Assembly (NCBI GenBank): GCA_028694805.1
Contig: JAQVKD010000001.1
Span: forward strand, 25,549 to 89,548
Source of the DNA: Candidatus Dojkabacteria bacterium
GTDB lineage: Bacteria; Patescibacteriota; Dojkabacteria; SC72
Length of the DNA: 64,000 bases
Reading direction: 5' to 3'
Under the pieces are notes generated by a model. The model was given only the letters and a program-made list of their open reading frames with translations, ran no database searches and had not been told where the DNA came from. A program made the translations under genes and the position numbers. The stretch's first letter is position 1, and each line of letters starts with the position of its first letter. Shown here one piece after another: positions 1 through 64,000 of this stretch.

Positions 1-5
1 TTGAT

Positions 6-149
6 TCAATTAACTAATGGCATTCCTTTTTCTATAATTTCATTCATCATTTGTGTCATAGATATTGTAGTTTTTCTTTTGGAAATTAATTCTACTTGTT
101 TATCACACAATAATTTATATACTTCTTTAGATACACCAACTGTTGGCAT
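6..149 (-). CDS. small ribbon-helix-helix-like protein (47 aa), not in ORF track
   Basis: Own translation: MPTVGVSKEVYKLLCDKQVELISKRKTTISMTQMMNEIIEKGMPLVN. The beta-strand/helix/helix pattern resembles CopG/Arc RHH proteins. Confidence 0.3.
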   Translation of the reverse strand: MPTVGVSKEVYKLLCDKQVELISKRKTTISMTQMMNEIIEKGMPLVN

Positions 150-267
150 CGTTATTACCTGCTGCAGTCTTTGAAAATTAAAAAGTTTAGTGGTTAATAA
201 ACTTAAAAGTATATAAACTTTTCTCTTTGAATCTAAAAAAGTTTAGAACTAAAAAGATAAGTCATAC

Positions 268-609
268 TTACGCCATATTAAAGAATTGTTGCCTTTTTCT
301 AGCATCTTCCCTGCTCTCCATTCTCTGAGCTTTCATAAGAGGTTGATGTGACTGAGACGAACTTGATTGTATTTTGTGTTTACTAAATTGTATCAATCCT
401 TCTAGCTGTTCTTGGTTTTGTGATAATTGGTTCTGTATAGATTGCATTTTTTCTTCTAACTGAGATATCTTTGGTGTTATATTGTTGGATAATGAAGCTG
501 TTTGACTTTTGTTCTGATACTTATAAAATATATATCCTATAAGCATTAATCCTGCTCCAGCTAGTATGTATTTCATTACCTTATCATAATTTAAACATTC
601 ATCTGGCAT
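268..609 (-). CDS. small membrane protein with N-terminal TM and Q-rich coiled coil
   Basis: TM segment ILAGAGLMLIGYIFY, then heptad-like Q/L repeats. C-terminus RKRQQFFNMA resembles the R-Q-R-x-F/Y-G repeats of the YGMR family. Confidence 0.5.
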   Translation of the reverse strand: MPDECLNYDKVMKYILAGAGLMLIGYIFYKYQNKSQTASLSNNITPKISQLEEKMQSIQNQLSQNQEQLEGLIQFSKHKIQSSSSQSHQPLMKAQRMESREDARKRQQFFNMA

Positions 610-610
610 A

Positions 611-925
611 TTATATCAATCCCTTTTGTTTTGCTATATTTAGAGAATATAAATCTATCCCTTCTACATTTTCTAATGAAAATTGTTGTGATTGTGCAGT
701 AGTTCTTCCTTTGATATATACAAAAAGAATTGCTGCTCCTAATGCTCCTGAGATCGCCCAGAACCACCAATCTTCTTCTTTAAAGAAACCTTTTGGTTCT
801 TCTGGTATTATTCCTAAACGTCTTTCTGTTTCAAGTTTTTTAAGAGCTTCTGACGGAAGAAATCCTTTTTTCTGTAATTCTTCGAATCTTCGTTTCTCTG
901 ATTTTGTAGGATTTTCTAGAACCAT
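611..925 (-). CDS. small TM protein, GIDLxSL C-terminal-motif family (paralog 1 of 3)
   Basis: C-terminus NVEGIDLYSLNIAKQKGLI matches the C-termini of the ORFs at 32640..32846 and 32430..32603. Confidence 0.55.
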   Translation of the reverse strand: MVLENPTKSEKRRFEELQKKGFLPSEALKKLETERRLGIIPEEPKGFFKEEDWWFWAISGALGAAILFVYIKGRTTAQSQQFSLENVEGIDLYSLNIAKQKGLI

Positions 926-928
926 GAT

Positions 929-1648
929 TTACCTCGTTGTTAGCATAACATATTCCTCAAGGTCAGGTCTGTATAATTCTAATTTTGGAATTTTCTTTTC
1001 TGTGAGTTGTTCAGTAGTTAATGATTTTATTGGTTTAAATATATATGATTTATTTGTTTCAACATTATGGTATAGAAAATGATATTTTGGCAGATAATAT
1101 ATTTCATCTGCTGCTGTTCCTACTTGTTGACGAATTTTTATTATGTCAGTCTCTAAGCTGAGTGAAAATATAAGTAAGTGCTCTGATTCAGATATTAGAG
1201 TATTATGAATATCTCTTGGTCTCTGACTTACGTTTATAATTCCAACATTATATGAACGTCCTTGTGTTGCTATTACTTTATGCCAATACTGTATCTTAGA
1301 AGGTGTTGTTATTAAAGCTGCTTCGTCGACATATAATGAGTTATCTTTCGAGTCAAAAATTATTTCACAGATACTATTAAAATCTCTGTCAGTAAGGTCA
1401 TCAGGCTGGTAAAGGATTTTATTGTATTTGGTTATGTTCTTTTTTAGTTCTCTTGGAGTATTTATTACTATATCATGTTCTACATCTGTATTTTCATGTT
1501 TAATATCCCAAAACACATATTTATCATAGTGCGGCAACAACCAATTTTTTGCTAAATGTGTCTTTCCTGAACCAGTTCTTCCAAATATTGCTACACGGTC
1601 ATTTGTTCTTATTCTTAAGTTATCTATTATAGTGAAATCAGTTACCAT
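929..1648 (-). CDS. P-loop ATPase, candidate genome-packaging ATPase (FtsK/HerA or A32-like)
   Basis: Walker A IFGRTGSGKTHLA near the N-terminus, Walker B LYVDEAALI about 85 aa downstream, and a QRPRD motif. The 239-aa size is typical of PRD1/A32-type packaging ATPases. Confidence 0.55.
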   Translation of the reverse strand: MVTDFTIIDNLRIRTNDRVAIFGRTGSGKTHLAKNWLLPHYDKYVFWDIKHENTDVEHDIVINTPRELKKNITKYNKILYQPDDLTDRDFNSICEIIFDSKDNSLYVDEAALITTPSKIQYWHKVIATQGRSYNVGIINVSQRPRDIHNTLISESEHLLIFSLSLETDIIKIRQQVGTAADEIYYLPKYHFLYHNVETNKSYIFKPIKSLTTEQLTEKKIPKLELYRPDLEEYVMLTTR

Positions 1649-1672
1649 TATATCAGCTCTATTGTTTGTGTG

Positions 1673-2923
1673 TTATTGTACTGATAAACTAATAGAAAGT
1701 GTTGGACATCCTGCTGTAACATACTCAAGTGCTCCTATGTCATATGCAGAACCTTGTGGTCGTGTTTTATTATCATAATCAAATCCTGGAACAAATTGAG
1801 TTGATGATCCTGCATTTATTGCAGGAGAGTTAGATTGTAAATGAAAATCTGCAGTTGATGGATTGACAAAGTTTGGATTTGTTCCTATAAGATTGTGATC
1901 CTGGGTTGTATTTCCATTTGGCATTAAGTTCCCTCCACTTCCACTATTATTATAACTAATATTGTTTCTTACTATTATGCCTGTGGCACTTCCATATTCA
2001 ATACGAATGCCACCACCCCAATCAGTGTCCAAACCGCAGTTATATACAGTATTATTAACAACTACAATATCACTTATTGTACCAACTGAATATGATGTTG
2101 ATGCTACAATTCCAGCTGCTCCTGTTTTGTTCAATATATTATTATAAATCTTACAGTGCTGTAAACTTCCTGAAACTTCTACAGCATAAGCAATGCCTCT
2201 GACGCCATATCCTCCTCCAGTAACATAATTATTATAAGTATCAATATATGACATTGATTGACCTTGAGAGTCAATGTATATTCCTGCTGACATGTTTGCA
2301 ACAACAGTATTATGATGTATTGTTCCGTTTCCTCCGCCCTGTTTTACATCAATACTCTCGAAATTATCTGTGTCGTGTATATAGTTATTTTTTATTTCAA
2401 AATTAGATACGTTAATCATATTGACGTTCTCATTTTGCTGGTCATTTCCAGAACCAAATCCTGCTATTTGAGTATTGTAAACATTGTTTCCGTCATATGT
2501 TATATAACTTGAATTTTGAGCATATAATCCACTTCGCTGTATTGCATGAACGGTGCAACCTTTTATAATTACATTATTACATGTATGAACCCATATTCCA
2601 CACCAATATGAATTAACAACATTGAATCCTATAAATTGTATATAACCACAATTAGTTATATATACTCCACCTTCCCACTTAGGAACTTTACTGTTGACAT
2701 CTATAGTAACACTTTCTCCGGTATATGGTTGAAAAGTAATGTATCCAGTAGACGATCCTGATCTTGATATTCTAACTTGTTCATAGTAAGTTCCTCCTCT
2801 AACATAAACTATGTCTCCTGCAGATACTATGTTCGCAGCTCTTTGGATATTTCTCCAAGGTGATGAGGTTGATGTTCCAGAGTTACTGTCGTTTCCTGAT
2901 GTTGATACATAATATGTTGTCAT
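1673..2923 (-). CDS. right-handed parallel beta-helix protein (pectate-lyase fold)
   Basis: N-terminus SGNDSNSGTSTSSPWRNIQRAANIVSAGDIVYVRGGTY is the classic pectin-lyase-fold start. Followed by repeated N-x-[IV]-x-x-N turns. Confidence 0.65.
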   Translation of the reverse strand: MTTYYVSTSGNDSNSGTSTSSPWRNIQRAANIVSAGDIVYVRGGTYYEQVRISRSGSSTGYITFQPYTGESVTIDVNSKVPKWEGGVYITNCGYIQFIGFNVVNSYWCGIWVHTCNNVIIKGCTVHAIQRSGLYAQNSSYITYDGNNVYNTQIAGFGSGNDQQNENVNMINVSNFEIKNNYIHDTDNFESIDVKQGGGNGTIHHNTVVANMSAGIYIDSQGQSMSYIDTYNNYVTGGGYGVRGIAYAVEVSGSLQHCKIYNNILNKTGAAGIVASTSYSVGTISDIVVVNNTVYNCGLDTDWGGGIRIEYGSATGIIVRNNISYNNSGSGGNLMPNGNTTQDHNLIGTNPNFVNPSTADFHLQSNSPAINAGSSTQFVPGFDYDNKTRPQGSAYDIGALEYVTAGCPTLSISLSVQ

Positions 2924-2926
2924 ACT

Positions 2927-3733
2927 TTATTTCCCGAATCTTTCGATTCCAATTTTATACCTTTCACAATTCTTTGATTTTGGAAAAAATCTGCATTTTA
3001 TTCTATCACTACCTAGATGTATTCCAGGTGCATTATGTTTATATATAACTTTTCCATATTTTGATAAACGTTTCCCAAATCCCAGTTCTTCTTCTTGTAC
3101 CATCTGTTTCACATCGGTTTGATTAATAGATGTGTTAAACTGACCAGATAAATAGAAAAGATGTTTATAATATGAACAGTTTCCTCCCATCATTCTTTGT
3201 GGATAAACTATAGTTCTTCCCAATGTAGCACCTAGTATGTATAGTGGTTTTGGAACTCCTGGATAATTGTTATCTATGATACTTCCTGATACTGCAACTG
3301 TATCAGGATTATTAAATGGTTTTAATAAAGTATTTAGCCAGTGATATGGAAACTCTATATCTGCATCTACTGCAACTATTATATTTCCTTTTGAGTAAAG
3401 TGTTCCAATATTTCGTGCTGTCAATTTTCCTTTTGGTGATACTATAATTTTATCTACATAAGAGGTTGCTAATTTTATTGTATTGTCTCGTGATCCATTG
3501 TCAACTAATATATATTCAAAGTACTGTGGATATTGTAAGGCAATTGACTGATTTCTTAAGCTCTTTAAACATCTCTCTATATAAAGTTCTTCGTTCAATG
3601 CAGGAATTATTATACTTACTGTATCAGGTGGACTGGATACAATAGAATCTGTACTTAGCATTTTATATTCCATAACTTTGGACGAAAATAATGCTGATGT
3701 TATAATTCCTGATGTATATTGAATTGCTGACAT
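2927..3733 (-). CDS. family 2 glycosyltransferase (GT-A)
   Basis: SIIIPALNEE...YEYILVDNGSRDNT followed by a VDADIEF DxD motif. Confidence 0.7.
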   Translation of the reverse strand: MSAIQYTSGIITSALFSSKVMEYKMLSTDSIVSSPPDTVSIIIPALNEELYIERCLKSLRNQSIALQYPQYFEYILVDNGSRDNTIKLATSYVDKIIVSPKGKLTARNIGTLYSKGNIIVAVDADIEFPYHWLNTLLKPFNNPDTVAVSGSIIDNNYPGVPKPLYILGATLGRTIVYPQRMMGGNCSYYKHLFYLSGQFNTSINQTDVKQMVQEEELGFGKRLSKYGKVIYKHNAPGIHLGSDRIKCRFFPKSKNCERYKIGIERFGK

Positions 3734-3987
3734 ATGTTTGTGTAACGGAAAGTTATATTATTCTAATCTTCCAGAATAAATGTAATATCCTATTCCTATT
3801 CTTAGAAGTCTTCCTAACTGAGATGTAGAAGATTTGCATCCACTGAATATTATTGATGCAGCTCCTTCTATCATTAGAAATCCTCCTACATATTCTTCTG
3901 TTGTTGTATCCACTTATAAACCTCCATCATTTTAGTGATAATTTTGTATAATCTTTATTTCTAATTATATGATTTAATTAACATTAA

Positions 3988-4119
3988 TTATTCATCTTCA
4001 GTTTTAATAAAGCATAGTCCTTCGTTTGCTGCTTCACCTTTGTCTTTATGATTTTTCATTATGTATAGAGATTCGTACCACACATCAAAATATTGTCTTA
4101 AGTATTTATCTTCATTCAT
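3988..4119 (-). CDS. hypothetical small protein (43 aa), not in ORF track
   Basis: ATG preceded by GGAGGT at -8. Translation: MNEDKYLRQYFDVWYESLYIMKNHKDKGEAANEGLCFIKTEDE. Confidence 0.3.
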   Translation of the reverse strand: MNEDKYLRQYFDVWYESLYIMKNHKDKGEAANEGLCFIKTEDE

Positions 4120-4153
4120 ACACTAACCTCCAGATTGACTTATTATTTAGTTC

Positions 4154-4336
4154 TTAACCATTTGTAATGGTGTCGCTCATTTTTATTTCGACTCGAAAAT
4201 TTGTGTCGTACCATTCTTCAAAGTTGTATTTCTTGTTTTTTAATCTTTGTTGTTGATTATTTATATTAATGTAATTATGACATTGAATCCACATTTTACA
4301 AGGACACTTTCGTTCTTTACACCCATTAATTGACAC
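4154..4336 (-). CDS. small Cys-rich (zinc-finger-like) protein
   Basis: CKERKCPCKMWIQCH cluster with 4 Cys plus His in a 60-aa protein. Confidence 0.4.
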   Translation of the reverse strand: MSINGCKERKCPCKMWIQCHNYININNQQQRLKNKKYNFEEWYDTNFRVEIKMSDTITNG

Positions 4337-4360
4337 TTCACCTCTTTTTATAGTTAATTA

Positions 4361-4672
4361 TTAATCGTTATTTTTTCCTATACAGTCTAATTTATCTATA
4401 TCTACAGTTTTTAAAAATTTCTTTAGATATTTTCCTTGTGACGGGTCTTGCTTTATTAAAGCACATGTCAGTTCTGCTACATGTTCTTTTTCTTCATTCA
4501 TTACATGTGTAATTATTTTCTTAGATTCTTCATTATCAATGTTTTCAATTTGAGATTGATATAAATTAATTGCATCTAACTCTGCTATTATACCTGATCT
4601 CAGTAATTCTTGATTTGTAAATTTTTGATTGAGTTTATCAGATTTTTCCTTTGTTAAATTTACACATGTCAT
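4361..4672 (-). CDS. ferritin-like/rubrerythrin-like small protein
   Basis: DAINLYQ...EEKEHVAEL carries the E-x2-H di-iron-type motif of ferritin-like four-helix bundles. Confidence 0.4.
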   Translation of the reverse strand: MTCVNLTKEKSDKLNQKFTNQELLRSGIIAELDAINLYQSQIENIDNEESKKIITHVMNEEKEHVAELTCALIKQDPSQGKYLKKFLKTVDIDKLDCIGKNND

Positions 4673-4683
4673 TGATATTCCTT

Positions 4684-4896
4684 CTATTCTTTTCCTTGTA
4701 CGTGATTAAAAATTCTTGCAAATGTATAACCTATGAATGATCCCATTATAGTTCCAAATAATGTTTCACTTAGTTTTCCGGACATTAATGCTGTAGTAAG
4801 TGCTATTATAAATACAGAAATTATCATTCCTTCGTATTTTCCAATATCTTCCATAACACCGTGTTTTTTTGTGTTTGATTCTTCCATATTTACCAT
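4684..4896 (-). CDS. small membrane protein
   Basis: Two hydrophobic helices in 70 aa. Confidence 0.4.
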   Translation of the reverse strand: MVNMEESNTKKHGVMEDIGKYEGMIISVFIIALTTALMSGKLSETLFGTIMGSFIGYTFARIFNHVQGKE

Positions 4897-4929
4897 TTCG
4901 CCCCAATATCATGTAATACATAGATATTT

Positions 4930-5364
4930 TTAGTTCTCTTTTATCTCAGATATTTCATTTTTAAGTATAATTTCTACATCATCTGTTCTAAAAATTCCAT
5001 CAAAAGATGAGTCAAAAAAACTATCAGTTTTTCTATGTGCTTCTACAATAGAATTTATTTCTTCTTCTGAATTTCCATAGAAAGTATGTCTTACTACTGG
5101 ATGCCAATCGTTGTCATAATATTCACAAGTTGTTATTTTTAATTTTAAAGGTGGTTTTGTTACAATATTATTCATTCCTCCTGTTTTATTATATTGATTT
5201 TGTTGTCTGTAGTATAAACTCAATGTTTGTTGACGTTTTTTAATTATGTCATTATAAACATATAATCCAGCTATTGTTCCTATTATTATAACTGCAAGTG
5301 AACCTAATAAGAACTTAAAATCTCTTGTTGAAAGATTTTCTGATTGAGATTGAGATAATGGCAT
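4930..5364 (-). CDS. hypothetical membrane-anchored protein
   Basis: N-terminal TM FLLGSLAVIIIGTIAGLYVY. Confidence 0.45.
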   Translation of the reverse strand: MPLSQSQSENLSTRDFKFLLGSLAVIIIGTIAGLYVYNDIIKKRQQTLSLYYRQQNQYNKTGGMNNIVTKPPLKLKITTCEYYDNDWHPVVRHTFYGNSEEEINSIVEAHRKTDSFFDSSFDGIFRTDDVEIILKNEISEIKEN

Positions 5365-5381
5365 GATTGTTATTTTATTTC

Positions 5382-5672
5382 CTAACCATTTTTAATTACT
5401 TGATGTATATAACTTAGTTGTTTGTCAGATAAAGGATTCCATCTATTTAGTAGACTATCTGTATATTCACTTGATAAAACTCCAGATTTTTCTCTGTATT
5501 CTGTAACTGCTGCAGCAGCAGTTTTTGGTATTAAATATTTTTGAACTATGTACAAGGTTGTTATACTGGAGAACATACTCATAAGACTTCCAAGAATGAT
5601 ATTTCTTGTATCTCTGGCAAGAAGTTCTCTCTCTTTCTTTTCTTCTGCTTCTGTCATTCCTTTCTCAGCCAT
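5382..5672 (-). CDS. small TM protein, WxPLSxxEL-motif family
   Basis: C-terminus LLNRWNPLSDKQLSYIHQVIKNG. Confidence 0.5.
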   Translation of the reverse strand: MAEKGMTEAEEKKERELLARDTRNIILGSLMSMFSSITTLYIVQKYLIPKTAAAAVTEYREKSGVLSSEYTDSLLNRWNPLSDKQLSYIHQVIKNG

Positions 5673-5692
5673 AGTTACTCCTTGGGAATTTA

Positions 5693-6109
5693 TTATCTCA
5701 TTCCAAATAAATCTCTTGTTGTTCTCCTTATGTCAAGTAATGATGGAATTGCTGGTTGTGTATGTGATAGAGTTTTTAGTGATACTGTTTGTCTATCCTG
5801 CTGATTCTGATGAGAAGTCTGAATATTTTGATTTATTTGTGTTGATTTTACAAGACTATCAACTTTATTCTCAAGTTGTGATAGTTTTTGTTGTATTGTC
5901 TGAAGCTCTGTAGACGATTGCGATTGAAGTTGTTGATGATATAAATATTGTGGTGGGATTTCATCAACCATAAATCCATAACGTCTTCGTGCATCATATT
6001 GTGGTTCTATTGTGCTTTTGAAAATTAAGTAACCAAAGAAAATTATAGCTCCTAATCCAAATCCACATATAATTAGTTTTGTTATTTCATCTCTAGTGTC
6101 ATCTGCCAT
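5693..6109 (-). CDS. TM plus coiled-coil protein ending in GMR (YGMR-family-related)
   Basis: C-terminus RDLFGMR. Q-rich coiled coil and N-terminal TM. Confidence 0.5.
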   Translation of the reverse strand: MADDTRDEITKLIICGFGLGAIIFFGYLIFKSTIEPQYDARRRYGFMVDEIPPQYLYHQQLQSQSSTELQTIQQKLSQLENKVDSLVKSTQINQNIQTSHQNQQDRQTVSLKTLSHTQPAIPSLLDIRRTTRDLFGMR

Positions 6110-6149
6110 GATTATTGTTTAAACCTCCTCATGTTTTTAGTTATTATAA

Positions 6150-6320
6150 TTACTGTATCATTGCTTTTATGTTCTGTAATTCATCATTTGAAAGTGGTTT
6201 CCATTTACTCAGTAAAGTGTTGGTCTCTAGATATTCCTTAGATTCTTCATCACTTGCTCTTAAAGTTTCAAATAGTGTATGAAAGAGCATATACTCAATT
6301 GATAACATCAGTAATGACAT
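6150..6320 (-). CDS. small protein with KWKPLSNDELQNIK tail (56 aa), not in ORF track
   Basis: Own translation ends ...LLSKWKPLSNDELQNIKAMIQ. No clear SD, so the start is uncertain. Confidence 0.35.
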   Translation of the reverse strand: MSLLMLSIEYMLFHTLFETLRASDEESKEYLETNTLLSKWKPLSNDELQNIKAMIQ

Positions 6321-6342
6321 AATAGATCATTTAATGAATAAT

Positions 6343-6789
6343 TTATTTTTCACTCACAAATTCAAATGACTTATAAGTTGTGATATTTCTTATTTTGTTT
6401 ATTTCTTGTTCTGATAGTGGTTTCCATGTTGATATATCAATATTATATGTCGAATCCATTTTGTTTATTGAATCTAATTTCTCTGGTTTCTTTCCATTAC
6501 CCCCCATCATATACGGAGCAACATTTGGATTACATCTGAGCTTAAGATAGTATGCTGCATATAATGCTACTCCTGTTGCTACTGCTGCTATTGCTGCAGA
6601 TTTTCCCTTTTCATGATATACAAGATAGACTCCTGCACCAGTTGCTATAGCAGTTGCCAATCCAAGATCCATTGCAAGCTTAGCATTTTTATATTTAGGT
6701 TCATCATCTACGAATGTACTTGCTGTGAATAAAGATGAATTCCATGCACTCCATGCTCCAAATACTGCTGATGATGTTAGAACTGCCAA
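6343..6789 (-). CDS. TM protein, WKPLSxxEIN-motif family
   Basis: C-terminus ISTWKPLSEQEINKIRNITTYKSFEFVSEK. Ala/Gly-rich TM helices. Confidence 0.5.
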   Translation of the reverse strand: MAVLTSSAVFGAWSAWNSSLFTASTFVDDEPKYKNAKLAMDLGLATAIATGAGVYLVYHEKGKSAAIAAVATGVALYAAYYLKLRCNPNVAPYMMGGNGKKPEKLDSINKMDSTYNIDISTWKPLSEQEINKIRNITTYKSFEFVSEK

Positions 6790-6872
6790 ACCTAAATCTT
6801 GCTTTGTTTCTACAATAGTAATTCCTCCTTATTATTTTTTATTGATTTTTATCTATTATGATGATACATATA

Positions 6873-7253
6873 TTAGTTATTTTTAGATATAAATATTGAT
6901 GCTAACTTTTCAAGATACCACCTTGCAGTAAGCCCAGATACTATTGAAAGAACTGCTGCTCCTTCTAATCCCAGTCCTGTTTGATTTATTGCTGTCCATA
7001 CAACTGCTATTCCTGCAAGAAGTCCTGCTATTAGAGGCTGTCTCACATGTTCAAATTCATATACATTTTGTAACTCTTCATCTGTTACATCTGGGTTCTT
7101 TTCTTTCTCTTTCTTTCTTAGTGATTCATCTGCCATCTGATCTGCCCACCATGATGCTATTGTAGATAATATCGGTGATAAAATATACGATAAATAAAGA
7201 TATGTATCTGGTCCAATTAACAATTCTAATGTTATTCTTCCTGGTTCTATCAT
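6873..7253 (-). CDS. small polytopic membrane protein
   Basis: Three predicted TM helices. Confidence 0.45.
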   Translation of the reverse strand: MIEPGRITLELLIGPDTYLYLSYILSPILSTIASWWADQMADESLRKKEKEKNPDVTDEELQNVYEFEHVRQPLIAGLLAGIAVVWTAINQTGLGLEGAAVLSIVSGLTARWYLEKLASIFISKNN

Positions 7254-7292
7254 GTTATACTACCTCCTTTATATTGTTTATATCTCATACAC

Positions 7293-7985
7293 TTATTTAG
7301 CTTTAGATATTATTTGTTTTATTTTATTAATCTCATTAATCGAAAGCGGAGTCCATTCTAAATAAGTGTTTTTATTATTTGACGATTCACCTTTAATGTT
7401 ACTCAAGTTCCTTGAATTTAAATAGAATTTTCTTATTATATTTTGTCTTTCTAATTCTTCTTGTCTCTTTAGTTCCAGTTCTTCTTGTCTCTTTAGTTCC
7501 AGTTCTTCTTGTCTCTTTAGTTCCAGTTCTTCTTGTCTCTTTAGTTCCAGTTCTTCCTGTCTTTTTATTTCCATTTCCAGATATCTTTGTCTTCTTTTAA
7601 ATCTTCTCTTTCTATAGTATTCCATTTCTGAATAATCATCATACATTGATGAATTGTATACTGATAAAGGAGCTGAACTAGAACCTCCTGTTAGAATACT
7701 TGGTAGATTTATGTCTAATTGTCGTCCTTGCGGATAGTTTGTTAAGTCTATTGTTGTAGTTCCTGTTCCTCCGTTAGCTGTTATTTGTATAGAATCACCA
7801 TCTGTATATCCACTTGGAAAATTTGCACAATCTAGTGTATATGTTGAATCTGATTCTGATGTAACTGTTATCTGTTCAGATGTTGATAGATTTGTTGCTG
7901 TTACTGTAACTCCTGCTGAGCTTGCAATATTTATAGTTCCGTATATTGGATATGGAACATATGGAAACGGCACGTTATTATCCAC
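7293..7985 (-). CDS. protein with ELELKRQE x5 tandem coiled-coil repeat and WTPLSINEINKI tail
   Basis: Perfect 24-nt tandem repeat in the DNA. C-terminus LEWTPLSINEINKIKQIISKAK. Confidence 0.55.
   Translation of the reverse strand: MDNNVPFPYVPYPIYGTINIASSAGVTVTATNLSTSEQITVTSESDSTYTLDCANFPSGYTDGDSIQITANGGTGTTTIDLTNYPQGRQLDINLPSILTGGSSSAPLSVYNSSMYDDYSEMEYYRKRRFKRRQRYLEMEIKRQEELELKRQEELELKRQEELELKRQEELELKRQEELERQNIIRKFYLNSRNLSNIKGESSNNKNTYLEWTPLSINEINKIKQIISKAK
7455..7574 (-). repeat. 24-bp tandem repeat x5 (4 perfect plus 1 degenerate), in-frame coding repeat
   Basis: Unit ttcttcttgtctctttagttccag. Confidence 0.9.
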
Positions 7986-10900
7986 TCCATTGCGTTGGAT
8001 TGGTTACATATACAAAGAATGATTCGCCGACAGGAATAATTTCTGAACCTGTTGATACAAATGTTCTTGTTGTTTTATTGTAATGACTTGCTTGAGTTGC
8101 ACTTGCTCCTATATTTGATAATTCTTGAGATAATGTCATTGACTGATTTAAATTTCCTACTAGATTCCAGCCAGTGTTTAAAGTAATCGTTGGATTTGTT
8201 TCTATTACAAAATTAACTATAGTTGGGGCACTGAAATAATAATAATATCCTTGTTTTTGAGTCACGTTTACATTTTGATTCGGAGTAAATCCTGTTACAT
8301 GTGTTTCATATTTTTGCGTTGTACTGTTATATGTTCCTTGATTCAAATCTGTACTGAACATATTATCCAGTTGGAGAAGAGTTTTACTTGTATAATTCAT
8401 AGCTAAGAAACACCACCCTTTTGGACATGAAACTGTTGCTTCTAGATTTTGCTGGGTAATAACAGTATATCTAGAAGAATCAAATCCAGTGCTATTATAC
8501 GATATATATCCTGTAGTATTTGATAATGTATTAAAATCTTGAAATAATGTTCCATTATCCCAATAAACTTTCACACTATAATTTGAATTTATTTGCCTAT
8601 CACCTATTGTATATTGAACAGTGTTTGATGTATTTGTTGATGATTCATTAAATTGGACTTTATAATCACCTGTAGTATTCCATACTGTAATATTTACTGT
8701 AATATTATCTGATGATGGTGTAACAGTCATATTTATTGTATGATATCCGTTTGGTTCTAATGTATCATTATAAAGTTGAAGATATGTTGTTCCGTTAGAA
8801 AACACAGTTTGATTTTTGTTTAAACTAAATGTCGTTCCATTCCCATAAAAATAAAAGTCATAAGGAATATCTGTCATGTTTATTACACTACCATTTTTGT
8901 AAACCTTATAACTCCAAGGACGTATAGAAAAGTTGTTTCTCTCTAATATATAATCATAAAAATGAATCCACGCAGTACCATTAGCAGAATTTCCGTCCTG
9001 ATAAAAAGCATATGGTTCTTGATTTATGTTAGATATTATTCTATGAGGTGGGGTATAATACGAATAAGTTTTATTAACTGGTGTAACAACAGAAGTCACA
9101 TTAGTAAAGTTATTAGAAAAATAATATCTATTAATTCCTGTTAATCTTGGAAAATTATATGAAATTAGCCAATAATTAGTTAAATCTTGAGAAAAATTAT
9201 TCTCATTGTCTGTCCTTACTAAAACACTAACGTTCGGACCAAACAAATTGCTACTTATCGAAACATTATGTGACTCAAGAGATGAAATGATTGAGTAATT
9301 ATCATACTCTCCAACATAACCGTATCCTTTGGCTAATTTAGTAATTGATATACCTGATGGAGGAGATGTCCAATCATTGGTTATAGTAGAACTGTTTTTT
9401 ATTGTAACATTCATCAAATCAATGTAGTTTTCTGCTATTGTAATATTAGTTGCGTTAGTTATACGAAACCCAGATGTTCCTATATCTGTTAAATTGTTAT
9501 TCGAAATTGTTATATTATCTGAATTTAATATTGCTATCCCATAATCATACCCATCAGTATTATACGTAGTGTTAGAAATATTATTTTTAGTGATTGTGAT
9601 ATTTTTACTATACGTAGACATAATACCTACGTCAGTACCACTTATATTATTTTCAGTGATCAATATATTGTTGCCAGCAGTATTAAACGATACACCATAA
9701 AATTGGGAATTTAATATAGTGTTATTCCTTACAGTAATATTACTACTTGGGTTATCAGTTTCAACCTCTATTCCAAAGCAGTTTCCATAAAAGGTGTTAT
9801 TTTCAATAAGAGCACTTTTTGGTGAAGCATAACCTAAAATGAATATACCAGCATAATCAGAATAATTAATTATACTATTTTTTATGTTAAGATAAGGTAT
9901 AGTATACCGAATACCTGGTCTACTAGTACACGCATCTGCATAAGTACCAAAACTAGTGTATGGCATACCAGTAGAACTATTCCAAGAAGTTAATGTTGAA
10001 TTTGTGATATTAATAAATCCATATGTTATAAGACCGCTACCAAAAAGTATGTTATCATCATATTTAAGCGTTGTATTTGATATTTCAAGATGAGTATTAT
10101 TATAAATAGTAGGACTATTCTTTAATAAAATGCTATTATTATTTAATGTTAGTGTACCATTATATAAAACGAAATAATCATTAAGAGTAAAGTTTAAATC
10201 AGAACATGTTTTATCTGCTGTAACATTCCATACATCATAAACTGAACCACTTGGACAATAACTTGAACTTGTATTAACTGTAAAGTTTACCATACTTGAG
10301 TTAGTCATATCAGTTAGAGATTTTCCCCATACAGTAACATTATGAGCACCCTGTGATAAACCTGTTAATAAAGAACTATTACTTACACAATTACTACATA
10401 AAGTCGCATTTGGTGCACCGTCAAGAGAGTAGTTCATACCATTAGAACTTTGCTTATTAGTAATAGATACGTTCAAATATACAGAAGTGTTAAGATAGGT
10501 TCCGTTTTGTGGTGAAGAAATACTTATAATTGGTGGAAGAATAACAACCGTAAATGTATATTCTCCAGTTGAATTAACAAATCCAGTTTGATTTTGTACA
10601 TAAGCAGTTGCAGTATAATTAGTATCATCTGATAATCCTGTAAAATTGTTGGATATTGAATAATTTCCTGCATCAAAAGAAGCATTTATTTCAGTACTAT
10701 TTAGTTCTCTATTATACAGTCTAACTTCATCCATTTTACCTGAAAACCTATAAAACGTAGATAACCAAGCCCCGATATATTTTACACGATTAGTAGATGG
10801 AAACACCATATTATCTGTTGTTTGAGATGAAAATTCATCTCCATTTCTATACACAGTTACAGATTTATTTGTATAATTAGCCACAACAACCGTATGTATC

Positions 10901-11538
10901 CATGTATTGTCCAATCCTTGAAAATAATCAGAAAACGTCATTGCTTTTGTAGAGGTTCCATTCGCATACTGAAGTACAAGATCATTAGTATTAGCTGCTC
11001 TGTATATCCAATAATATCCTACTGTAGCACTTGCTGGACCATCTGATATAAACGTTTTAATTGTTGATGATAAAGATGAATTTGTCCAGGATTCATATGT
11101 TATAGCTCCATTCGTATTTGTAAAAGCAAAACTTGGTAAGGATACATTATCATCTACTCCATCAAATGCAAGTGCATTACCATATTTCCCTGAACTATTC
11201 CAGCCACTTGGACCATTATCAAGTCCAGCATTAAAATTCCTCAAAGTTCCATTTCTATTACTCCCAGAAAAATCTTGTGCTACTGTTCCTGAAACTTCGT
11301 TTAGCCTCCACCAACCAATAAGAGAATTGTTCCAATTAAGAAGAGCAGTTCCATTAGGCGCATTAGAAACAGAAGTATTTATAAATATGTATCCGGTTGA
11401 ATTTATACTATTATTATCTGGTGTTGGAGGTGTAAAAGAGGTAGTAGGATCAGTAGCTCTAACAACTTGTGTCACACCAACAGTTATTACTAATATGGTC
11501 ATTAAAACTAATCTTTTAATAGATCTCATATAATTCAT
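7978..11538 (-). CDS. giant secreted protein: signal peptide, LamG/ConA-like lectin domain, then right-handed beta-helix repeats
   Basis: LamG region WWRLNEVSGTVAQDFSGSNRNGTL...GKYGNALAFDGVDDNVSLPS. Later NNTILNSQFYGVSF, NNISGTDVGIMS and NNLTDIGTSGF beta-helix turns. Extremely dense in N-x-S/T. Start ambiguous among TTG 11550 and ATG 11538/11528. Confidence 0.7.
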   Translation of the reverse strand: MNYMRSIKRLVLMTILVITVGVTQVVRATDPTTSFTPPTPDNNSINSTGYIFINTSVSNAPNGTALLNWNNSLIGWWRLNEVSGTVAQDFSGSNRNGTLRNFNAGLDNGPSGWNSSGKYGNALAFDGVDDNVSLPSFAFTNTNGAITYESWTNSSLSSTIKTFISDGPASATVGYYWIYRAANTNDLVLQYANGTSTKAMTFSDYFQGLDNTWIHTVVVANYTNKSVTVYRNGDEFSSQTTDNMVFPSTNRVKYIGAWLSTFYRFSGKMDEVRLYNRELNSTEINASFDAGNYSISNNFTGLSDDTNYTATAYVQNQTGFVNSTGEYTFTVVILPPIISISSPQNGTYLNTSVYLNVSITNKQSSNGMNYSLDGAPNATLCSNCVSNSSLLTGLSQGAHNVTVWGKSLTDMTNSSMVNFTVNTSSSYCPSGSVYDVWNVTADKTCSDLNFTLNDYFVLYNGTLTLNNNSILLKNSPTIYNNTHLEISNTTLKYDDNILFGSGLITYGFINITNSTLTSWNSSTGMPYTSFGTYADACTSRPGIRYTIPYLNIKNSIINYSDYAGIFILGYASPKSALIENNTFYGNCFGIEVETDNPSSNITVRNNTILNSQFYGVSFNTAGNNILITENNISGTDVGIMSTYSKNITITKNNISNTTYNTDGYDYGIAILNSDNITISNNNLTDIGTSGFRITNATNITIAENYIDLMNVTIKNSSTITNDWTSPPSGISITKLAKGYGYVGEYDNYSIISSLESHNVSISSNLFGPNVSVLVRTDNENNFSQDLTNYWLISYNFPRLTGINRYYFSNNFTNVTSVVTPVNKTYSYYTPPHRIISNINQEPYAFYQDGNSANGTAWIHFYDYILERNNFSIRPWSYKVYKNGSVINMTDIPYDFYFYGNGTTFSLNKNQTVFSNGTTYLQLYNDTLEPNGYHTINMTVTPSSDNITVNITVWNTTGDYKVQFNESSTNTSNTVQYTIGDRQINSNYSVKVYWDNGTLFQDFNTLSNTTGYISYNSTGFDSSRYTVITQQNLEATVSCPKGWCFLAMNYTSKTLLQLDNMFSTDLNQGTYNSTTQKYETHVTGFTPNQNVNVTQKQGYYYYFSAPTIVNFVIETNPTITLNTGWNLVGNLNQSMTLSQELSNIGASATQASHYNKTTRTFVSTGSEIIPVGESFFVYVTNPTQWSG

Positions 11539-11571
11539 CTTTGTTCTCAATATTCTAATTTATTAATTTCA

Positions 11572-13662
11572 TCACAAAGGAACATGTCTTGTAAATGTCT
11601 TTATTATCGGTACTACTGTAATTATACTCGATGAAAAATCTACTGCATTTCCATTACCAGTAGGTAATGTTGCAGGATTAGCGTACTTAGCTCCGAATCC
11701 TACTCCTGTTGTCCAGGGATAGACTGATATAAACGGAGAAGCTACATGACCTACAGCTATATCTCTATTAGATAGAGAAAATGATATACCAAGTCCAGTA
11801 CTCGCAGGTAGTGTAGCAGGATCAGCATACTTAACACCAAATCCTACGCCATTGGTCCACGGATATACTGTTACAAACGGTGAATTGACATGACCTACAG
11901 CTATATCATTACCTGAATGTGAAAATATTGTCTCTACACTAATACCTGTAGGTAATGTTGCAGGATCAGCATACTTAACACCAAAACCAACTCCCGTGGT
12001 CCAGGGATATACTTGAATAAAGGGCGAGTTGTTACTAGCTACTGCTATGTCATTACCAGATGGTGAGAAATCTACTTCAAATCCTGTACTTGCAGGTAAT
12101 GTGGCTGGATTAGCATACTTTGCTCCAAATCCTACACCATTAGTCCAAGGATATGCACTTATAAATGGACTTGTTGTATGTGCTACAGCTATGTCATTAC
12201 CAGAAGGTAAAAAAGACACACCATTTCCTTGTCCTGTAGGTAATGTAGCAGGATTAGCATACTTAACTCCAAATCCTACACCATTAGTCCAGGGATAAAC
12301 TGATATAAATGGAGAACCCGCATGAGTTACAGCTATATCACTTCCTGATGGAGAAAATGTTACTCCGTTACCAGTACTTGCTGGTAATGTAGCAGGATTA
12401 GCATACTTAACGCCAAATCCAACTCCTGTTGTCCAGGGATAGGCTGTAACGAAAGGAGAACCTACATGACATATAGCTATATCACCGCCTGATGGAGAAA
12501 ACGATATGCCATTTCCTATTCCTGCAGGTAACGTAGTCGGATTGGCATACTTAGCTCCGAATCCAACTCCTGTAGTCCAGGGGTATGCTGTTATAAATGG
12601 CGAGTTATTATGTGCTACAGCTATATCTGTCAGCACAACTACCTTATTTAAATCTGATGACATATCTACACCAAGTCCATTACCTGCTGGTAATGTACTT
12701 GGATTAGAATATTTAGCACCAAATCCTACTCCTGATGTCCAAGGATATACATTGACAGCAGGAGGACTATTATATGATACAGCTATATCAGTTCCTGTAT
12801 GTGTGAATGATACTCCAGTTCCAGAAGCAGTGGGTAATGTAGCAGGATTAGCATACTTTGCTCCAAATCCTACACCTGATGTCCAGGGATAAACTGATAT
12901 AAATGGAGAACTGTTATGTGTTATAGCAATATCATTTCCTGATGGCGGAAATGAAATTCTGTGTCCATTTCCAGGAGGTAATGTAGCAGGATCAGCGTAT
13001 TTTGCTCCAAATCCTACACCTGATGTCCAGGGATAAACTGATATAAATGGTGATATTCCATGTCCAACAGCAATGTCATTTCCTGATGGAGAGAATGTTA
13101 CTCCGAAACCAGCTCCTGCAGGTAAAGTAGCAGGATCAGCATATTTTGTTCCGAAACCAACTCCTGACGTCCAGGGGTATGCTGTTACGAAAGGAGAATT
13201 TAAGTGTGATAATGCAATATCTGTTCCAGACGGGTTAAAATCTATTCCAAATCCAGTACCTGTAGGTAGTATACCAGGATTAGGATACTTTGCTCCAAAA
13301 CCTGCTCCAGATTTCCACGGATAAACTGAGATAAATGGTGAGTTAGCATGTCCTAATGCTATATCATTTCCAGACGGTGAAAATTTTACATCGAATCCAT
13401 CACCTGCAGGTAATGTTACAGGATTAGAATACTTAACTCCAAATCCTACTCCTGTATTCCAAGGATATACACTGATAAATGGAGAAGTTACATGAGATAC
13501 AGCAATGTCTGCTCCTGATGTTGAAAACATGACACTTTCACCAATACCAGTAGGTAGTGTAGCAGGATTGGTATACTTAGGTCCAAATCCTGTTCCTATT
13601 CCCCATGAATAAGCTGTGACAAACGGTGATGTGTCGTGTACTACAGCAATATCTACTGTCAT
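11572..13662 (-). CDS. repeat protein with about 16 copies of a 42-aa unit (likely two 8-blade beta-propellers); no signal peptide
   Basis: Unit DIAVxHxxSPFISVYPWTxGVGFGAKYANPATLPxGxGxGVxFSPSGN repeated across the whole ORF. Confidence 0.65.
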   Translation of the reverse strand: MTVDIAVVHDTSPFVTAYSWGIGTGFGPKYTNPATLPTGIGESVMFSTSGADIAVSHVTSPFISVYPWNTGVGFGVKYSNPVTLPAGDGFDVKFSPSGNDIALGHANSPFISVYPWKSGAGFGAKYPNPGILPTGTGFGIDFNPSGTDIALSHLNSPFVTAYPWTSGVGFGTKYADPATLPAGAGFGVTFSPSGNDIAVGHGISPFISVYPWTSGVGFGAKYADPATLPPGNGHRISFPPSGNDIAITHNSSPFISVYPWTSGVGFGAKYANPATLPTASGTGVSFTHTGTDIAVSYNSPPAVNVYPWTSGVGFGAKYSNPSTLPAGNGLGVDMSSDLNKVVVLTDIAVAHNNSPFITAYPWTTGVGFGAKYANPTTLPAGIGNGISFSPSGGDIAICHVGSPFVTAYPWTTGVGFGVKYANPATLPASTGNGVTFSPSGSDIAVTHAGSPFISVYPWTNGVGFGVKYANPATLPTGQGNGVSFLPSGNDIAVAHTTSPFISAYPWTNGVGFGAKYANPATLPASTGFEVDFSPSGNDIAVASNNSPFIQVYPWTTGVGFGVKYADPATLPTGISVETIFSHSGNDIAVGHVNSPFVTVYPWTNGVGFGVKYADPATLPASTGLGISFSLSNRDIAVGHVASPFISVYPWTTGVGFGAKYANPATLPTGNGNAVDFSSSIITVVPIIKTFTRHVPL

Positions 13663-13664
13663 AA

Positions 13665-13982
13665 TTAACTTTTTCTGGTTAACTCTTTATTTTTTTCGTT
13701 CATTCTTACAATAGCAGATTCTATTCTTTCCTGAGATGGTAACTGACTTTTCGTGTTTTCTATTATTCTTTCAACTTCGGTAATTCTACTTTCCAATTCT
13801 TTCATTAGATTCTGTATATTTTCCTTAAATGTTCCCTCAGGAAGTTTATTATCACTAAGCAACTTTTCGTATCTTTCTTTATTTATTGAATGACAATAAT
13901 GATCAATTTCTTGTTGATGAAGAAAACTTACTATAACATCATCTTTCTCGTCTTGTGTTAATGTTTTATATTGTATTGACAT
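13665..13982 (-). CDS. small coiled-coil protein
   Basis: 105 aa, charged and helical. Sits between the two fibre/propeller modules. Confidence 0.4.
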   Translation of the reverse strand: MSIQYKTLTQDEKDDVIVSFLHQQEIDHYCHSINKERYEKLLSDNKLPEGTFKENIQNLMKELESRITEVERIIENTKSQLPSQERIESAIVRMNEKNKELTRKS

Positions 13983-13987
13983 TTTAT

Positions 13988-14818
13988 TTACTCCGTATAG
14001 TATAATACAAATCCAGATACTTGAATATTTCCATTGAGATTGATTATAAATGCTTGATTTGCATTCATTTGTAACGGATTAAAATCTCCATTAAATCCCA
14101 TTCCAGAATTACCTGCAAACGACATTACACCAGTAAGATTGTTTGCTCCTGATTTTAATATAACACCGACAGCTGATGCTGCAATAAAGAATAAATTTAC
14201 TATTCTAATTCTCTGTCCAGAAGTAGCAGGTGCTGCTATTATTGTATTATCTCCAGATGTGTTTATATTAATAACAGCTCTAGTTGGATTTCCCCTTGCA
14301 GCAAATACACTACCCGCAAACATTGTTCCTGATGATGTTCCTGATGATGTAAGAGAGTTACCTGTACAGCATATAGGATACTCCGATACTCTATACGGAA
14401 GTGATGCTGTCGGACTTCTTAGTCTTAGTTCATATACATTATAATAAATTTTATTTTCTCCTGGATATACTGGTCTTTCTCTTGACCATTGCATTTCTCC
14501 ACCATGAGAAACAATTACAAATAATGTATCTGTACCGTCGTTTGATACTATTACCTGCTCAGCATTTCTCTCTACAGAAACAAATATCCGTTCTCTGTTA
14601 TATGTATTAACATCTGGATCATTAGGATTGGTAGCTTGAGCTAATGTTATTGTACTGTTATTATCATAGTAGTTCTTAAATTTCCTTGTCTCTATATTTC
14701 CTTCAGGAATAGCCTTTTCACTTCTTGATCTTTTTTGTTGACTGTTCTGAGCTTGTTTGAAGAATTCTTCTCTTTCTTTAATGAAAAGCTCATCTGCTTC
14801 TTTCATTCTATCGACCAT
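13988..14818 (-). CDS. hypothetical protein with YNVYELRLRSP domain (paralog of the central domain of 18650..19867)
   Basis: VIVSNDGTDTLFVIVSHGGEMQ...YYNVYELRLRSP aligns with VVNDGSTNLYIVISHDGKV...FYNIYELRIRGP. Confidence 0.5.
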   Translation of the reverse strand: MVDRMKEADELFIKEREEFFKQAQNSQQKRSRSEKAIPEGNIETRKFKNYYDNNSTITLAQATNPNDPDVNTYNRERIFVSVERNAEQVIVSNDGTDTLFVIVSHGGEMQWSRERPVYPGENKIYYNVYELRLRSPTASLPYRVSEYPICCTGNSLTSSGTSSGTMFAGSVFAARGNPTRAVININTSGDNTIIAAPATSGQRIRIVNLFFIAASAVGVILKSGANNLTGVMSFAGNSGMGFNGDFNPLQMNANQAFIINLNGNIQVSGFVLYYTE

Positions 14819-14864
14819 AAGTTATTCCCTCTTTAAATTATTGAATTAATTCATTAATATTTGA

Positions 14865-15026
14865 TTAATTTTTAAGTTGTTCTAATTTCTGAAGTTCTTG
14901 AACTTTTTGACTTTTAAGATTCTGTAATTGATTAATTTGATTATTTAGAATTTCTTGTTGTCTTATTATATCAAATATCTCACATTTTAATTGAATTATT
15001 TTCTCTTTGATTGTAATTTCTTCCAT
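14865..15026 (-). CDS. small coiled-coil protein (53 aa), not in ORF track
   Basis: GGAGAT SD. Translation MEEITIKEKIIQLKCEIFDIIRQQEILNNQINQLQNLKSQKVQELQKLEQLKN. Confidence 0.4.
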   Translation of the reverse strand: MEEITIKEKIIQLKCEIFDIIRQQEILNNQINQLQNLKSQKVQELQKLEQLKN

Positions 15027-15042
15027 CTTTATCTCCTAATTA

Positions 15043-18000
15043 TTAAATTGCATTTAATCTGTTTCCTATCCAATCAGTTCCATTACTGATTATTTCCAGT
15101 GTTTGCCACTGTTGTGCTGTTGTTATGGTTTGAGTATTTGCAGCGTTTATGTTCTCTCCTGCTTGTGCTGCCACTGTTACTGTTCCGGCTCCAGTATCAA
15201 CTCTTTGAATTCTATAGATTCTTCCAGTTATTCCCACTGCAGTGGGTAGTGTAATTGTAATTCCTCCAGCACCTGCTGTTGCTGCTATGTGAAAATGTGT
15301 GATATCTAGGGTTAATCCAACAGCATCTGCTGTAACAGGAAGTGCTATTGAACCATTTATATCTAATCTTGACGTTGGTGTAACTGCTTTATTAATTGTA
15401 ACACCAGGTGTATTAAAATCTCCACCTATTAATGGTGTGGTTGTATTTGAGTTCGCTATATACAGCTTATTTGAATCGGTAGTGCTTTGTGATCCTGCTG
15501 CATAGCCTAAGAATACGTTCGCAGTTCCTGTTGTAGCCGCAAGACCTGCCTGACTTCCTATAAATGTATTTTGTGTTCCAGTACTTACTAATCCTGCTTC
15601 ATAACCAAAGAATGCACTATCTGCACTTGTAGTCATTGCACCACCTGCTTGATAACCTACAAATGTATTATTTGCTCCTGTTGTATTGGCATCTCCAGAT
15701 AATGAACCTATGAAAGTATTGAAATTTGCTGTGCTTAATAATCCAGCATCTTTTCCTATGAATGTGCAATCTGTATTAGTTACATTGGCTCCACCAGAAT
15801 TATAACCTACAAATGTATTCCTAGTTCCCGTCGTGTTTGCATCACCAGATGATGATCCTATGAACGTATTTTGAGCGGCTGTATTTGCTGAACCAGCTTG
15901 TGATCCAACAAAGGTGTTGTTACTACTTGTACCAGTATTTTGTCCTGCTTGATGTCCTATGAAAGTATTATCACTTCCAGTGTCACTAAAAAATCCTGTA
16001 TTGTAACCAACGAAAGCAAGACGAGTTCCAGATGTATTGTTGAATCCTGACTGGCTTCCTACAAAAGTATTCTGATTTCCTGAATTTCCAAATCCAGAGA
16101 ATAGACCTACAAAAGTGTTATCTGCTCCTGTAAATCCAGTTGATGAACCTACGTATGTATTTTGTGATTCAGTTGTATTTGAAACACCTGAAAAATCACC
16201 TATAAATACATTTCCAGTTCCTGATGTATTTGCAGCACCTGCTTGACTCCCTACAAATGTATTACTCCTTCCAGTATCAACAGCTCCTGCTTGATAACCT
16301 ATGAACGTATTGTCACTATTCGTTGTGACTGCACTTCCAGCTTGATATCCTACAAACACATGTCTTGCACCTGTTGTATTTGCATCACCTGCCTGACTTC
16401 CTATAAAAGTATTTGAAGCAGCTGTATCAACTAATCCTGCTTGATAACCAACAAAAGTACAATCTGAGTTAGTTGTTATAGCACTCCCTGATTGATAGCC
16501 TACAAATGTATGTCTTGTTCCTGATGTGTTTGCATCACCAGATAATGATCCTATAAATGTATTTTGAGCTGAAGTGCTTAATAATCCTGCATTATAACCT
16601 ACAAATGTACTGTTACTATTTGTTGTATTTGTAAATCCTGAAGAAACGCCTACGAATGTATTTTGAGTCCCTAATGTATTATTAAATCCTGATGCTTGAC
16701 CTACAAATGTGTTACTCGCTCCTGTTGATGTGTTCTGACCAGACTGGCTACCTAAGAATGTGTTATTTGATACCGTATTAAAAAATCCAGTAAATGTTCC
16801 TATAAATGTACATCCACTACCAGTAGAATTAGTAAATCCTGAGAGTTCTCCTACAAATGTATTTGATGATCCAGATGTATTAGTAGAACCTGCTCTATCG
16901 CCTAAGAAGGTGTTGTTACTAGCTATGTTATTAAGTCCTGATTGATAACCCAGGAAAGTATTGTTATTTGTTGTTGAATTTGCTCTACCTGATTGATAAC
17001 CTATGAATACATTATTTACTCCTGATGTATTCAGTTCTCCAGATTCATTTCCTATGAAAATGCTCTGACTTGATGTATTGAGTCTTCCTGATTCCCATCC
17101 AATAATAACATTAGATGCTCCACTATTCCCAGCAAGAGCACCTAAAATAGTGTTTTGACTGTGTGTAGTAATTCCTATTCCCGTAGTAAATCCTACAAGA
17201 GTATTTTCTCCGCCACTTGTGATATTTGAACCTGATTCAGCTCCTACTATAGTATTAAATCCATTTGGACCACTTAGAATTCCTGCATCCCATCCTACTA
17301 TTGTATCAAATTCAGAAGTTATTCCTATAAGTCTATTTGCTTCATCTAATTTAAATGCAATATCACTTCTCCATATATGACCATCTGATGTTCCAAATAA
17401 TACCACTCCGTTTGATGCATTTACCATTGATCTTATAGATGAAGGTGCTATAGCACCAAGGTCAGCCCATGTTACACTAAAATCTGTTGTTCTAATAATA
17501 TGTCCGTCACTTATTCCTAGTGTAGCTATTCCGTTTCCAAGATAAGCACTGGCTGTACAGAAATTACCTGCACCATAAACATTGCCTAAGTCTGTCCATG
17601 TACTTCCATTATCAGTGCTTCTAAATATATGTCCGTTTGCATCACAGGCTATTGTTGCTTGGTTTCTCATGTAAAGAATTGAATCAATAGATGCTCCTGA
17701 TATAGGATTTCCAGCAACTCCTGAGAATGTAGCTCCATCATCCGTACTTCTAAATATATTTCCTCCACTATCTCCAATTAGAACTACACCATTATCTAAG
17801 TATGCTGAAGAACTTAATATATTGGCTGAAAGAGGACTCCCTGCTATTTCAACCCACGTAACACCATAATCAGTACTTCTTGCAACTCTTCCAGCGCCAT
17901 CTCCTATTATAGATATTCCATTTCCAATGTAAACAGACGTGAATATATCAGTAAATCCTGCTAGAGGTGTTCCAACTACTGAAGTCCACGAAAAACCAAA

Positions 18001-18348
18001 GTCTAGACTTCTATATACTGTTCCCCCTACAGTTCCTATTATAGCAATTCCGCTTCCTAAATAGCTCATTGCTAATCCGCTATTTCCTATAGCGCTTGTA
18101 CTATTATACCAATTATTAAGACCGTAATCCGAGCTTCTGGTTATAGATGTTGATAAACCACATGCAACAACGATTCCTGCTCCACAATAAATTAATTTTC
18201 TATTAGCATAACCATTGATAAATGTATCAGTCCATACTACTCCAACATCGAATGGGAATTGATACGCTGGTCTATCTATACCAGCACTGCTAAAACTTGG
18301 AGGTGCTCCCCCACCTCCTGGTCTTTTATTTGGTACTATTTCTACCAT
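15043..18348 (-). CDS. fibre-like protein: N-terminal BNR/Asp-box propeller plus about 50 tail-fibre-like 14-aa repeats
   Basis: BNR motifs RSTDYGVTW, RSTDDGATF, RSTDNGSTW, RTTDFSVTW. Then NTF[VI]GxQ[AS]GxxNT[ST]G repeats, as in phage tail-fibre and trimeric beta-helix proteins. No signal peptide. Confidence 0.65.
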   Translation of the reverse strand: MVEIVPNKRPGGGGAPPSFSSAGIDRPAYQFPFDVGVVWTDTFINGYANRKLIYCGAGIVVACGLSTSITRSSDYGLNNWYNSTSAIGNSGLAMSYLGSGIAIIGTVGGTVYRSLDFGFSWTSVVGTPLAGFTDIFTSVYIGNGISIIGDGAGRVARSTDYGVTWVEIAGSPLSANILSSSAYLDNGVVLIGDSGGNIFRSTDDGATFSGVAGNPISGASIDSILYMRNQATIACDANGHIFRSTDNGSTWTDLGNVYGAGNFCTASAYLGNGIATLGISDGHIIRTTDFSVTWADLGAIAPSSIRSMVNASNGVVLFGTSDGHIWRSDIAFKLDEANRLIGITSEFDTIVGWDAGILSGPNGFNTIVGAESGSNITSGGENTLVGFTTGIGITTHSQNTILGALAGNSGASNVIIGWESGRLNTSSQSIFIGNESGELNTSGVNNVFIGYQSGRANSTTNNNTFLGYQSGLNNIASNNTFLGDRAGSTNTSGSSNTFVGELSGFTNSTGSGCTFIGTFTGFFNTVSNNTFLGSQSGQNTSTGASNTFVGQASGFNNTLGTQNTFVGVSSGFTNTTNSNSTFVGYNAGLLSTSAQNTFIGSLSGDANTSGTRHTFVGYQSGSAITTNSDCTFVGYQAGLVDTAASNTFIGSQAGDANTTGARHVFVGYQAGSAVTTNSDNTFIGYQAGAVDTGRSNTFVGSQAGAANTSGTGNVFIGDFSGVSNTTESQNTYVGSSTGFTGADNTFVGLFSGFGNSGNQNTFVGSQSGFNNTSGTRLAFVGYNTGFFSDTGSDNTFIGHQAGQNTGTSSNNTFVGSQAGSANTAAQNTFIGSSSGDANTTGTRNTFVGYNSGGANVTNTDCTFIGKDAGLLSTANFNTFIGSLSGDANTTGANNTFVGYQAGGAMTTSADSAFFGYEAGLVSTGTQNTFIGSQAGLAATTGTANVFLGYAAGSQSTTDSNKLYIANSNTTTPLIGGDFNTPGVTINKAVTPTSRLDINGSIALPVTADAVGLTLDITHFHIAATAGAGGITITLPTAVGITGRIYRIQRVDTGAGTVTVAAQAGENINAANTQTITTAQQWQTLEIISNGTDWIGNRLNAI

Positions 18349-18374
18349 TCTTTAATCCTCTATAATTAATAAAA

Positions 18375-18653
18375 TTAATTTGTATCATGAGCACTATTAT
18401 CTTTTTTTATCGATTCTTCAGAAATTTCCTTTTGTTTTGGCTGTCTTGGATTAGGTGGCTTATTCGAATCAGAAAGTTGCTTGAAATATACATGTGATAA
18501 TATTGCTCCTTGAATACTCTCAATCTCAACATGGTCTATTTTATCCTTGAGTTCTTCACTGTAGTTTTTAAATAGATACGATAACTTATGATCTTCCATT
18601 CTAACTCTATCAATTTTAACTCTTTCTTTTTTAGATGGCTTTTCTCTTCTCAT
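18375..18653 (-). CDS. small charged hypothetical protein
   Basis: 92 aa, 4-nt overlap with the downstream gene. Confidence 0.4.
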   Translation of the reverse strand: MRREKPSKKERVKIDRVRMEDHKLSYLFKNYSEELKDKIDHVEIESIQGAILSHVYFKQLSDSNKPPNPRQPKQKEISEESIKKDNSAHDTN

Positions 18654-19867
18654 ACTAAATCAGTCTCTGTTGTTGCTTCGATTGCCTGACCTGGTGAATT
18701 TCCAGCAAAATTTATTTGCATTCCCCTTGTTCCGTTCACTATTAACACATCTCCAGGAGCAAGAATTCCTCTTTGTGCATCATTTGTTATATCTTGTCCT
18801 GCTGATGCATAATAAATGTTATCAGTATTTGTCACTCTTGATCTAAATGCTGATGTTAAGTTTATTATATCTCCTACAATTGTAAATGTTGTAAATCCAA
18901 CTCCTATTGCAAGGACAGGAGCCGCTGTTGCCACAGCAATAGCTGATTTATTTACATTGAAAAAATCAAATCTTGATGGATATTCTGTTGCTCTATATAA
19001 TCCTCCTGGTTGTTCTCCAACATCTGGATCTAAATTACCTACTGCTGGTCCCCTTATTCTTAATTCATAAATATTGTAGAAATGCTTAATTTCACCTCTC
19101 ATTAAGGTAACTTCTGATGTACTAAATACTTTTCCATCATGTGATATAACTATATATAGATTTGTCGAACCATCATTAACTACCGCTACATCAGGAGACC
19201 TTCTTAACATTGCATCAAATATCGCAATTCTATCATAACCTGTTGTTGGAGGAGTTGTATTTGGATCAGCTACGATGTCTGATGTTTCTGGTTTATTAGG
19301 TGTAGCTACTCTTATTGCAAGTTCTCCTGTAGTAAAGTATCTTCTTTCAAGATTATATCCTGATGTTTCCATTTCATGTTCACTTAATAAGTTAATTCCC
19401 TTATTTAACTCTGTAAGTATTTCATTATTTTTATTTAATATTTCATTCATTTCTGATAAATGTTCAGATAATACAGAGTTTTGTGATTCGTTTATCAGAA
19501 TAGATTCTTTTAAGGGCTGAGAGTTTTCTGTGAACTGTTTGTCTTGCTCAGATTTTTCTTCTATTCTTTGGTGTTGATTTTCATTACTTTTTTCTTGTTT
19601 ATCTTCTACACTATCATTATTAGAGGACGGAATTTCAATGTAATCCTTAAATATTGAATTTACAATAAAATTTGCTGATATTAAAGTTATTTTTCCAGGA
19701 TAAACATCTAACTTTCCTAAATATTCATGTTTTTCTTTTCTTAACTCGTATGAGTAATCACCAGGTATAACATCAGTAATATCTAATGGTGTTAATCCTA
19801 CATATTTTCCATTTAAACTGACTTCCACGTTAGATGGTGAACTATCAAATCTTATTGTTCCATTCAT
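18650..19867 (-). CDS. PEGA-domain protein with coiled coil and YNIYELRIRGP domain
   Basis: N-terminus VEVSLNGKYVGLTPLDITDVIPGDYSYELRK is a PEGA-type fold. C-terminal half is paralogous to 13988..14818. Confidence 0.5.
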   Translation of the reverse strand: MNGTIRFDSSPSNVEVSLNGKYVGLTPLDITDVIPGDYSYELRKEKHEYLGKLDVYPGKITLISANFIVNSIFKDYIEIPSSNNDSVEDKQEKSNENQHQRIEEKSEQDKQFTENSQPLKESILINESQNSVLSEHLSEMNEILNKNNEILTELNKGINLLSEHEMETSGYNLERRYFTTGELAIRVATPNKPETSDIVADPNTTPPTTGYDRIAIFDAMLRRSPDVAVVNDGSTNLYIVISHDGKVFSTSEVTLMRGEIKHFYNIYELRIRGPAVGNLDPDVGEQPGGLYRATEYPSRFDFFNVNKSAIAVATAAPVLAIGVGFTTFTIVGDIINLTSAFRSRVTNTDNIYYASAGQDITNDAQRGILAPGDVLIVNGTRGMQINFAGNSPGQAIEATTETDLV

Positions 19868-19912
19868 AACAATCTTGAACTTCTAAATCATATAGAGATT
19901 ATTTATTAATAC

Positions 19913-20947
19913 TTAAATTGACATACTGGTATCTAATTTTGGACATACTATTTCTACCTTACCATTTTTTATAGTTGTAGAAATGCTATGAAGTACTAAT
20001 ACATACGGACAACCACCAATACTGTTGTAATAACATTCACATGTATTTTGTTGACACTCTGGTGATGTCCCGTTTTGAACATTAGCATATGACACCTTCA
20101 CGTTTATTAAACTAATTGTTGTATTTCCTTTTTCTTTTGTGCTTATATGCACATATGCAATTACTCCTTTTTTATTTGTTGATGGAGGATTTGAAGCATA
20201 ACTATCAAATGTTGATACTGTTGAAGGAGCTGTTGTTATTCTTAAGTTAGATATAGTTCCTTGTAAATTATCTATAGAACCAACTGTAATTCCTCCTCTA
20301 GTATTTTCTGGCATTTTAAACAACTCGCCCATCTCAATACTATCGACAGTAAATACAGTAGCGTTCCATGATAAATTTAATCTAACATCATTTATATACG
20401 AACCTTGGGGATCAACTTCAATTGGAAATGCATAATAACTAACCTTCGGAGGCAGACTTGCTGTTGTTCCATATATCGAGCTTACAATAACAGGTGGTGC
20501 TTGTTTTGGTGTTGAAGATATAGATGGAACTGACTTGTCAAAAGACCAACTACCTGATGGAGTGTCACTTTTTATGTCACCACCTCCTGTGTAAGTCCTT
20601 CCACTTTGAGTTGGATATGTTGATGTTATACCTGGTTGACCTGATGCACAGTATGTCCCTATCCAATCTCCTTGTTGTACTTGTATATTACACGGAAGAT
20701 TTGATGTTGTTCCCGCAGAAACATTTTGTAGTGCTGACTCACCAATAAATTTTATTGTAGCTGTTCCATCTGGGTTTGTGACATATCTAAACACTTTTAA
20801 TTTTACAGAACTTGCAACTGGTGAATCAACACACCATGTTGTTAATGTTCCGCTACTTTCACATGGATTAGCATAATCTAATATAGTTCGTCCGCATGAC
20901 GCTGTTCCGGTTTGTGTTCCACATCCAATTCCTGCCATAATGTTCAA
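19913..20947 (-). CDS. Cys-rich hypothetical protein
   Basis: 344 aa with paired Cys near the N-terminus and a CxC C-terminal region. No signal peptide and no TM. Confidence 0.4.
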   Translation of the reverse strand: MNIMAGIGCGTQTGTASCGRTILDYANPCESSGTLTTWCVDSPVASSVKLKVFRYVTNPDGTATIKFIGESALQNVSAGTTSNLPCNIQVQQGDWIGTYCASGQPGITSTYPTQSGRTYTGGGDIKSDTPSGSWSFDKSVPSISSTPKQAPPVIVSSIYGTTASLPPKVSYYAFPIEVDPQGSYINDVRLNLSWNATVFTVDSIEMGELFKMPENTRGGITVGSIDNLQGTISNLRITTAPSTVSTFDSYASNPPSTNKKGVIAYVHISTKEKGNTTISLINVKVSYANVQNGTSPECQQNTCECYYNSIGGCPYVLVLHSISTTIKNGKVEIVCPKLDTSMSI

Positions 20948-21002
20948 TTCTCCATATTTAATTTCGTTTACACATCAGTATGTACTTAACTAATTTCATT
21001 AT

Positions 21003-22094
21003 TCAACCTGATATTATCATTAGACCAACAAGTGCTGCTCCGCCTAATAATAGGACTGCTTTATTTGTACATCCAAAAACAGGAATATATACATCACTTG
21101 ATAATGGACAAGTACCACCAAACAATCCTCCACTAAATTTGTTTAATATTAAATTTGGTAATTCTATATGTGTACCATTAAATCCAAGTGCCCATATTCC
21201 TATTCCAGCAAGATTTTTTTGATTAACTACATCATATTTTAATGATAATGACTGAGCATCATCATACCATCCTTGACCTGTTCCTGTAAGGTAATATGGT
21301 GATGACCATGTAGAGTTCCATTGTCTTCCGTATATTCCTGCTCTTATTAGTGCATTATTATAAGTGACAGATATACCAGAACCTATCGTTGGTGAATCTG
21401 GTTGTTGAGTTTGTGTTGTCCACTCATATCCGTAGTACGGAACTCCTAATAATAATTTAGAGTTCGGTATTGATTGTAGATATGTATTAATGCTATTTAT
21501 AACAGATGGTAATGGTGCAACTGCTCCTGCTGTCGGACCAGAAGCCCAGTGATAATCGTACCCCATCAGCATGAAATAATTTACATATGGTGATAAAGCA
21601 CTTGTATCAAATACATTTTCCCAATCTACTGGTGGAATATCTACTGATATTTTATAGTTACTATTTATTGAATGAAGTGCATTACTTAAAGATGTCATGA
21701 AAGTTGTAAACAATGTTCTATTTGATTGACCATTTACTGGATTAGTAGTTGGAAATCCTTCAAAATCAATATCTACTCCATCAAACCCATGTGTTTGTAC
21801 TTCGTATACTAGATTATTTATAAGAGTACTCTGGAGACCAGGAGATGATAGTATTGTATTTATAACAGGCGCTCCCCATCCAGGATTAACTGAAACTACC
21901 ACTCTTGTTCCTCTTGAATGAGCATAATTAATAAGATTTGTTGGAGGATATGATGTTTTAATTAACGAACCATCAGAATTCACTCCAAGAAAAGACCATG
22001 CTATCGTTGTTAATGTATTGTAATTTAAAGTTAGATAAAGATCTGATGACAACCAATTAGGATAGAATCCCATTACTTCTTTTGATAACGCCAT
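21003..22094 (-). CDS. GH18 chitinase-like glycoside hydrolase with C-terminal TM anchor
   Basis: FDGVDIDFE matches the GH18 active-site signature [LIVMFY]-[DN]-G-[LIVMF]-[DN]-[LIVMF]-[DN]-x-E. LMGYDYHW also present. C-terminal LLLGGAALVGLMIISG. Confidence 0.75.
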   Translation of the reverse strand: MALSKEVMGFYPNWLSSDLYLTLNYNTLTTIAWSFLGVNSDGSLIKTSYPPTNLINYAHSRGTRVVVSVNPGWGAPVINTILSSPGLQSTLINNLVYEVQTHGFDGVDIDFEGFPTTNPVNGQSNRTLFTTFMTSLSNALHSINSNYKISVDIPPVDWENVFDTSALSPYVNYFMLMGYDYHWASGPTAGAVAPLPSVINSINTYLQSIPNSKLLLGVPYYGYEWTTQTQQPDSPTIGSGISVTYNNALIRAGIYGRQWNSTWSSPYYLTGTGQGWYDDAQSLSLKYDVVNQKNLAGIGIWALGFNGTHIELPNLILNKFSGGLFGGTCPLSSDVYIPVFGCTNKAVLLLGGAALVGLMIISG

Positions 22095-22142
22095 TTACTT
22101 TCTACCTACTTTTATTAATTTTATTTATTTATAGTTCTTATA

Positions 22143-23540
22143 TCATCTTATTGCAATAAGTACTAGAAATATTCCTATTGTTGCAAACATGTAAGTTTCT
22201 TTCTTTATACATGTTCCAAAGAAATTTATATCGTTCGGTGAACATAATGTTAGTGGTGGTGTAATACATGCTGTTTGACATTCCTGAAGAGTTGAATATT
22301 GACCAGACGTTCCCTGTACTTGTACGCATTGATTGTTTATACAATTATAAGTTATTGTTGGGCATTGTACTCCAACAGTTGTACATTCATTAGTTCCAGG
22401 TCCAGAAACTTGAGCACATATATTATTTTGGCATATGTTATGATATTGACTAGGGGTACATATTTCTCCGCATGTATTTTCTGTGAAGCAACCTACAATT
22501 CCAGGAATACATATTGATGGAGTACAAATGTTATTTATACATTGATATGTTTGTATAGATTCACCAGAAAATTTATTTATAATTAAATTTGATAATTCTG
22601 TATGTGGAACATCATATCCCAAAGCCCATATTCCAATTCCTGCAAGTTGTTTTTGATTAACAAGATCATACTTAAAATTTAGGGATTCGGCATCTTCATA
22701 CCATCCTTGGTGCCACTGATTTCCTGTCTTATAAGTGTAATATGGCGATTTCCATGTAGAGTTCCACAGTCTTGTGTATTGTTGAATCTTTGTAACTGCT
22801 TGTGAATACATGAATGATGTTCCTGTTCCTATCGTTGGTGAATCTGGTTGTTGAGTTTGTGTTGTCCATTCATATCCATAATATGGAACTCCTAACAACA
22901 ATTTAGTTTTTGGTATTGACTGTAGATATGTATTAACGCTATCTACGACAGATTGTAATGGTGCGACAGCTCCTGCTGTTGGACCAGATGCCCAGTGATA
23001 ATCGTAACCCATCAGCATGAAATAATTTACATATGGTGATAAAGCACTTGTGTCAAATACATTTTCCCAATCTACTGGGGGAAGATTGATTGACAATCTA
23101 TAATTAGGATTTGCATTCCAGAATGTATTGCTGAGTTTTATTATAAAATTGGTGAATAAACTTCTGTTATTAGAACCATTTACCGTATTTATAGCTGGAA
23201 ATCCTTCTAAATCGATATCTACACCATCAAATCCATTTGTGCTTACTTCATATAATAAGTTATTTATAACTACATTTTGAATTGATGCACTTGCAAGGAT
23301 ATTATCTATTATTGGTGATCCCCATCCTGGATTTATAGAAACTACTACTTTCTTTCCTTTTGAATGTGCATAGTTAATGAGATTTGTCGGAGGATATGAT
23401 TGTTTAACAAGAGAACCATCTGACTGCACACCAAGGAAAGCCCATGCTATTGTTGTAATAGAGTCATAATTTAAATCTAGATATACATCTGGATTTAACC
23501 AGTTTGGAAGAAAACCAATAACTTCTTTTGATAATACCAT
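22143..23540 (-). CDS. GH18 chitinase-like glycoside hydrolase, Cys-rich knot region plus C-terminal TM anchor
   Basis: FDGVDIDLE signature. About 200 nt is identical to 21003..22094. A 90-aa Cys-rich segment, then FATIGIFLVLIAIR. Confidence 0.75.
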   Translation of the reverse strand: MVLSKEVIGFLPNWLNPDVYLDLNYDSITTIAWAFLGVQSDGSLVKQSYPPTNLINYAHSKGKKVVVSINPGWGSPIIDNILASASIQNVVINNLLYEVSTNGFDGVDIDLEGFPAINTVNGSNNRSLFTNFIIKLSNTFWNANPNYRLSINLPPVDWENVFDTSALSPYVNYFMLMGYDYHWASGPTAGAVAPLQSVVDSVNTYLQSIPKTKLLLGVPYYGYEWTTQTQQPDSPTIGTGTSFMYSQAVTKIQQYTRLWNSTWKSPYYTYKTGNQWHQGWYEDAESLNFKYDLVNQKQLAGIGIWALGYDVPHTELSNLIINKFSGESIQTYQCINNICTPSICIPGIVGCFTENTCGEICTPSQYHNICQNNICAQVSGPGTNECTTVGVQCPTITYNCINNQCVQVQGTSGQYSTLQECQTACITPPLTLCSPNDINFFGTCIKKETYMFATIGIFLVLIAIR

Positions 23541-23562
23541 GTACCATCTCTCTATCTATTTC

Positions 23563-24549
23563 TTATTTCTTGAACATTGATAACATAAACAACGCTAAGA
23601 ATCCAATTCCCCCGTACTTTACATAGTTCTTAGGAACACACGTACCAAATACACAATAATTCGTGTCAGATGGACATGTAACCGGATCGCATGTAGCTCC
23701 TCCTCCACCACCTCCACCTGTCGGAACGCATGTACCTGTTGATGAACAATAATATCCTGATGGACATACTCCTGTTAGACATGTGGGTGAGCATGGTGTG
23801 ACTCCTGGTGTACATCCTCCTCCTGACGGAACACATGTACCTGTTGATGAACAATAATATCCTGACGGACATACTCCTGTTAAACATGTAGGTGAGCATG
23901 GTGTGACTCCTGGTGTACATCCTCCTCCACCACCTGATGTAAGTGTTATATCATCAAATACAACAGTTCCAGAACCATATAAGAATAAAATTACATTCAC
24001 TGATGCAGCATTTGATGGTGCTGTACTTGATACTGTCATCTGCGACCAATCAGAGGTCCCTGTTTTTGGAGTCGATGTAGATGCACTTCCTGATATATAT
24101 TGATTACTCGAATCAAACCAATCTAATTCAAGAAAGGCACCTGTTCCAGCTACTGATGTTGTTTTTACATAACCTGTTAAAGTGTATGATGTTGATGGTG
24201 ATACTCCTGAAATTCTCTGTCCCCAATAATTTCTTCCACTAGCCGATGCAACTATTGCTGCTCCTTTTCCTGTTCTTCCAGGAAGATCTGAAGGACTGTT
24301 ATATGGAAATGATGCTAGTGCTCCTCCTGCTGGATCATAATCACTCCACCAATTAGCAGGTTGGTATTGAGCAGTTGGACTTACAGTTTCAAATCCAGGA
24401 TTCTGAACTAAATTCGCTTGTAAACTTTTGATTGATTTACTGGATGATGAACATTGACCCTGAGCCTTAATTATTGCTTTCTGTCTTTCGTTTGGTGTTG
24501 AGTACCATATACGAAAATTTTCTCCATTTAATGATATTATCTCATTCAT
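23563..24549 (-). CDS. CBM-like (CBM4/9-type start) protein with 2x 38-aa Cys repeat and CVPKNY-TM C-terminal module
   Basis: LVQNPGFETV...WW resembles a carbohydrate-binding-module start. Exact duplicated GGGCTPGVTPCSPTCLTGVCPSGYYCSSTGTCVP. C-terminus TCDPVTCPSDTNYCVFGTCVPKNYVKYGGIGFLALFMLSMFKK. Confidence 0.55.
   Translation of the reverse strand: MNEIISLNGENFRIWYSTPNERQKAIIKAQGQCSSSSKSIKSLQANLVQNPGFETVSPTAQYQPANWWSDYDPAGGALASFPYNSPSDLPGRTGKGAAIVASASGRNYWGQRISGVSPSTSYTLTGYVKTTSVAGTGAFLELDWFDSSNQYISGSASTSTPKTGTSDWSQMTVSSTAPSNAASVNVILFLYGSGTVVFDDITLTSGGGGGCTPGVTPCSPTCLTGVCPSGYYCSSTGTCVPSGGGCTPGVTPCSPTCLTGVCPSGYYCSSTGTCVPTGGGGGGGATCDPVTCPSDTNYCVFGTCVPKNYVKYGGIGFLALFMLSMFKK
23718..23937 (-). 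repeat. Two tandem copies of a roughly 110-114 bp unit (coding, Cys-rich module)
   Basis: Near-identical DNA copies encoding GGGCTPGVTPCSPTCLTGVCPSGYYCSSTGTCVP. Confidence 0.85.
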
Positions 24550-24648
24550 ATACTTAATCCTCCATTAATAACTTGCTATGTTCTATATGTTCACCACGCA
24601 GTAAATCATTCTATATTTTACTTTTCTTTCTTTTCCTCTTTTTCCCTT

Positions 24649-25119
24649 TTACGTTACACTGAGATTAGCAACTGGTGCAGTGCATGGTGCCATTACATTA
24701 ACATAACATGATTCTTCATTTTGTAAAGACCCTGTTGGACAACTATCTGCTACTATCACACCTACCTTGAGTTGACCATCAACATTTGTTATGTCCTGAG
24801 TAACTGTTGTATAAGTTAGAGTGTTTGACGCTTGATTTTGTGTTCCTAACCATATAGGAGTTGTTGATCCTGGAATCATCTTGTAGAACGAATAATTATA
24901 TGGTGATGTTCCGCTTGTAGGATTTGAAGTAAGTGTTAAAGTTTGTCCAACGACTTTTGACCCGACACATGTCGGTGCCATAGATAGTATTATATCATTT
25001 GATCTATTTCCACACGCCGAGCACTGACTCTGTGCTTCTTGCAATGCATATTGTCTTTCGCTTGGGGTTGAGTACCATATACGAAAATTCTTTCCGTTTA
25101 GCGATACTATTTCATTCAT
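24649..25119 (-). CDS. hypothetical Cys-containing protein, N-terminal paralog of 23563..24549
   Basis: MNEIVSLNGKNFRIWYSTPSERQ versus MNEIISLNGENFRIWYSTPNERQ. About 70 nt are nearly identical at the DNA level. Confidence 0.5.
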   Translation of the reverse strand: MNEIVSLNGKNFRIWYSTPSERQYALQEAQSQCSACGNRSNDIILSMAPTCVGSKVVGQTLTLTSNPTSGTSPYNYSFYKMIPGSTTPIWLGTQNQASNTLTYTTVTQDITNVDGQLKVGVIVADSCPTGSLQNEESCYVNVMAPCTAPVANLSVT

Positions 25120-25173
25120 AATGTTATGTCCTCCTTCTTTAAATTTTTCCTTTCTTGATTTTAATTTTATATT

Positions 25174-26298
25174 TTAACTCGAACTTAGTGTCATTAATAC
25201 AACAATGCCTAGTCCTGCTGCTAATATCACATAAGGCGAGCTAAAAACACTAGGAAGTGTTGTAGGTTGTGAATTACAGCTTAGAACTGATGCAGATTGT
25301 TCAAATCCAAATTTAACACATAACTGCTTCTCTATATTTGTTGCTTTGCATGCTATTGATGTTGTTCCATTGTCATTTCCAGCAAAATTTAGTCCCACTG
25401 CATTATTCATATTTGATGTTACCCACATACTTCCAGAATCTCCTGGTTGTGATACTGGTATTGTTGGATTTGGATTTGAAATAACTAAAACATCATCAAA
25501 TGGAATCACTAATGTTGTTCCGCCAACTGTATATTCAACATCAAAAGATGAATTTGTAGATTCTACAATTCCGTCCATACATCCAGTAGTTCTTCCTGCT
25601 TTTTTAACTTTCATTCCTATGCTTGATGTAACACTTTTGTTGGTATATAAGTTACAAATATTTGGTTCTGAAATTGCTATTGAATTTATATCTGCAGTAG
25701 GTGCAGCATAAGCAGCGTCAATAGTATTTTTAGTGAGTAGCAAACGAACCGACTTTTCTAATGTGCCTGCTAAATTACTGATGTTTCCTCCATCAATATT
25801 TCCTGGTTGTATTATTGGCTCTCCTTTTAATCCTTTATATGGCATTGATTCAATGTCCCATGCTAATACATGATTATTTGATAGTATAACAGTTCTTCCT
25901 ATATTATCTCTGACAAAACATCCAAGAGTTCCAGTGATACTTAACTGACTTCCGTATAAGCCTCCGCTGATTCCTCCTAATATTGGTCTATGTTTGTCTT
26001 TGAACTGTAAAGTTTTCATTGAGTTCCTTGAATCATTATTTAATTTTGATCTGTCTCTCACTTCTACGAACGCACGCATTTCTGTTTTTCCTGTTATTTT
26101 ATATACTATTGGTATTCCATAAATAGATCTTGGAATAAGGTTTTGTAGTATTGGTGTTTTATCTTTTAAGTATACAACTATTTGATGTTCATTTCCAAGT
26201 CCTGTAACTGAACTATGTGTTAATCCGACACCTACAACTCCAGGAATCTTCTTTAGCTCTGATTTAGCCTTTTCAAATGCATCCTGATTATAGGACAT
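25174..26298 (-). CDS. trypsin-like (S1-family-like) serine protease with C-terminal TM anchor
   Basis: ILSNNHVLA (His) and QPGDSGSMWV (GDSG-type Ser). C-terminal PYVILAAGLGIVVLMTLSSS. Confidence 0.55.
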   Translation of the reverse strand: MSYNQDAFEKAKSELKKIPGVVGVGLTHSSVTGLGNEHQIVVYLKDKTPILQNLIPRSIYGIPIVYKITGKTEMRAFVEVRDRSKLNNDSRNSMKTLQFKDKHRPILGGISGGLYGSQLSITGTLGCFVRDNIGRTVILSNNHVLAWDIESMPYKGLKGEPIIQPGNIDGGNISNLAGTLEKSVRLLLTKNTIDAAYAAPTADINSIAISEPNICNLYTNKSVTSSIGMKVKKAGRTTGCMDGIVESTNSSFDVEYTVGGTTLVIPFDDVLVISNPNPTIPVSQPGDSGSMWVTSNMNNAVGLNFAGNDNGTTSIACKATNIEKQLCVKFGFEQSASVLSCNSQPTTLPSVFSSPYVILAAGLGIVVLMTLSSS

Positions 26299-26338
26299 AT
26301 TACCTGACGTATGTAGAAGTTAACGTATATTATTATTC

Positions 26339-28183
26339 TTATATTGAGCTATTGAAATATATTTTATAATCTGTTCCTGTCACGATTGAATATAATTTAT
26401 TATTGAATACAGCAAGACCTGGTGATGTATAGGATTTTCCTCCTATTGAAGTGTTCCATCCCTTCCATACTCCATTGGTTCCCATGCTATTAATGTATAT
26501 ATCATAAGGTGAGCCCTTTCCACTTACTACTGCATATAATCTATTATTGAAAGATGCCAATCTCGGACTATCGTATGAACCTCCTCCTATTAAATTACTC
26601 CATCCTGACCATATTCCATTTGTTCCCATACTAGCAGTCCATATCTTATAATCTATTCCCGATGTAATTGCATATAATCTATTATTGAATACAGCAAGAC
26701 CTGGTGATGTATAGGATTTTCCACCTATTGAAGTGTTCCATCCTGACCATACTCCATCTGTTCCCATACTATTAATATATATGTCATTAGGATAACCCTT
26801 TCCGCTTACTACTGCATATAATCTATTATTAAAGACCACTAAATTTGGACTGTTATACGAACCTCCTCCCATTGAACTACTCCATCCTGACCACAATCCA
26901 TTTATATTCATACTAGCAAGCCATATTCTATAATCTGTTCCTGCTACAATTGCATATAATCTATTATTGAATACAGCAAGACCTGGTGATGTATTAGCAT
27001 ATCCACCTATTGAAGTATTCCATCCTGACCATACTCCATTTGTTCCCATACTATTAATGAATAATGCATAAGGTGAACCTTTTCCACTTACTACTGTATA
27101 TAATCTATTATTAAAGACCACCAAATTTGGACTGTCGTATGAACCTCCACCTATTGAACTGCTCCATCCTGACCACTGCAATGGAGTTACGTTTACTGAA
27201 ATAACATTTGAATAAATACCTGTAACTGAATCATATGGTCTTACATTAAGACTTCCTTCCTCATTTCCTTTAACATTCCCAGTACTATAAAGGTCTACAC
27301 AACAATTACTGCTTCTTGACCATGATAATGATGGACACGATATAACTGATCCAGAACTATTCTTACATACCACTCCAGCACTCCTTGTCTGTCCGACACT
27401 AATAGTTAGAGATGGCGGAGCAGTCATTGATGCCAAAGCTGATGGTTGAGTAACTGTCACTGTACAAACATTCCCTTGTGAACCAGAAACTGAATCATAT
27501 GGTCTAACAGTTAATGATCCTACTGCTACACCTTCGACAGTTCCATCAGTATATAAATTTACACAACATGAACTACTTCTTGACCATGATATTGATGGAC
27601 ACGTTACATTAGAACCAGCACTATTCTTACAAACAACTAAATTTACTTTCTGTCCAACACTGACTGATAAACTTGGTGGTATTGAAATCGATGATACTGT
27701 TGCTGTAGGAGCTGTTACATTTATAAAACATTTCTGTTCTTCAGGGACTTGTCGTGCTGTACATGAATCTCCTACAAGTAACTGAAACGTATGACTTCCT
27801 ACTGCATCATTAAATGTTCTACTCCATGATTGAGGTGATGTTGAACTATTACTCCATGTTCTTTCAGTTACTGCGTCTACTATAAATTCAAATTTATAGG
27901 GAGGTGTTCCACCGGATGCTTGAACTGTGATTGTCTTCGTTGTTCCTTGTACTATTGATGATGGGCACGACGCCAGTGATTCCACAAAAGAGAAACTGTT
28001 GGAGTCATTAACATTTGATATATTTTGAGAAGAAATGATATCATTTAAGTCGGTAACAGATATAAAATCCTTGTACATAGAACTTATATCTTCAAGCTTA
28101 TAACCATTTCTGACAGCCTCAATTAAAACGTCAGTTGATAAGTTTACTATATCTTCTACCTTCAATACTTTATCTATGCTCAT
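26339..28183 (-). CDS. multidomain protein: He_PIG-like Ig domain, 2x Big-like domains, 6-blade lectin-like beta-propeller
   Basis: SGGTPPYKFEF Ig motif. Two CKNSxGSxxxCPSxSWSRSS modules. Six repeats of WSGWxxxIGGxSYxSPxLxVFNNRLYA. Confidence 0.6.
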   Translation of the reverse strand: MSIDKVLKVEDIVNLSTDVLIEAVRNGYKLEDISSMYKDFISVTDLNDIISSQNISNVNDSNSFSFVESLASCPSSIVQGTTKTITVQASGGTPPYKFEFIVDAVTERTWSNSSTSPQSWSRTFNDAVGSHTFQLLVGDSCTARQVPEEQKCFINVTAPTATVSSISIPPSLSVSVGQKVNLVVCKNSAGSNVTCPSISWSRSSSCCVNLYTDGTVEGVAVGSLTVRPYDSVSGSQGNVCTVTVTQPSALASMTAPPSLTISVGQTRSAGVVCKNSSGSVISCPSLSWSRSSNCCVDLYSTGNVKGNEEGSLNVRPYDSVTGIYSNVISVNVTPLQWSGWSSSIGGGSYDSPNLVVFNNRLYTVVSGKGSPYALFINSMGTNGVWSGWNTSIGGYANTSPGLAVFNNRLYAIVAGTDYRIWLASMNINGLWSGWSSSMGGGSYNSPNLVVFNNRLYAVVSGKGYPNDIYINSMGTDGVWSGWNTSIGGKSYTSPGLAVFNNRLYAITSGIDYKIWTASMGTNGIWSGWSNLIGGGSYDSPRLASFNNRLYAVVSGKGSPYDIYINSMGTNGVWKGWNTSIGGKSYTSPGLAVFNNKLYSIVTGTDYKIYFNSSI

Positions 28184-28202
28184 ATGTTCTCCTCTTTATT
28201 AA

Positions 28203-28880
28203 TTATTTTAACAACGATAACAGAGTAATTGCAGTAAGTCCTAATCCAGCATATACTACATACGTTTTTGGAATACAATTTCCTGCTACACAATAATTTT
28301 TAGTGAGGTCACATTCTGGAGGACAATCACTTATTATAACAGGACATCCTGTATCACATGATGCTAAATCTGGATATTGACCAGTAGTTCCTGATGGTGC
28401 AGGCTGACAGTTTCCTGGACTTATACAATTATATCCTCCACCTGGTACTGGAGTAACATTTATAATGCAAGAATCTGTATTACTTGTTTTTGAACCTGAT
28501 GAACATGAATCTGTTACATATACAGAAACAACATAATTCCCTAGTAAAGAAAATGTATATGGTATTGATGATCCTGTTAATGATGTATCAATTACTCCTC
28601 CTGGTTTTGTTATTGACCAGTGATAAGTATAAGGAGGAGTTCCTGATGATGCTGATGCCGTTAAAGTTTTTATAGTGTTTTGTAAAAGTGAAGATGGACA
28701 TGCTGCAAGACTTTTTACTGATACTTGTTTGTTTATTTCATTTACATTATATGATTCATTTAATCTATAACCTTCTCTGTATAGCTTCTCCACTGATTCT
28801 ATTGATGAATTAGTTATGTCTTCTACACCAAGAGATTTAAATTCAATGTTCATAATATTATTATAGTTATTTTCCTGCAA
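28203..28880 (-). CDS. Ig-like (SGTPPYTYHW) protein with CxPK-TM C-terminal module
   Basis: N-terminus is paralogous to 26339..28183. C-terminus CPPECDLTKNYCVAGNCIPKTYVVYAGLGLTAITLLSLLK. Confidence 0.55.
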   Translation of the reverse strand: MQENNYNNIMNIEFKSLGVEDITNSSIESVEKLYREGYRLNESYNVNEINKQVSVKSLAACPSSLLQNTIKTLTASASSGTPPYTYHWSITKPGGVIDTSLTGSSIPYTFSLLGNYVVSVYVTDSCSSGSKTSNTDSCIINVTPVPGGGYNCISPGNCQPAPSGTTGQYPDLASCDTGCPVIISDCPPECDLTKNYCVAGNCIPKTYVVYAGLGLTAITLLSLLK

Positions 28881-29271
28881 AGTTATACTGTCTCAGTCTT
28901 CCTCTTCCAGTTCTAGCTTCAAAACTGCTATCTTTGTATAGATTTGCATTTAAATCACTGGTCTGACTGTCAACACTCATATTATTTAATTCTTGTTCTG
29001 AAAGAGGTTTCCATGTTCTAATATCACTACTTAAATGTGCAGATGGAGCAGATATACAACAACATTTTGGCGTTAATATACCACAATCTAAATATCCTGG
29101 AGCACAACTCTCGAAATATCCTCTAGAATACTCCGGACCTTTAGGACATTCTGGAGTACATACACTAGGAGAACATGGTTCAGTTATTATTCCCATTGAT
29201 TTTAGTATATAGTATGATAATACAATTCCTCCTCCGTAAAGGATAATTGTTCCTGTATCACTTCTTGCCAT
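28867..29271 (-). CDS. TM protein, WKPLSEQELN-motif family, Cys-rich
   Basis: ...SSDIRTWKPLSEQELNNM... internal motif. N-terminal TM. Confidence 0.5.
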   Translation of the reverse strand: MARSDTGTIILYGGGIVLSYYILKSMGIITEPCSPSVCTPECPKGPEYSRGYFESCAPGYLDCGILTPKCCCISAPSAHLSSDIRTWKPLSEQELNNMSVDSQTSDLNANLYKDSSFEARTGRGRLRQYNFAGK

Positions 29272-29272
29272 A

Positions 29273-30148
29273 TTAATCTCTCCCTCCCATCATCATTAAT
29301 AAAAGAAATCCTGCAGCTCCTATAAATAAATAATTTTTAGGAACACAGTTTCCAAGTATACATAAATTTTTATCTGAAGGACAAGTTGCCGGATCGCATC
29401 CACCTCCGGATGGTGGTATTGTTTCTTGTACTTTTACAATTACAGTATTTGGTAAGTCAGAATCAGAAGTCAAACAATGTTCAGCACCTGACCATGCACA
29501 ACACCATCTACAAACAAGTGTATATGTTCCTATAACATTAAGGACAAACGATGTTGATCCACATCCATTTGCATCAAATACATGCACACCATTATCAACT
29601 CTTATGTCTCCAACTCCTATTGGATTTCCAGATATTGCAACTATTCTCCACTTTGGTGTTATTCCCAAACAATATGCGGTAGTTGACCTTACAGATGCTG
29701 TTAGTAAATCACCAGGTTTTACTATGAGAGAAGACTTTCCGTTCACTAAAAATGAGTTATCTTGTTGTGTACATGTCTGAGAAGTTGTTGCTGTAATAGA
29801 TTTACATCCAGTACCAGATTGACCGTTTGAACTACATATAGTATTTCCGCTTGCATTATATATTACAAACCACACTATGGTATATGTTCCTGCAGGAACA
29901 GGTTTAATAAATGGTTCTGATATAAATGTTCCTGATGTCTGACCGATTACAGTGGTCATTAAAGGTGTGAAGAAACTAAAATAAGCTCCAGTTGGCAATT
30001 GAATTTTTAGTTCTGCCTTATACGAAATTCCTCCTTCCCCTGCAGAAAATGAAACATCACATGCAACATTAACAGTATCATTTGAACCAGCATTGCATGT
30101 ATTTCTATTTCCATTTACTGTAAAATAACCTGATGTTATGTTACACAT
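29273..30148 (-). CDS. Cys-rich protein with CVPKNY-TM C-terminal module
   Basis: C-terminus GGGCDPATCPSDKNLCILGNCVPKNYLFIGAAGFLLLMMMGGRD. Confidence 0.55.
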   Translation of the reverse strand: MCNITSGYFTVNGNRNTCNAGSNDTVNVACDVSFSAGEGGISYKAELKIQLPTGAYFSFFTPLMTTVIGQTSGTFISEPFIKPVPAGTYTIVWFVIYNASGNTICSSNGQSGTGCKSITATTSQTCTQQDNSFLVNGKSSLIVKPGDLLTASVRSTTAYCLGITPKWRIVAISGNPIGVGDIRVDNGVHVFDANGCGSTSFVLNVIGTYTLVCRWCCAWSGAEHCLTSDSDLPNTVIVKVQETIPPSGGGCDPATCPSDKNLCILGNCVPKNYLFIGAAGFLLLMMMGGRD

Positions 30149-30167
30149 TTTGTTTACCTCTTATATT

Positions 30168-30938
30168 TCATTTAATCATTTTCAATAAAAATAATGCTAC
30201 AATTCCTGCTCCTGCGTATACAACATATGTTTTTGGAACACAGCTTCCTAATACACAGAAATTTTTGTCAGATGGACATGTAACTGGATCGCACGTAGTT
30301 CCTCCTCCACCTCCTCCTCCTGTCGGAACGCATGTTGTTCCTTGACATATATAACCGGCTGGACACGGTGGAACACATCCTCCTCCACCACTTGACGTGA
30401 AAATAGCGTATAAATTTCCTGATGGCTGTGTTACTGTTCCTGTGAACGGATTTCCTGTTGTACTTTGAGAGCAACTTGCATCTGTACAGTATTTACTAAA
30501 GCTATATCCTGATGAAGGTTTTGCTACAAAGCTAAATACATCATTTATAAAGAAATTGATTGTCTGTGATGTTGTTACTGTTGTTACTTTTCTTGTATTT
30601 CTGTATACATCTACTGTTCCACCTACATTATTTTGAATATATACAGTTATTGTTGCTTGCGTTCCACTGAAATAAACACCTAGATAACCATCTTGTGATA
30701 TTGTTCCACTAAAAGGATTAGAGGTTGTAGATAAAGAACATCCAGTATCAGCACAGAACTTATTAAATGAAAACCCTAGTTGAGTATCAGGATATGCATA
30801 AAAAAAGAACGTATCTCCTACATTGTATTGAACTGGAACTATTCCGTCTCCTGGATTAACTACAGCAACAATACTTCCGTTACGACTTGCTTGAAGAGTT
30901 CCACGTCCTTCAACTATTTCAATGTTTACTGTGACCAT
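30168..30938 (-). CDS. protein with two tandem beta-sandwich-like domains plus CVPKTY-TM C-terminal module
   Basis: Internal duplication: FSFNKFCADTGCSLSTTSNPFSGTISQDG versus YSFSKYCTDASCSQSTTGNPFTGTVTQPSG. C-terminus TCDPVTCPSDKNFCVLGSCVPKTYVVYAGAGIVALFLLKMIK. Confidence 0.55.
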   Translation of the reverse strand: MVTVNIEIVEGRGTLQASRNGSIVAVVNPGDGIVPVQYNVGDTFFFYAYPDTQLGFSFNKFCADTGCSLSTTSNPFSGTISQDGYLGVYFSGTQATITVYIQNNVGGTVDVYRNTRKVTTVTTSQTINFFINDVFSFVAKPSSGYSFSKYCTDASCSQSTTGNPFTGTVTQPSGNLYAIFTSSGGGGCVPPCPAGYICQGTTCVPTGGGGGGGTTCDPVTCPSDKNFCVLGSCVPKTYVVYAGAGIVALFLLKMIK

Positions 30939-30947
30939 TTATCCATC

Positions 30948-31472
30948 CTATATTTTATTTGTTACATATAATTCTAACGACTTTATATATAAAGGTGTGC
31001 TTCCTTTGTATACATAAGTGTAGTTATATACACCATTCCCTTTTACATCATCGGTGTCCCATACCGTTGTAAATACTGTTCCATAATTTGGACAGGAAGG
31101 AAATCCTACATAAATAGGGATTTCGTTATTTACTATTCCTATTGTTGGAAGTGCTGATTGATTATTCACATATGCATATATTTTTCCATAACCTTCGGAT
31201 GTGCTACATACATTATGAAATCGTATATCTACTATATCAATTGTTTTATCAATAGGAAGATTAAATGTTATGTTTAGATTTATAGACTCACCATCATTTA
31301 GAACTAACATATAGGAACGAGACTCTATGAATTGCCAGTGCTTACATATTAATGAATTTACACTTAAAGTATATGTATATTTACTTGATTGAGGTATTTG
31401 TGATGCTGATTTATTCATTAATAGTATGGCACCTAAACCTATAAATCCTGCAATGATCCAATTTTTGTCCAT
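30948..31472 (-). CDS. N-terminally anchored hypothetical protein
   Basis: N-terminal TM or signal sequence IIAGFIGLGAILLM. Confidence 0.45.
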   Translation of the reverse strand: MDKNWIIAGFIGLGAILLMNKSASQIPQSSKYTYTLSVNSLICKHWQFIESRSYMLVLNDGESINLNITFNLPIDKTIDIVDIRFHNVCSTSEGYGKIYAYVNNQSALPTIGIVNNEIPIYVGFPSCPNYGTVFTTVWDTDDVKGNGVYNYTYVYKGSTPLYIKSLELYVTNKI

Positions 31473-31500
31473 TTGATATCATTTATTTTGTTAAGTTTCT

Positions 31501-32355
31501 TTATCGTTTTATTAACATCATTAATAAAAGAAATCCTGCAGCTCCATAAACATATGTCTTAGGTTGACAACCAAATCCTATGAATGATAAACAAAATTCT
31601 TTGGTTGGATCACATGATGGAACGCATCCTTGTGCTCCATCACCTCCTCCTGTACATAAATTATTACAGTTTGATGTCGTATATATACCAGATCCATCAC
31701 AGTTATCTGATATACATTGCGTTCCTATACATTTATATTTTGGAGTTGTACATGAAGGATTACAAACATTATTACAATTTGATGTCGTATATATACCAGA
31801 TCCATCACAGTTATCTGATATGCACTGTGTTCCCGTACATTTATATTTCGGGGTAGTACATGAAACACAAGATCCGTTCTGACATATATTAGTCGATGGA
31901 CATGCGTTACATCCGTATGTGCATGCAGGTTCTCCTAACCACTTGCATATTGTTTTATTATCTGCGCAGTATGTTTGACCACTTGTAGGTTGACATGGTT
32001 GAAATGAACCTACATTAAGTGATCTGCATGAATTAGGCGTTCCTGACGCTTCGCAGTACAGCGGAACTACCTGTACAAGATCAATGAAATAGTTTCCCAC
32101 TGAAGAGAGATAACCTATCACTGCATCAAATATATATGTTCCAGAGGAAGATACGTTCACACTATTACTGTTGACTGATGCATAAGTTCCGTCAGGTTTT
32201 TTATACCTGAACCATACATGAATAGAACCATATGCAGAGTCTGAATATAATCTTGCCTTACATCCAATCAAATCAGAACCAGATGCACTACACGAACTTC
32301 CTGATAACATGACTCCGCTTTTTGTGAATCCATAATCCTGTATTGTACAACCCAT
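31501..32355 (-). CDS. Cys-rich protein with duplicated TTPKYKC(T/I)GTQCISDNCDGSGIYTTSNCNN module and CQPKTY-TM C-terminus
   Basis: Exact 33-aa duplication. C-terminus EFCLSFIGFGCQPKTYVYGAAGFLLLMMLIKR. Confidence 0.55.
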   Translation of the reverse strand: MGCTIQDYGFTKSGVMLSGSSCSASGSDLIGCKARLYSDSAYGSIHVWFRYKKPDGTYASVNSNSVNVSSSGTYIFDAVIGYLSSVGNYFIDLVQVVPLYCEASGTPNSCRSLNVGSFQPCQPTSGQTYCADNKTICKWLGEPACTYGCNACPSTNICQNGSCVSCTTPKYKCTGTQCISDNCDGSGIYTTSNCNNVCNPSCTTPKYKCIGTQCISDNCDGSGIYTTSNCNNLCTGGGDGAQGCVPSCDPTKEFCLSFIGFGCQPKTYVYGAAGFLLLMMLIKR

Positions 32356-32429
32356 ATTTAGTTCCTAATTAGACAGCCAATCTTAGATTAACTTTCTTTG
32401 TCAAATATCTCATTTGACATATTAAATTC

Positions 32430-32603
32430 TTATATTATTCCTTTTTCTCTTACTATTTTCAAAGATTGTAAATCTATCCCTTCGATATCTTCAAGACTTA
32501 TTAATTCAGAACTTCCTAGCTGTCTTAGTACTGGAATCTGATGACTTAATACTATAAATCCTACAGCACCTACCAATACAAGCAACCAGTCTCTGCTTAC
32601 CAT
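32430..32603 (-). CDS. small TM protein, GIDLxSL family (paralog 3; 57 aa), not in ORF track
   Basis: Own translation MVSRDWLLVLVGAVGFIVLSHQIPVLRQLGSSELISLEDIEGIDLQSLKIVREKGII. Confidence 0.45.
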   Translation of the reverse strand: MVSRDWLLVLVGAVGFIVLSHQIPVLRQLGSSELISLEDIEGIDLQSLKIVREKGII

Positions 32604-32639
32604 AATATATTTCCTGTTATTAGTTGTTAATTTTCTCTA

Positions 32640-32846
32640 TTATATAAATCCTTTTTGTCTTGCTACATGTAAAGAAACAAGGTCAATTCCTTGAATATTT
32701 TCAAGCTTAATAGTAGATAAAGAATGAGATGTTGACAATGTAGCCGATAGCGAAGAAGCTCTTACCATCCCAGGTGAATATGCTGCGAGTAATACAGCTC
32801 CTAGTATTCCTACTCCAATAAGAATTGCGTCTGTTTTAGTTGGCAC
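32640..32846 (-). CDS. small TM protein, GIDLxSL family (paralog 2)
   Basis: C-terminus LENIQGIDLVSLHVARQKGFI. Confidence 0.5.
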   Translation of the reverse strand: MPTKTDAILIGVGILGAVLLAAYSPGMVRASSLSATLSTSHSLSTIKLENIQGIDLVSLHVARQKGFI

Positions 32847-32869
32847 TTATTTCACTTCCTTTGTTCTTA

Positions 32870-33097
32870 TCAGCTTGGGGGTTCTCCTATCCAATAATCA
32901 GGGTCACCTGGTTTTCTCTCATCTATTCCTGGAATGTGAAATCCGTAAGGATTTTCTACATCTTCTGTATCATTAGAACTGTTCTGCAAAGACATTGATG
33001 AAGATACAGGTCTAAATGCAGAGAAACGAGACATCAAGTATAGACCTGCAAACAGTCCAACTCCTACATAGAGTGCACTTCGTTCGATGTCTGCCAT
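32870..33097 (-). CDS. small TM protein
   Basis: TM YVGVGLFAGLYLM, acidic C-terminus. Confidence 0.4.
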   Translation of the reverse strand: MADIERSALYVGVGLFAGLYLMSRFSAFRPVSSSMSLQNSSNDTEDVENPYGFHIPGIDERKPGDPDYWIGEPPS

Positions 33098-33104
33098 GAC
33101 CTAA

Positions 33105-33737
33105 TCATCTCATTCCGTACATCTTATAGATAGGCGAATCTGCCTTGTCCGTTGCCATTTGACCGTAATATACCTGCCTTCTTATTCTCTGGTAATAATC
33201 TTCTGCAGGTAATATTGAAGGTGCTGCGTTAATTCTGTCTATTGAATTAACTTGTGCCATCGATTGCTGATGTGGGATTGCACCATAAGTTCTGTTAGAT
33301 GACTGGTTAGCCTGCTGTAATTGTTGTAATTGTAGTTGTGATTGTTCTTGCTGCATCTGAAGTTGTGATTGTGTTTGAGATAATTTCTGTTGCAATATTC
33401 TGTACTCTTTGCCTTGTAATGTTATGTTTACATTTGCTGGATTAACTCCTTTGTTTGTTAATCTAATAAGAACATCATACCCTACACTTCCTATTGCTGC
33501 TGCAGCTGCTCCATCAAGACCCATCTTAGTAAATAGATAATACAATCCAAGTTTTGGAGCATTATTAGCAGCTCCTGCTATTATTTTATCAGATGTAGCT
33601 GCAGTGTCTGGTAAGTTTGGTTTTATCTGTTGTTCTACATAACGACCGGAAAATCCACTTACTATGAATCCTCCGCCTATTACAGCCATGTCCTTTGCCA
33701 TTTCTGTATATCTTATTCGTTCTCTATATTCTGCCAT
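33105..33737 (-). CDS. YGMR-family protein (Gly-rich N-terminus, Q-rich coiled coil, C-terminal YKMYGMR)
   Basis: MAEYRER...GGGFIVSGFSGR...VLIRLTNKGVNPANV...YKMYGMR. Paralog of 38012..39055. Confidence 0.55.
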   Translation of the reverse strand: MAEYRERIRYTEMAKDMAVIGGGFIVSGFSGRYVEQQIKPNLPDTAATSDKIIAGAANNAPKLGLYYLFTKMGLDGAAAAAIGSVGYDVLIRLTNKGVNPANVNITLQGKEYRILQQKLSQTQSQLQMQQEQSQLQLQQLQQANQSSNRTYGAIPHQQSMAQVNSIDRINAAPSILPAEDYYQRIRRQVYYGQMATDKADSPIYKMYGMR

Positions 33738-33791
33738 GTTTTAATTTCCTCCTATTAGTATCATTTATTAATGCTTCTATTCAATATGTTG

Positions 33792-33938
33792 TCTATCTTC
33801 CTCTTTTTCTCCTCTCTTCTTTCTTCGTAGTTGCTCGCCTTTGTGATGGCGTCATTTTTCTATACCACACAGAACCACACACTGCACCAGGATCTCGAAC
33901 TTTTCCCTTTTTTTTAACCTGGTTAATGCAACTTCTCA
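33792..33938 (-). CDS. small basic protein (48 aa from the internal ATG; possibly longer), not in ORF track
   Basis: MRSCINQVKKKGKVRDPGAVCGSVWYRKMTPSQRRATTKKEERRKRGR. An upstream SD-preceded ATG at 33964-33966 is out of frame by 1 nt in a C4 run. Confidence 0.35.
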
Positions 33939-33985
33939 TCCATCTTTTAGGTGGACGCTTGGGCATAAATTCCTCTCTGTAAAAC

Positions 33986-34174
33986 TTAAATTACAAAGTA
34001 TTTCATCAATTCATATGTACTTGGTGAAGGGCATGTTGCTTGGAATGATGCCATTTTAGTATTAAATGCTGCTGTATCAGCACACATTTTACTTCCTGCT
34101 CTCATTGATGCAAGGTACATTCCTCCGACTACTGCCGCTGCTGCTATAATAGCTGTTGTTTTCGTATCAGGCAT
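33986..34174 (-). CDS. small TM protein
   Basis: AIIAAAAVVGGMYLA helix. Confidence 0.35.
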   Translation of the reverse strand: MPDTKTTAIIAAAAVVGGMYLASMRAGSKMCADTAAFNTKMASFQATCPSPSTYELMKYFVI

Positions 34175-34256
34175 ATTTTATTTCCTCCTATATTTTATTA
34201 CTTGTTATTTAAATTATTCTTTAATGTAACTAATGTTATATGATTTTAATTATTTA

Positions 34257-34997
34257 TTAAAACATCCTTGCATTTTTGTTACCCAATACATTTCTATGTA
34301 ACTTATTCCAAAGTGCTGGAAGTGAAACGTATTTAGTTTTCTTATAAAATTTTATCACTGCATCTTCATATCTATTCATGTCGTATTCTGCTTCTCCTAC
34401 AGTCTTACCTTCTAATAATGCCTTCAGAAACACTAAATGTATGTCACGAAATATATCTTGAGAATGTATACTATCTACAGGAAATAACATTAAATCTGTA
34501 TATCCACTGTAAACTTCAGCTCCATAACGTATAGCACATTTTCCTAATTGACTTGCGCTATAACATGCTACAGTAAACACTATTGTATCTTTTAATAAGT
34601 TGACATTTGTTTCGTTCATACACAATGGATTACAAATATCAGGCATTGCTAAACATGTGTTTACACACCCAGATGAATATATTAAAGGTTTAATTATTTC
34701 ACGTAAATTTGGCATGTTTAGTAACTCATCTATATCAAACTTTCTTGTTATTACACATTCGCTCTGTCCTTGAATGCTAGATGGACATCCATGAGAAAAT
34801 GTAACTACGAGTCTTGGTCTGTAATATTGCAAAGATTTTGTTACATTGTTATATGTGACTTCGTTTTTCTTTATGTCGATAACAGTGTAACCATAGCTTT
34901 TCATCATCTTGTATGCTTTCTCAGCCCAGTCATATGTATGAATTGTTGGATCGTTTTCCTTTCTAGGTCTTAAAAGAACTATTGTTGAATTATTCAT
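34257..34997 (-). CDS. putative caspase-like (clan CD) cysteine peptidase
   Basis: VVTFSHGCPSS (His-Gly) and VFTVACYSAS (Ala-Cys) resemble the clan CD catalytic dyad context. The fold assignment is inferred. Confidence 0.3.
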   Translation of the reverse strand: MNNSTIVLLRPRKENDPTIHTYDWAEKAYKMMKSYGYTVIDIKKNEVTYNNVTKSLQYYRPRLVVTFSHGCPSSIQGQSECVITRKFDIDELLNMPNLREIIKPLIYSSGCVNTCLAMPDICNPLCMNETNVNLLKDTIVFTVACYSASQLGKCAIRYGAEVYSGYTDLMLFPVDSIHSQDIFRDIHLVFLKALLEGKTVGEAEYDMNRYEDAVIKFYKKTKYVSLPALWNKLHRNVLGNKNARMF

Positions 34998-35016
34998 GTA
35001 TTTTCGTGAGTTTAGT

Positions 35017-35556
35017 TTATTTCAGCTTCAATTCTTCTTTCCTAAAGTTTTCATTTATTACTTTATCTACATTTAAGTATAACTCCTCTTCGTCTCCTTC
35101 ATTTTTTTCAATTAAGATATTTTCAATATCAACAAATTGTTTAGCTTTATGTTGACAATTTGTTCCAGGATTGTTTTTTATCATACAAGTTACTTTTCCG
35201 TCCTTCGGTGAACCTATACAACTAACATCGTTTTGTTCATGGCAGTTACTGAATATGTCTAGTGCACTTGGTTCATCTGATGATGTTGTAACATGACTAT
35301 GAAATGTACCAACGGGTTTTTTTCCTCTTTCTCTGCATTCTGACTGAAATTTTATGTATCTTTCTTCACTATGAGAACTCTGAGAATGTTCTTGACCAGG
35401 ATATATCTTACTAGTTTTTTCATCAAGACATAAAGTAAAACCGTGTTCTTTATCAGTATCTTGAGTCTTTTCTATTAGCTTACTCATCTTTAATACTGTA
35501 GTGTCAGAAAAGACATATTTTCCAATTCGTTGATCTCTATGTTTGTTAGTTTTCAT
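35017..35556 (-). CDS. JAB/MPN+ (JAMM) metalloprotease-domain protein
   Basis: EHGFTLCLDE ... HSHVTTSSDEPSALD (E...HxHx8Sx2D). Confidence 0.6.
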   Translation of the reverse strand: MKTNKHRDQRIGKYVFSDTTVLKMSKLIEKTQDTDKEHGFTLCLDEKTSKIYPGQEHSQSSHSEERYIKFQSECRERGKKPVGTFHSHVTTSSDEPSALDIFSNCHEQNDVSCIGSPKDGKVTCMIKNNPGTNCQHKAKQFVDIENILIEKNEGDEEELYLNVDKVINENFRKEELKLK

Positions 35557-35559
35557 ATA

Positions 35560-36105
35560 TTAAAGTATCTTCTTACTCTTAAACTTCTTCTCTGTGAAAT
35601 TATCAACAGCGTTTAATAATGCAGTTTTCACTGTTTCTCTGTCTACAGGATCGATATATACATAAGTATCTTCGATGTCAACAAATGGTTTAGCTTCATC
35701 TTGACACGACTTACCTTGATTTCTTTTAATGTAGCACTCTATTTCTCCTTTTTTATTCATTCCTACACAATCAATTTTTGATTCTTCATCACAACTGCTA
35801 AGCAAGTCCATTGCTGAAAATCGAGTTTCTGATGGTCGTGGATGAGTGTGATAACTTCCAATATATTTATCATGCTTTCCTTTACAAGTTTCAGGAACCA
35901 TTATGCTTACATAATCCCCAACCGATGACTTCCCAGGAACCACCTTTCTATCCTCACTTAAACATAAAGCCATTCCATGTTCTTTTCCATTTACAGCAGT
36001 TTTATGATTAAGTTCATTCATCTCTCTAATTGTTTCTTTTGGAATGAAGAACGAATTAACTATTTCGTCGCCTGTCTTTTTAGTATGTTTAGTTCCCTTA
36101 TGCAT
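35560..36105 (-). CDS. JAB/MPN+ (JAMM) metalloprotease-domain protein
   Basis: EHGMALCLSE ... YHTHPRPSETRFSAMD is the canonical E...HxHx7Sx2D JAMM motif. Tandem paralog of 35017..35556. Confidence 0.7.
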   Translation of the reverse strand: MHKGTKHTKKTGDEIVNSFFIPKETIREMNELNHKTAVNGKEHGMALCLSEDRKVVPGKSSVGDYVSIMVPETCKGKHDKYIGSYHTHPRPSETRFSAMDLLSSCDEESKIDCVGMNKKGEIECYIKRNQGKSCQDEAKPFVDIEDTYVYIDPVDRETVKTALLNAVDNFTEKKFKSKKIL

Positions 36106-36152
36106 AACATTTGATATTCTTTAGAAAAACATAATTTTTCTGACTTAGATAT

Positions 36153-36617
36153 TTATTTTTTACCCATCATCAATAAAGCTAATACTCCACCACCGACTAT
36201 TAAATACTTATTTTGAACTCCTGCAGTACAACCATTCCATATTCCTGTTCCGCATTCAGTAGCTGCTGTTGGGAAAGAAGATATAGCACTATCTACTACA
36301 GGTTGAGGAAGCGTGTTATCAGATGCAGGTGTTCCATCCTTATTTGTCTTTTCTATTGTAATTCCATTACAATCTATTGTAATCCCAGGAGTTTTCACTA
36401 CTGTTATCAAATAATTATAATTTGGATCTGACTTATTTACATATGCAAGTATATATACTGCAAAAACCGAAACCTCATACCATCCATCACCAACGTATAT
36501 ATTTATATGAGGGAGACTTACTACAAGCTTTGAATCTATTGTTTTATTTTTAATAGCATCAATAATTTGTTGCTCTCGTGGAGTACATGTCTGCAGAGAA
36601 TTATATTTATAGTTCAT
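36153..36617 (-). CDS. hypothetical protein with C-terminal TM anchor plus KK
   Basis: C-terminus YLIVGGGVLALLMMGKK. ATG at 36615-36617; the track start is TTG. Confidence 0.5.
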   Translation of the reverse strand: MNYKYNSLQTCTPREQQIIDAIKNKTIDSKLVVSLPHINIYVGDGWYEVSVFAVYILAYVNKSDPNYNYLITVVKTPGITIDCNGITIEKTNKDGTPASDNTLPQPVVDSAISSFPTAATECGTGIWNGCTAGVQNKYLIVGGGVLALLMMGKK

Positions 36618-36778
36618 CAATATTCCTCCTGTAAAATTTTCTCAATACTCTTTAACTTTTTTCCTATTTCACTATCTGCTTCTATTTCTTCTTCTAGTTG
36701 ATCTACAGTTAAAGTAGTTGCTCCTGCACATATCTTCGTGTTCTCTAAATCATCACGTGTCAACTTTTCGTACTTCAT
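36617..36778 (-). CDS. small acidic protein (53 aa), not in ORF track
   Basis: AAGGAG SD. MKYEKLTRDDLENTKICAGATTLTVDQLEEEIEADSEIGKKLKSIEKILQEEY. The stop overlaps the downstream start (ATGA). Confidence 0.4.
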   Translation of the reverse strand: MKYEKLTRDDLENTKICAGATTLTVDQLEEEIEADSEIGKKLKSIEKILQEEY

Positions 36779-36797
36779 GATACATATCTCCTTACTG

Positions 36798-37097
36798 TTA
36801 CTCCATTCTTCTACTAATGTTCACTGTTGTATTCGCAAAAACATCAACATGTCCTGATGCATCTTTATAACCTTGTAATTTAAATACAAAATTTCTTCTT
36901 CCTTCTGTTAGAGGAACTGCTGTTGGTGTTCTCTGAATTTCTTCAGTATACGGATTTGTAAGTATTCTTCCGTCTATATATATTGTTGCACCTTGAGGAT
37001 CCGAATTAAAATGAACTATTCCTGTTCCTCTTTCTAGATATTTTATTCCTTGTGATACATCGAGTGATTTATTTTTGTTACATGAACTACATGCCAT
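36798..37097 (-). CDS. PEGA-domain protein
   Basis: HFNSDPQGATIYIDGRILTNPYTEEIQRTPTAVPL carries the PEGA signature. Confidence 0.55.
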   Translation of the reverse strand: MACSSCNKNKSLDVSQGIKYLERGTGIVHFNSDPQGATIYIDGRILTNPYTEEIQRTPTAVPLTEGRRNFVFKLQGYKDASGHVDVFANTTVNISRRME

Positions 37098-37283
37098 TTT
37101 AATCCATCCTTTCTGATGTTATGACATTTAATTATTTGTGATATTTTTAAAATATTGAAGAATAGAAGACAGGATTTGGTAGAGTGATAAAGACCAATCC
37201 TGCCATTTTATAAATATTATATATTTACACCATCCACTCCATTATACCATAATGCAGTTAACCCCTAATCAAATAAAAAATTC

Positions 37284-37316
37284 TATAGAGATATTGTATC
37301 CACAACAATATCTCTA
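37284..37316 (-). terminator. 13-bp perfect inverted repeat (7-nt loop) followed by a T-run on the minus strand
   Basis: atagagatattgt-atccaca-acaatatctctat. The minus strand then reads agaattttttatttg. Lies just downstream of 37336..37950. Confidence 0.5.
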
Positions 37317-37335
37317 TTTGCAAGTTATTATTGAT

Positions 37336-37950
37336 CTAACTTGTCCAGAGGTCAACTTCAAGAGCAAACTTGATATGGGTAGTGTCTATCTGTATATCAG
37401 GTAATATAGGTCCACCTGTTGGACTTTCACCGACTACATACAAGAACCAGTGCTCTTCACCATTCAACTCAATTCCTTGAGTGAATCTGTAATATTCACT
37501 ACTGGTCTTAAACTGGTGACCAAGCTGAGTACCGACTGCTGCTATTCTCTGTTTAGTTATTGACACATCCTGGTAGAATGGTCTTGCTAACTGAACAAGG
37601 TCTTCAGTTGTTTTCTCTTTGGTGATTCGTATTTTTGTCAGTGGACTGATTTCCTGATCTGTTGTGCCTGCAAGTCTGACTCTCAGTGCATGCGCAGTGT
37701 TGAAATCCTGTCCTGCAGGTACTTGCTGAGTACCCATAATTGACATCTTCTGCCCAGCTGGACATCTCACATCAATAACAGCAGTTGTATTTCCTACTGG
37801 TCCACCTGTCAAAGTTACTATTCTTGTGTTCTTTTCATCAAGAACAATCTGTGATCTTCTCCATCCCAAGCTTTCCAGATACTCCACATAAGAAGTATAG
37901 TCCGGTTTAGCACTTCTTCCGTAAGCCTGCATTGAATTTATTTCTGCCAT
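37336..37950 (-). CDS. putative structural protein, PLTKIRITK family (paralog 1 of 3)
   Basis: VIDVRCPAGQKMSIMGTQQVPAG...PLTKIRITKEKT...GPILPDIQIDTTHIKFALEVDLW aligns along its whole length with 43332..43976 and 42530..43090. Confidence 0.55.
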   Translation of the reverse strand: MAEINSMQAYGRSAKPDYTSYVEYLESLGWRRSQIVLDEKNTRIVTLTGGPVGNTTAVIDVRCPAGQKMSIMGTQQVPAGQDFNTAHALRVRLAGTTDQEISPLTKIRITKEKTTEDLVQLARPFYQDVSITKQRIAAVGTQLGHQFKTSSEYYRFTQGIELNGEEHWFLYVVGESPTGGPILPDIQIDTTHIKFALEVDLWTS

Positions 37951-38011
37951 ATTTTTCCTCCTATTAATTTATGTTTGTCATTTATTTATTTTAATTTTCT
38001 TAATCTCTTTT

Positions 38012-39055
38012 CTACCTCATTCCGTACATGTCGTACATTACTCCAAGACCCTTGTCCTGCATTTGACCAAAGAATCTCTGACGTTCTGTCTTTTCAGTGT
38101 GCTGCTCAAATGGCATTGCACCATACGGCATCGAACCGAATTTTCTTTCTCTTTCTACAACCTGAGGACTCTGTTCAAATGGCATTGTGCCATATCTTCT
38201 CTGTCTCTCCATTACATCTGGAGTCCAGGGAAGCTGGTTTATTGGACCGATCTGCTGTGTAGCTCCTGGAGTATATCCTGTTTCAGGAAGCCACGGAATT
38301 CCTGCAGAATTTGGATTTGGCATTGCACCATATTCTCTCTGCCTTTGCTGAACTGCAGGACTTGCATCCCCAGCATACCTAAAATCTGCAGATGAATCTG
38401 CTCTGTAAGGTGTCTGTCTTACATAAGACCGATAGTCTTGCCACTCACGAGTAGCTGTCGGTGGTGTTGGAGCAGGTGGGTTCTGAATTATTGTTCCAGG
38501 TTCTGCTAATCCCTGTCCAGGAAATCTTCCAGGTGGTATTTCAGTTCCAGGCATTGAAGGAGATGGTGGATATGTTCCAGGTCCAGCTAATTTCTGAAGA
38601 GCTTTATTTAACTCTGTTCTCAGAATACTATTTTCTTGAACAAGCTTCTGTACAGTAGCTGGATTCATTCCATTTCCAAGTACTCTATATCCTGCCATTC
38701 TAACATCATAAGGATTAACTCCTTTATTTGCCAATCTCAGGACTGAGTCATACACAACAGAACCCGCAAGAGACTCTGCTGCCTTCTTTGCCATTGGATG
38801 CTTCGCATCAAATTTCTTTGCTAAGACATACGCACCAGCTTTGGCACCATTGTTAGCCGCCCATGCAAGAACTTTTTTAGTAGCAGATGATGTTTCATCA
38901 ACCTGTCCTGATGCAGTGGCTGAATCCTTAACAAGAGAAGTTTCTATTGCTCTTCCTATTGCACCGCCTACTATAAAGCCGCCACCTATTCCTATACCAT
39001 CGCCAGCAACTTCATTAGCAAATGCCTTTAAATCTCTTTCTCTATAATAAGCCAT
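38012..39055 (-). CDS. YGMR-family protein (Gly-rich N-terminus; RQRRYG/MPFEQ repeats; C-terminal MYDMYGMR)
   Basis: MAYYRER...GGGFIVGGAIGR...SVLRLANKGVNPYDV. Repeats ERQRRYGTMPFEQ, ERERKFGSMPYGAMPFEQ, ERQRFFGQMQ. Confidence 0.55.
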   Translation of the reverse strand: MAYYRERDLKAFANEVAGDGIGIGGGFIVGGAIGRAIETSLVKDSATASGQVDETSSATKKVLAWAANNGAKAGAYVLAKKFDAKHPMAKKAAESLAGSVVYDSVLRLANKGVNPYDVRMAGYRVLGNGMNPATVQKLVQENSILRTELNKALQKLAGPGTYPPSPSMPGTEIPPGRFPGQGLAEPGTIIQNPPAPTPPTATREWQDYRSYVRQTPYRADSSADFRYAGDASPAVQQRQREYGAMPNPNSAGIPWLPETGYTPGATQQIGPINQLPWTPDVMERQRRYGTMPFEQSPQVVERERKFGSMPYGAMPFEQHTEKTERQRFFGQMQDKGLGVMYDMYGMR

Positions 39056-39110
39056 ATTTTATCACCTTCATTGTTTTATTTATTTTATTGGCTTTATTAA
39101 TGTTCTATTC

Positions 39111-39221
39111 TTACTTGCACGCACGAACTGCTTTCTTGAAAGCAGTTTTGCCGCCTCTTTTTCCTTTCAAGTGACGTGCCATGCAAGATTGAAATTTAGT
39201 TCTTCTTCGATGTCTTGCCAT
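39111..39221 (-). CDS. tiny Arg/Lys-rich protein P1 (36 aa), not in ORF track
   Basis: GGAGAT SD. MARHRRRTKFQSCMARHLKGKRGGKTAFKKAVRACK. Confidence 0.45.
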   Translation of the reverse strand: MARHRRRTKFQSCMARHLKGKRGGKTAFKKAVRACK

Positions 39222-39224
39222 CAA

Positions 39225-39326
39225 TTATCTCCTTCTAGATGAAAAGTCAGCACATCTTTTTCCGGCTCTTGTCCTTTTCATCCTAATACATCTTGAGCCT
39301 TTCTTCATTCCCTTCTTTCTTGCCAT
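39225..39326 (-). CDS. tiny Arg/Lys-rich protein P2 (33 aa), not in ORF track
   Basis: AAGGAT SD. MARKKGMKKGSRCIRMKRTRAGKRCADFSSRRR. Confidence 0.45.
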   Translation of the reverse strand: MARKKGMKKGSRCIRMKRTRAGKRCADFSSRRR

Positions 39327-39343
39327 CTTCGATCCTTAATTTT

Positions 39344-39415
39344 TTAGTATTTCTTTCTGCGCTTTCTGCACTTATCTTTTCCTTTTACTTTTCCGTATTT
39401 ACATCCTTTTGCCAT
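39344..39415 (-). CDS. tiny Lys-rich protein P3 (23 aa), not in ORF track
   Basis: GGAGGT SD. MAKGCKYGKVKGKDKCRKRRKKY. Confidence 0.35.
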   Translation of the reverse strand: MAKGCKYGKVKGKDKCRKRRKKY

Positions 39416-39417
39416 TG

Positions 39418-39516
39418 TTACCTCCTCTTTCTTCTTCCACCAACGAAATCAGCACACCGTCTTCCGACACCACGTACACGCTTATATCTAACACACTCTG
39501 CACCTTTCTTTGCCAT
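39418..39516 (-). CDS. tiny Arg/Lys-rich protein P4 (32 aa), not in ORF track
   Basis: GGAGGA SD 6 nt upstream. MAKKGAECVRYKRVRGVGRRCADFVGGRRKRR shares the RRCADF motif with P2. Confidence 0.45.
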   Translation of the reverse strand: MAKKGAECVRYKRVRGVGRRCADFVGGRRKRR

Positions 39517-39615
39517 ATCATTCCTCCTACATTGTTTATATTTGATTTATTTAAATCAATATTATTTATCTTTCAGAAAGGTCGTTTTTATCAATATAGT
39601 ATCACTGGAGAATTG

Positions 39616-39984
39616 TCATCTTATTTTTACCATATGGTGCTCCTCCCATTCTTGAATTGGGTGTAATACTATAAAAAGTTCTTTTTTCTTACATTTCATT
39701 TTCTTACCGTCAGTCTCAACATGACAACCTGCAACGACAATATGCTCAGCTACATCATATTTCTTCGTATAAGCATCTTCTGGATCTTGAAAAAGAACAG
39801 CCATATATTTATGTCTCTTACCATCAAACCCCTCTTCTTCAATCTCTTCAAATTCAGGAACGTCTATTTCCCCATCTACATCTTCAATGTAATCTCTAGG
39901 AAATGCTATATACTCTATTTCATCATTATCACGTTTATCTGTAATCCACAATGGATACTTGCACGGACAAGTTATGATTACCAC
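39616..39984 (-). CDS. hypothetical acidic protein
   Basis: 122 aa, CPC plus two His, acidic repeats. Confidence 0.4.
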   Translation of the reverse strand: MVIITCPCKYPLWITDKRDNDEIEYIAFPRDYIEDVDGEIDVPEFEEIEEEGFDGKRHKYMAVLFQDPEDAYTKKYDVAEHIVVAGCHVETDGKKMKCKKKELFIVLHPIQEWEEHHMVKIR

Positions 39985-40439
39985 TCCATCTTGAATGTTG
40001 ATGCTAAAGAAAGGCTGTTAACATTTTCATCATACCATTCCACAACTTTCATGTTTATTTCTTTCATCCCTTTGCTATTAAACATGTTATGTTGATTACA
40101 TTTATGTATCTCTTCTGGTATGTACATCACATGCATATTATCTATATGATGTCTTACTGAACCTTCAAATTTGTAATCAAGATATACATTAGTACTGTCT
40201 CTTATTCTAAGAATGTTACGCCTTCTCTTATGATGTTTTCTTGTCTTTTTTAACTTACTGTCATAAAACATATTAATTAATGGAATATACTCTTCCAGGA
40301 CACTATATCTATTATAATCATTTTCAAATTTTAAAAGAGATGGAATTAAATTAAAATAAATCCACAAATCATATAAGGCACTAATGCCAAGAGGCAAACT
40401 CAATCTCTTTTCAACTTCCGGATTATGTCGTAAATTCAT
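39978..40439 (-). CDS. hypothetical protein
   Basis: 153 aa with a basic KKTRKHHKRRRN patch. Confidence 0.4.
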   Translation of the reverse strand: MNLRHNPEVEKRLSLPLGISALYDLWIYFNLIPSLLKFENDYNRYSVLEEYIPLINMFYDSKLKKTRKHHKRRRNILRIRDSTNVYLDYKFEGSVRHHIDNMHVMYIPEEIHKCNQHNMFNSKGMKEINMKVVEWYDENVNSLSLASTFKMEW

Positions 40440-40546
40440 GTTCGAACTTTTAATTTAAGCTTTAATATCTTAATAGACGGTAAACTATATAAAGGGTTAG
40501 ATTTGGGACAATTGATACGTTTTTAAAAAAAATTAGAAAGTTAGAC

Positions 40547-41074
40547 TTACCACTGATATGACTGACATGTTTTATGTTCTATAAAATCGTTAATACACGA
40601 CTTAAATCCTTGAGTAATTGTAATATTGAGTGTATCACATCTAGAAATAAACTCTTTCCACAGTTTATATTCGACACTCAAACTCAAACGATATTCCTTT
40701 TCACAATAAATCTTTCTCGCCTTATAAAAAAATTTACTCATTTCCGAGTCCATGTCATATAACCACAACTTCAGAATTTTATTATTTAATGAAATACATA
40801 TATCTCTGTTGCTACATACATAATGAAGAATTTTAATATTTTTTCTTGTGTCGTAATCAGACCATATTCTTACATCAACAATACTGTCATTATCTATATA
40901 TCTAACAGTATTTGAGTAATCATTTTCATGTTTATATTCCTTTTTTTCGTCTACCTTAATTAACATCTCTTCTATTTCATTATAATTTCCAGATTTTCTG
41001 AGAGATACTAATCTGTCCAAAAATTCAGTGATTAATTCATTTTTCTCATCAACATTATTTTCACTTTGATTCAT
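40547..41074 (-). CDS. hypothetical protein
   Basis: 175 aa, no recognised domain. Confidence 0.4.
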   Translation of the reverse strand: MNQSENNVDEKNELITEFLDRLVSLRKSGNYNEIEEMLIKVDEKKEYKHENDYSNTVRYIDNDSIVDVRIWSDYDTRKNIKILHYVCSNRDICISLNNKILKLWLYDMDSEMSKFFYKARKIYCEKEYRLSLSVEYKLWKEFISRCDTLNITITQGFKSCINDFIEHKTCQSYQW

Positions 41075-41104
41075 TAATGTATTACATCAATTTATCTAAA
41101 CAAG

Positions 41105-42487
41105 TCATAACTTCTCAAACACCTCAACCCATTTATCCACGATCTTAGACCATGTATAATTATAAGAAAACTTGATACATTCATCTTTAATTTTTTTATC
41201 TTCCTTATCCCAATAAGAATGCATTTCTATCATAGCTTCAGATAATTTCTTTTCATTTATTAAACCCCTATAAATTCCATCAGGAAGCATTTGCAATTCA
41301 CAATCTACAAGTATTCCTCTTTTTTTATCTTTTCCTATTAATTCAGGAAACGAACAAATGTTTGTTCCTATATTTGGAACACCACATGCCATGCTTTCTA
41401 ATGTAGGCAAGTTAAACCCTTCCCCGCTACTACTACTTATGTGACAATCAAATATGTTATATAATCTACAAAGAGCCTGTTCAGACCATCCAGTTCCTCT
41501 TCCTCCACTATATGAAAATATTACATTTTTCTCTATTCCTAACTTTTGAACTATTCTCATTAGATTTAATCCAACATTACTAATTGGAACTGTATGTAAC
41601 CATAAAACTGTTCTATCAGTTAATCTTCTATCATCTTTTATCGTTAACTGATAAGCCTTCAACAATCTTTCAATTCTTTTTCTTATTCCAAAATTAGCTC
41701 CTACAAAACCAAAAACATATCTACCTTTTACAATTTTCCTTAATAGACTAACTAGATAATATCCATATATAAATCTTTTTTCAACATCATCCCACTTCAT
41801 TATTCCAACTTCTTCTTCAATGGACTCAACACATAATTCATGATTATCACAGCAAGTCCAGCAACAATTTTCAAATAAAAAATCAGGATTTATTTCTGTC
41901 TTTCCTTCATTTATCATATACCAGCAGTAATCAGCACTATCTAATTCACTATCAGTTAATTTTTTAAATATTTTTTCATTATATCCATGATATACAGTAT
42001 CAAGTACATCAATGCCATTCTTCATTAATTGAGTTGCTCCCCAATTACATTGAGCAACTACTTTCCCCCCACTGTCAGTAAATCTCTTTAATGATTTAAA
42101 ACTTCCAATTCCTAATCCTAATCCATCAACTGGAACATACCATATTCTTTTTGTTATTCCAGCTTGCAAAGGAATATCCAACAGAAAATCCATATCACCT
42201 GTATCACTACCGAATAAATTAAATACTATATCAGGCTTTATTTCCATTAAAGTAGCAAAATATGACGCTTCTTCTCCAATGTGTTCATTTGCAATAGGAT
42301 AACACTCAATTCCATAGTCCCACGTCTTCATATATCCGGAATTGAGACCTGTCATTGTACATTCATAACCTCTCTTTTTTAATTCCAAGATTATGTTCTT
42401 AGTTACATTAGAGAATCCACTATTTCTTTGAAGTGTGTCTGATAGAAAGTGAATTCTTAGATTTTTTGTCATTATTTTTTTACCCAC
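41105..42487 (-). CDS. GT-B glycosyltransferase (GT4-like)
   Basis: SGEGFNLPTLESMACGVPNIGT contains the E-x7-E motif of retaining GT4 enzymes. Confidence 0.65.
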   Translation of the reverse strand: MGKKIMTKNLRIHFLSDTLQRNSGFSNVTKNIILELKKRGYECTMTGLNSGYMKTWDYGIECYPIANEHIGEEASYFATLMEIKPDIVFNLFGSDTGDMDFLLDIPLQAGITKRIWYVPVDGLGLGIGSFKSLKRFTDSGGKVVAQCNWGATQLMKNGIDVLDTVYHGYNEKIFKKLTDSELDSADYCWYMINEGKTEINPDFLFENCCWTCCDNHELCVESIEEEVGIMKWDDVEKRFIYGYYLVSLLRKIVKGRYVFGFVGANFGIRKRIERLLKAYQLTIKDDRRLTDRTVLWLHTVPISNVGLNLMRIVQKLGIEKNVIFSYSGGRGTGWSEQALCRLYNIFDCHISSSSGEGFNLPTLESMACGVPNIGTNICSFPELIGKDKKRGILVDCELQMLPDGIYRGLINEKKLSEAMIEMHSYWDKEDKKIKDECIKFSYNYTWSKIVDKWVEVFEKL

Positions 42488-42529
42488 TTTATTTTTGTAT
42501 AAATATGTTTTATTTATTTTATCACTTCT

Positions 42530-43090
42530 TTACGGTAATTCCCACATATCTAAATCAAGGGTAAATTTAATTTTATTTACATTTATATCTACACTTGGTT
42601 CTATTGCATATATAACTAAATGGTCTTCATTTTTAAGTTCACAACTTTGTTCAAACCTATACAATTGAGCATTGTTCTTAAATTTTGGTTTTGTATCCAC
42701 ATGATTTTTAATGTTAATATCAGAATATTGCATCTTTCCAACTAAAATAATCGTTTCAGATGCTCTTTCTTTTTTTATATGTATTTTAGTAGTTAAATCA
42801 ATTTCATTATCATTATTGTCTAAAAGAATAACTTTTAACGAATGTGCAGCCTTTGGATCAGTGCCCTTTGGAACTTGTCCAACGCCATATACACTTATTT
42901 TCCATCCACATGGACATCTTATATCTATAACAGGTCCAGTACAGCCTTTACTTAAACCTGAAAGAGTTACCAGTCTTTTGTTGGCTTCATCAAGACATAT
43001 CTGATTTCTTATGCAATTATTACTTTCCATATATCTTATATATTCATCATATGTCCTGAAATTTGAATAAGTTTTCATCTTTACCTCCAT
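42530..43090 (-). CDS. putative structural protein, PLTKIRITK family (paralog 2)
   Basis: VIDIRCPCGWKISVYGVGQVPKG...LTTKIHIKKER...NKIKFTLDLDMWE. Confidence 0.5.
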   Translation of the reverse strand: MEVKMKTYSNFRTYDEYIRYMESNNCIRNQICLDEANKRLVTLSGLSKGCTGPVIDIRCPCGWKISVYGVGQVPKGTDPKAAHSLKVILLDNNDNEIDLTTKIHIKKERASETIILVGKMQYSDINIKNHVDTKPKFKNNAQLYRFEQSCELKNEDHLVIYAIEPSVDINVNKIKFTLDLDMWELP

Positions 43091-43344
43091 TAAAAATCAT
43101 CTACACGTCGAGCTATCTTAGATGGTTCAGTTTTAATATCTTTAGCTAGATATTTTATTTCATCAAGTTGTTTTTTTAATTTATTGTCTTTATACTTTTC
43201 AAGCAATGTCGAGTCTTCAGCCAGTTTTATTTTTAAGATTGCTCTTATTGCATTATCATCTAATAGAGACATTCTTCTAATATACTTTATATGGTTTTCT
43301 ATGAATTCGATTTCAGTGTCTTGTTCTGAGTTCATTTTTTCCAC
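43090..43344 (-). CDS. small helical hypothetical protein
   Basis: 84 aa, charged. Confidence 0.35.
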   Translation of the reverse strand: MEKMNSEQDTEIEFIENHIKYIRRMSLLDDNAIRAILKIKLAEDSTLLEKYKDNKLKKQLDEIKYLAKDIKTEPSKIARRVDDF

Positions 43345-43976
43345 CTATCTATTTCTAATGAGAATTTTATATGGTTAGAATCTATTTCTATGTCTGGTAA
43401 AATAATTCCTTCTTCACGAGTTTCACCTACAACAAAAATAAACAGATGATATTCTCCACATAGTTCAACGATTTCATTAAATCTATACCATCTTGAAACA
43501 TCTTTAGATTTTCCATTTTCATTGATACTAACATCAAAATAGCGTAGACTATCTAGTTGAACAATATCATCATATGCTGTCGCTTTGGTGATACGTATTT
43601 TTGTCAGCGGATGTACTTCAAATCCTTCTGTATTACATAATTCAATTCCAAGAGGATATGCTGTTCTTTGATCATCTCCCATTAGAACGTCTTGAGTTCC
43701 CATGATTGAATATATTTCTCCTGGAGGACAATAAAAATCGACAACACATGAAGTAATTCCAATGTGACAATCTCTAATGACAGCGTCCTTTTCAGTGAGA
43801 GTTTTATGAGTCATTATCCGACCCATACATTCCATATAATCAATGTAATTATTATAATTAATTTTATTTTCTTTCACAACTTCTCTTTTAATATCACATG
43901 GAAGTGTTTCTTTCTTGCCTACATATTTTTTGTACTCTATATAATCTTCCTCGGTTTCTATTCTTTTATTGAACAT
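43332..43976 (-). CDS. putative structural protein, PLTKIRITK family (paralog 3)
   Basis: VVDFYCPPGEIYSIMGTQDVLMG...PLTKIRITKATA...GIILPDIEIDSNHIKFSLEIDRW. Confidence 0.55.
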   Translation of the reverse strand: MFNKRIETEEDYIEYKKYVGKKETLPCDIKREVVKENKINYNNYIDYMECMGRIMTHKTLTEKDAVIRDCHIGITSCVVDFYCPPGEIYSIMGTQDVLMGDDQRTAYPLGIELCNTEGFEVHPLTKIRITKATAYDDIVQLDSLRYFDVSINENGKSKDVSRWYRFNEIVELCGEYHLFIFVVGETREEGIILPDIEIDSNHIKFSLEIDRWKK

Positions 43977-44055
43977 ATTATTGTCTCCTTGATTCTGATT
44001 CTTTATTTTATTTAGTTATATATCATTAGTATATTCAATCAGTTAAAGTTCTACA

Positions 44056-44415
44056 TTATATTCTTTCTAATACCATCCTAACTTTAGGATTAAACTTCTC
44101 CCTGCTCATTTCAAAATCAAGTTTGACAACTTTTATTCCAGTCTTCCATTCAAATCTTTTTATTGCTTCATATATTTCAGTTTCAGATCTTAATTTTTCT
44201 GCTCTAACTCTATCAAGAGAAACCTTTACTTGATTTGTTAGTTCATCGGTTCCCCACTTAAAGTCCCTGCTTATTTTTACATGCTTGGCATCTTCTTTCT
44301 TCTCATTTTCTTCTATTTTTTTAACCACTTCTTCTTTTTTCAGAGGTTGCTCCTTTGATTCTTCTTTCGCTTCATTTTCTACCATATTCTCACCTTTGTT
44401 ACAACTTCTCTTCAA
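44056..44415 (-). CDS. KE-rich hypothetical protein
   Basis: 119 aa. Confidence 0.4.
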   Translation of the reverse strand: MKRSCNKGENMVENEAKEESKEQPLKKEEVVKKIEENEKKEDAKHVKISRDFKWGTDELTNQVKVSLDRVRAEKLRSETEIYEAIKRFEWKTGIKVVKLDFEMSREKFNPKVRMVLERI

Positions 44416-44465
44416 TTTATTCTTAATCTATTCTTATGTTTTTAGTAATGATATATAACTATCAT

Positions 44466-44735
44466 CTAAAACCTATTTATTAACGGAGCAAGTTTTTCTC
44501 TCTTTTTCATAATATTTTCTATGCCATCAAGTAGTTCTTTAAGATCGTGGTCATACATATTACTTACATATTCTGCAGTTGAATTGATGGTCGATTCTCT
44601 AACAGATGCCTGTAATAATCCTTTTGTAAAACCATTTATTCTTATTTTTGATCTGTCGTGTTCCAGACATTTTCTGTATTCTCTAAATATAAACTTTATA
44701 ACTTCAGATGAAATTTGTGCATCATTGTTTACCAT
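44466..44735 (-). CDS. hypothetical protein
   Basis: 89 aa. Confidence 0.35.
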   Translation of the reverse strand: MVNNDAQISSEVIKFIFREYRKCLEHDRSKIRINGFTKGLLQASVRESTINSTAEYVSNMYDHDLKELLDGIENIMKKREKLAPLINRF

Positions 44736-44771
44736 ACTATCACTTTTTTATAGTTTGGAATATTTCTTTGA

Positions 44772-45332
44772 TTATTTCTTCTTGTTCTTGTTCACTATTT
44801 TATCCCAGTTGTATTTCACAAAAGTCTTTGAATTACAGTAAGGACATTTATCATCTGGATTATCTTCTGTTGGTTTCTTTTTAGGAAGACCACAGTCAGT
44901 ACATTTATAAGTTGCATCTTTTGGTACAAGTAGATATTCAGTATTACATCCTTCACCTGTACACTTCAGAGTTCCACTATCAGTCTTTTTTAATAGATGC
45001 TTATGTTCATGTTTAGCTCCTGAACATGTAGGACAATATACCTCGCTTTCTTCTTTTTCTTTTTGTAGTTTCTCTCTTTCTTTATCCAGTTCCATCCTTT
45101 CTTTTTTCTTAACTTCCTCTAGACTTTCATTTTCTTCTTCTTTTTCTTTATCTTTTTCGGAAGTTGCTTTCTTTAGAATTTGCGATACTTTACTGCCTTT
45201 CACGCCAGAACCAGGACTTTCAAGAATTGTCTTTCTCAATGTTTCAGCAGTTTTCTCTGCAGCTTGTTTTGCTGTTTCTTCAATCAATTCTCTATTAATT
45301 TCTTCGCTTGTCTTTGTTACTATTCTTGACAC
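44772..45332 (-). CDS. KE-rich protein with C-terminal Zn-ribbon
   Basis: CPTCSGAKHEHKH...CTGEGC...CTDCG...CPYCNS. Confidence 0.45.
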   Translation of the reverse strand: MSRIVTKTSEEINRELIEETAKQAAEKTAETLRKTILESPGSGVKGSKVSQILKKATSEKDKEKEEENESLEEVKKKERMELDKEREKLQKEKEESEVYCPTCSGAKHEHKHLLKKTDSGTLKCTGEGCNTEYLLVPKDATYKCTDCGLPKKKPTEDNPDDKCPYCNSKTFVKYNWDKIVNKNKKK

Positions 45333-45341
45333 TTTATCACC

Positions 45342-47396
45342 CTATTTCTTTCTAATTATAAACTTCTTTTGCTCTTTCTCCTTTAGTTCTATAATATTAT
45401 GCTCTTTCTCAACATCACTATTTAACAAATCTTTTCTATCACTCCACCAATCAATTCCTTCATTAGATTTAGAGTGTATTCTTCTTAATTGGAACTCGCC
45501 TTCTTTAACCTCGTTTTCAGGTTCTGAAGTCTCATTTTCAATCTCTTCTTTCTCTTTTGTACTTCCACGTGCAGCTTCGTCATCATCAATAGAAACTGTA
45601 GAAATGTCATTCTCAATATTCACCTCAGGTTCTTTTATTACTTCATTAAAACTTACTATTTTTGGAGACTTGTTTATTAAATCATCAATATTGACATTCT
45701 CTTGTAGGATGTTTTCTTCGTCATATGGAATATCAGAATAGACAATATCCTTTATTTCGTTAGAAGATTTCTCTTTTAAAACAACAATTTCATTTTCAAG
45801 TAGTTCTATTTTCTTTTCCATCTGAGTTACTACTGTCATTACATTCTCAGTATTTTTATCAAGGTTCTGGATTGCTGATAATATAACATTTAAACTTTCG
45901 TTTGGTTGTTGAGCATTTGACTGTTGAGTACTTGGTTGTTGAGTATTTGACTGCTGAGTATCCGGCTTATTTTCTTGTTTGTTATCTTTTCCAAGTCCAA
46001 TCTCTTCATAGAATTCACTTTTTTTCATTATTGTTCCATCATTACCCTCTGTTTGATTTCCAAGTACTTCAGACATAGATGACATTTTAGCTTTTGTTTC
46101 TTCGATAGGTTTCCCGATATCTTTTTCACTCCAACTAAAATTTCTTGATTCTTGTTTGATTTGATCTTGCGCAGGGTTTATAGGATTAGATAACTTTCCT
46201 GACAATTCTCTTTGTTCTTTCATTAACATCTTTTTAACAATACTTTGTTCAACTCCTGTAATTCCTCTTAATGACATGTATTGGTGAATTGATGAAGGTT
46301 CATCTGGATTAAGTGAAAGTATCATTTCTTCTGGTGTTTGTTGAAGGCTTGTACCTGAACTTACTGAACCACCTCCTCCGAAAAAGTCATTTGATGGAGT
46401 TTGAAAGTTATTTTGTTGATATTGTTGACTTCTTTGATTATATTGATCTGGATTATCGTATCTATCTATTAAGTCTCTATTCATGTCAGATGGTCTTCTC
46501 TTAGATCTGTCTCTTACATTTTCATTTGGAATAGAGTTTTCTTGTGATTGTTCTTGAGATTTTTTAGAAAGACCCCTGTTTTGAAGTATTCTATCTTGTT
46601 CTGCAAGTAAAGTTCTTTGTGCATCATATAGATTCTTCATGCCTGTTTTTTGCATAAATACATTCATATCGTCAATACTGGTAGAATCAAGTCCCATTAT
46701 TATTTTTTCTATTTCTTTTTGCTGCTCTTCGGGACTTGCCTGATGTTCTTGACCCTGTCCTTGTTGCTGGTTTTGAGGAACTTTTCCAGAATATGCATCC
46801 ATCATTGCGCCAATTCTATCAGCTCCAAACATTTTCACTAACTCAGTTGCTTTATCTCCGAACTTTTCTCCTAATGCATATCCCATCTTAGTATCGGCAA
46901 TATCAAGAAATGCTCCTATAATTCCACTGTGAGATTTCTTTACTTCTCCTACCGGACTTCCTCCTCTAAATATATTACCAACTAAATTTCCAATTACTTC
47001 ATCATTGAGTTTTTGATTCAATGCTTCTTCAAATCTTCTCCCTAAAGAAATTACATTTCCTGCTCCATCTCCTCCAACACGTTCTCTTGCATCTCTCATC
47101 AACCTTTCATATTCTTGCTGACTAATAGTAACCCCTTTTCTATCGATGATATTTAGATTGTTGGATTCTTGTCTATTTGATGTGATATAAGAAGAAATTG
47201 CACGACTAGCTGCTTCATCCGCTACTTTAGGAACGATTTCATTTACAACTTTGTGTGTCGCTTTTGACGTTGCTTCATCTATTAATTTTTGTGCATAGTC
47301 CACTGGAACAGAATTTTGTAAAGATGGTTGATGAACTTCCTGACTTCCATATGATGAAAGTTCTTTCTTTTCTGTTATTATTGGAATATTACCCAT
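45342..47396 (-). CDS. large low-complexity Q/N/E-rich protein (scaffold or tegument-like)
   Basis: 684 aa. QQQGQGQEHQ and TQQSNTQQPSTQQSNAQQP low-complexity stretches. Coiled-coil segments. Confidence 0.5.
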   Translation of the reverse strand: MGNIPIITEKKELSSYGSQEVHQPSLQNSVPVDYAQKLIDEATSKATHKVVNEIVPKVADEAASRAISSYITSNRQESNNLNIIDRKGVTISQQEYERLMRDARERVGGDGAGNVISLGRRFEEALNQKLNDEVIGNLVGNIFRGGSPVGEVKKSHSGIIGAFLDIADTKMGYALGEKFGDKATELVKMFGADRIGAMMDAYSGKVPQNQQQGQGQEHQASPEEQQKEIEKIIMGLDSTSIDDMNVFMQKTGMKNLYDAQRTLLAEQDRILQNRGLSKKSQEQSQENSIPNENVRDRSKRRPSDMNRDLIDRYDNPDQYNQRSQQYQQNNFQTPSNDFFGGGGSVSSGTSLQQTPEEMILSLNPDEPSSIHQYMSLRGITGVEQSIVKKMLMKEQRELSGKLSNPINPAQDQIKQESRNFSWSEKDIGKPIEETKAKMSSMSEVLGNQTEGNDGTIMKKSEFYEEIGLGKDNKQENKPDTQQSNTQQPSTQQSNAQQPNESLNVILSAIQNLDKNTENVMTVVTQMEKKIELLENEIVVLKEKSSNEIKDIVYSDIPYDEENILQENVNIDDLINKSPKIVSFNEVIKEPEVNIENDISTVSIDDDEAARGSTKEKEEIENETSEPENEVKEGEFQLRRIHSKSNEGIDWWSDRKDLLNSDVEKEHNIIELKEKEQKKFIIRKK

Positions 47397-47551
47397 CTCC
47401 TTTATTTTTATCCTTTATCAATGAACATTATAAATTTATCTGTAGACACACTGGATGATGTCTGAACTATGTGTATTCCCACAAGAAGTTGATGTATCTA
47501 CTTTAGACTCTATAATGTTCTATTGCTATTTCTGGTAATAATCTTAGAGAT

Positions 47552-48547
47552 TTATTTTACATTACGCAATTTATAAGGCTTCCAATCAAGTTTATTTCCA
47601 TGAACATCTGTCCATTCCTTTATTTCAAGACCACAATTAGGACAATATGAACTAGATTCTTCTATTCCTTGGTTACATATTGGACAATTTTCTTTTTTTG
47701 GTATTTTTTTATCTATATTGCCAATACTTCCCTTCATATCTTCGAAATACTTCTTCAGTTCTCCAACTTCGTTTCTTAGACATTTTCCATCTTCACATAT
47801 AGTATCGATCTTTTCTAATTTGCCTTTTATCGTGTCTACTTCAGTTTTCAAACATTTACCATCCTCACAGAACTGATTTACTTTACCGTTCATTTCTCTA
47901 AAAGTTTTGTTGAACTCTTCCTGCTCACGTAATTTTCTACTTATTCTTTCTACTTTTTCTTCTATGTTTACAGGATTTGTAACATACTGTTCTTCGTCGC
48001 TCACTCTTTTCACCTTCTGTATTTTAAACTTCGGTTTTATTCTTGATACAACTGCCTTTTGTTCTTTATTTTCATCCTTATTCTGTTCACTTACTTTAGA
48101 ATTTATAGTTTTCTCGACCCTATTCAGAAGTAAATTGTCCAATCTATTCATGTCTTCTGATTGATTTTTCTCCGACGTTAAAGTAGAATTGTCTTTTTTG
48201 ATATCAATCTCAGACAATTCTTTATTTACAATTGATGAATTCGATCCTGACAAAGTTTTTGGTCGTTCAATTTTCTTACTTTTTTTTTCGTTAATTTCCT
48301 TGTCCAAATTGACAATTTGATCACCAACTAATTCATTTAAAATATTAGCTCCGCCAACTTTATCTTCAAGTTGTTTAATAGACAAATCCCTTAGTTCAGA
48401 ACTGCTGTTTTCTGGGATTTCTCTTTCTATCGCTTTTTCTAGCTCTAATCTGATAAAAGCACTTTTAGACATTCCCTTCTTTTTTGAAACAGAGTATAAT
48501 TTGTCATCAAAATTATCATCCGTTTTCAACGAAAGGTTTCTAACCAT
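47552..48547 (-). CDS. RHH (CopG-like) DNA-binding protein with coiled coil and C-terminal Zn-ribbon
   Basis: N-terminus KKGMSKSAFIRLELEKAI. Duplicated CEDGKCL, then CPICN...CPNCG. Confidence 0.5.
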   Translation of the reverse strand: MVRNLSLKTDDNFDDKLYSVSKKKGMSKSAFIRLELEKAIEREIPENSSSELRDLSIKQLEDKVGGANILNELVGDQIVNLDKEINEKKSKKIERPKTLSGSNSSIVNKELSEIDIKKDNSTLTSEKNQSEDMNRLDNLLLNRVEKTINSKVSEQNKDENKEQKAVVSRIKPKFKIQKVKRVSDEEQYVTNPVNIEEKVERISRKLREQEEFNKTFREMNGKVNQFCEDGKCLKTEVDTIKGKLEKIDTICEDGKCLRNEVGELKKYFEDMKGSIGNIDKKIPKKENCPICNQGIEESSSYCPNCGLEIKEWTDVHGNKLDWKPYKLRNVK

Positions 48548-49037
48548 TTAATCTGCCTCACCAGTAGCTTACCAGTTAATCTGTATAATCTGTGATTAAA
48601 TAATCCTATTCATACAGAGAGTTTTAAAATTATATACTACTCCTTATAGTATTAACTAGTATATAAGCTTTTCGGTTTTTTTTATCACTTCCTTAAAAAA
48701 AAAACGGTTTTTCACTTTATTAAAATACCCGTATCCAAATATCCACTTATGTTCCAACTTATTATTTTTCCTATAGCCTTCTATCTACTACTTTATATAT
48801 AATTCTTTATAGGCTAAAAGTAGGAGAAAAAAAGGAGATATCTATTCTATCTTTTAGGAAGTATAAAAGTGAGAGACAAAAAGAGGGCAGCCGTATCGTA
48901 TAGAGTTAAAATATAAAAATATCTCTATATCCACTTACAAAAATCAATAGTATCCTATTACTTTGAAAAGATATAAATAAAGTTAGTTCTGTCCTAAACA
49001 TGGAAACATTTCCCACTTATATCACTAAGATATAATC
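48548..49037. promoter_or_regulatory. 490-bp AT-rich non-coding region with three CCACTTA(T/C) iterons; candidate origin or promoter hub next to the primase-helicase gene
   Basis: atatccacttat (48741-48750), tatatccacttac (about 48927-48938), tttcccacttat (49011-49020). An A10 run and phased A/T tracts. Confidence 0.35.
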
Positions 49038-50453
49038 CTAGTGTTTACCATTCTCTATCTGTAACTTCACACTTTTTTCTTTTAGTTTGACATTGATAAA
49101 AACTTTTTCTTGTTTTCCAGAAGAACCTCTTTTAACCAGTTCCACATTCTGATATTTTGTCATTAAACGAGTAAATTTAGCCTTTGTGAACGATTTATCC
49201 CCATTATTACTAATATACAAATCATATAACTTGTCTCTTGATATAACATTATCTTGACCTACCTGAAGATCAAAGATTTTTTCTTTAAAAATGTCTAATT
49301 CGTTTTCTTTTTCACTACTACTGTAATCATCCCATCTTTCTTTTGTCATATCATGATCATATGAAAACTTTCCTTTTGTCAGAAGTCTTTTTAACCCTAT
49401 AACTGCAAAATTTAAGAATCCTTCCATCTCTTCTTCTGTTGTTAATATGTTCATTATATCATGTGAATCACTTGAAAAATCAGTGGAAAAATTAAGTAAT
49501 ATTACCTTTTTCCACCATGCATCCGTATCATCACTAATTATAGGAAGACTATTGCATGAAAACATCAATTTAGCTTTATTTACAAATTGAAATTGCCTTT
49601 CGTGTTTTCTCTGAGCAGTGATATAGTCAAAACCTAAAAGTCTTTTAACTTCACCTGTTAAGTCAATCTTTTCAGAAGTTATGTCACTACATATATTAGC
49701 TTTCTTTCCATATAACATTGAACACTCGAATCTATCTTTTGACAATGATTGTAAACTTGACGATGATACATTATCAGAGCCACCAAGCATTTTTGTTATC
49801 AAACTAAATACTTTACTTTTTCTATTATGTCCACCTTCACCATGTATTATAACAAATTTATCATATTTATATTCAGGATATAGTGTATATCCTATGTATT
49901 CTTGAAGACATAAAAAGTCTTCATCATTTTCAACTGCTTCTCTTATGAATTTTTTAATCTCAGGACAGTTTGCACATTCGTTATAATTTATGTTAATCTT
50001 ATATAAAAAATTATAATCTGGATTATGAGGTTCCAATTTTAAGGTGTTTATGTCAAGAACTCCATTTTTAAGGTTTATTTTGTTGTTTGGTTCTATAAAG
50101 AACTTTCTCGGTAGAGTCTGAGGCTTTACCTTATCGAGAATAGATTTCCATATAACTCCGTTATAATGCTTTCCAAATATTTTGTCACACATTGATCTTA
50201 TATATTTATCTCCGTTTTCATGATAGTATCCATCAAAATATACAAACATTTCATCATTGTCCATCATGGTTTTAGAGTAGAATTTTGTTCTTATATGTAT
50301 GACAATATTATCAATCAAATTTTTAATGAATTCATTTCTATTTTTACTATCTAAATTGCTTATTTCTTCTTCGTAGCTTTTTATATTTTCCAAGAATATG
50401 CTTATATTATTAGATTCCATCAAAATCAGATATCCTCCATAACAATATGTCAC
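49038..50453 (-). CDS. D5/P4-family primase-helicase-like protein (SF3 helicase C-terminal domain)
   Basis: FVIIHGEGGHNRKS (degenerate Walker A), ICSDI (Walker B), LKRLLGFDYITAQRKHERQFQFVNKAKLMFSCNSLP (motif C Asn), DTDAWWKKVILLNFS. Confidence 0.6.
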   Translation of the reverse strand: MTYCYGGYLILMESNNISIFLENIKSYEEEISNLDSKNRNEFIKNLIDNIVIHIRTKFYSKTMMDNDEMFVYFDGYYHENGDKYIRSMCDKIFGKHYNGVIWKSILDKVKPQTLPRKFFIEPNNKINLKNGVLDINTLKLEPHNPDYNFLYKININYNECANCPEIKKFIREAVENDEDFLCLQEYIGYTLYPEYKYDKFVIIHGEGGHNRKSKVFSLITKMLGGSDNVSSSSLQSLSKDRFECSMLYGKKANICSDITSEKIDLTGEVKRLLGFDYITAQRKHERQFQFVNKAKLMFSCNSLPIISDDTDAWWKKVILLNFSTDFSSDSHDIMNILTTEEEMEGFLNFAVIGLKRLLTKGKFSYDHDMTKERWDDYSSSEKENELDIFKEKIFDLQVGQDNVISRDKLYDLYISNNGDKSFTKAKFTRLMTKYQNVELVKRGSSGKQEKVFINVKLKEKSVKLQIENGKH

Positions 50454-50467
50454 CTCCTTTTTCTATC

Positions 50468-51286
50468 TTAAAAATCAGTAATTAAAGTTTGATTTTCCAT
50501 AATTTTTGACATTTCCACTACTTCTATATATTCTGGGCATTCAATCCAATTATGATTCCAACAAATTATCATATCACATTTATCGATAGGATGTTCATGT
50601 ATCAAAAAATCATAAGATGTTCTTTCTATTTCTATATTAACTTTTGATGTTATATTGTTTCTTTTCCTTAGTGCCACTATATCTGGAAACTTATGAGGAT
50701 TTATTTCTGTAATAGATACTAAGCCAAGATTTTGAGAAATTTCACTCCACATTACTCCAATTATAAATAACATTTCCATTTCATAAAGATTGTCGGTAAT
50801 TTTCATTTTTTTATTTGTGATATATTCTTCTATGAATGCTCTTACATTATAGCTTCTGTTTTTTGTGTCTTTGAAAATATTTTCCATTATTCTATATACC
50901 ACGCTATTGTTTTTGTATATAAGCGAGTTGAAATATTCTTCTATTTTGTTGTTTACTTCATATCTATCAAGATAAATGTCTTTCTTCTTTGTAGAATTCA
51001 TTTTCAGTACTTTTAAAAGTATTTTTAAGTCATTTATAAAATCAGTGTCATCTCTCTCAGATTTGAGATTAAATAATGATACTTTCATTATTTCATATGC
51101 ACATCTTCCACATATTCTAAGACAATCCTCATCAGAGAATATTTTAGGATTTGATTTGTTATTATATACCCTCTTTTTAAGTTTATCTGAATAAACATCC
51201 CAAATATCTACGTTATAATCACTTCTATTACCACATAAATCACATTTGTCGTGAGATGAATGATATAATCCGTACATTTTAATCAC
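50468..51286 (-). CDS. Zn-ribbon plus possible PD-(D/E)xK nuclease-fold protein
   Basis: CDLCG...CGRCA near the N-terminus. C-terminal PDIVAL...NIEIER could be a D...ExK-type motif. Confidence 0.3.
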   Translation of the reverse strand: MIKMYGLYHSSHDKCDLCGNRSDYNVDIWDVYSDKLKKRVYNNKSNPKIFSDEDCLRICGRCAYEIMKVSLFNLKSERDDTDFINDLKILLKVLKMNSTKKKDIYLDRYEVNNKIEEYFNSLIYKNNSVVYRIMENIFKDTKNRSYNVRAFIEEYITNKKMKITDNLYEMEMLFIIGVMWSEISQNLGLVSITEINPHKFPDIVALRKRNNITSKVNIEIERTSYDFLIHEHPIDKCDMIICWNHNWIECPEYIEVVEMSKIMENQTLITDF

Positions 51287-51307
51287 TCTTTTAGCACTCT
51301 CTTGAAT

Positions 51308-51511
51308 CTATTCCACCTTTATTTTGTCTATCCCTTCCATTATAGCCATGTTAGCTATTTCTTGCATAGGTTTTCTGATACCTCTAAGAAGAAATTCAGC
51401 TTGTTTTCTCATAATGAGATTATGAGCATCATCGCTAACTATCACATGCTTATCTAACTTCTTATTATCATTATTTCCATTATTATTTACATTATCAATA
51501 TTATTTAACAT
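51308..51511 (-). CDS. small hypothetical protein (possible DNA-binding)
   Basis: 67 aa, N-terminal Asn-rich tail, then a helical region. Confidence 0.3.
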   Translation of the reverse strand: MLNNIDNVNNNGNNDNKKLDKHVIVSDDAHNLIMRKQAEFLLRGIRKPMQEIANMAIMEGIDKIKVE

Positions 51512-52123
51512 AGGTCACCTCCACTAATTTAATTTGATTAAAGCTTAAATACTCTTAAAACTATTTAAGGCTTGCGTTATTTTCATGTTCATTATATATA
51601 TATAATAGAGGTGGATAATAACAACGAGGTTTCTTGTTTTCCGGCGGGTTAGCGGTTAGAGTCAAATTAATAGCTCCATAGGCTTTGGATATAGGATGCA
51701 CTTAGTTTTGAAGACAGATTCTGACAACGTTTAGCCTATTTTTGAGTAACCCGTTACAAAGGCTTTAATAAAATATACTTTATATATTATTTAAATAAGT
51801 AAGATAGAACTCTATTCACTTGAGGAACCTGTTCTCACCTGTTATTCTCTTTGGAATACCATTTTCATTTATCATTTGATTACATAGAAATGTTCCAGTA
51901 CTTAGATATATTTTTCTAGTGTACATCTTTCTATACGGACTCATGCCAAAATATCGTGTTGAATATGTCATTTTTTCACTCTCTCTTTTATTCTCTTTTT
52001 TTCACACACTTTACTTCTTTATATTGGCAGATGAAATAGTTGGACGAGTGGGGATTCAAAAAAGAAACCATTTCATCTTTTGCCATAAAAAAATAAAGAA
52101 TTGAATGCAATATATTTATGATA

Positions 52124-52495
52124 CTATTCCTTTTTTTCTTTGATTGTTTTCTTCACATCTTTTACGAATTCTTTTACACAGGAATCTAACAATCCAAATT
52201 TAGATGTATCTGATGTTGAAAACACAACTACTGATTCCTGAGACGAAGCAAGGTCTAGACCACATATTATAAATTTGCTGACATTAGAATATGCAAAATA
52301 TACATCAATTCCTCGAATTATAGCTTTAGCAACATGTCTTTCTAATATATCCGGACTGATCTCTCGATGTTCGGATGAAGATAGATGTATCACATATTCA
52401 CGATCATCTATCTTTACAAATTCATCGTTTTCGTCCATTTCTATCATTTCTGTGTTCTTTGTATCATTTATAAACAGACTTCTTGTTATCTTCAT
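52124..52495 (-). CDS. hypothetical protein
   Basis: 123 aa. Confidence 0.4.
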   Translation of the reverse strand: MKITRSLFINDTKNTEMIEMDENDEFVKIDDREYVIHLSSSEHREISPDILERHVAKAIIRGIDVYFAYSNVSKFIICGLDLASSQESVVVFSTSDTSKFGLLDSCVKEFVKDVKKTIKEKKE

Positions 52496-52549
52496 TGTTG
52501 ATCACCTCACATTGAATTTTTCTGCGACGACTTGATGATATTTTCCCTT

Positions 52550-52951
52550 TTATTTTGCTTTTATATCTAATAGCCATTTGTTCATTAAATCACATGTTCC
52601 AGGATCACAATCCATAACACACCCAGTGCACGGTGAAAATCTTCCACTATCTGAAAGCAGTGCATAGAATTTTGTTTGATTGACAAATTTACTGTTGTTA
52701 ATGTCACACTTTTCAACCATATATGTTCCCCCTTTGACTTTTCTTCTTTTTATAAGTCCGTTGTCTTCAAGGACTTTCATTAATTCAGAACAGTATCTTC
52801 TTTTGATTCCTAGTTCTTTCCAAATATTACTCTGAAGAGCAGGTAGCATTATTAATAGCTTTTCTTCTAAATCAGCTTTAATTCTTTTTCTGTCAGCTTT
52901 CGAAACGTTGCATGCTCCTTTCTTCGGTTTTGGAATCCTTGTTTTTTTCAT
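52550..52951 (-). CDS. winged-helix transcription regulator with C-terminal Cys cluster
   Basis: NIWKELGIKRRYCSELMKVLEDNGLIKRRKVKGGTYMVE is a winged-helix HTH. CTGCVMDCDPGTCD. Confidence 0.5.
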   Translation of the reverse strand: MKKTRIPKPKKGACNVSKADRKRIKADLEEKLLIMLPALQSNIWKELGIKRRYCSELMKVLEDNGLIKRRKVKGGTYMVEKCDINNSKFVNQTKFYALLSDSGRFSPCTGCVMDCDPGTCDLMNKWLLDIKAK

Positions 52952-53115
52952 TATTTTTATTTTCTCCTTATTTTTTTATTTTATATTTTTCATTTTTTAT
53001 TGTAATGTTTGCATTTACTACTTTTAGTTATTTCGCTTATATTGTTACAGTTTACGCATTTATATTTACACATAAAATTCTCCTTCAAAAATATAGAATG
53101 GAGTTTAGAACTCCA

Positions 53116-54915
53116 TCATTTTTGAGAATCTATTCTCTTCAGCTCATCACACATCTGAGTACATGCTGTTTTCAAATCTACCCCGTCAAACGGAGTTACA
53201 GCCGCAACCACTCCAATGCTTCCTATTGATACTACACGATACTTTTTATTACTTGGTGGAGATTGAGTTACAGTTATCGTGAATATATTACTTGTGATTG
53301 ATTTGTCTAGGTTCGAGCATGTAATATTCGCAGTTCCCACGCCATTTCCAGTAACTACTCCATTAGTAACCGATGCTATGTTAGTATTATCACTGTTCCA
53401 TGCTAATGAAGGACATTTCATCACAACATCATTTGTGTTTTTACATGTAGGTGTAAGGGTAATCGTATTTCCAATCACTACTGATCCCTCACTTGGAATT
53501 GATATTGACTTCAGGACTGGTGGTAGTGGAGCTGCTGTTACTGTTACAGAACATATATTACTTGTGATTATATTACTTGAGTTCGAACATGTTATATTAG
53601 CAATTCCTTCAGTATTCCCAGTGACAACACCATTTAAAACCGATGCTATACTTGTATTATCACTTTTCCATGTCAATGAAGGACAATTCATTATACTATT
53701 ATTGCTATCTTTACATGTTGCTGTTAAGTTAACAGTTAATCCTGCTTGAACATTTGCACTGGAAGGTATTGTTATTGATGATAACACTGGAGCTGGATTA
53801 TCTCCAACTGCGTTTACTGCATCTATTCTTCCATATCCATAGAAAACATCTCTTCCTGTCTGTCCAAGATCTATTGAAGTAGTACTTAATATTGTCTTTA
53901 CATCGTTAGGACTTAGTGTTGGATTGGCTTTTAGCATCAAAGCAACCATTCCTGACACATGAGGTGTTGCCATTGATGTTCCATTTAGAGTATTATATCC
54001 TGACGGATTACATAATGGACACGTTCCCTTTGGAACAGTTGACAAAACATTGGAACCTGGAGCAGCTACCCACAACTCTTGACCTGTACTTGAAAACGAA
54101 CTTCTATTATCGTTTACATCTGTAGATGCAACTGCTATTACACTGTCATATTTGGCTGGATATCCGATAGTATTCTGAGTTCCGTTTCCATCAGAATTTC
54201 CTGCTGCAGCTACTAATACTATTCCCGCATTCTTAGCAGCATCACATATATCTTTAAGAGCTTGACTGTAAGTTCCACCACCAAAGCTCATGCTTATGAT
54301 TTGAGCGTTGTTATCTATAGCCCACTGTATTCCTGCTACAATCCAGTCATAACTTCCTGAACCATTATTATCAAGAACTTTTCCTATTATTAAATCTGCT
54401 TCAGGAGCTACACCAATAACTCCCACAGAATTGTCTTCTGCTGCTATAGTTCCCGCAACATGTGTTCCATGCCCATATCCATCGAATGGATTGTTTGATC
54501 CATCTACAAAATTACGTCCAAATTTGTAATTGTTTTTCAAGTCTTCATGGTTGTAATCTATTCCAGTGTCTAGAATACACACCTTTATTCCAGATCCTTT
54601 ATTTCCATTTTCCTGGACTTGGAGTGCTCGAATCTTACTTATTCCCCACGGAATCGTCTGAGATGATGGAGATACTGAAAGAGTCATGTCACTTTCAAAC
54701 CCCAACACATGAACATCATCTGGTGTTGTGACCTCTACATATTCCATTTGAGAATTTTTCTTTAATTGCTCGATTTTATTTTTATCTACTACGATGGTCA
54801 ATGCATCAATAGATTCATGCACCATCACAATAGATGCACCTACATCACCAACTATGTTTTCACATACAGCCATTCCACTTTTACATTTTACAATTGCTTT
54901 TACTGTTTCTGCCAT
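53116..54915 (-). CDS. subtilisin-like serine protease (S8) with two C-terminal Big_2-like domains
   Basis: Catalytic triad contexts VCILDTGID, HGTHVAGTIAA, GTSMATPHVSG. Two 80-aa repeats IxIPSxxxVxxGxTxxLTxTCKxxNxxxMxCPSLxW. Confidence 0.85.
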   Translation of the reverse strand: MAETVKAIVKCKSGMAVCENIVGDVGASIVMVHESIDALTIVVDKNKIEQLKKNSQMEYVEVTTPDDVHVLGFESDMTLSVSPSSQTIPWGISKIRALQVQENGNKGSGIKVCILDTGIDYNHEDLKNNYKFGRNFVDGSNNPFDGYGHGTHVAGTIAAEDNSVGVIGVAPEADLIIGKVLDNNGSGSYDWIVAGIQWAIDNNAQIISMSFGGGTYSQALKDICDAAKNAGIVLVAAAGNSDGNGTQNTIGYPAKYDSVIAVASTDVNDNRSSFSSTGQELWVAAPGSNVLSTVPKGTCPLCNPSGYNTLNGTSMATPHVSGMVALMLKANPTLSPNDVKTILSTTSIDLGQTGRDVFYGYGRIDAVNAVGDNPAPVLSSITIPSSANVQAGLTVNLTATCKDSNNSIMNCPSLTWKSDNTSIASVLNGVVTGNTEGIANITCSNSSNIITSNICSVTVTAAPLPPVLKSISIPSEGSVVIGNTITLTPTCKNTNDVVMKCPSLAWNSDNTNIASVTNGVVTGNGVGTANITCSNLDKSITSNIFTITVTQSPPSNKKYRVVSIGSIGVVAAVTPFDGVDLKTACTQMCDELKRIDSQK

Positions 54916-54933
54916 TTAATTTCCTCCTTCTAT

Positions 54934-55193
54934 TTAATTAGACCTTGATGAACTTCCGCCCTTTCTTCCTATTCTTTGATAGAATTCTCTTCCATACCTT
55001 ATTTTAGTTACTTCACCACCTTTATGTCCATTAATAGACAGCTTTTCATGTAGTTCATCAGAAATTCCATACTTTCGAAGATTCTTAGCACGTGTATTTC
55101 CTCCTTTTTTTCCTATCTCTCTAAAGAATTCACTATCGTGCGTATCTCTTGTTTTTTCTCCGCCTTTTTTCCTGCTTCTTGTACTGTTATCAT
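54934..55193 (-). pseudogene. GsiB/KGG-repeat stress-protein homolog interrupted by a -1 frameshift at an A6 run (A_AAA_AAG)
   Basis: 0-frame gives MITVQEAGKKAEKKQEIRTIVNSLER*. The -1 frame continues KKGGEKTRDTHDSEFFREIGKKGGNTRAKN...GHKGGEVT...GRKGGSSSRSN, which is the HDxEF..EIGxKGG repeat of GsiB. Confidence 0.55.
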
Positions 55194-55228
55194 TTCTTTT
55201 AGGTTCCTCCTTTGGTTAATTTATCGAT

Positions 55229-55765
55229 TCATTTTTCATCATTTAATTTGAAAATTTTGTCAAGTCTTCTGTTAAGATCTTCTTTACCTTTCAATTCATC
55301 ATAAGTTTCGTTCTTTTTCGTTGAATCAATCGTAATCGATGGTTTCTTAATATCTATCTCTGTTTTATCTCTTTTGTATTTTATTTCGAAATTGCTTATT
55401 AAATCAGTAACTTCTTCTTTTGTTACATATTTATTATCAATATCACCGATTACTTCTTCGTAAATAGCTTTTATGACAGAATTGTTATTTGACTTGACCA
55501 TCATGTTTAGTCTTTGCTCTGTTTTTTGTTCTAAGTCTTTTATAATTTCACTTTTTATTCTGTCAATATATTCATTTGCCATTTCTTCAATTTTCTTACT
55601 AATAATTTCATCAATTTCAGACTTATTTTTTGTTCTATGTTTCCAACCTAATATAATTTGATTAACTAAATCACTTTTTGTTGTTCCTGTGTAATTTGCC
55701 TCCATTTCTAATATTCTATTTGTTTCATCATCTGTTCTAAACCTAATTACACTTTCTTTTGTCAT
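55229..55765 (-). CDS. RHH-like DNA-binding protein with charged helical C-terminal region
   Basis: VIRFRTDDETNRILEMEANYTGTTKSDLVNQIIL has RHH topology. Confidence 0.4.
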   Translation of the reverse strand: MTKESVIRFRTDDETNRILEMEANYTGTTKSDLVNQIILGWKHRTKNKSEIDEIISKKIEEMANEYIDRIKSEIIKDLEQKTEQRLNMMVKSNNNSVIKAIYEEVIGDIDNKYVTKEEVTDLISNFEIKYKRDKTEIDIKKPSITIDSTKKNETYDELKGKEDLNRRLDKIFKLNDEK

Positions 55766-55799
55766 TTTAATTTCCTATTTTTATAACTTTGTAAAAATC

Positions 55800-55890
55800 T
55801 TTTAGACCACGAAAGGCTACAAACGTGGTTTATCAGACCACAAACGTAGACAATCGTCTACGTTCTTTTTTAAATTTTTTAGACTTTATT
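55800..55890. promoter_or_regulatory. palindromes and direct repeats (ACAAACGTGG / ACAAACGTAG; acgtagac-aat-gtctacgt) upstream of the RHH gene
   Basis: accacgaaaggctacaaacgtggt hairpin, direct repeat cacaaacgt x2, and an 8-bp perfect IR followed by a plus-strand T-run. Confidence 0.35.
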
Positions 55891-56026
55891 TTTTCTATAT
55901 TGTAATGTCATCTGCGCTATTTTCCATCCCAAATAACTTCCTATTCCTGCTGAGATAGAAATCCACAACAGGAATAAGATATATGAAACTTGTTCATTCA
56001 TACTTTCTTCTTTAGTAATACTGTAT

Positions 56027-56548
56027 TTATATTATGCTTATATTTGAACTGGCGAATGCTGTTGCACTTGAGTTTCCACTAGTTGATACACTCGAAGAAT
56101 TCATTCTTTCTATTGTTTTATTTTGGTTGAAGTAATAGTTTGTAGTTGTATTCGTATCGTTGTTTGATTGAACTGATTTTGCATAGCATAATGATGCATT
56201 TACACTGCTTTCCATAACCAAGCCTTGAATAATCAACTGCTTTCCAGATACTGTTATCTTTTCACCTGGAACACACCAACCAGGACTTGCAGGAATTAAT
56301 GCTTCTGAACTTTTATTGTTCTCTGTGGATGTAGACAGATTAGAGCTAGTATTGGATTTATATGTAGCGTTTTGACTTATTTTAGTTACTGGAAGTGAAT
56401 CATTCACTAATTCTTTTGTTGTCACAGTCGATACTGGAGTACTTGTAATAACAAGACTATTATTCTTCGCATTATTATCTACACATCCTGACAAGAGTAA
56501 TAATCCTGCTACCAACAGTGCCGTGGCTATTATGGTTTTATTTTTCAT
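56027..56548 (-). CDS. secreted Ser/Thr-rich lipoprotein-like protein
   Basis: Signal peptide with lipobox-like LLLSGC. AAGGAGG SD. Confidence 0.6.
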   Translation of the reverse strand: MKNKTIIATALLVAGLLLLSGCVDNNAKNNSLVITSTPVSTVTTKELVNDSLPVTKISQNATYKSNTSSNLSTSTENNKSSEALIPASPGWCVPGEKITVSGKQLIIQGLVMESSVNASLCYAKSVQSNNDTNTTTNYYFNQNKTIERMNSSSVSTSGNSSATAFASSNISII

Positions 56549-56563
56549 GTTTTTAATTCCTCC

Positions 56564-56812
56564 TTATTTAAATTTTAATTTATATTGAAGCTTTAATCTT
56601 CTATTTTCAATTTTTGTTGTTATTAATAATGCAGCTATTAAGTTTATTGGACCAAATAATGCAAAAAATATACTGTCTCTCATGTCCTGTTTGTAGTGTT
56701 CTTCTGCAAGCCTTGGATATTTATATTGAAAGTATCCAAAGTACATTCCATGAGATAGTATCCCTGATGCTATCCATATTATTGCTATTACAATCAAGAT
56801 TAGAGTGTTCAC
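56564..56812 (-). CDS. small membrane protein
   Basis: Two TM helices. Confidence 0.45.
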   Translation of the reverse strand: MNTLILIVIAIIWIASGILSHGMYFGYFQYKYPRLAEEHYKQDMRDSIFFALFGPINLIAALLITTKIENRRLKLQYKLKFK

Positions 56813-56831
56813 TTTATCTCCTCCCTATTTG

Positions 56832-57317
56832 TTATTCTTCTTGTTTCCTCATTATTCTCTTTACCGTTTTTATCAATAGGAAAATTACAAATGCAATGAT
56901 TATTATTACCGTACCAAGACCGACCATTTGAATTGTTGATATGTCTCTTTGAATAGATGTTGAACTTTTGTCTTCAGCATACCACGTATATAATATAGTC
57001 CTTCCGTCAAGAGTTGCTATTGCCAGAACTTTGGATTCGGGATATCGATTTCCATTGCTATCTAATGGTCTTATTATAGTGAAAGTGATTTTTGAATTGT
57101 TTATTACTCCATCAAAGTATATTCTTCCCTGGTCTAATGTTAGGTTATTATTACTGTCAACTGTATAATATTGTTCTGTATATATTAAACGACCAGTTTG
57201 TCCTTTAGTATCGAGATATATATCTTTTTGTTGTGGCTCTATTGCTGTTACCATTATTGGAATCAACAGTAACACTGTCATTGCTGTTAATATATTGATC
57301 CTCGTCCTATTAATCAT
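56832..57317 (-). CDS. membrane protein with N- and C-terminal TM segments
   Basis: N-terminal signal or anchor, C-terminal TM plus a basic tail KTVKRIMRKQEE. Confidence 0.5.
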   Translation of the reverse strand: MINRTRINILTAMTVLLLIPIMVTAIEPQQKDIYLDTKGQTGRLIYTEQYYTVDSNNNLTLDQGRIYFDGVINNSKITFTIIRPLDSNGNRYPESKVLAIATLDGRTILYTWYAEDKSSTSIQRDISTIQMVGLGTVIIIIAFVIFLLIKTVKRIMRKQEE

Positions 57318-57475
57318 TTTTCAATCACTCCTTTATTTTCCTATTATTTATGCTTTAAAATGTATTTATCAAGTAAATAATAACCTACTGCTGTTAAAAG
57401 AATGACAATAATCCCAACAAAATACGGAAATGCTGAACTTTCTGTTATTGATGCCATTGTTTAATTTCTCCTTAT

Positions 57476-58147
57476 CTATAGATGAAGGAAATCCAATACC
57501 ATCTGTATTAATGATGGTGATTTACTTGATTCATCTAAAGATATTCCATAATCCATATCTGAACTGTTTGATGCTGAGATAGTTTCATTAATTTTTTGTA
57601 TATTTATTGATTCATTTACATTGACTAATACACTGCTAATGTTAGAGAAATTACTGAAATTGAGAGATTGTATTGATGTTCCGTTGACATCCATATTTTC
57701 ATTGTATGTTTGAGGTGTTCCATGAACGACTATTGTCTGAATTCCAGAAGGTAATTTATTTAGCTCGTTTAACGTAGAAGTAAAGAAATTATTGGTGTTG
57801 ATATTTTGTGTGTTAGTCGACGATGTTGTAACACCGTTCACTGTAGTTGTTTTAACTACATTGCCTGGTGATTGTGAAACTGCATTTGAATTTGATATTA
57901 TTGTTTCACCTTTTTTAGCATTGCTTGAGCTTTCTGATATTGCTACTCCGCCTTTAGTAGAGTCAGCATTTGAATTTGAAATTGCCACACCATCACCAGT
58001 AGCCCGTGAGCTAGAAATTGCTATTGATGTTCCTCCGTTTGAAGAAGATGCTGTAGAACTTGAACTCGAACTTGCTGCTATTGCTACTGATATTGTTACT
58101 AACATCACAACAGCTATAGATGTTAAATACATTTTTATTTTATTCAT
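57476..58147 (-). CDS. secreted Ser-rich protein
   Basis: Start MNKIKMYLTSIAVVMLV (signal peptide) with GGAGGA SD. The track start at 58189 looks like an extension. Confidence 0.55.
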   Translation of the reverse strand: MNKIKMYLTSIAVVMLVTISVAIAASSSSSSTASSSNGGTSIAISSSRATGDGVAISNSNADSTKGGVAISESSSNAKKGETIISNSNAVSQSPGNVVKTTTVNGVTTSSTNTQNINTNNFFTSTLNELNKLPSGIQTIVVHGTPQTYNENMDVNGTSIQSLNFSNFSNISSVLVNVNESINIQKINETISASNSSDMDYGISLDESSKSPSLIQMVLDFLHL

Positions 58148-58178
58148 TTTATGTTCCTCCCTTATTATGTTGTCTTGT

Positions 58179-59795
58179 TCAATATTCAATAATTTCTAGT
58201 TTTTTTCTCAACCTTTTTATTACCTTTCTTATCGCAATTGATACCACTATTATAGGAATCAATACAGCAATAAATCCAATTATTTGAAGATTTTTATTAT
58301 TAGGAATTCCACTATTTGGAACAGATTGAAGTACTGCTGTCGTATTATTTCCTATATTAGCTATTGAATTATTTACATCATTCGTAATTGTTGCATCTGT
58401 ATTATTCATTGATTGAACATTATCTTTCAGTCCACTTATTGCGTATACAGATGGTGTTGGCGACGATGCTTGATAATATGTATATATTCCATCAGTATTT
58501 ATAATCTTAGTATTTAACTTCCACCAATTTCCAGTATACTTCAATAATTTAACATCTTCTTTATTTAAATTATTTTCTTTAATCCAGGTATTCAACACCT
58601 TAAATTTTATTGTAATGTAGCTAATTCTCTTACTATTTATCCATATATTTTCATTAGAGTAAATTATTCCTGCAGGAATCTTATCAGCCGTGAGTGAAAG
58701 TCCTTTCAAATGTTCCAACCTTACAGTAACATCATTATCACTTAAATTCCCAATAACATCTATCTCATATATAGAGAAATTAGGTAATTCAAATAAATAT
58801 GCTACCGATTTTCCTGCAAGCATATCATTACTCTTAGTTATAAACTTCTCTATGTTATAATATGACTCAGGACTTGTTGTTCCTCCGCCACCGCCTCCGC
58901 CACCACTACTTGAACCGCTACTGCCACTAGAACCGCTACTTCCTCCACCAGACGAAGAAGATGGTTTTTTATTTACACTCCATATAATTGTCCACGTCTT
59001 CGAATCACAACCACTTTTAGCAACTGCAGTAACATTCCATTGTCCTTGTGTTGGATTTGTAATTGTGTATGTACTTACTACAGTTATACCAGATTCATTA
59101 AATACTTCTGCGCTATTTATATACCACTTAACGTACCACGATTTATTGGTATCTGATAAGTTCCCTGTTCCAAAAGTTGTTTTATCTCCAACATAACTTG
59201 AAAATGTTTGGGATGGATATGTAGTATTTTCACATAATGGTGTTGTAGGAGTTTGTGTAGGAGTTGGTGTTGCATTGTCAGGTATTGGAGTTGAATTATC
59301 AGGTATTGGAGTTGAATTATCAGGTATTGGAGTTGAATTATCAGGTATCGGTGTAGGATCGTCAGGTATTGGAATAACATCAGATGATGTAACTGGAATT
59401 ATAATCATTGCATTACTATATCCATTTTTGCTTGCTGTTGCAATTACAGCTCCTAATGATGTTGCATTTACTGGAATTGTAACTTGTCCACTTTCATCAG
59501 TTATTCCATTTCCTAAAGCCGAACCACTGAGAGATACTGTTACATCCTTTGCAGGTAACATTGGTGATGGATATACAGCTGCACATGCTTCATCTGGCTC
59601 AGAACCACATGGACGAGTAACTGTAAATGTAACATCTTTCTCAATACCTGTTGTTAAGAATTGAGTATCTGATGTAATTGTCAGATTTTCATTTGCTGCA
59701 TATGCTATTGGTATCAACAAAATTATGAGTGTCATTACTCCAAATACAGCAATTAAAGAAATCTTATCTATTGTCATTTTTCTTACTACTTTCAT
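58179..59795 (-). CDS. secreted protein: Ig-like/CarboxypepD_reg-like N-terminal domain, (IPDNSTP)x5 repeat, G/S linker, C-terminal TM anchor
   Basis: Signal peptide. 21-bp tandem repeat. GGGGSSGSSGSSG linker. C-terminal TM plus RKVIKRLRKK. Confidence 0.6.
   Translation of the reverse strand: MKVVRKMTIDKISLIAVFGVMTLIILLIPIAYAANENLTITSDTQFLTTGIEKDVTFTVTRPCGSEPDEACAAVYPSPMLPAKDVTVSLSGSALGNGITDESGQVTIPVNATSLGAVIATASKNGYSNAMIIIPVTSSDVIPIPDDPTPIPDNSTPIPDNSTPIPDNSTPIPDNATPTPTQTPTTPLCENTTYPSQTFSSYVGDKTTFGTGNLSDTNKSWYVKWYINSAEVFNESGITVVSTYTITNPTQGQWNVTAVAKSGCDSKTWTIIWSVNKKPSSSSGGGSSGSSGSSGSSSGGGGGGGGTTSPESYYNIEKFITKSNDMLAGKSVAYLFELPNFSIYEIDVIGNLSDNDVTVRLEHLKGLSLTADKIPAGIIYSNENIWINSKRISYITIKFKVLNTWIKENNLNKEDVKLLKYTGNWWKLNTKIINTDGIYTYYQASSPTPSVYAISGLKDNVQSMNNTDATITNDVNNSIANIGNNTTAVLQSVPNSGIPNNKNLQIIGFIAVLIPIIVVSIAIRKVIKRLRKKLEIIEY
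59277..59381 (-). repeat. 21-bp tandem repeat of about 5 copies (coding, IPDNSTP)
   Basis: Unit tcaggtattggagttgaattat. Confidence 0.85.
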
Positions 59796-59995
59796 TTTAA
59801 TCACTCCATTTTATTAGATAAGTTCATTACAAACTTATTTTGATGGAACGGAAGCTTGGTTAAGGGTACGTGTATGGAGACCAACTTGGCGTTCTTTCAT
59901 CATAGTATTGTAATTGTAACTAGATAAAAATAAAAAAATGAAATGCATATATCTGTATAGATACACGCACTTCAGATCGGGATTTAGTTGTTGTT

Positions 59996-61675
59996 CTACG
60001 GTATATTTGGCATTACCACTACACCAATAACAGTGTTTGGATAGCCATCTTTACTTGCCGTTACAGTTATTATTCCTGCGGTCGATGCTACCACATCTTC
60101 TATAACAGCATTTCCATTTTCATCTGTTGTTGCATGTCCAGATGCTGCACCGGTTAAGTCAATATTTACATTTTCTATTCCAACATTGTTCACTTTCACT
60201 ATGAAAGTTAGATCAGTAGGAACTCCTACTTTTATAATTGATGGTTCTTCTTTGACATCCAAAGTTGGGGTAGAAGTTCCACCATTGCCATTACCACCAT
60301 TTTCACATGGATTAGCTGGTTGCTGGCATGGCTGAGGTGTTGGTGTTGGTTCGTTGCACGTGTTCGGACATGGGGTCGGTGTTGGTGTTGGTTCGTTGCA
60401 CGTGTTCGGACATGGGGTCGGTGTTGGTGTTGGTTCGTTGCATGTGTTTGGACATGGGGTCGGTGTTGGTGTTGGTTCGTTGCATGTGTTTGGACATGGG
60501 GTCGGTGTTGGTGTTGGTTCGTTGCATGTGTTTGGACATGGTGGTGGCGGTGGTGTGCACGGATTTCCGCAAGGAGGTACTGGTGGCGGGTTAGGTGTAT
60601 TAGCTGTTGCTATTCCTGATACTGATGCATGACTGTGAAGAATCTCACATGCATTATCGTATGCTGTTACAACTACTCCACCGACATAAGTAAGGGTATA
60701 TCCTCCAGGAATGTTAGCTATTGCCAGTGAAAGCGAATTTCCATTTGCTGTTGCATGATCATCTGCAGCAGCTATTATTCCACTGTTAGCTACTGCACCA
60801 GATCCGACTGCTACTGATGTTGCAGTTCCAACCGATGAACTTGCCGTGTTTGCTTGTGCATTTGCTGACGAAGATGCAGTACCTCCATTAATTCCATAAC
60901 TCACTGCTGCTGCATTAGCATTTGCATTATTGGTTGCAGTGGATGTTGTCACTGAATTTGCGTTTCCATTATTAACACCTACTGATGCAGATGTTGATGT
61001 TGCAACACTTCCAGTGTGAGCATCTGATGCTGACACAGAGTTAGCTGTTGATCCGTAAGATGCTTCGGATGTACTTACAGACGTTGCATGACCTTTCGTA
61101 TCAGCATTTGCATTCGAAGCAGAGTTTGCATTGCTAAGATGTGTTGCAGATGCAATTGACTGAGCATTTGCAGTTGTAGCGATTCCATTTGCACTGGCAA
61201 TTGAATTCGCATTTGCTGAAGACCAGTCACTTGCTGTTGCTGCTGATGCTGCATTTGATGCTGCCTTATTTGCAGCAGTTGTTAAAGCATCTGATGTTGC
61301 AATGCTATTCTTAATTGCTGACGACGCAGCACTTGATGTTGATGTTCCACCGTTAACAGTAGTTGCTCCTGCATTTGATGTAGCTACTGAGCTGTCTACT
61401 GCTATTGATGTTGCTGATGCATCAGATGTTCCGCTATTAACTGTATTTGCATTCGCATCTGCTGTTGCTACACTTCCATGATTTGACGTAGCCTGTGCAT
61501 CAGAATGTGAAACACCACTTCCAGTTGCCTGAGAACCAGAGGTAACAGCCGACGTCGAGCCATCAGAGGCTATTGCCGTTCCTGTTGATGTTGAAGATGC
61601 TGCAAGTGCAAACGGAGATGCTACTAAAAGCAACACCATTGCAAACACAGCAATTTGTACACTGTTTTTATTCAT
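59996..61675 (-). CDS. secreted Ala/Ser/Thr-rich protein with (TPTPTPCPNTCNEP)x5 repeat and C-terminal Ig-like domain
   Basis: Signal peptide MNKNSVQIAVFAMVLLLVASPFALA. 39-bp tandem repeat. The C-terminal domain is similar to the N-terminal domain of 58179..59795. Confidence 0.6.
   Translation of the reverse strand: MNKNSVQIAVFAMVLLLVASPFALAASSTSTGTAIASDGSTSAVTSGSQATGSGVSHSDAQATSNHGSVATADANANTVNSGTSDASATSIAVDSSVATSNAGATTVNGGTSTSSAASSAIKNSIATSDALTTAANKAASNAASAATASDWSSANANSIASANGIATTANAQSIASATHLSNANSASNANADTKGHATSVSTSEASYGSTANSVSASDAHTGSVATSTSASVGVNNGNANSVTTSTATNNANANAAAVSYGINGGTASSSANAQANTASSSVGTATSVAVGSGAVANSGIIAAADDHATANGNSLSLAIANIPGGYTLTYVGGVVVTAYDNACEILHSHASVSGIATANTPNPPPVPPCGNPCTPPPPPCPNTCNEPTPTPTPCPNTCNEPTPTPTPCPNTCNEPTPTPTPCPNTCNEPTPTPTPCPNTCNEPTPTPQPCQQPANPCENGGNGNGGTSTPTLDVKEEPSIIKVGVPTDLTFIVKVNNVGIENVNIDLTGAASGHATTDENGNAVIEDVVASTAGIITVTASKDGYPNTVIGVVVMPNIP
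60336..60535 (-). repeat. 39-bp tandem repeat x5 (coding)
   Basis: Unit tgttggtgttggttcgttgca(c/t)gtgtt(c/t)ggacatggggtcgg. Confidence 0.85.
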
Positions 61676-61861
61676 ATCTTATCTCCTAATTTTGTTTCTT
61701 TAACTTTAGCTGTTTAGCACTTAACCAGGTTGCTACCCTACCATAATGATGCTATGACTGCCAGAGATTTGCATCCTTCGTCATGATGATGTTTCTCTTC
61801 ACTGTACATAGCTTTTATGACCACAATCCTTTTATTAAATATCAGGTTACATCATTTATTG

Positions 61862-61947
61862 TGACAAACAGAAGATAAAAAAAGTTCCTTTTCAGGACTC
61901 TTACTATGGGGGTGGTGGTGTAGTTAAATATCTTCTGTTTTTTGTCA
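61862..61947. other. imperfect 15-18 bp inverted repeat enclosing a roughly 50-nt G-rich loop, in a 557-bp intergenic gap
   Basis: tgacaaacagaagata ... tatcttctgttttttgtca. Confidence 0.3.
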
Positions 61948-62232
61948 TAAATGATATAACCTTTTTCAATATCAATTTGTAATTATTAAAGGTCTTGAAA
62001 CACGTATTGACAGATGGAAAGCCAAAAAAGCACTGGGTGGAATTTGGTTTTAATGGTGGTTAGTTTCCCATCTTTTGCCATATGTATCAAGACCTCATTT
62101 GTTAATTCCAATATTCATAGTGACAAGCAAGAGAACAAAAAAGAAGCTAAGTATGGAATGGGTCGTATAGTGTCGAATTCTCTTGCCTTTTATCATGAAC
62201 ATTGGAATCAATCCTTTTTTAATTCTCTGCCT

Positions 62233-62802
62233 TTATTGTGATGTTTGATGTCTTTTTTTCTGTTGTTCGTATATATTATTAGCCTCATTTTCAGGATTAA
62301 AAGCATCAATGAATTCGTCTGTATTTAAATTTGGTCTTTTGCATAGCAAATCGCTACACATTATTTCCATCAAACTCATTTTTATGTCATACTTCTCGTA
62401 TAATATGTTTGATGTCACTTTAAGCTTTTTATGAACCTTGTCAGGAATTTCCATTACATGTTGTCCACTTCCAGGAAATAAATCACGCTTATTAATTTTA
62501 GGTTTTATATCCTTTATGAGAATCTTTTCAAGCAACCTTGCATCAAAATCATTTTCTGTTAAGTATATACAAATAAACTTAATCTGATACTTATCGTCAA
62601 AGTTTTTGTGATGATGATATAATCTACTTCTGATTGATTTTGCTGAACCAACATACTTTTCTTCGGAAGAAAATGTTATTACATATGCACCACAGCTAAT
62701 AGGTGTTAAATATATGTCTTCTGGTGATATATTATCTATTACAGATTTAATGTTAATATCACAATTAATATGTGTTTTTAGTTCATTGCTTTCCATAATC
62801 AC
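62233..62802 (-). CDS. GIY-YIG nuclease-domain protein
   Basis: GAYVITFSSEEKYVGSAKSIRSRLYHHH is a GIY...YIG...R...H core. Confidence 0.65.
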   Translation of the reverse strand: MIMESNELKTHINCDINIKSVIDNISPEDIYLTPISCGAYVITFSSEEKYVGSAKSIRSRLYHHHKNFDDKYQIKFICIYLTENDFDARLLEKILIKDIKPKINKRDLFPGSGQHVMEIPDKVHKKLKVTSNILYEKYDIKMSLMEIMCSDLLCKRPNLNTDEFIDAFNPENEANNIYEQQKKRHQTSQ

Positions 62803-63350
62803 TCACTCAAAACTAACTCCTTTTTTTTATCTTTCTCCTCTTTTTCTGCTTTTATAGAATCACTTAACCACTCTGTTATATTTTCTTGTTCTTTAGCTTT
62901 TTCGATAAAAATCTTTACTATGTTACCAATAGTAACACGTATATCATATTCTGAATATAATGATGCCTGTATTTTCTTAATTTCATCATATAAATCCTTC
63001 GATATTTTTACAACTTCACTTTCTTGTACAGGAAACAAATCACGCTTATTAACTTCAGGTTTTATGTCTTTTATAAGAATCTTCTCAAGTATTCTTGAAT
63101 CAAACACATCTTCTACTAAGTATACACGAATTAATTTAATTTGATACTCTCCATTGAAACTTTCACGATGATAATTCAATCTAGTTCTTAAAGTCTTTGT
63201 TGAACCGACATATTTCCTACCACATAAAAATGTTATTATATATACACCACATTCATCAGGCAACATATCTATATCTTCTAGTGGTATGTTATCTATCACC
63301 GATGTAACACTAATATCGTAATTAATATGTGTTTTTGATTCGTTATTCAT
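62799..63350 (-). CDS. GIY-YIG nuclease-domain protein (tandem paralog)
   Basis: GVYIITFLCGRKYVGSTKTLRTRLNYHRE. 4-nt overlap with the downstream paralog. Confidence 0.65.
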   Translation of the reverse strand: MNNESKTHINYDISVTSVIDNIPLEDIDMLPDECGVYIITFLCGRKYVGSTKTLRTRLNYHRESFNGEYQIKLIRVYLVEDVFDSRILEKILIKDIKPEVNKRDLFPVQESEVVKISKDLYDEIKKIQASLYSEYDIRVTIGNIVKIFIEKAKEQENITEWLSDSIKAEKEEKDKKKELVLSE

Positions 63351-63367
63351 CTTATATCACACCTTCT

Positions 63368-63658
63368 CTAATTTGAAACAATTTTTCTTGACTCTAAATC
63401 TTCAGCATAGCACTGAACTATAGCATTTTTATGCTTCTTTAAACCAAAAGATTCAAGCATTCTGTTTAGGAGTGATTCATTCTCAATTATGTTTGTATCA
63501 TACATCTTCTTTATTATCACTATTCCATTTCCTATATATTCCACTTTCACAACATCACCAACACTTAGACCTGCTTTTTTTGAAGATATGTTTACATATA
63601 TACTATCATCGTCTTTCTTCTTTTGCTGAATTATTCGTGTGTCTGTTATTGATGTCAT
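63368..63658 (-). CDS. AbrB/MazE/SpoVT-type swapped-hairpin DNA-binding protein
   Basis: VNISSKKAGLSVGDVVKVEYIGNGIVIIKK. Confidence 0.5.
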   Translation of the reverse strand: MTSITDTRIIQQKKKDDDSIYVNISSKKAGLSVGDVVKVEYIGNGIVIIKKMYDTNIIENESLLNRMLESFGLKKHKNAIVQCYAEDLESRKIVSN

Positions 63659-63686
63659 GTTAACCTTTTTCGATTTTAATAAAGGG

Positions 63687-63729
63687 TCTTTGAGGGTACT
63701 ATACTCTAAAAGGTCTCAAAGATATATAA
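63687..63729 (-). promoter_or_regulatory. 8-bp inverted repeat (tctttgag...ctcaaaga) plus TTATATAT box upstream of the AbrB-like gene
   Basis: Seen in sequence. The spacing to the start codon is compatible with an archaeal TATA or bacterial -10/-35 plus operator. Confidence 0.25.
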
Positions 63730-63781
63730 GTCTTTTGGTATACCCAAAAAGTCTAAAATATTTAAAAAGGTAGATAAAAAT

Positions 63782-63943
63782 CTACTCTTCTTCACCTCTT
63801 TCATACTTATTCACATCTCTCTTTCCCTTATAAAATTTGTTCCCTACTCTTAAATCCTTTGTTTTTATGAAATAACCGCACTTATGACATTTTAATCCGC
63901 CATCACCAGCATATAAAACAACTCTACATCTAGGACATCTCAT
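63782..63943 (-). CDS. small Zn-ribbon protein (53 aa), not in ORF track
   Basis: MRCPRCRVVLYAGDGGLKCHKCGYFIKTKDL... has CPRC-x14-CHKC. Confidence 0.4.
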   Translation of the reverse strand: MRCPRCRVVLYAGDGGLKCHKCGYFIKTKDLRVGNKFYKGKRDVNKYERGEEE

Positions 63944-64000
63944 ATTCAAATCTCTTTTATTTTGTTCATCATAATCAATTTACTGCTAACCTGTTATTCT

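Follow-up and report, generated by a model that had tools for sequence, protein, structure and literature searches.

Probable loss of one A, rather than programmed slippage, at an A_AAA_AAG heptamer in a KGG-repeat gene

In the programmed −1 frameshift of dnaX, the classic slippery heptamer A_AAA_AAG is combined with an upstream Shine-Dalgarno (SD) element and a downstream stem-loop. The same heptamer is present in 68 E. coli genes, and A AAA AAG shows measurable spontaneous slippage in E. coli, while spontaneous in vivo frameshifting during canonical translation amounts to only 10^-4 to 10^-5 (PMC9307594). A different kind of frame disruption is represented by homopolymer frameshift pseudogenes and leaky frameshifted genes, in which a single base is lost from a poly(A) tract of an otherwise intact ORF and the downstream frame stays open; slippage rescues the leaky genes to a small extent. 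As to the protein family concerned here, the KGG general stress proteins (PF10685), such as GsiB of B. subtilis and YciG of E. coli, share the N-terminus MxVxEAGxKGGEKT and repeated xEF(F/Y)xxIGxKGG units.

The gene described in the following resembles each of these systems in part. It lies in a 64-kb stretch of DNA, referred to as the window, from a 128,474-bp contig of a metagenome-assembled genome (MAG). Its heptamer is identical to that of dnaX and stands in the right phase, but it is accompanied neither by an SD-like element at stimulatory distance nor by a nearby stem-loop, it is located 9 codons from the start so that the 0-frame product would be a 26-aa stub, and the two-frame layout is absent from orthologs. 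As in homopolymer frameshift pseudogenes and leaky frameshifted genes, a single base appears to have been lost from a poly(A) run in front of an open frame, and the gene is likewise accessory and absent from relatives. In contrast to these genes, however, the tract is short (A6), so that any rescue would be ribosomal and inefficient. The N-terminus and repeat units agree with those of the KGG stress proteins, whereas the gene is frameshifted, resides on a virus-like element instead of in a chromosomal stress regulon, and encodes a ~28-residue insert (NxxAxNLxxxGISxELHxxL...) common only to P0001, P0002 and the ortholog L007 (see below).

Layout of the gene and family membership of its product

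The ATG of the gene, at 55193-55191 on the minus strand, opens the codon series ATG ATA ACA GTA CAA GAA GCA GGA AAA AAG GCG GAG of a 26-aa ORF (MITVQEAGKKAEKKQEIRTIVNSLER) with a TAG stop at 55115-55113 (Table 1). GGAGG motifs similar to the one in front of this ATG also precede neighbouring genes in the window. The heptamer sits in X_XXY_YYZ phase relative to the 0 frame, and joining the frames between GGA-AAA-AAG and the following G affords an 86-aa product, MITVQEAGKKGGEKTRDTHDSEFFREIGKKGGNTRAKNLRKYGISDELHEKLSINGHKGGEVTKIRYGREFYQRIGRKGGSSSRSN. It had been proposed in a first-pass annotation that the 0 frame ends after 26 aa, that a −1 shift (equivalent to one extra A) is needed for full length, and that the break lies in the A-run at A_AAA_AAG; reading of the sequence confirms all three statements, with the A6 at 55170-55165 and the heptamer at 55170-55164.

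Table 1. Features of the interrupted KGG gene and its direct neighbours, in window coordinates.
Feature	Position	Strand	Remarks
SD-like GGAGG	55206..55210	minus	12 nt 5' of the ATG; direct reading
0-frame ORF, 26 aa, MITVQEAGKK followed by AEKKQEIRTIVNSLER, TAG end	55113..55193	minus	KGG homology in the first 10 codons only; homologs start M-x-V-x-EAG[RK]KGG
A_AAA_AAG heptamer, A6 (55165-55170) plus G	55164..55170	minus	1 nt short compared with ortholog L007
−1 frame continuation, 76 codons plus TAA (54936-54934), GGEKTRDTHDSEFFREIGKKGG...IGRKGGSSSRSN	54934..55164	minus	KGG motifs 1 (its GG) to 4
A7 run in the second repeat, GGA AAA AAA GGA GGA (G-K-K-G-G), in frame	55105..55111	minus	models the first motif with A7
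Upstream neighbour, 178-aa ORFan (MDD3474371.1, PHP08_00525)	55229..55765	minus	no homolog except itself
Downstream neighbour, S8 subtilase with Big_2 domains (MDD3474370.1)	53116..54915	minus	SD and start 19 nt after the KGG stop

Conventional translation cannot produce the full protein: in the 0 frame a stop is reached after 26 codons, and the −1 frame lacks a start codon. An alternative start in the latter was considered and rejected, since its 93 open codons contain no ATG, GTG or TTG; direct reading from the upstream stop to the first KGG motif revealed no ATT, ATA, ATC or CTG either. Both the ATG and the SD are present in the 0 frame only. No other start-less open frame in the minus-strand intergenic gaps of the 64-kb window exceeds 46 codons, which makes these 93 codons the longest, and the frameshift is hence a single, real feature of the assembled sequence. 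The flanking proteins MDD3474371.1 and MDD3474370.1 bear consecutive accessions, i. e. no protein was annotated between them by the depositor. A promoter scan stayed at background (9 found vs 7.8 expected).

The restored 86-aa product matches Pfam KGG with 35.7 bits (gathering score 20.4, E = 1e-08), which bears out the GsiB/KGG-type identity assigned from the letters alone; a match to an NCBIfam model was not found. More than 500 homologs were retrieved at E <= 1e-3, and YciG, GsiB and KGG domain protein are common names among them. In an alignment of nine sampled sequences, the homologs carry the N-terminus M-x-V-x-E-A-G-[RK]-K-G-G-E-K-T in a single frame, and 16 columns are invariant, including all four GG pairs. 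The restored protein has four KGG motifs (AGKKGG, IGKKGG, NGHKGG and IGRKGG). Of the four HDxEF..EIGxKGG repeats claimed initially, the four motifs therefore stand, while the full form, (H/Y)(D/G)xEF(F/Y)xxIGxKGG, is present in two units only. In the window gene, MITVQEAGKK is encoded in the ATG frame and GGEKT... in the −1 frame, which confines the lesion to GGAAAAAAGGCGG.

The N-terminal module MTVQEAGxxGGEKT is conserved across domains even at the codon level. Among genome contigs, the A-run pattern matched only two Bathyarchaeia MAGs, and these were dismissed as unrelated in-frame KGG genes (MTVQEAGRLGGEKT) with shared conserved codons. The two genes (L003, 6786-6817, and L004, 354-385) have a 32-nt pattern in common with the window gene (CAAGAAGCAGG...GGCGGAGAAAAAAC) at a much higher GC content.

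Related KGG genes and the origin of the missing A

The closest KGG homolog, P0004, is encoded on ENA ERZ926239 k127_29555 (L007, GC 47%), identified by tblastx as a syntenic but diverged relative of the element in the window. Homologs of the 541-aa (58179-59804), 161-aa (56832-57317) and 173-aa (56027-56548) proteins are encoded 5' of its KGG gene and show ~43-48% identity; L007 provides the only syntenic KGG ortholog found. When the two KGG genes are aligned as DNA, one internal gap appears, of 1 nt and located in the A-run of the window (GGAA-AAAAGG vs GGAAGAAAAGG), and the junction in L007 reads G-R-K-G-G in one frame. The ortholog pair shares 67% aa identity and thus exceeds its neighbours. 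Differences between the restored frame and L007 are distributed 17/13/33 over codon positions 1/2/3 and are synonymous-only in 24 codons, and this third-position bias indicates that the −1 frame evolved as coding sequence. Beyond this pair, V.EAGxxGG lies in one frame in 70/70 other KGG genes from the fetched loci, and a true frame change is found in the window only. L070 had emerged as a second frameshifted KGG gene, but proved to be a regex false positive in which the motif was matched in the wrong frame. The comparison with related genomes suggested by the first-pass annotation hence speaks against a conserved two-frame layout, as L007 and all 70 other genes are single-frame.

Wider searches yielded distant relatives. 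From JGI metagenomes, 80 loci were returned whose identity over the greater part of the protein is 36-46%, all of them ordinary in-frame KGG genes, and JGI matches above this range were short C-terminal fragments only. In IMG/VR, the KGG protein found distant matches only (42-60%), while the exact DNA pattern, the 178-aa neighbour and the S8 peptidase found none. No match was obtained in GenBank phages, neither by blastn of 54000-57000 nor by tblastn of the restored protein.

Altogether, the two-frame arrangement probably results from the non-programmed loss of 1 nt, which shortened A7 to A6 at codons 9-10 in an accessory gene for a small hydrophilic KGG-repeat (GsiB/YciG-like) protein. An ancestral GGA AAA AAA GGC GGA, encoding G-K-K-G-G with an A7 as in the second repeat, would have lost one A to become GGA AAA AAG GCG, whereupon translation from the SD-preceded ATG would end after 26 codons. 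The N-terminus MxxVxEAG in the 0 frame and GGEKT in the −1 frame match one continuous family frame, in support of such a deletion. Most likely, the KGG gene is a recent pseudogene, or else a disabled allele prevailing in this population. The full-length KGG protein would then be absent, or would arise only in the rare event that tRNA-Lys slips by −1 on A_AAA_AAG without any programming, as may be extrapolated from the work on E. coli. The first-pass annotation had listed a pseudogene or a homopolymer error as alternatives to slippage, and the single-base gap in the A-run relative to L007 together with the single-frame relatives points in this direction. Two observations nevertheless fit less comfortably with deletion and decay, namely the fully open 76-codon −1 frame and the concentration of the differences from L007 at third positions. 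An open and constrained −1 frame implies that the lesion is very recent or that the −1 frame is still translated.

The same observations could be explained if A7, and with it an intact 86-aa gene, were present in the true genome or in a substantial sub-population, the A6 of the assembly then reflecting population mixture or an artefact of consensus or sequencing. This is unlikely, although 1-nt changes in homopolymers are the most frequent indels of sequencing and assembly, the sequence comes from a MAG, and the −1 frame is free of any defect and under purifying selection. The Logan assembly contig SRR22315504_47293 (27.5 kb), produced by a different assembler, is 100% identical to window positions 50116-58765 (8.6 kb) including the A6, and passes through this site unbroken. 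Logan and MAG assemblies most likely share the same reads; their agreement is therefore not independent biological evidence, yet it identifies the A6 as the consensus of the reads rather than a slip of one assembler. A literature search for SRR22315504 gave no match. The base-perfect 27-kb k-mer contig would imply accurate reads (short or HiFi), for which an A6/A7 error should be rare. In addition, the 93-codon frame stands alone among the gaps, which argues against a generally indel-prone assembly. A real deletion is thus the likelier explanation.

A second 1-nt disruption had been reported for a C4 run in a small basic ORF near 33964. This claim did not hold: the ORF at 33793..33966 is an intact, uninterrupted 57-aa basic ORF (MPKRPPKRWMRSC...) with its own ATG and an upstream GAGAGGA, the sequence at its start reads ATGCCCAAG (C3), and neither CCCC nor GGGG occurs anywhere in 33780-34200.

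Significance of the slippery heptamer

Programmed −1 frameshifting of the dnaX type at codons 9-10 would deliver the 86-aa KGG protein and the 26-aa peptide in a fixed proportion, and it was this mechanism that the heptamer had originally brought to mind. Its attraction lies in the X_XXY_YYZ phase, in the family-conserved G-K-K-G-G junction that a slip generates, and in the measurable slippage of A AAA AAG in E. coli (PMC9307594). The open −1 frame with its codon-level constraint and the restriction of ATG and SD to the 0 frame would also be in keeping with it. However, removal of one A from GGA AAA AAA GGC GGA gives GGA AAA AAG GCG and with it an in-phase A_AAA_AAG, so that both the phase of the heptamer and the junction restored by a −1 slip are simple arithmetic consequences of losing one A.

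The heptamer is moreover frequent in intact genes of the window. The coding strand is A-rich (38.5% A), and AAAAAAG strings occur 32 times in the genes of the window, with nine in a frameshift-competent phase inside intact ORFs. An xxA codon precedes 9/17 AAA-AAG dicodons, i. e. the heptamer is neither avoided nor special. For AAA-AAA lysine dicodons in the minus-strand genes, an xxA codon precedes only 7/39, compared with ~50-65% for AAA-AAG, AAG-AAA and AAG-AAG; this suggests that the coding sequence avoids runs of at least 7 A, but not A6G.

Stimulatory elements could not be located either. Neither GGAGG nor AGGAG nor GGGAG occurs in the 17 nt that precede the heptamer (ACAGTACAAGAAGCAGG), and hence an SD-like element is missing 6-17 nt 5' of it; the SD of the KGG gene itself lies 35 nt 5' of the heptamer. 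On the other side, no stem-loop or pseudoknot was predicted 5-9 nt 3' of the heptamer, as the first 24 nt downstream are unpaired and the only predicted downstream helix begins 24 nt past it. The 81 nt downstream fold with an MFE of −9.4 kcal/mol (z = −1.97), equally well as 10/200 shuffles, while the KGG gene as a whole folds no better than shuffles (z = −0.30). No Rfam family was detected in the window. A tRNA search of the window was also negative, and the tRNA-Lys set of the host is not among the window genes. Given in addition that the 0-frame tail has no recognisable function and that L007 and 70 other family members are single-frame, programmed frameshifting appears very unlikely, and the dnaX-type slippage of the first-pass annotation is accordingly unsupported.

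Ranking just behind it with a similarly slim chance, the A-run may act as a switch, in that slippage of RNA polymerase or of replication (phase variation) toggles the gene. Accessory genes of viruses and mobile elements are sometimes phase-variable, the break falls in a homopolymer, and the depletion of A_AAA_AAA in the window, set against about half for the other Lys-Lys dicodons, hints at instability or a cost of runs of seven A and more. Efficient transcriptional slippage and phase variation, though, involve tracts of about 8-9 nt or more, which neither A6 nor A7 reaches, and the tract has the same length in both assemblies with no heterogeneity visible.

The surrounding element and the fate of the KGG gene

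All gene-like ORFs of at least 90 aa in the 64-kb window are located on the minus strand. They encode, among others, a D5-type (D5_N/DUF5906) primase-helicase, a glycosyltransferase, a protease, a 239-aa packaging-ATPase-like protein (phrog_2666), and two large proteins (1190 and 1101 aa) of beta-helix or tail-spike-like type (coordinates of example genes: 49038-50453, 929-1648, 7978-11550 and 15043-18348). No match to the element was found in GenBank phages, and none at close range in IMG/VR. Judged from this gene content, the window seems to belong to a virus-like or mobile element that is so far uncharacterised. Binning alone assigns it to Dojkabacteria, and a PGF-pre-PGF protein of Methanomethylovorans is distantly homologous to the 541-aa neighbour. 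The host may therefore be a CPR bacterium or an archaeon.

Several further features of the element are worth recording. Near-identical N-termini (e. g. MALSKEVMGFYPNWL... and MVLSKEVIGFLPNWL...) are found in paralog pairs, tandem or dispersed, at 21003-22094/22143-23540, 23563-24549/24649-25119, 35017-35556/35560-36105 and 33105-33737/38012-39055, and indicate repeated gene duplication within the element. Two adjacent, overlapping paralogous genes for GIY-YIG nucleases (62233-62802 and 62799-63350, minus strand) correspond to a single copy in the related contig L091, with 54-58% identity. At 39111-39546 on the minus strand, three consecutive tiny and very basic ORFs (~32-36 aa) with an xxCxRxKRxxxGxRCADF-like pattern (e. 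g. MAKKGAECVRYKRVRGVGRRCADFVGGRRKRR and MARKKGMKKGSRCIRMKRTRAGKRCADFSSRRR) may represent tandem paralogs of a nucleic-acid-binding peptide.

Four further relatives of the element (L090-L093) were reached through the 541-aa neighbour, and no KGG gene was found in the compared stretch of any of them. In L090 (~6 kb downstream) and L092 (including the S8 peptidase), the KGG gene is absent over kilobases past the 541-aa homolog, while L091 and L093 end 0.2-0.5 kb past this homolog and are uninformative on KGG absence. The KGG copy of L007 contains two in-frame TAA codons at the equivalents of E50 and L52. Reassignment of TAA in L007 was rejected, as TAA serves as the stop of 5/8 of its genes. These codons lie at 6148-6156, three codons apart (ELH*K*SESGRKGG), and 34 further conserved codons follow. 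A Logan contig from the same run as L007 (ERR1527249_25721, L008) ends one base before the first TAA; this end suggests a graph branch or a variant at the TAA site.

Across relatives, the KGG gene is consequently absent, nonsense-mutated or frameshifted, which characterizes it as accessory, dispensable and decaying in this lineage. As far as the compared contigs tell, this pattern fits the loss of a dispensable gene and not a conserved recoding device. Pure decay, on the other hand, does not obviously predict that both known ortholog copies are interrupted and yet better conserved than their neighbours. This, together with the third-position-biased divergence, would be explained if the gene were kept deliberately interrupted, by A_AAA_AAG here and by two TAA in L007, so that rare recoding supplies a very low dose of the protein; this is the least probable of the readings considered, but if such an interruption were maintained in two diverged elements, an uncultured virus-like element would be seen to throttle expression by means of recoding.

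Taken together, what breaks this accessory gene is most probably a plain homopolymer indel and no new recoding signal, and the broken KGG gene itself carries little biological weight. Of more general relevance is the way in which the heptamer arises: in A-rich genomes, any one-base loss in an in-frame xxA-AAA-AAA-G (Lys-Lys) yields a perfectly phased A_AAA_AAG. For recoding scans, this calls for caution, as a frameshift that falls exactly on a classic slippery site has no weight by itself.
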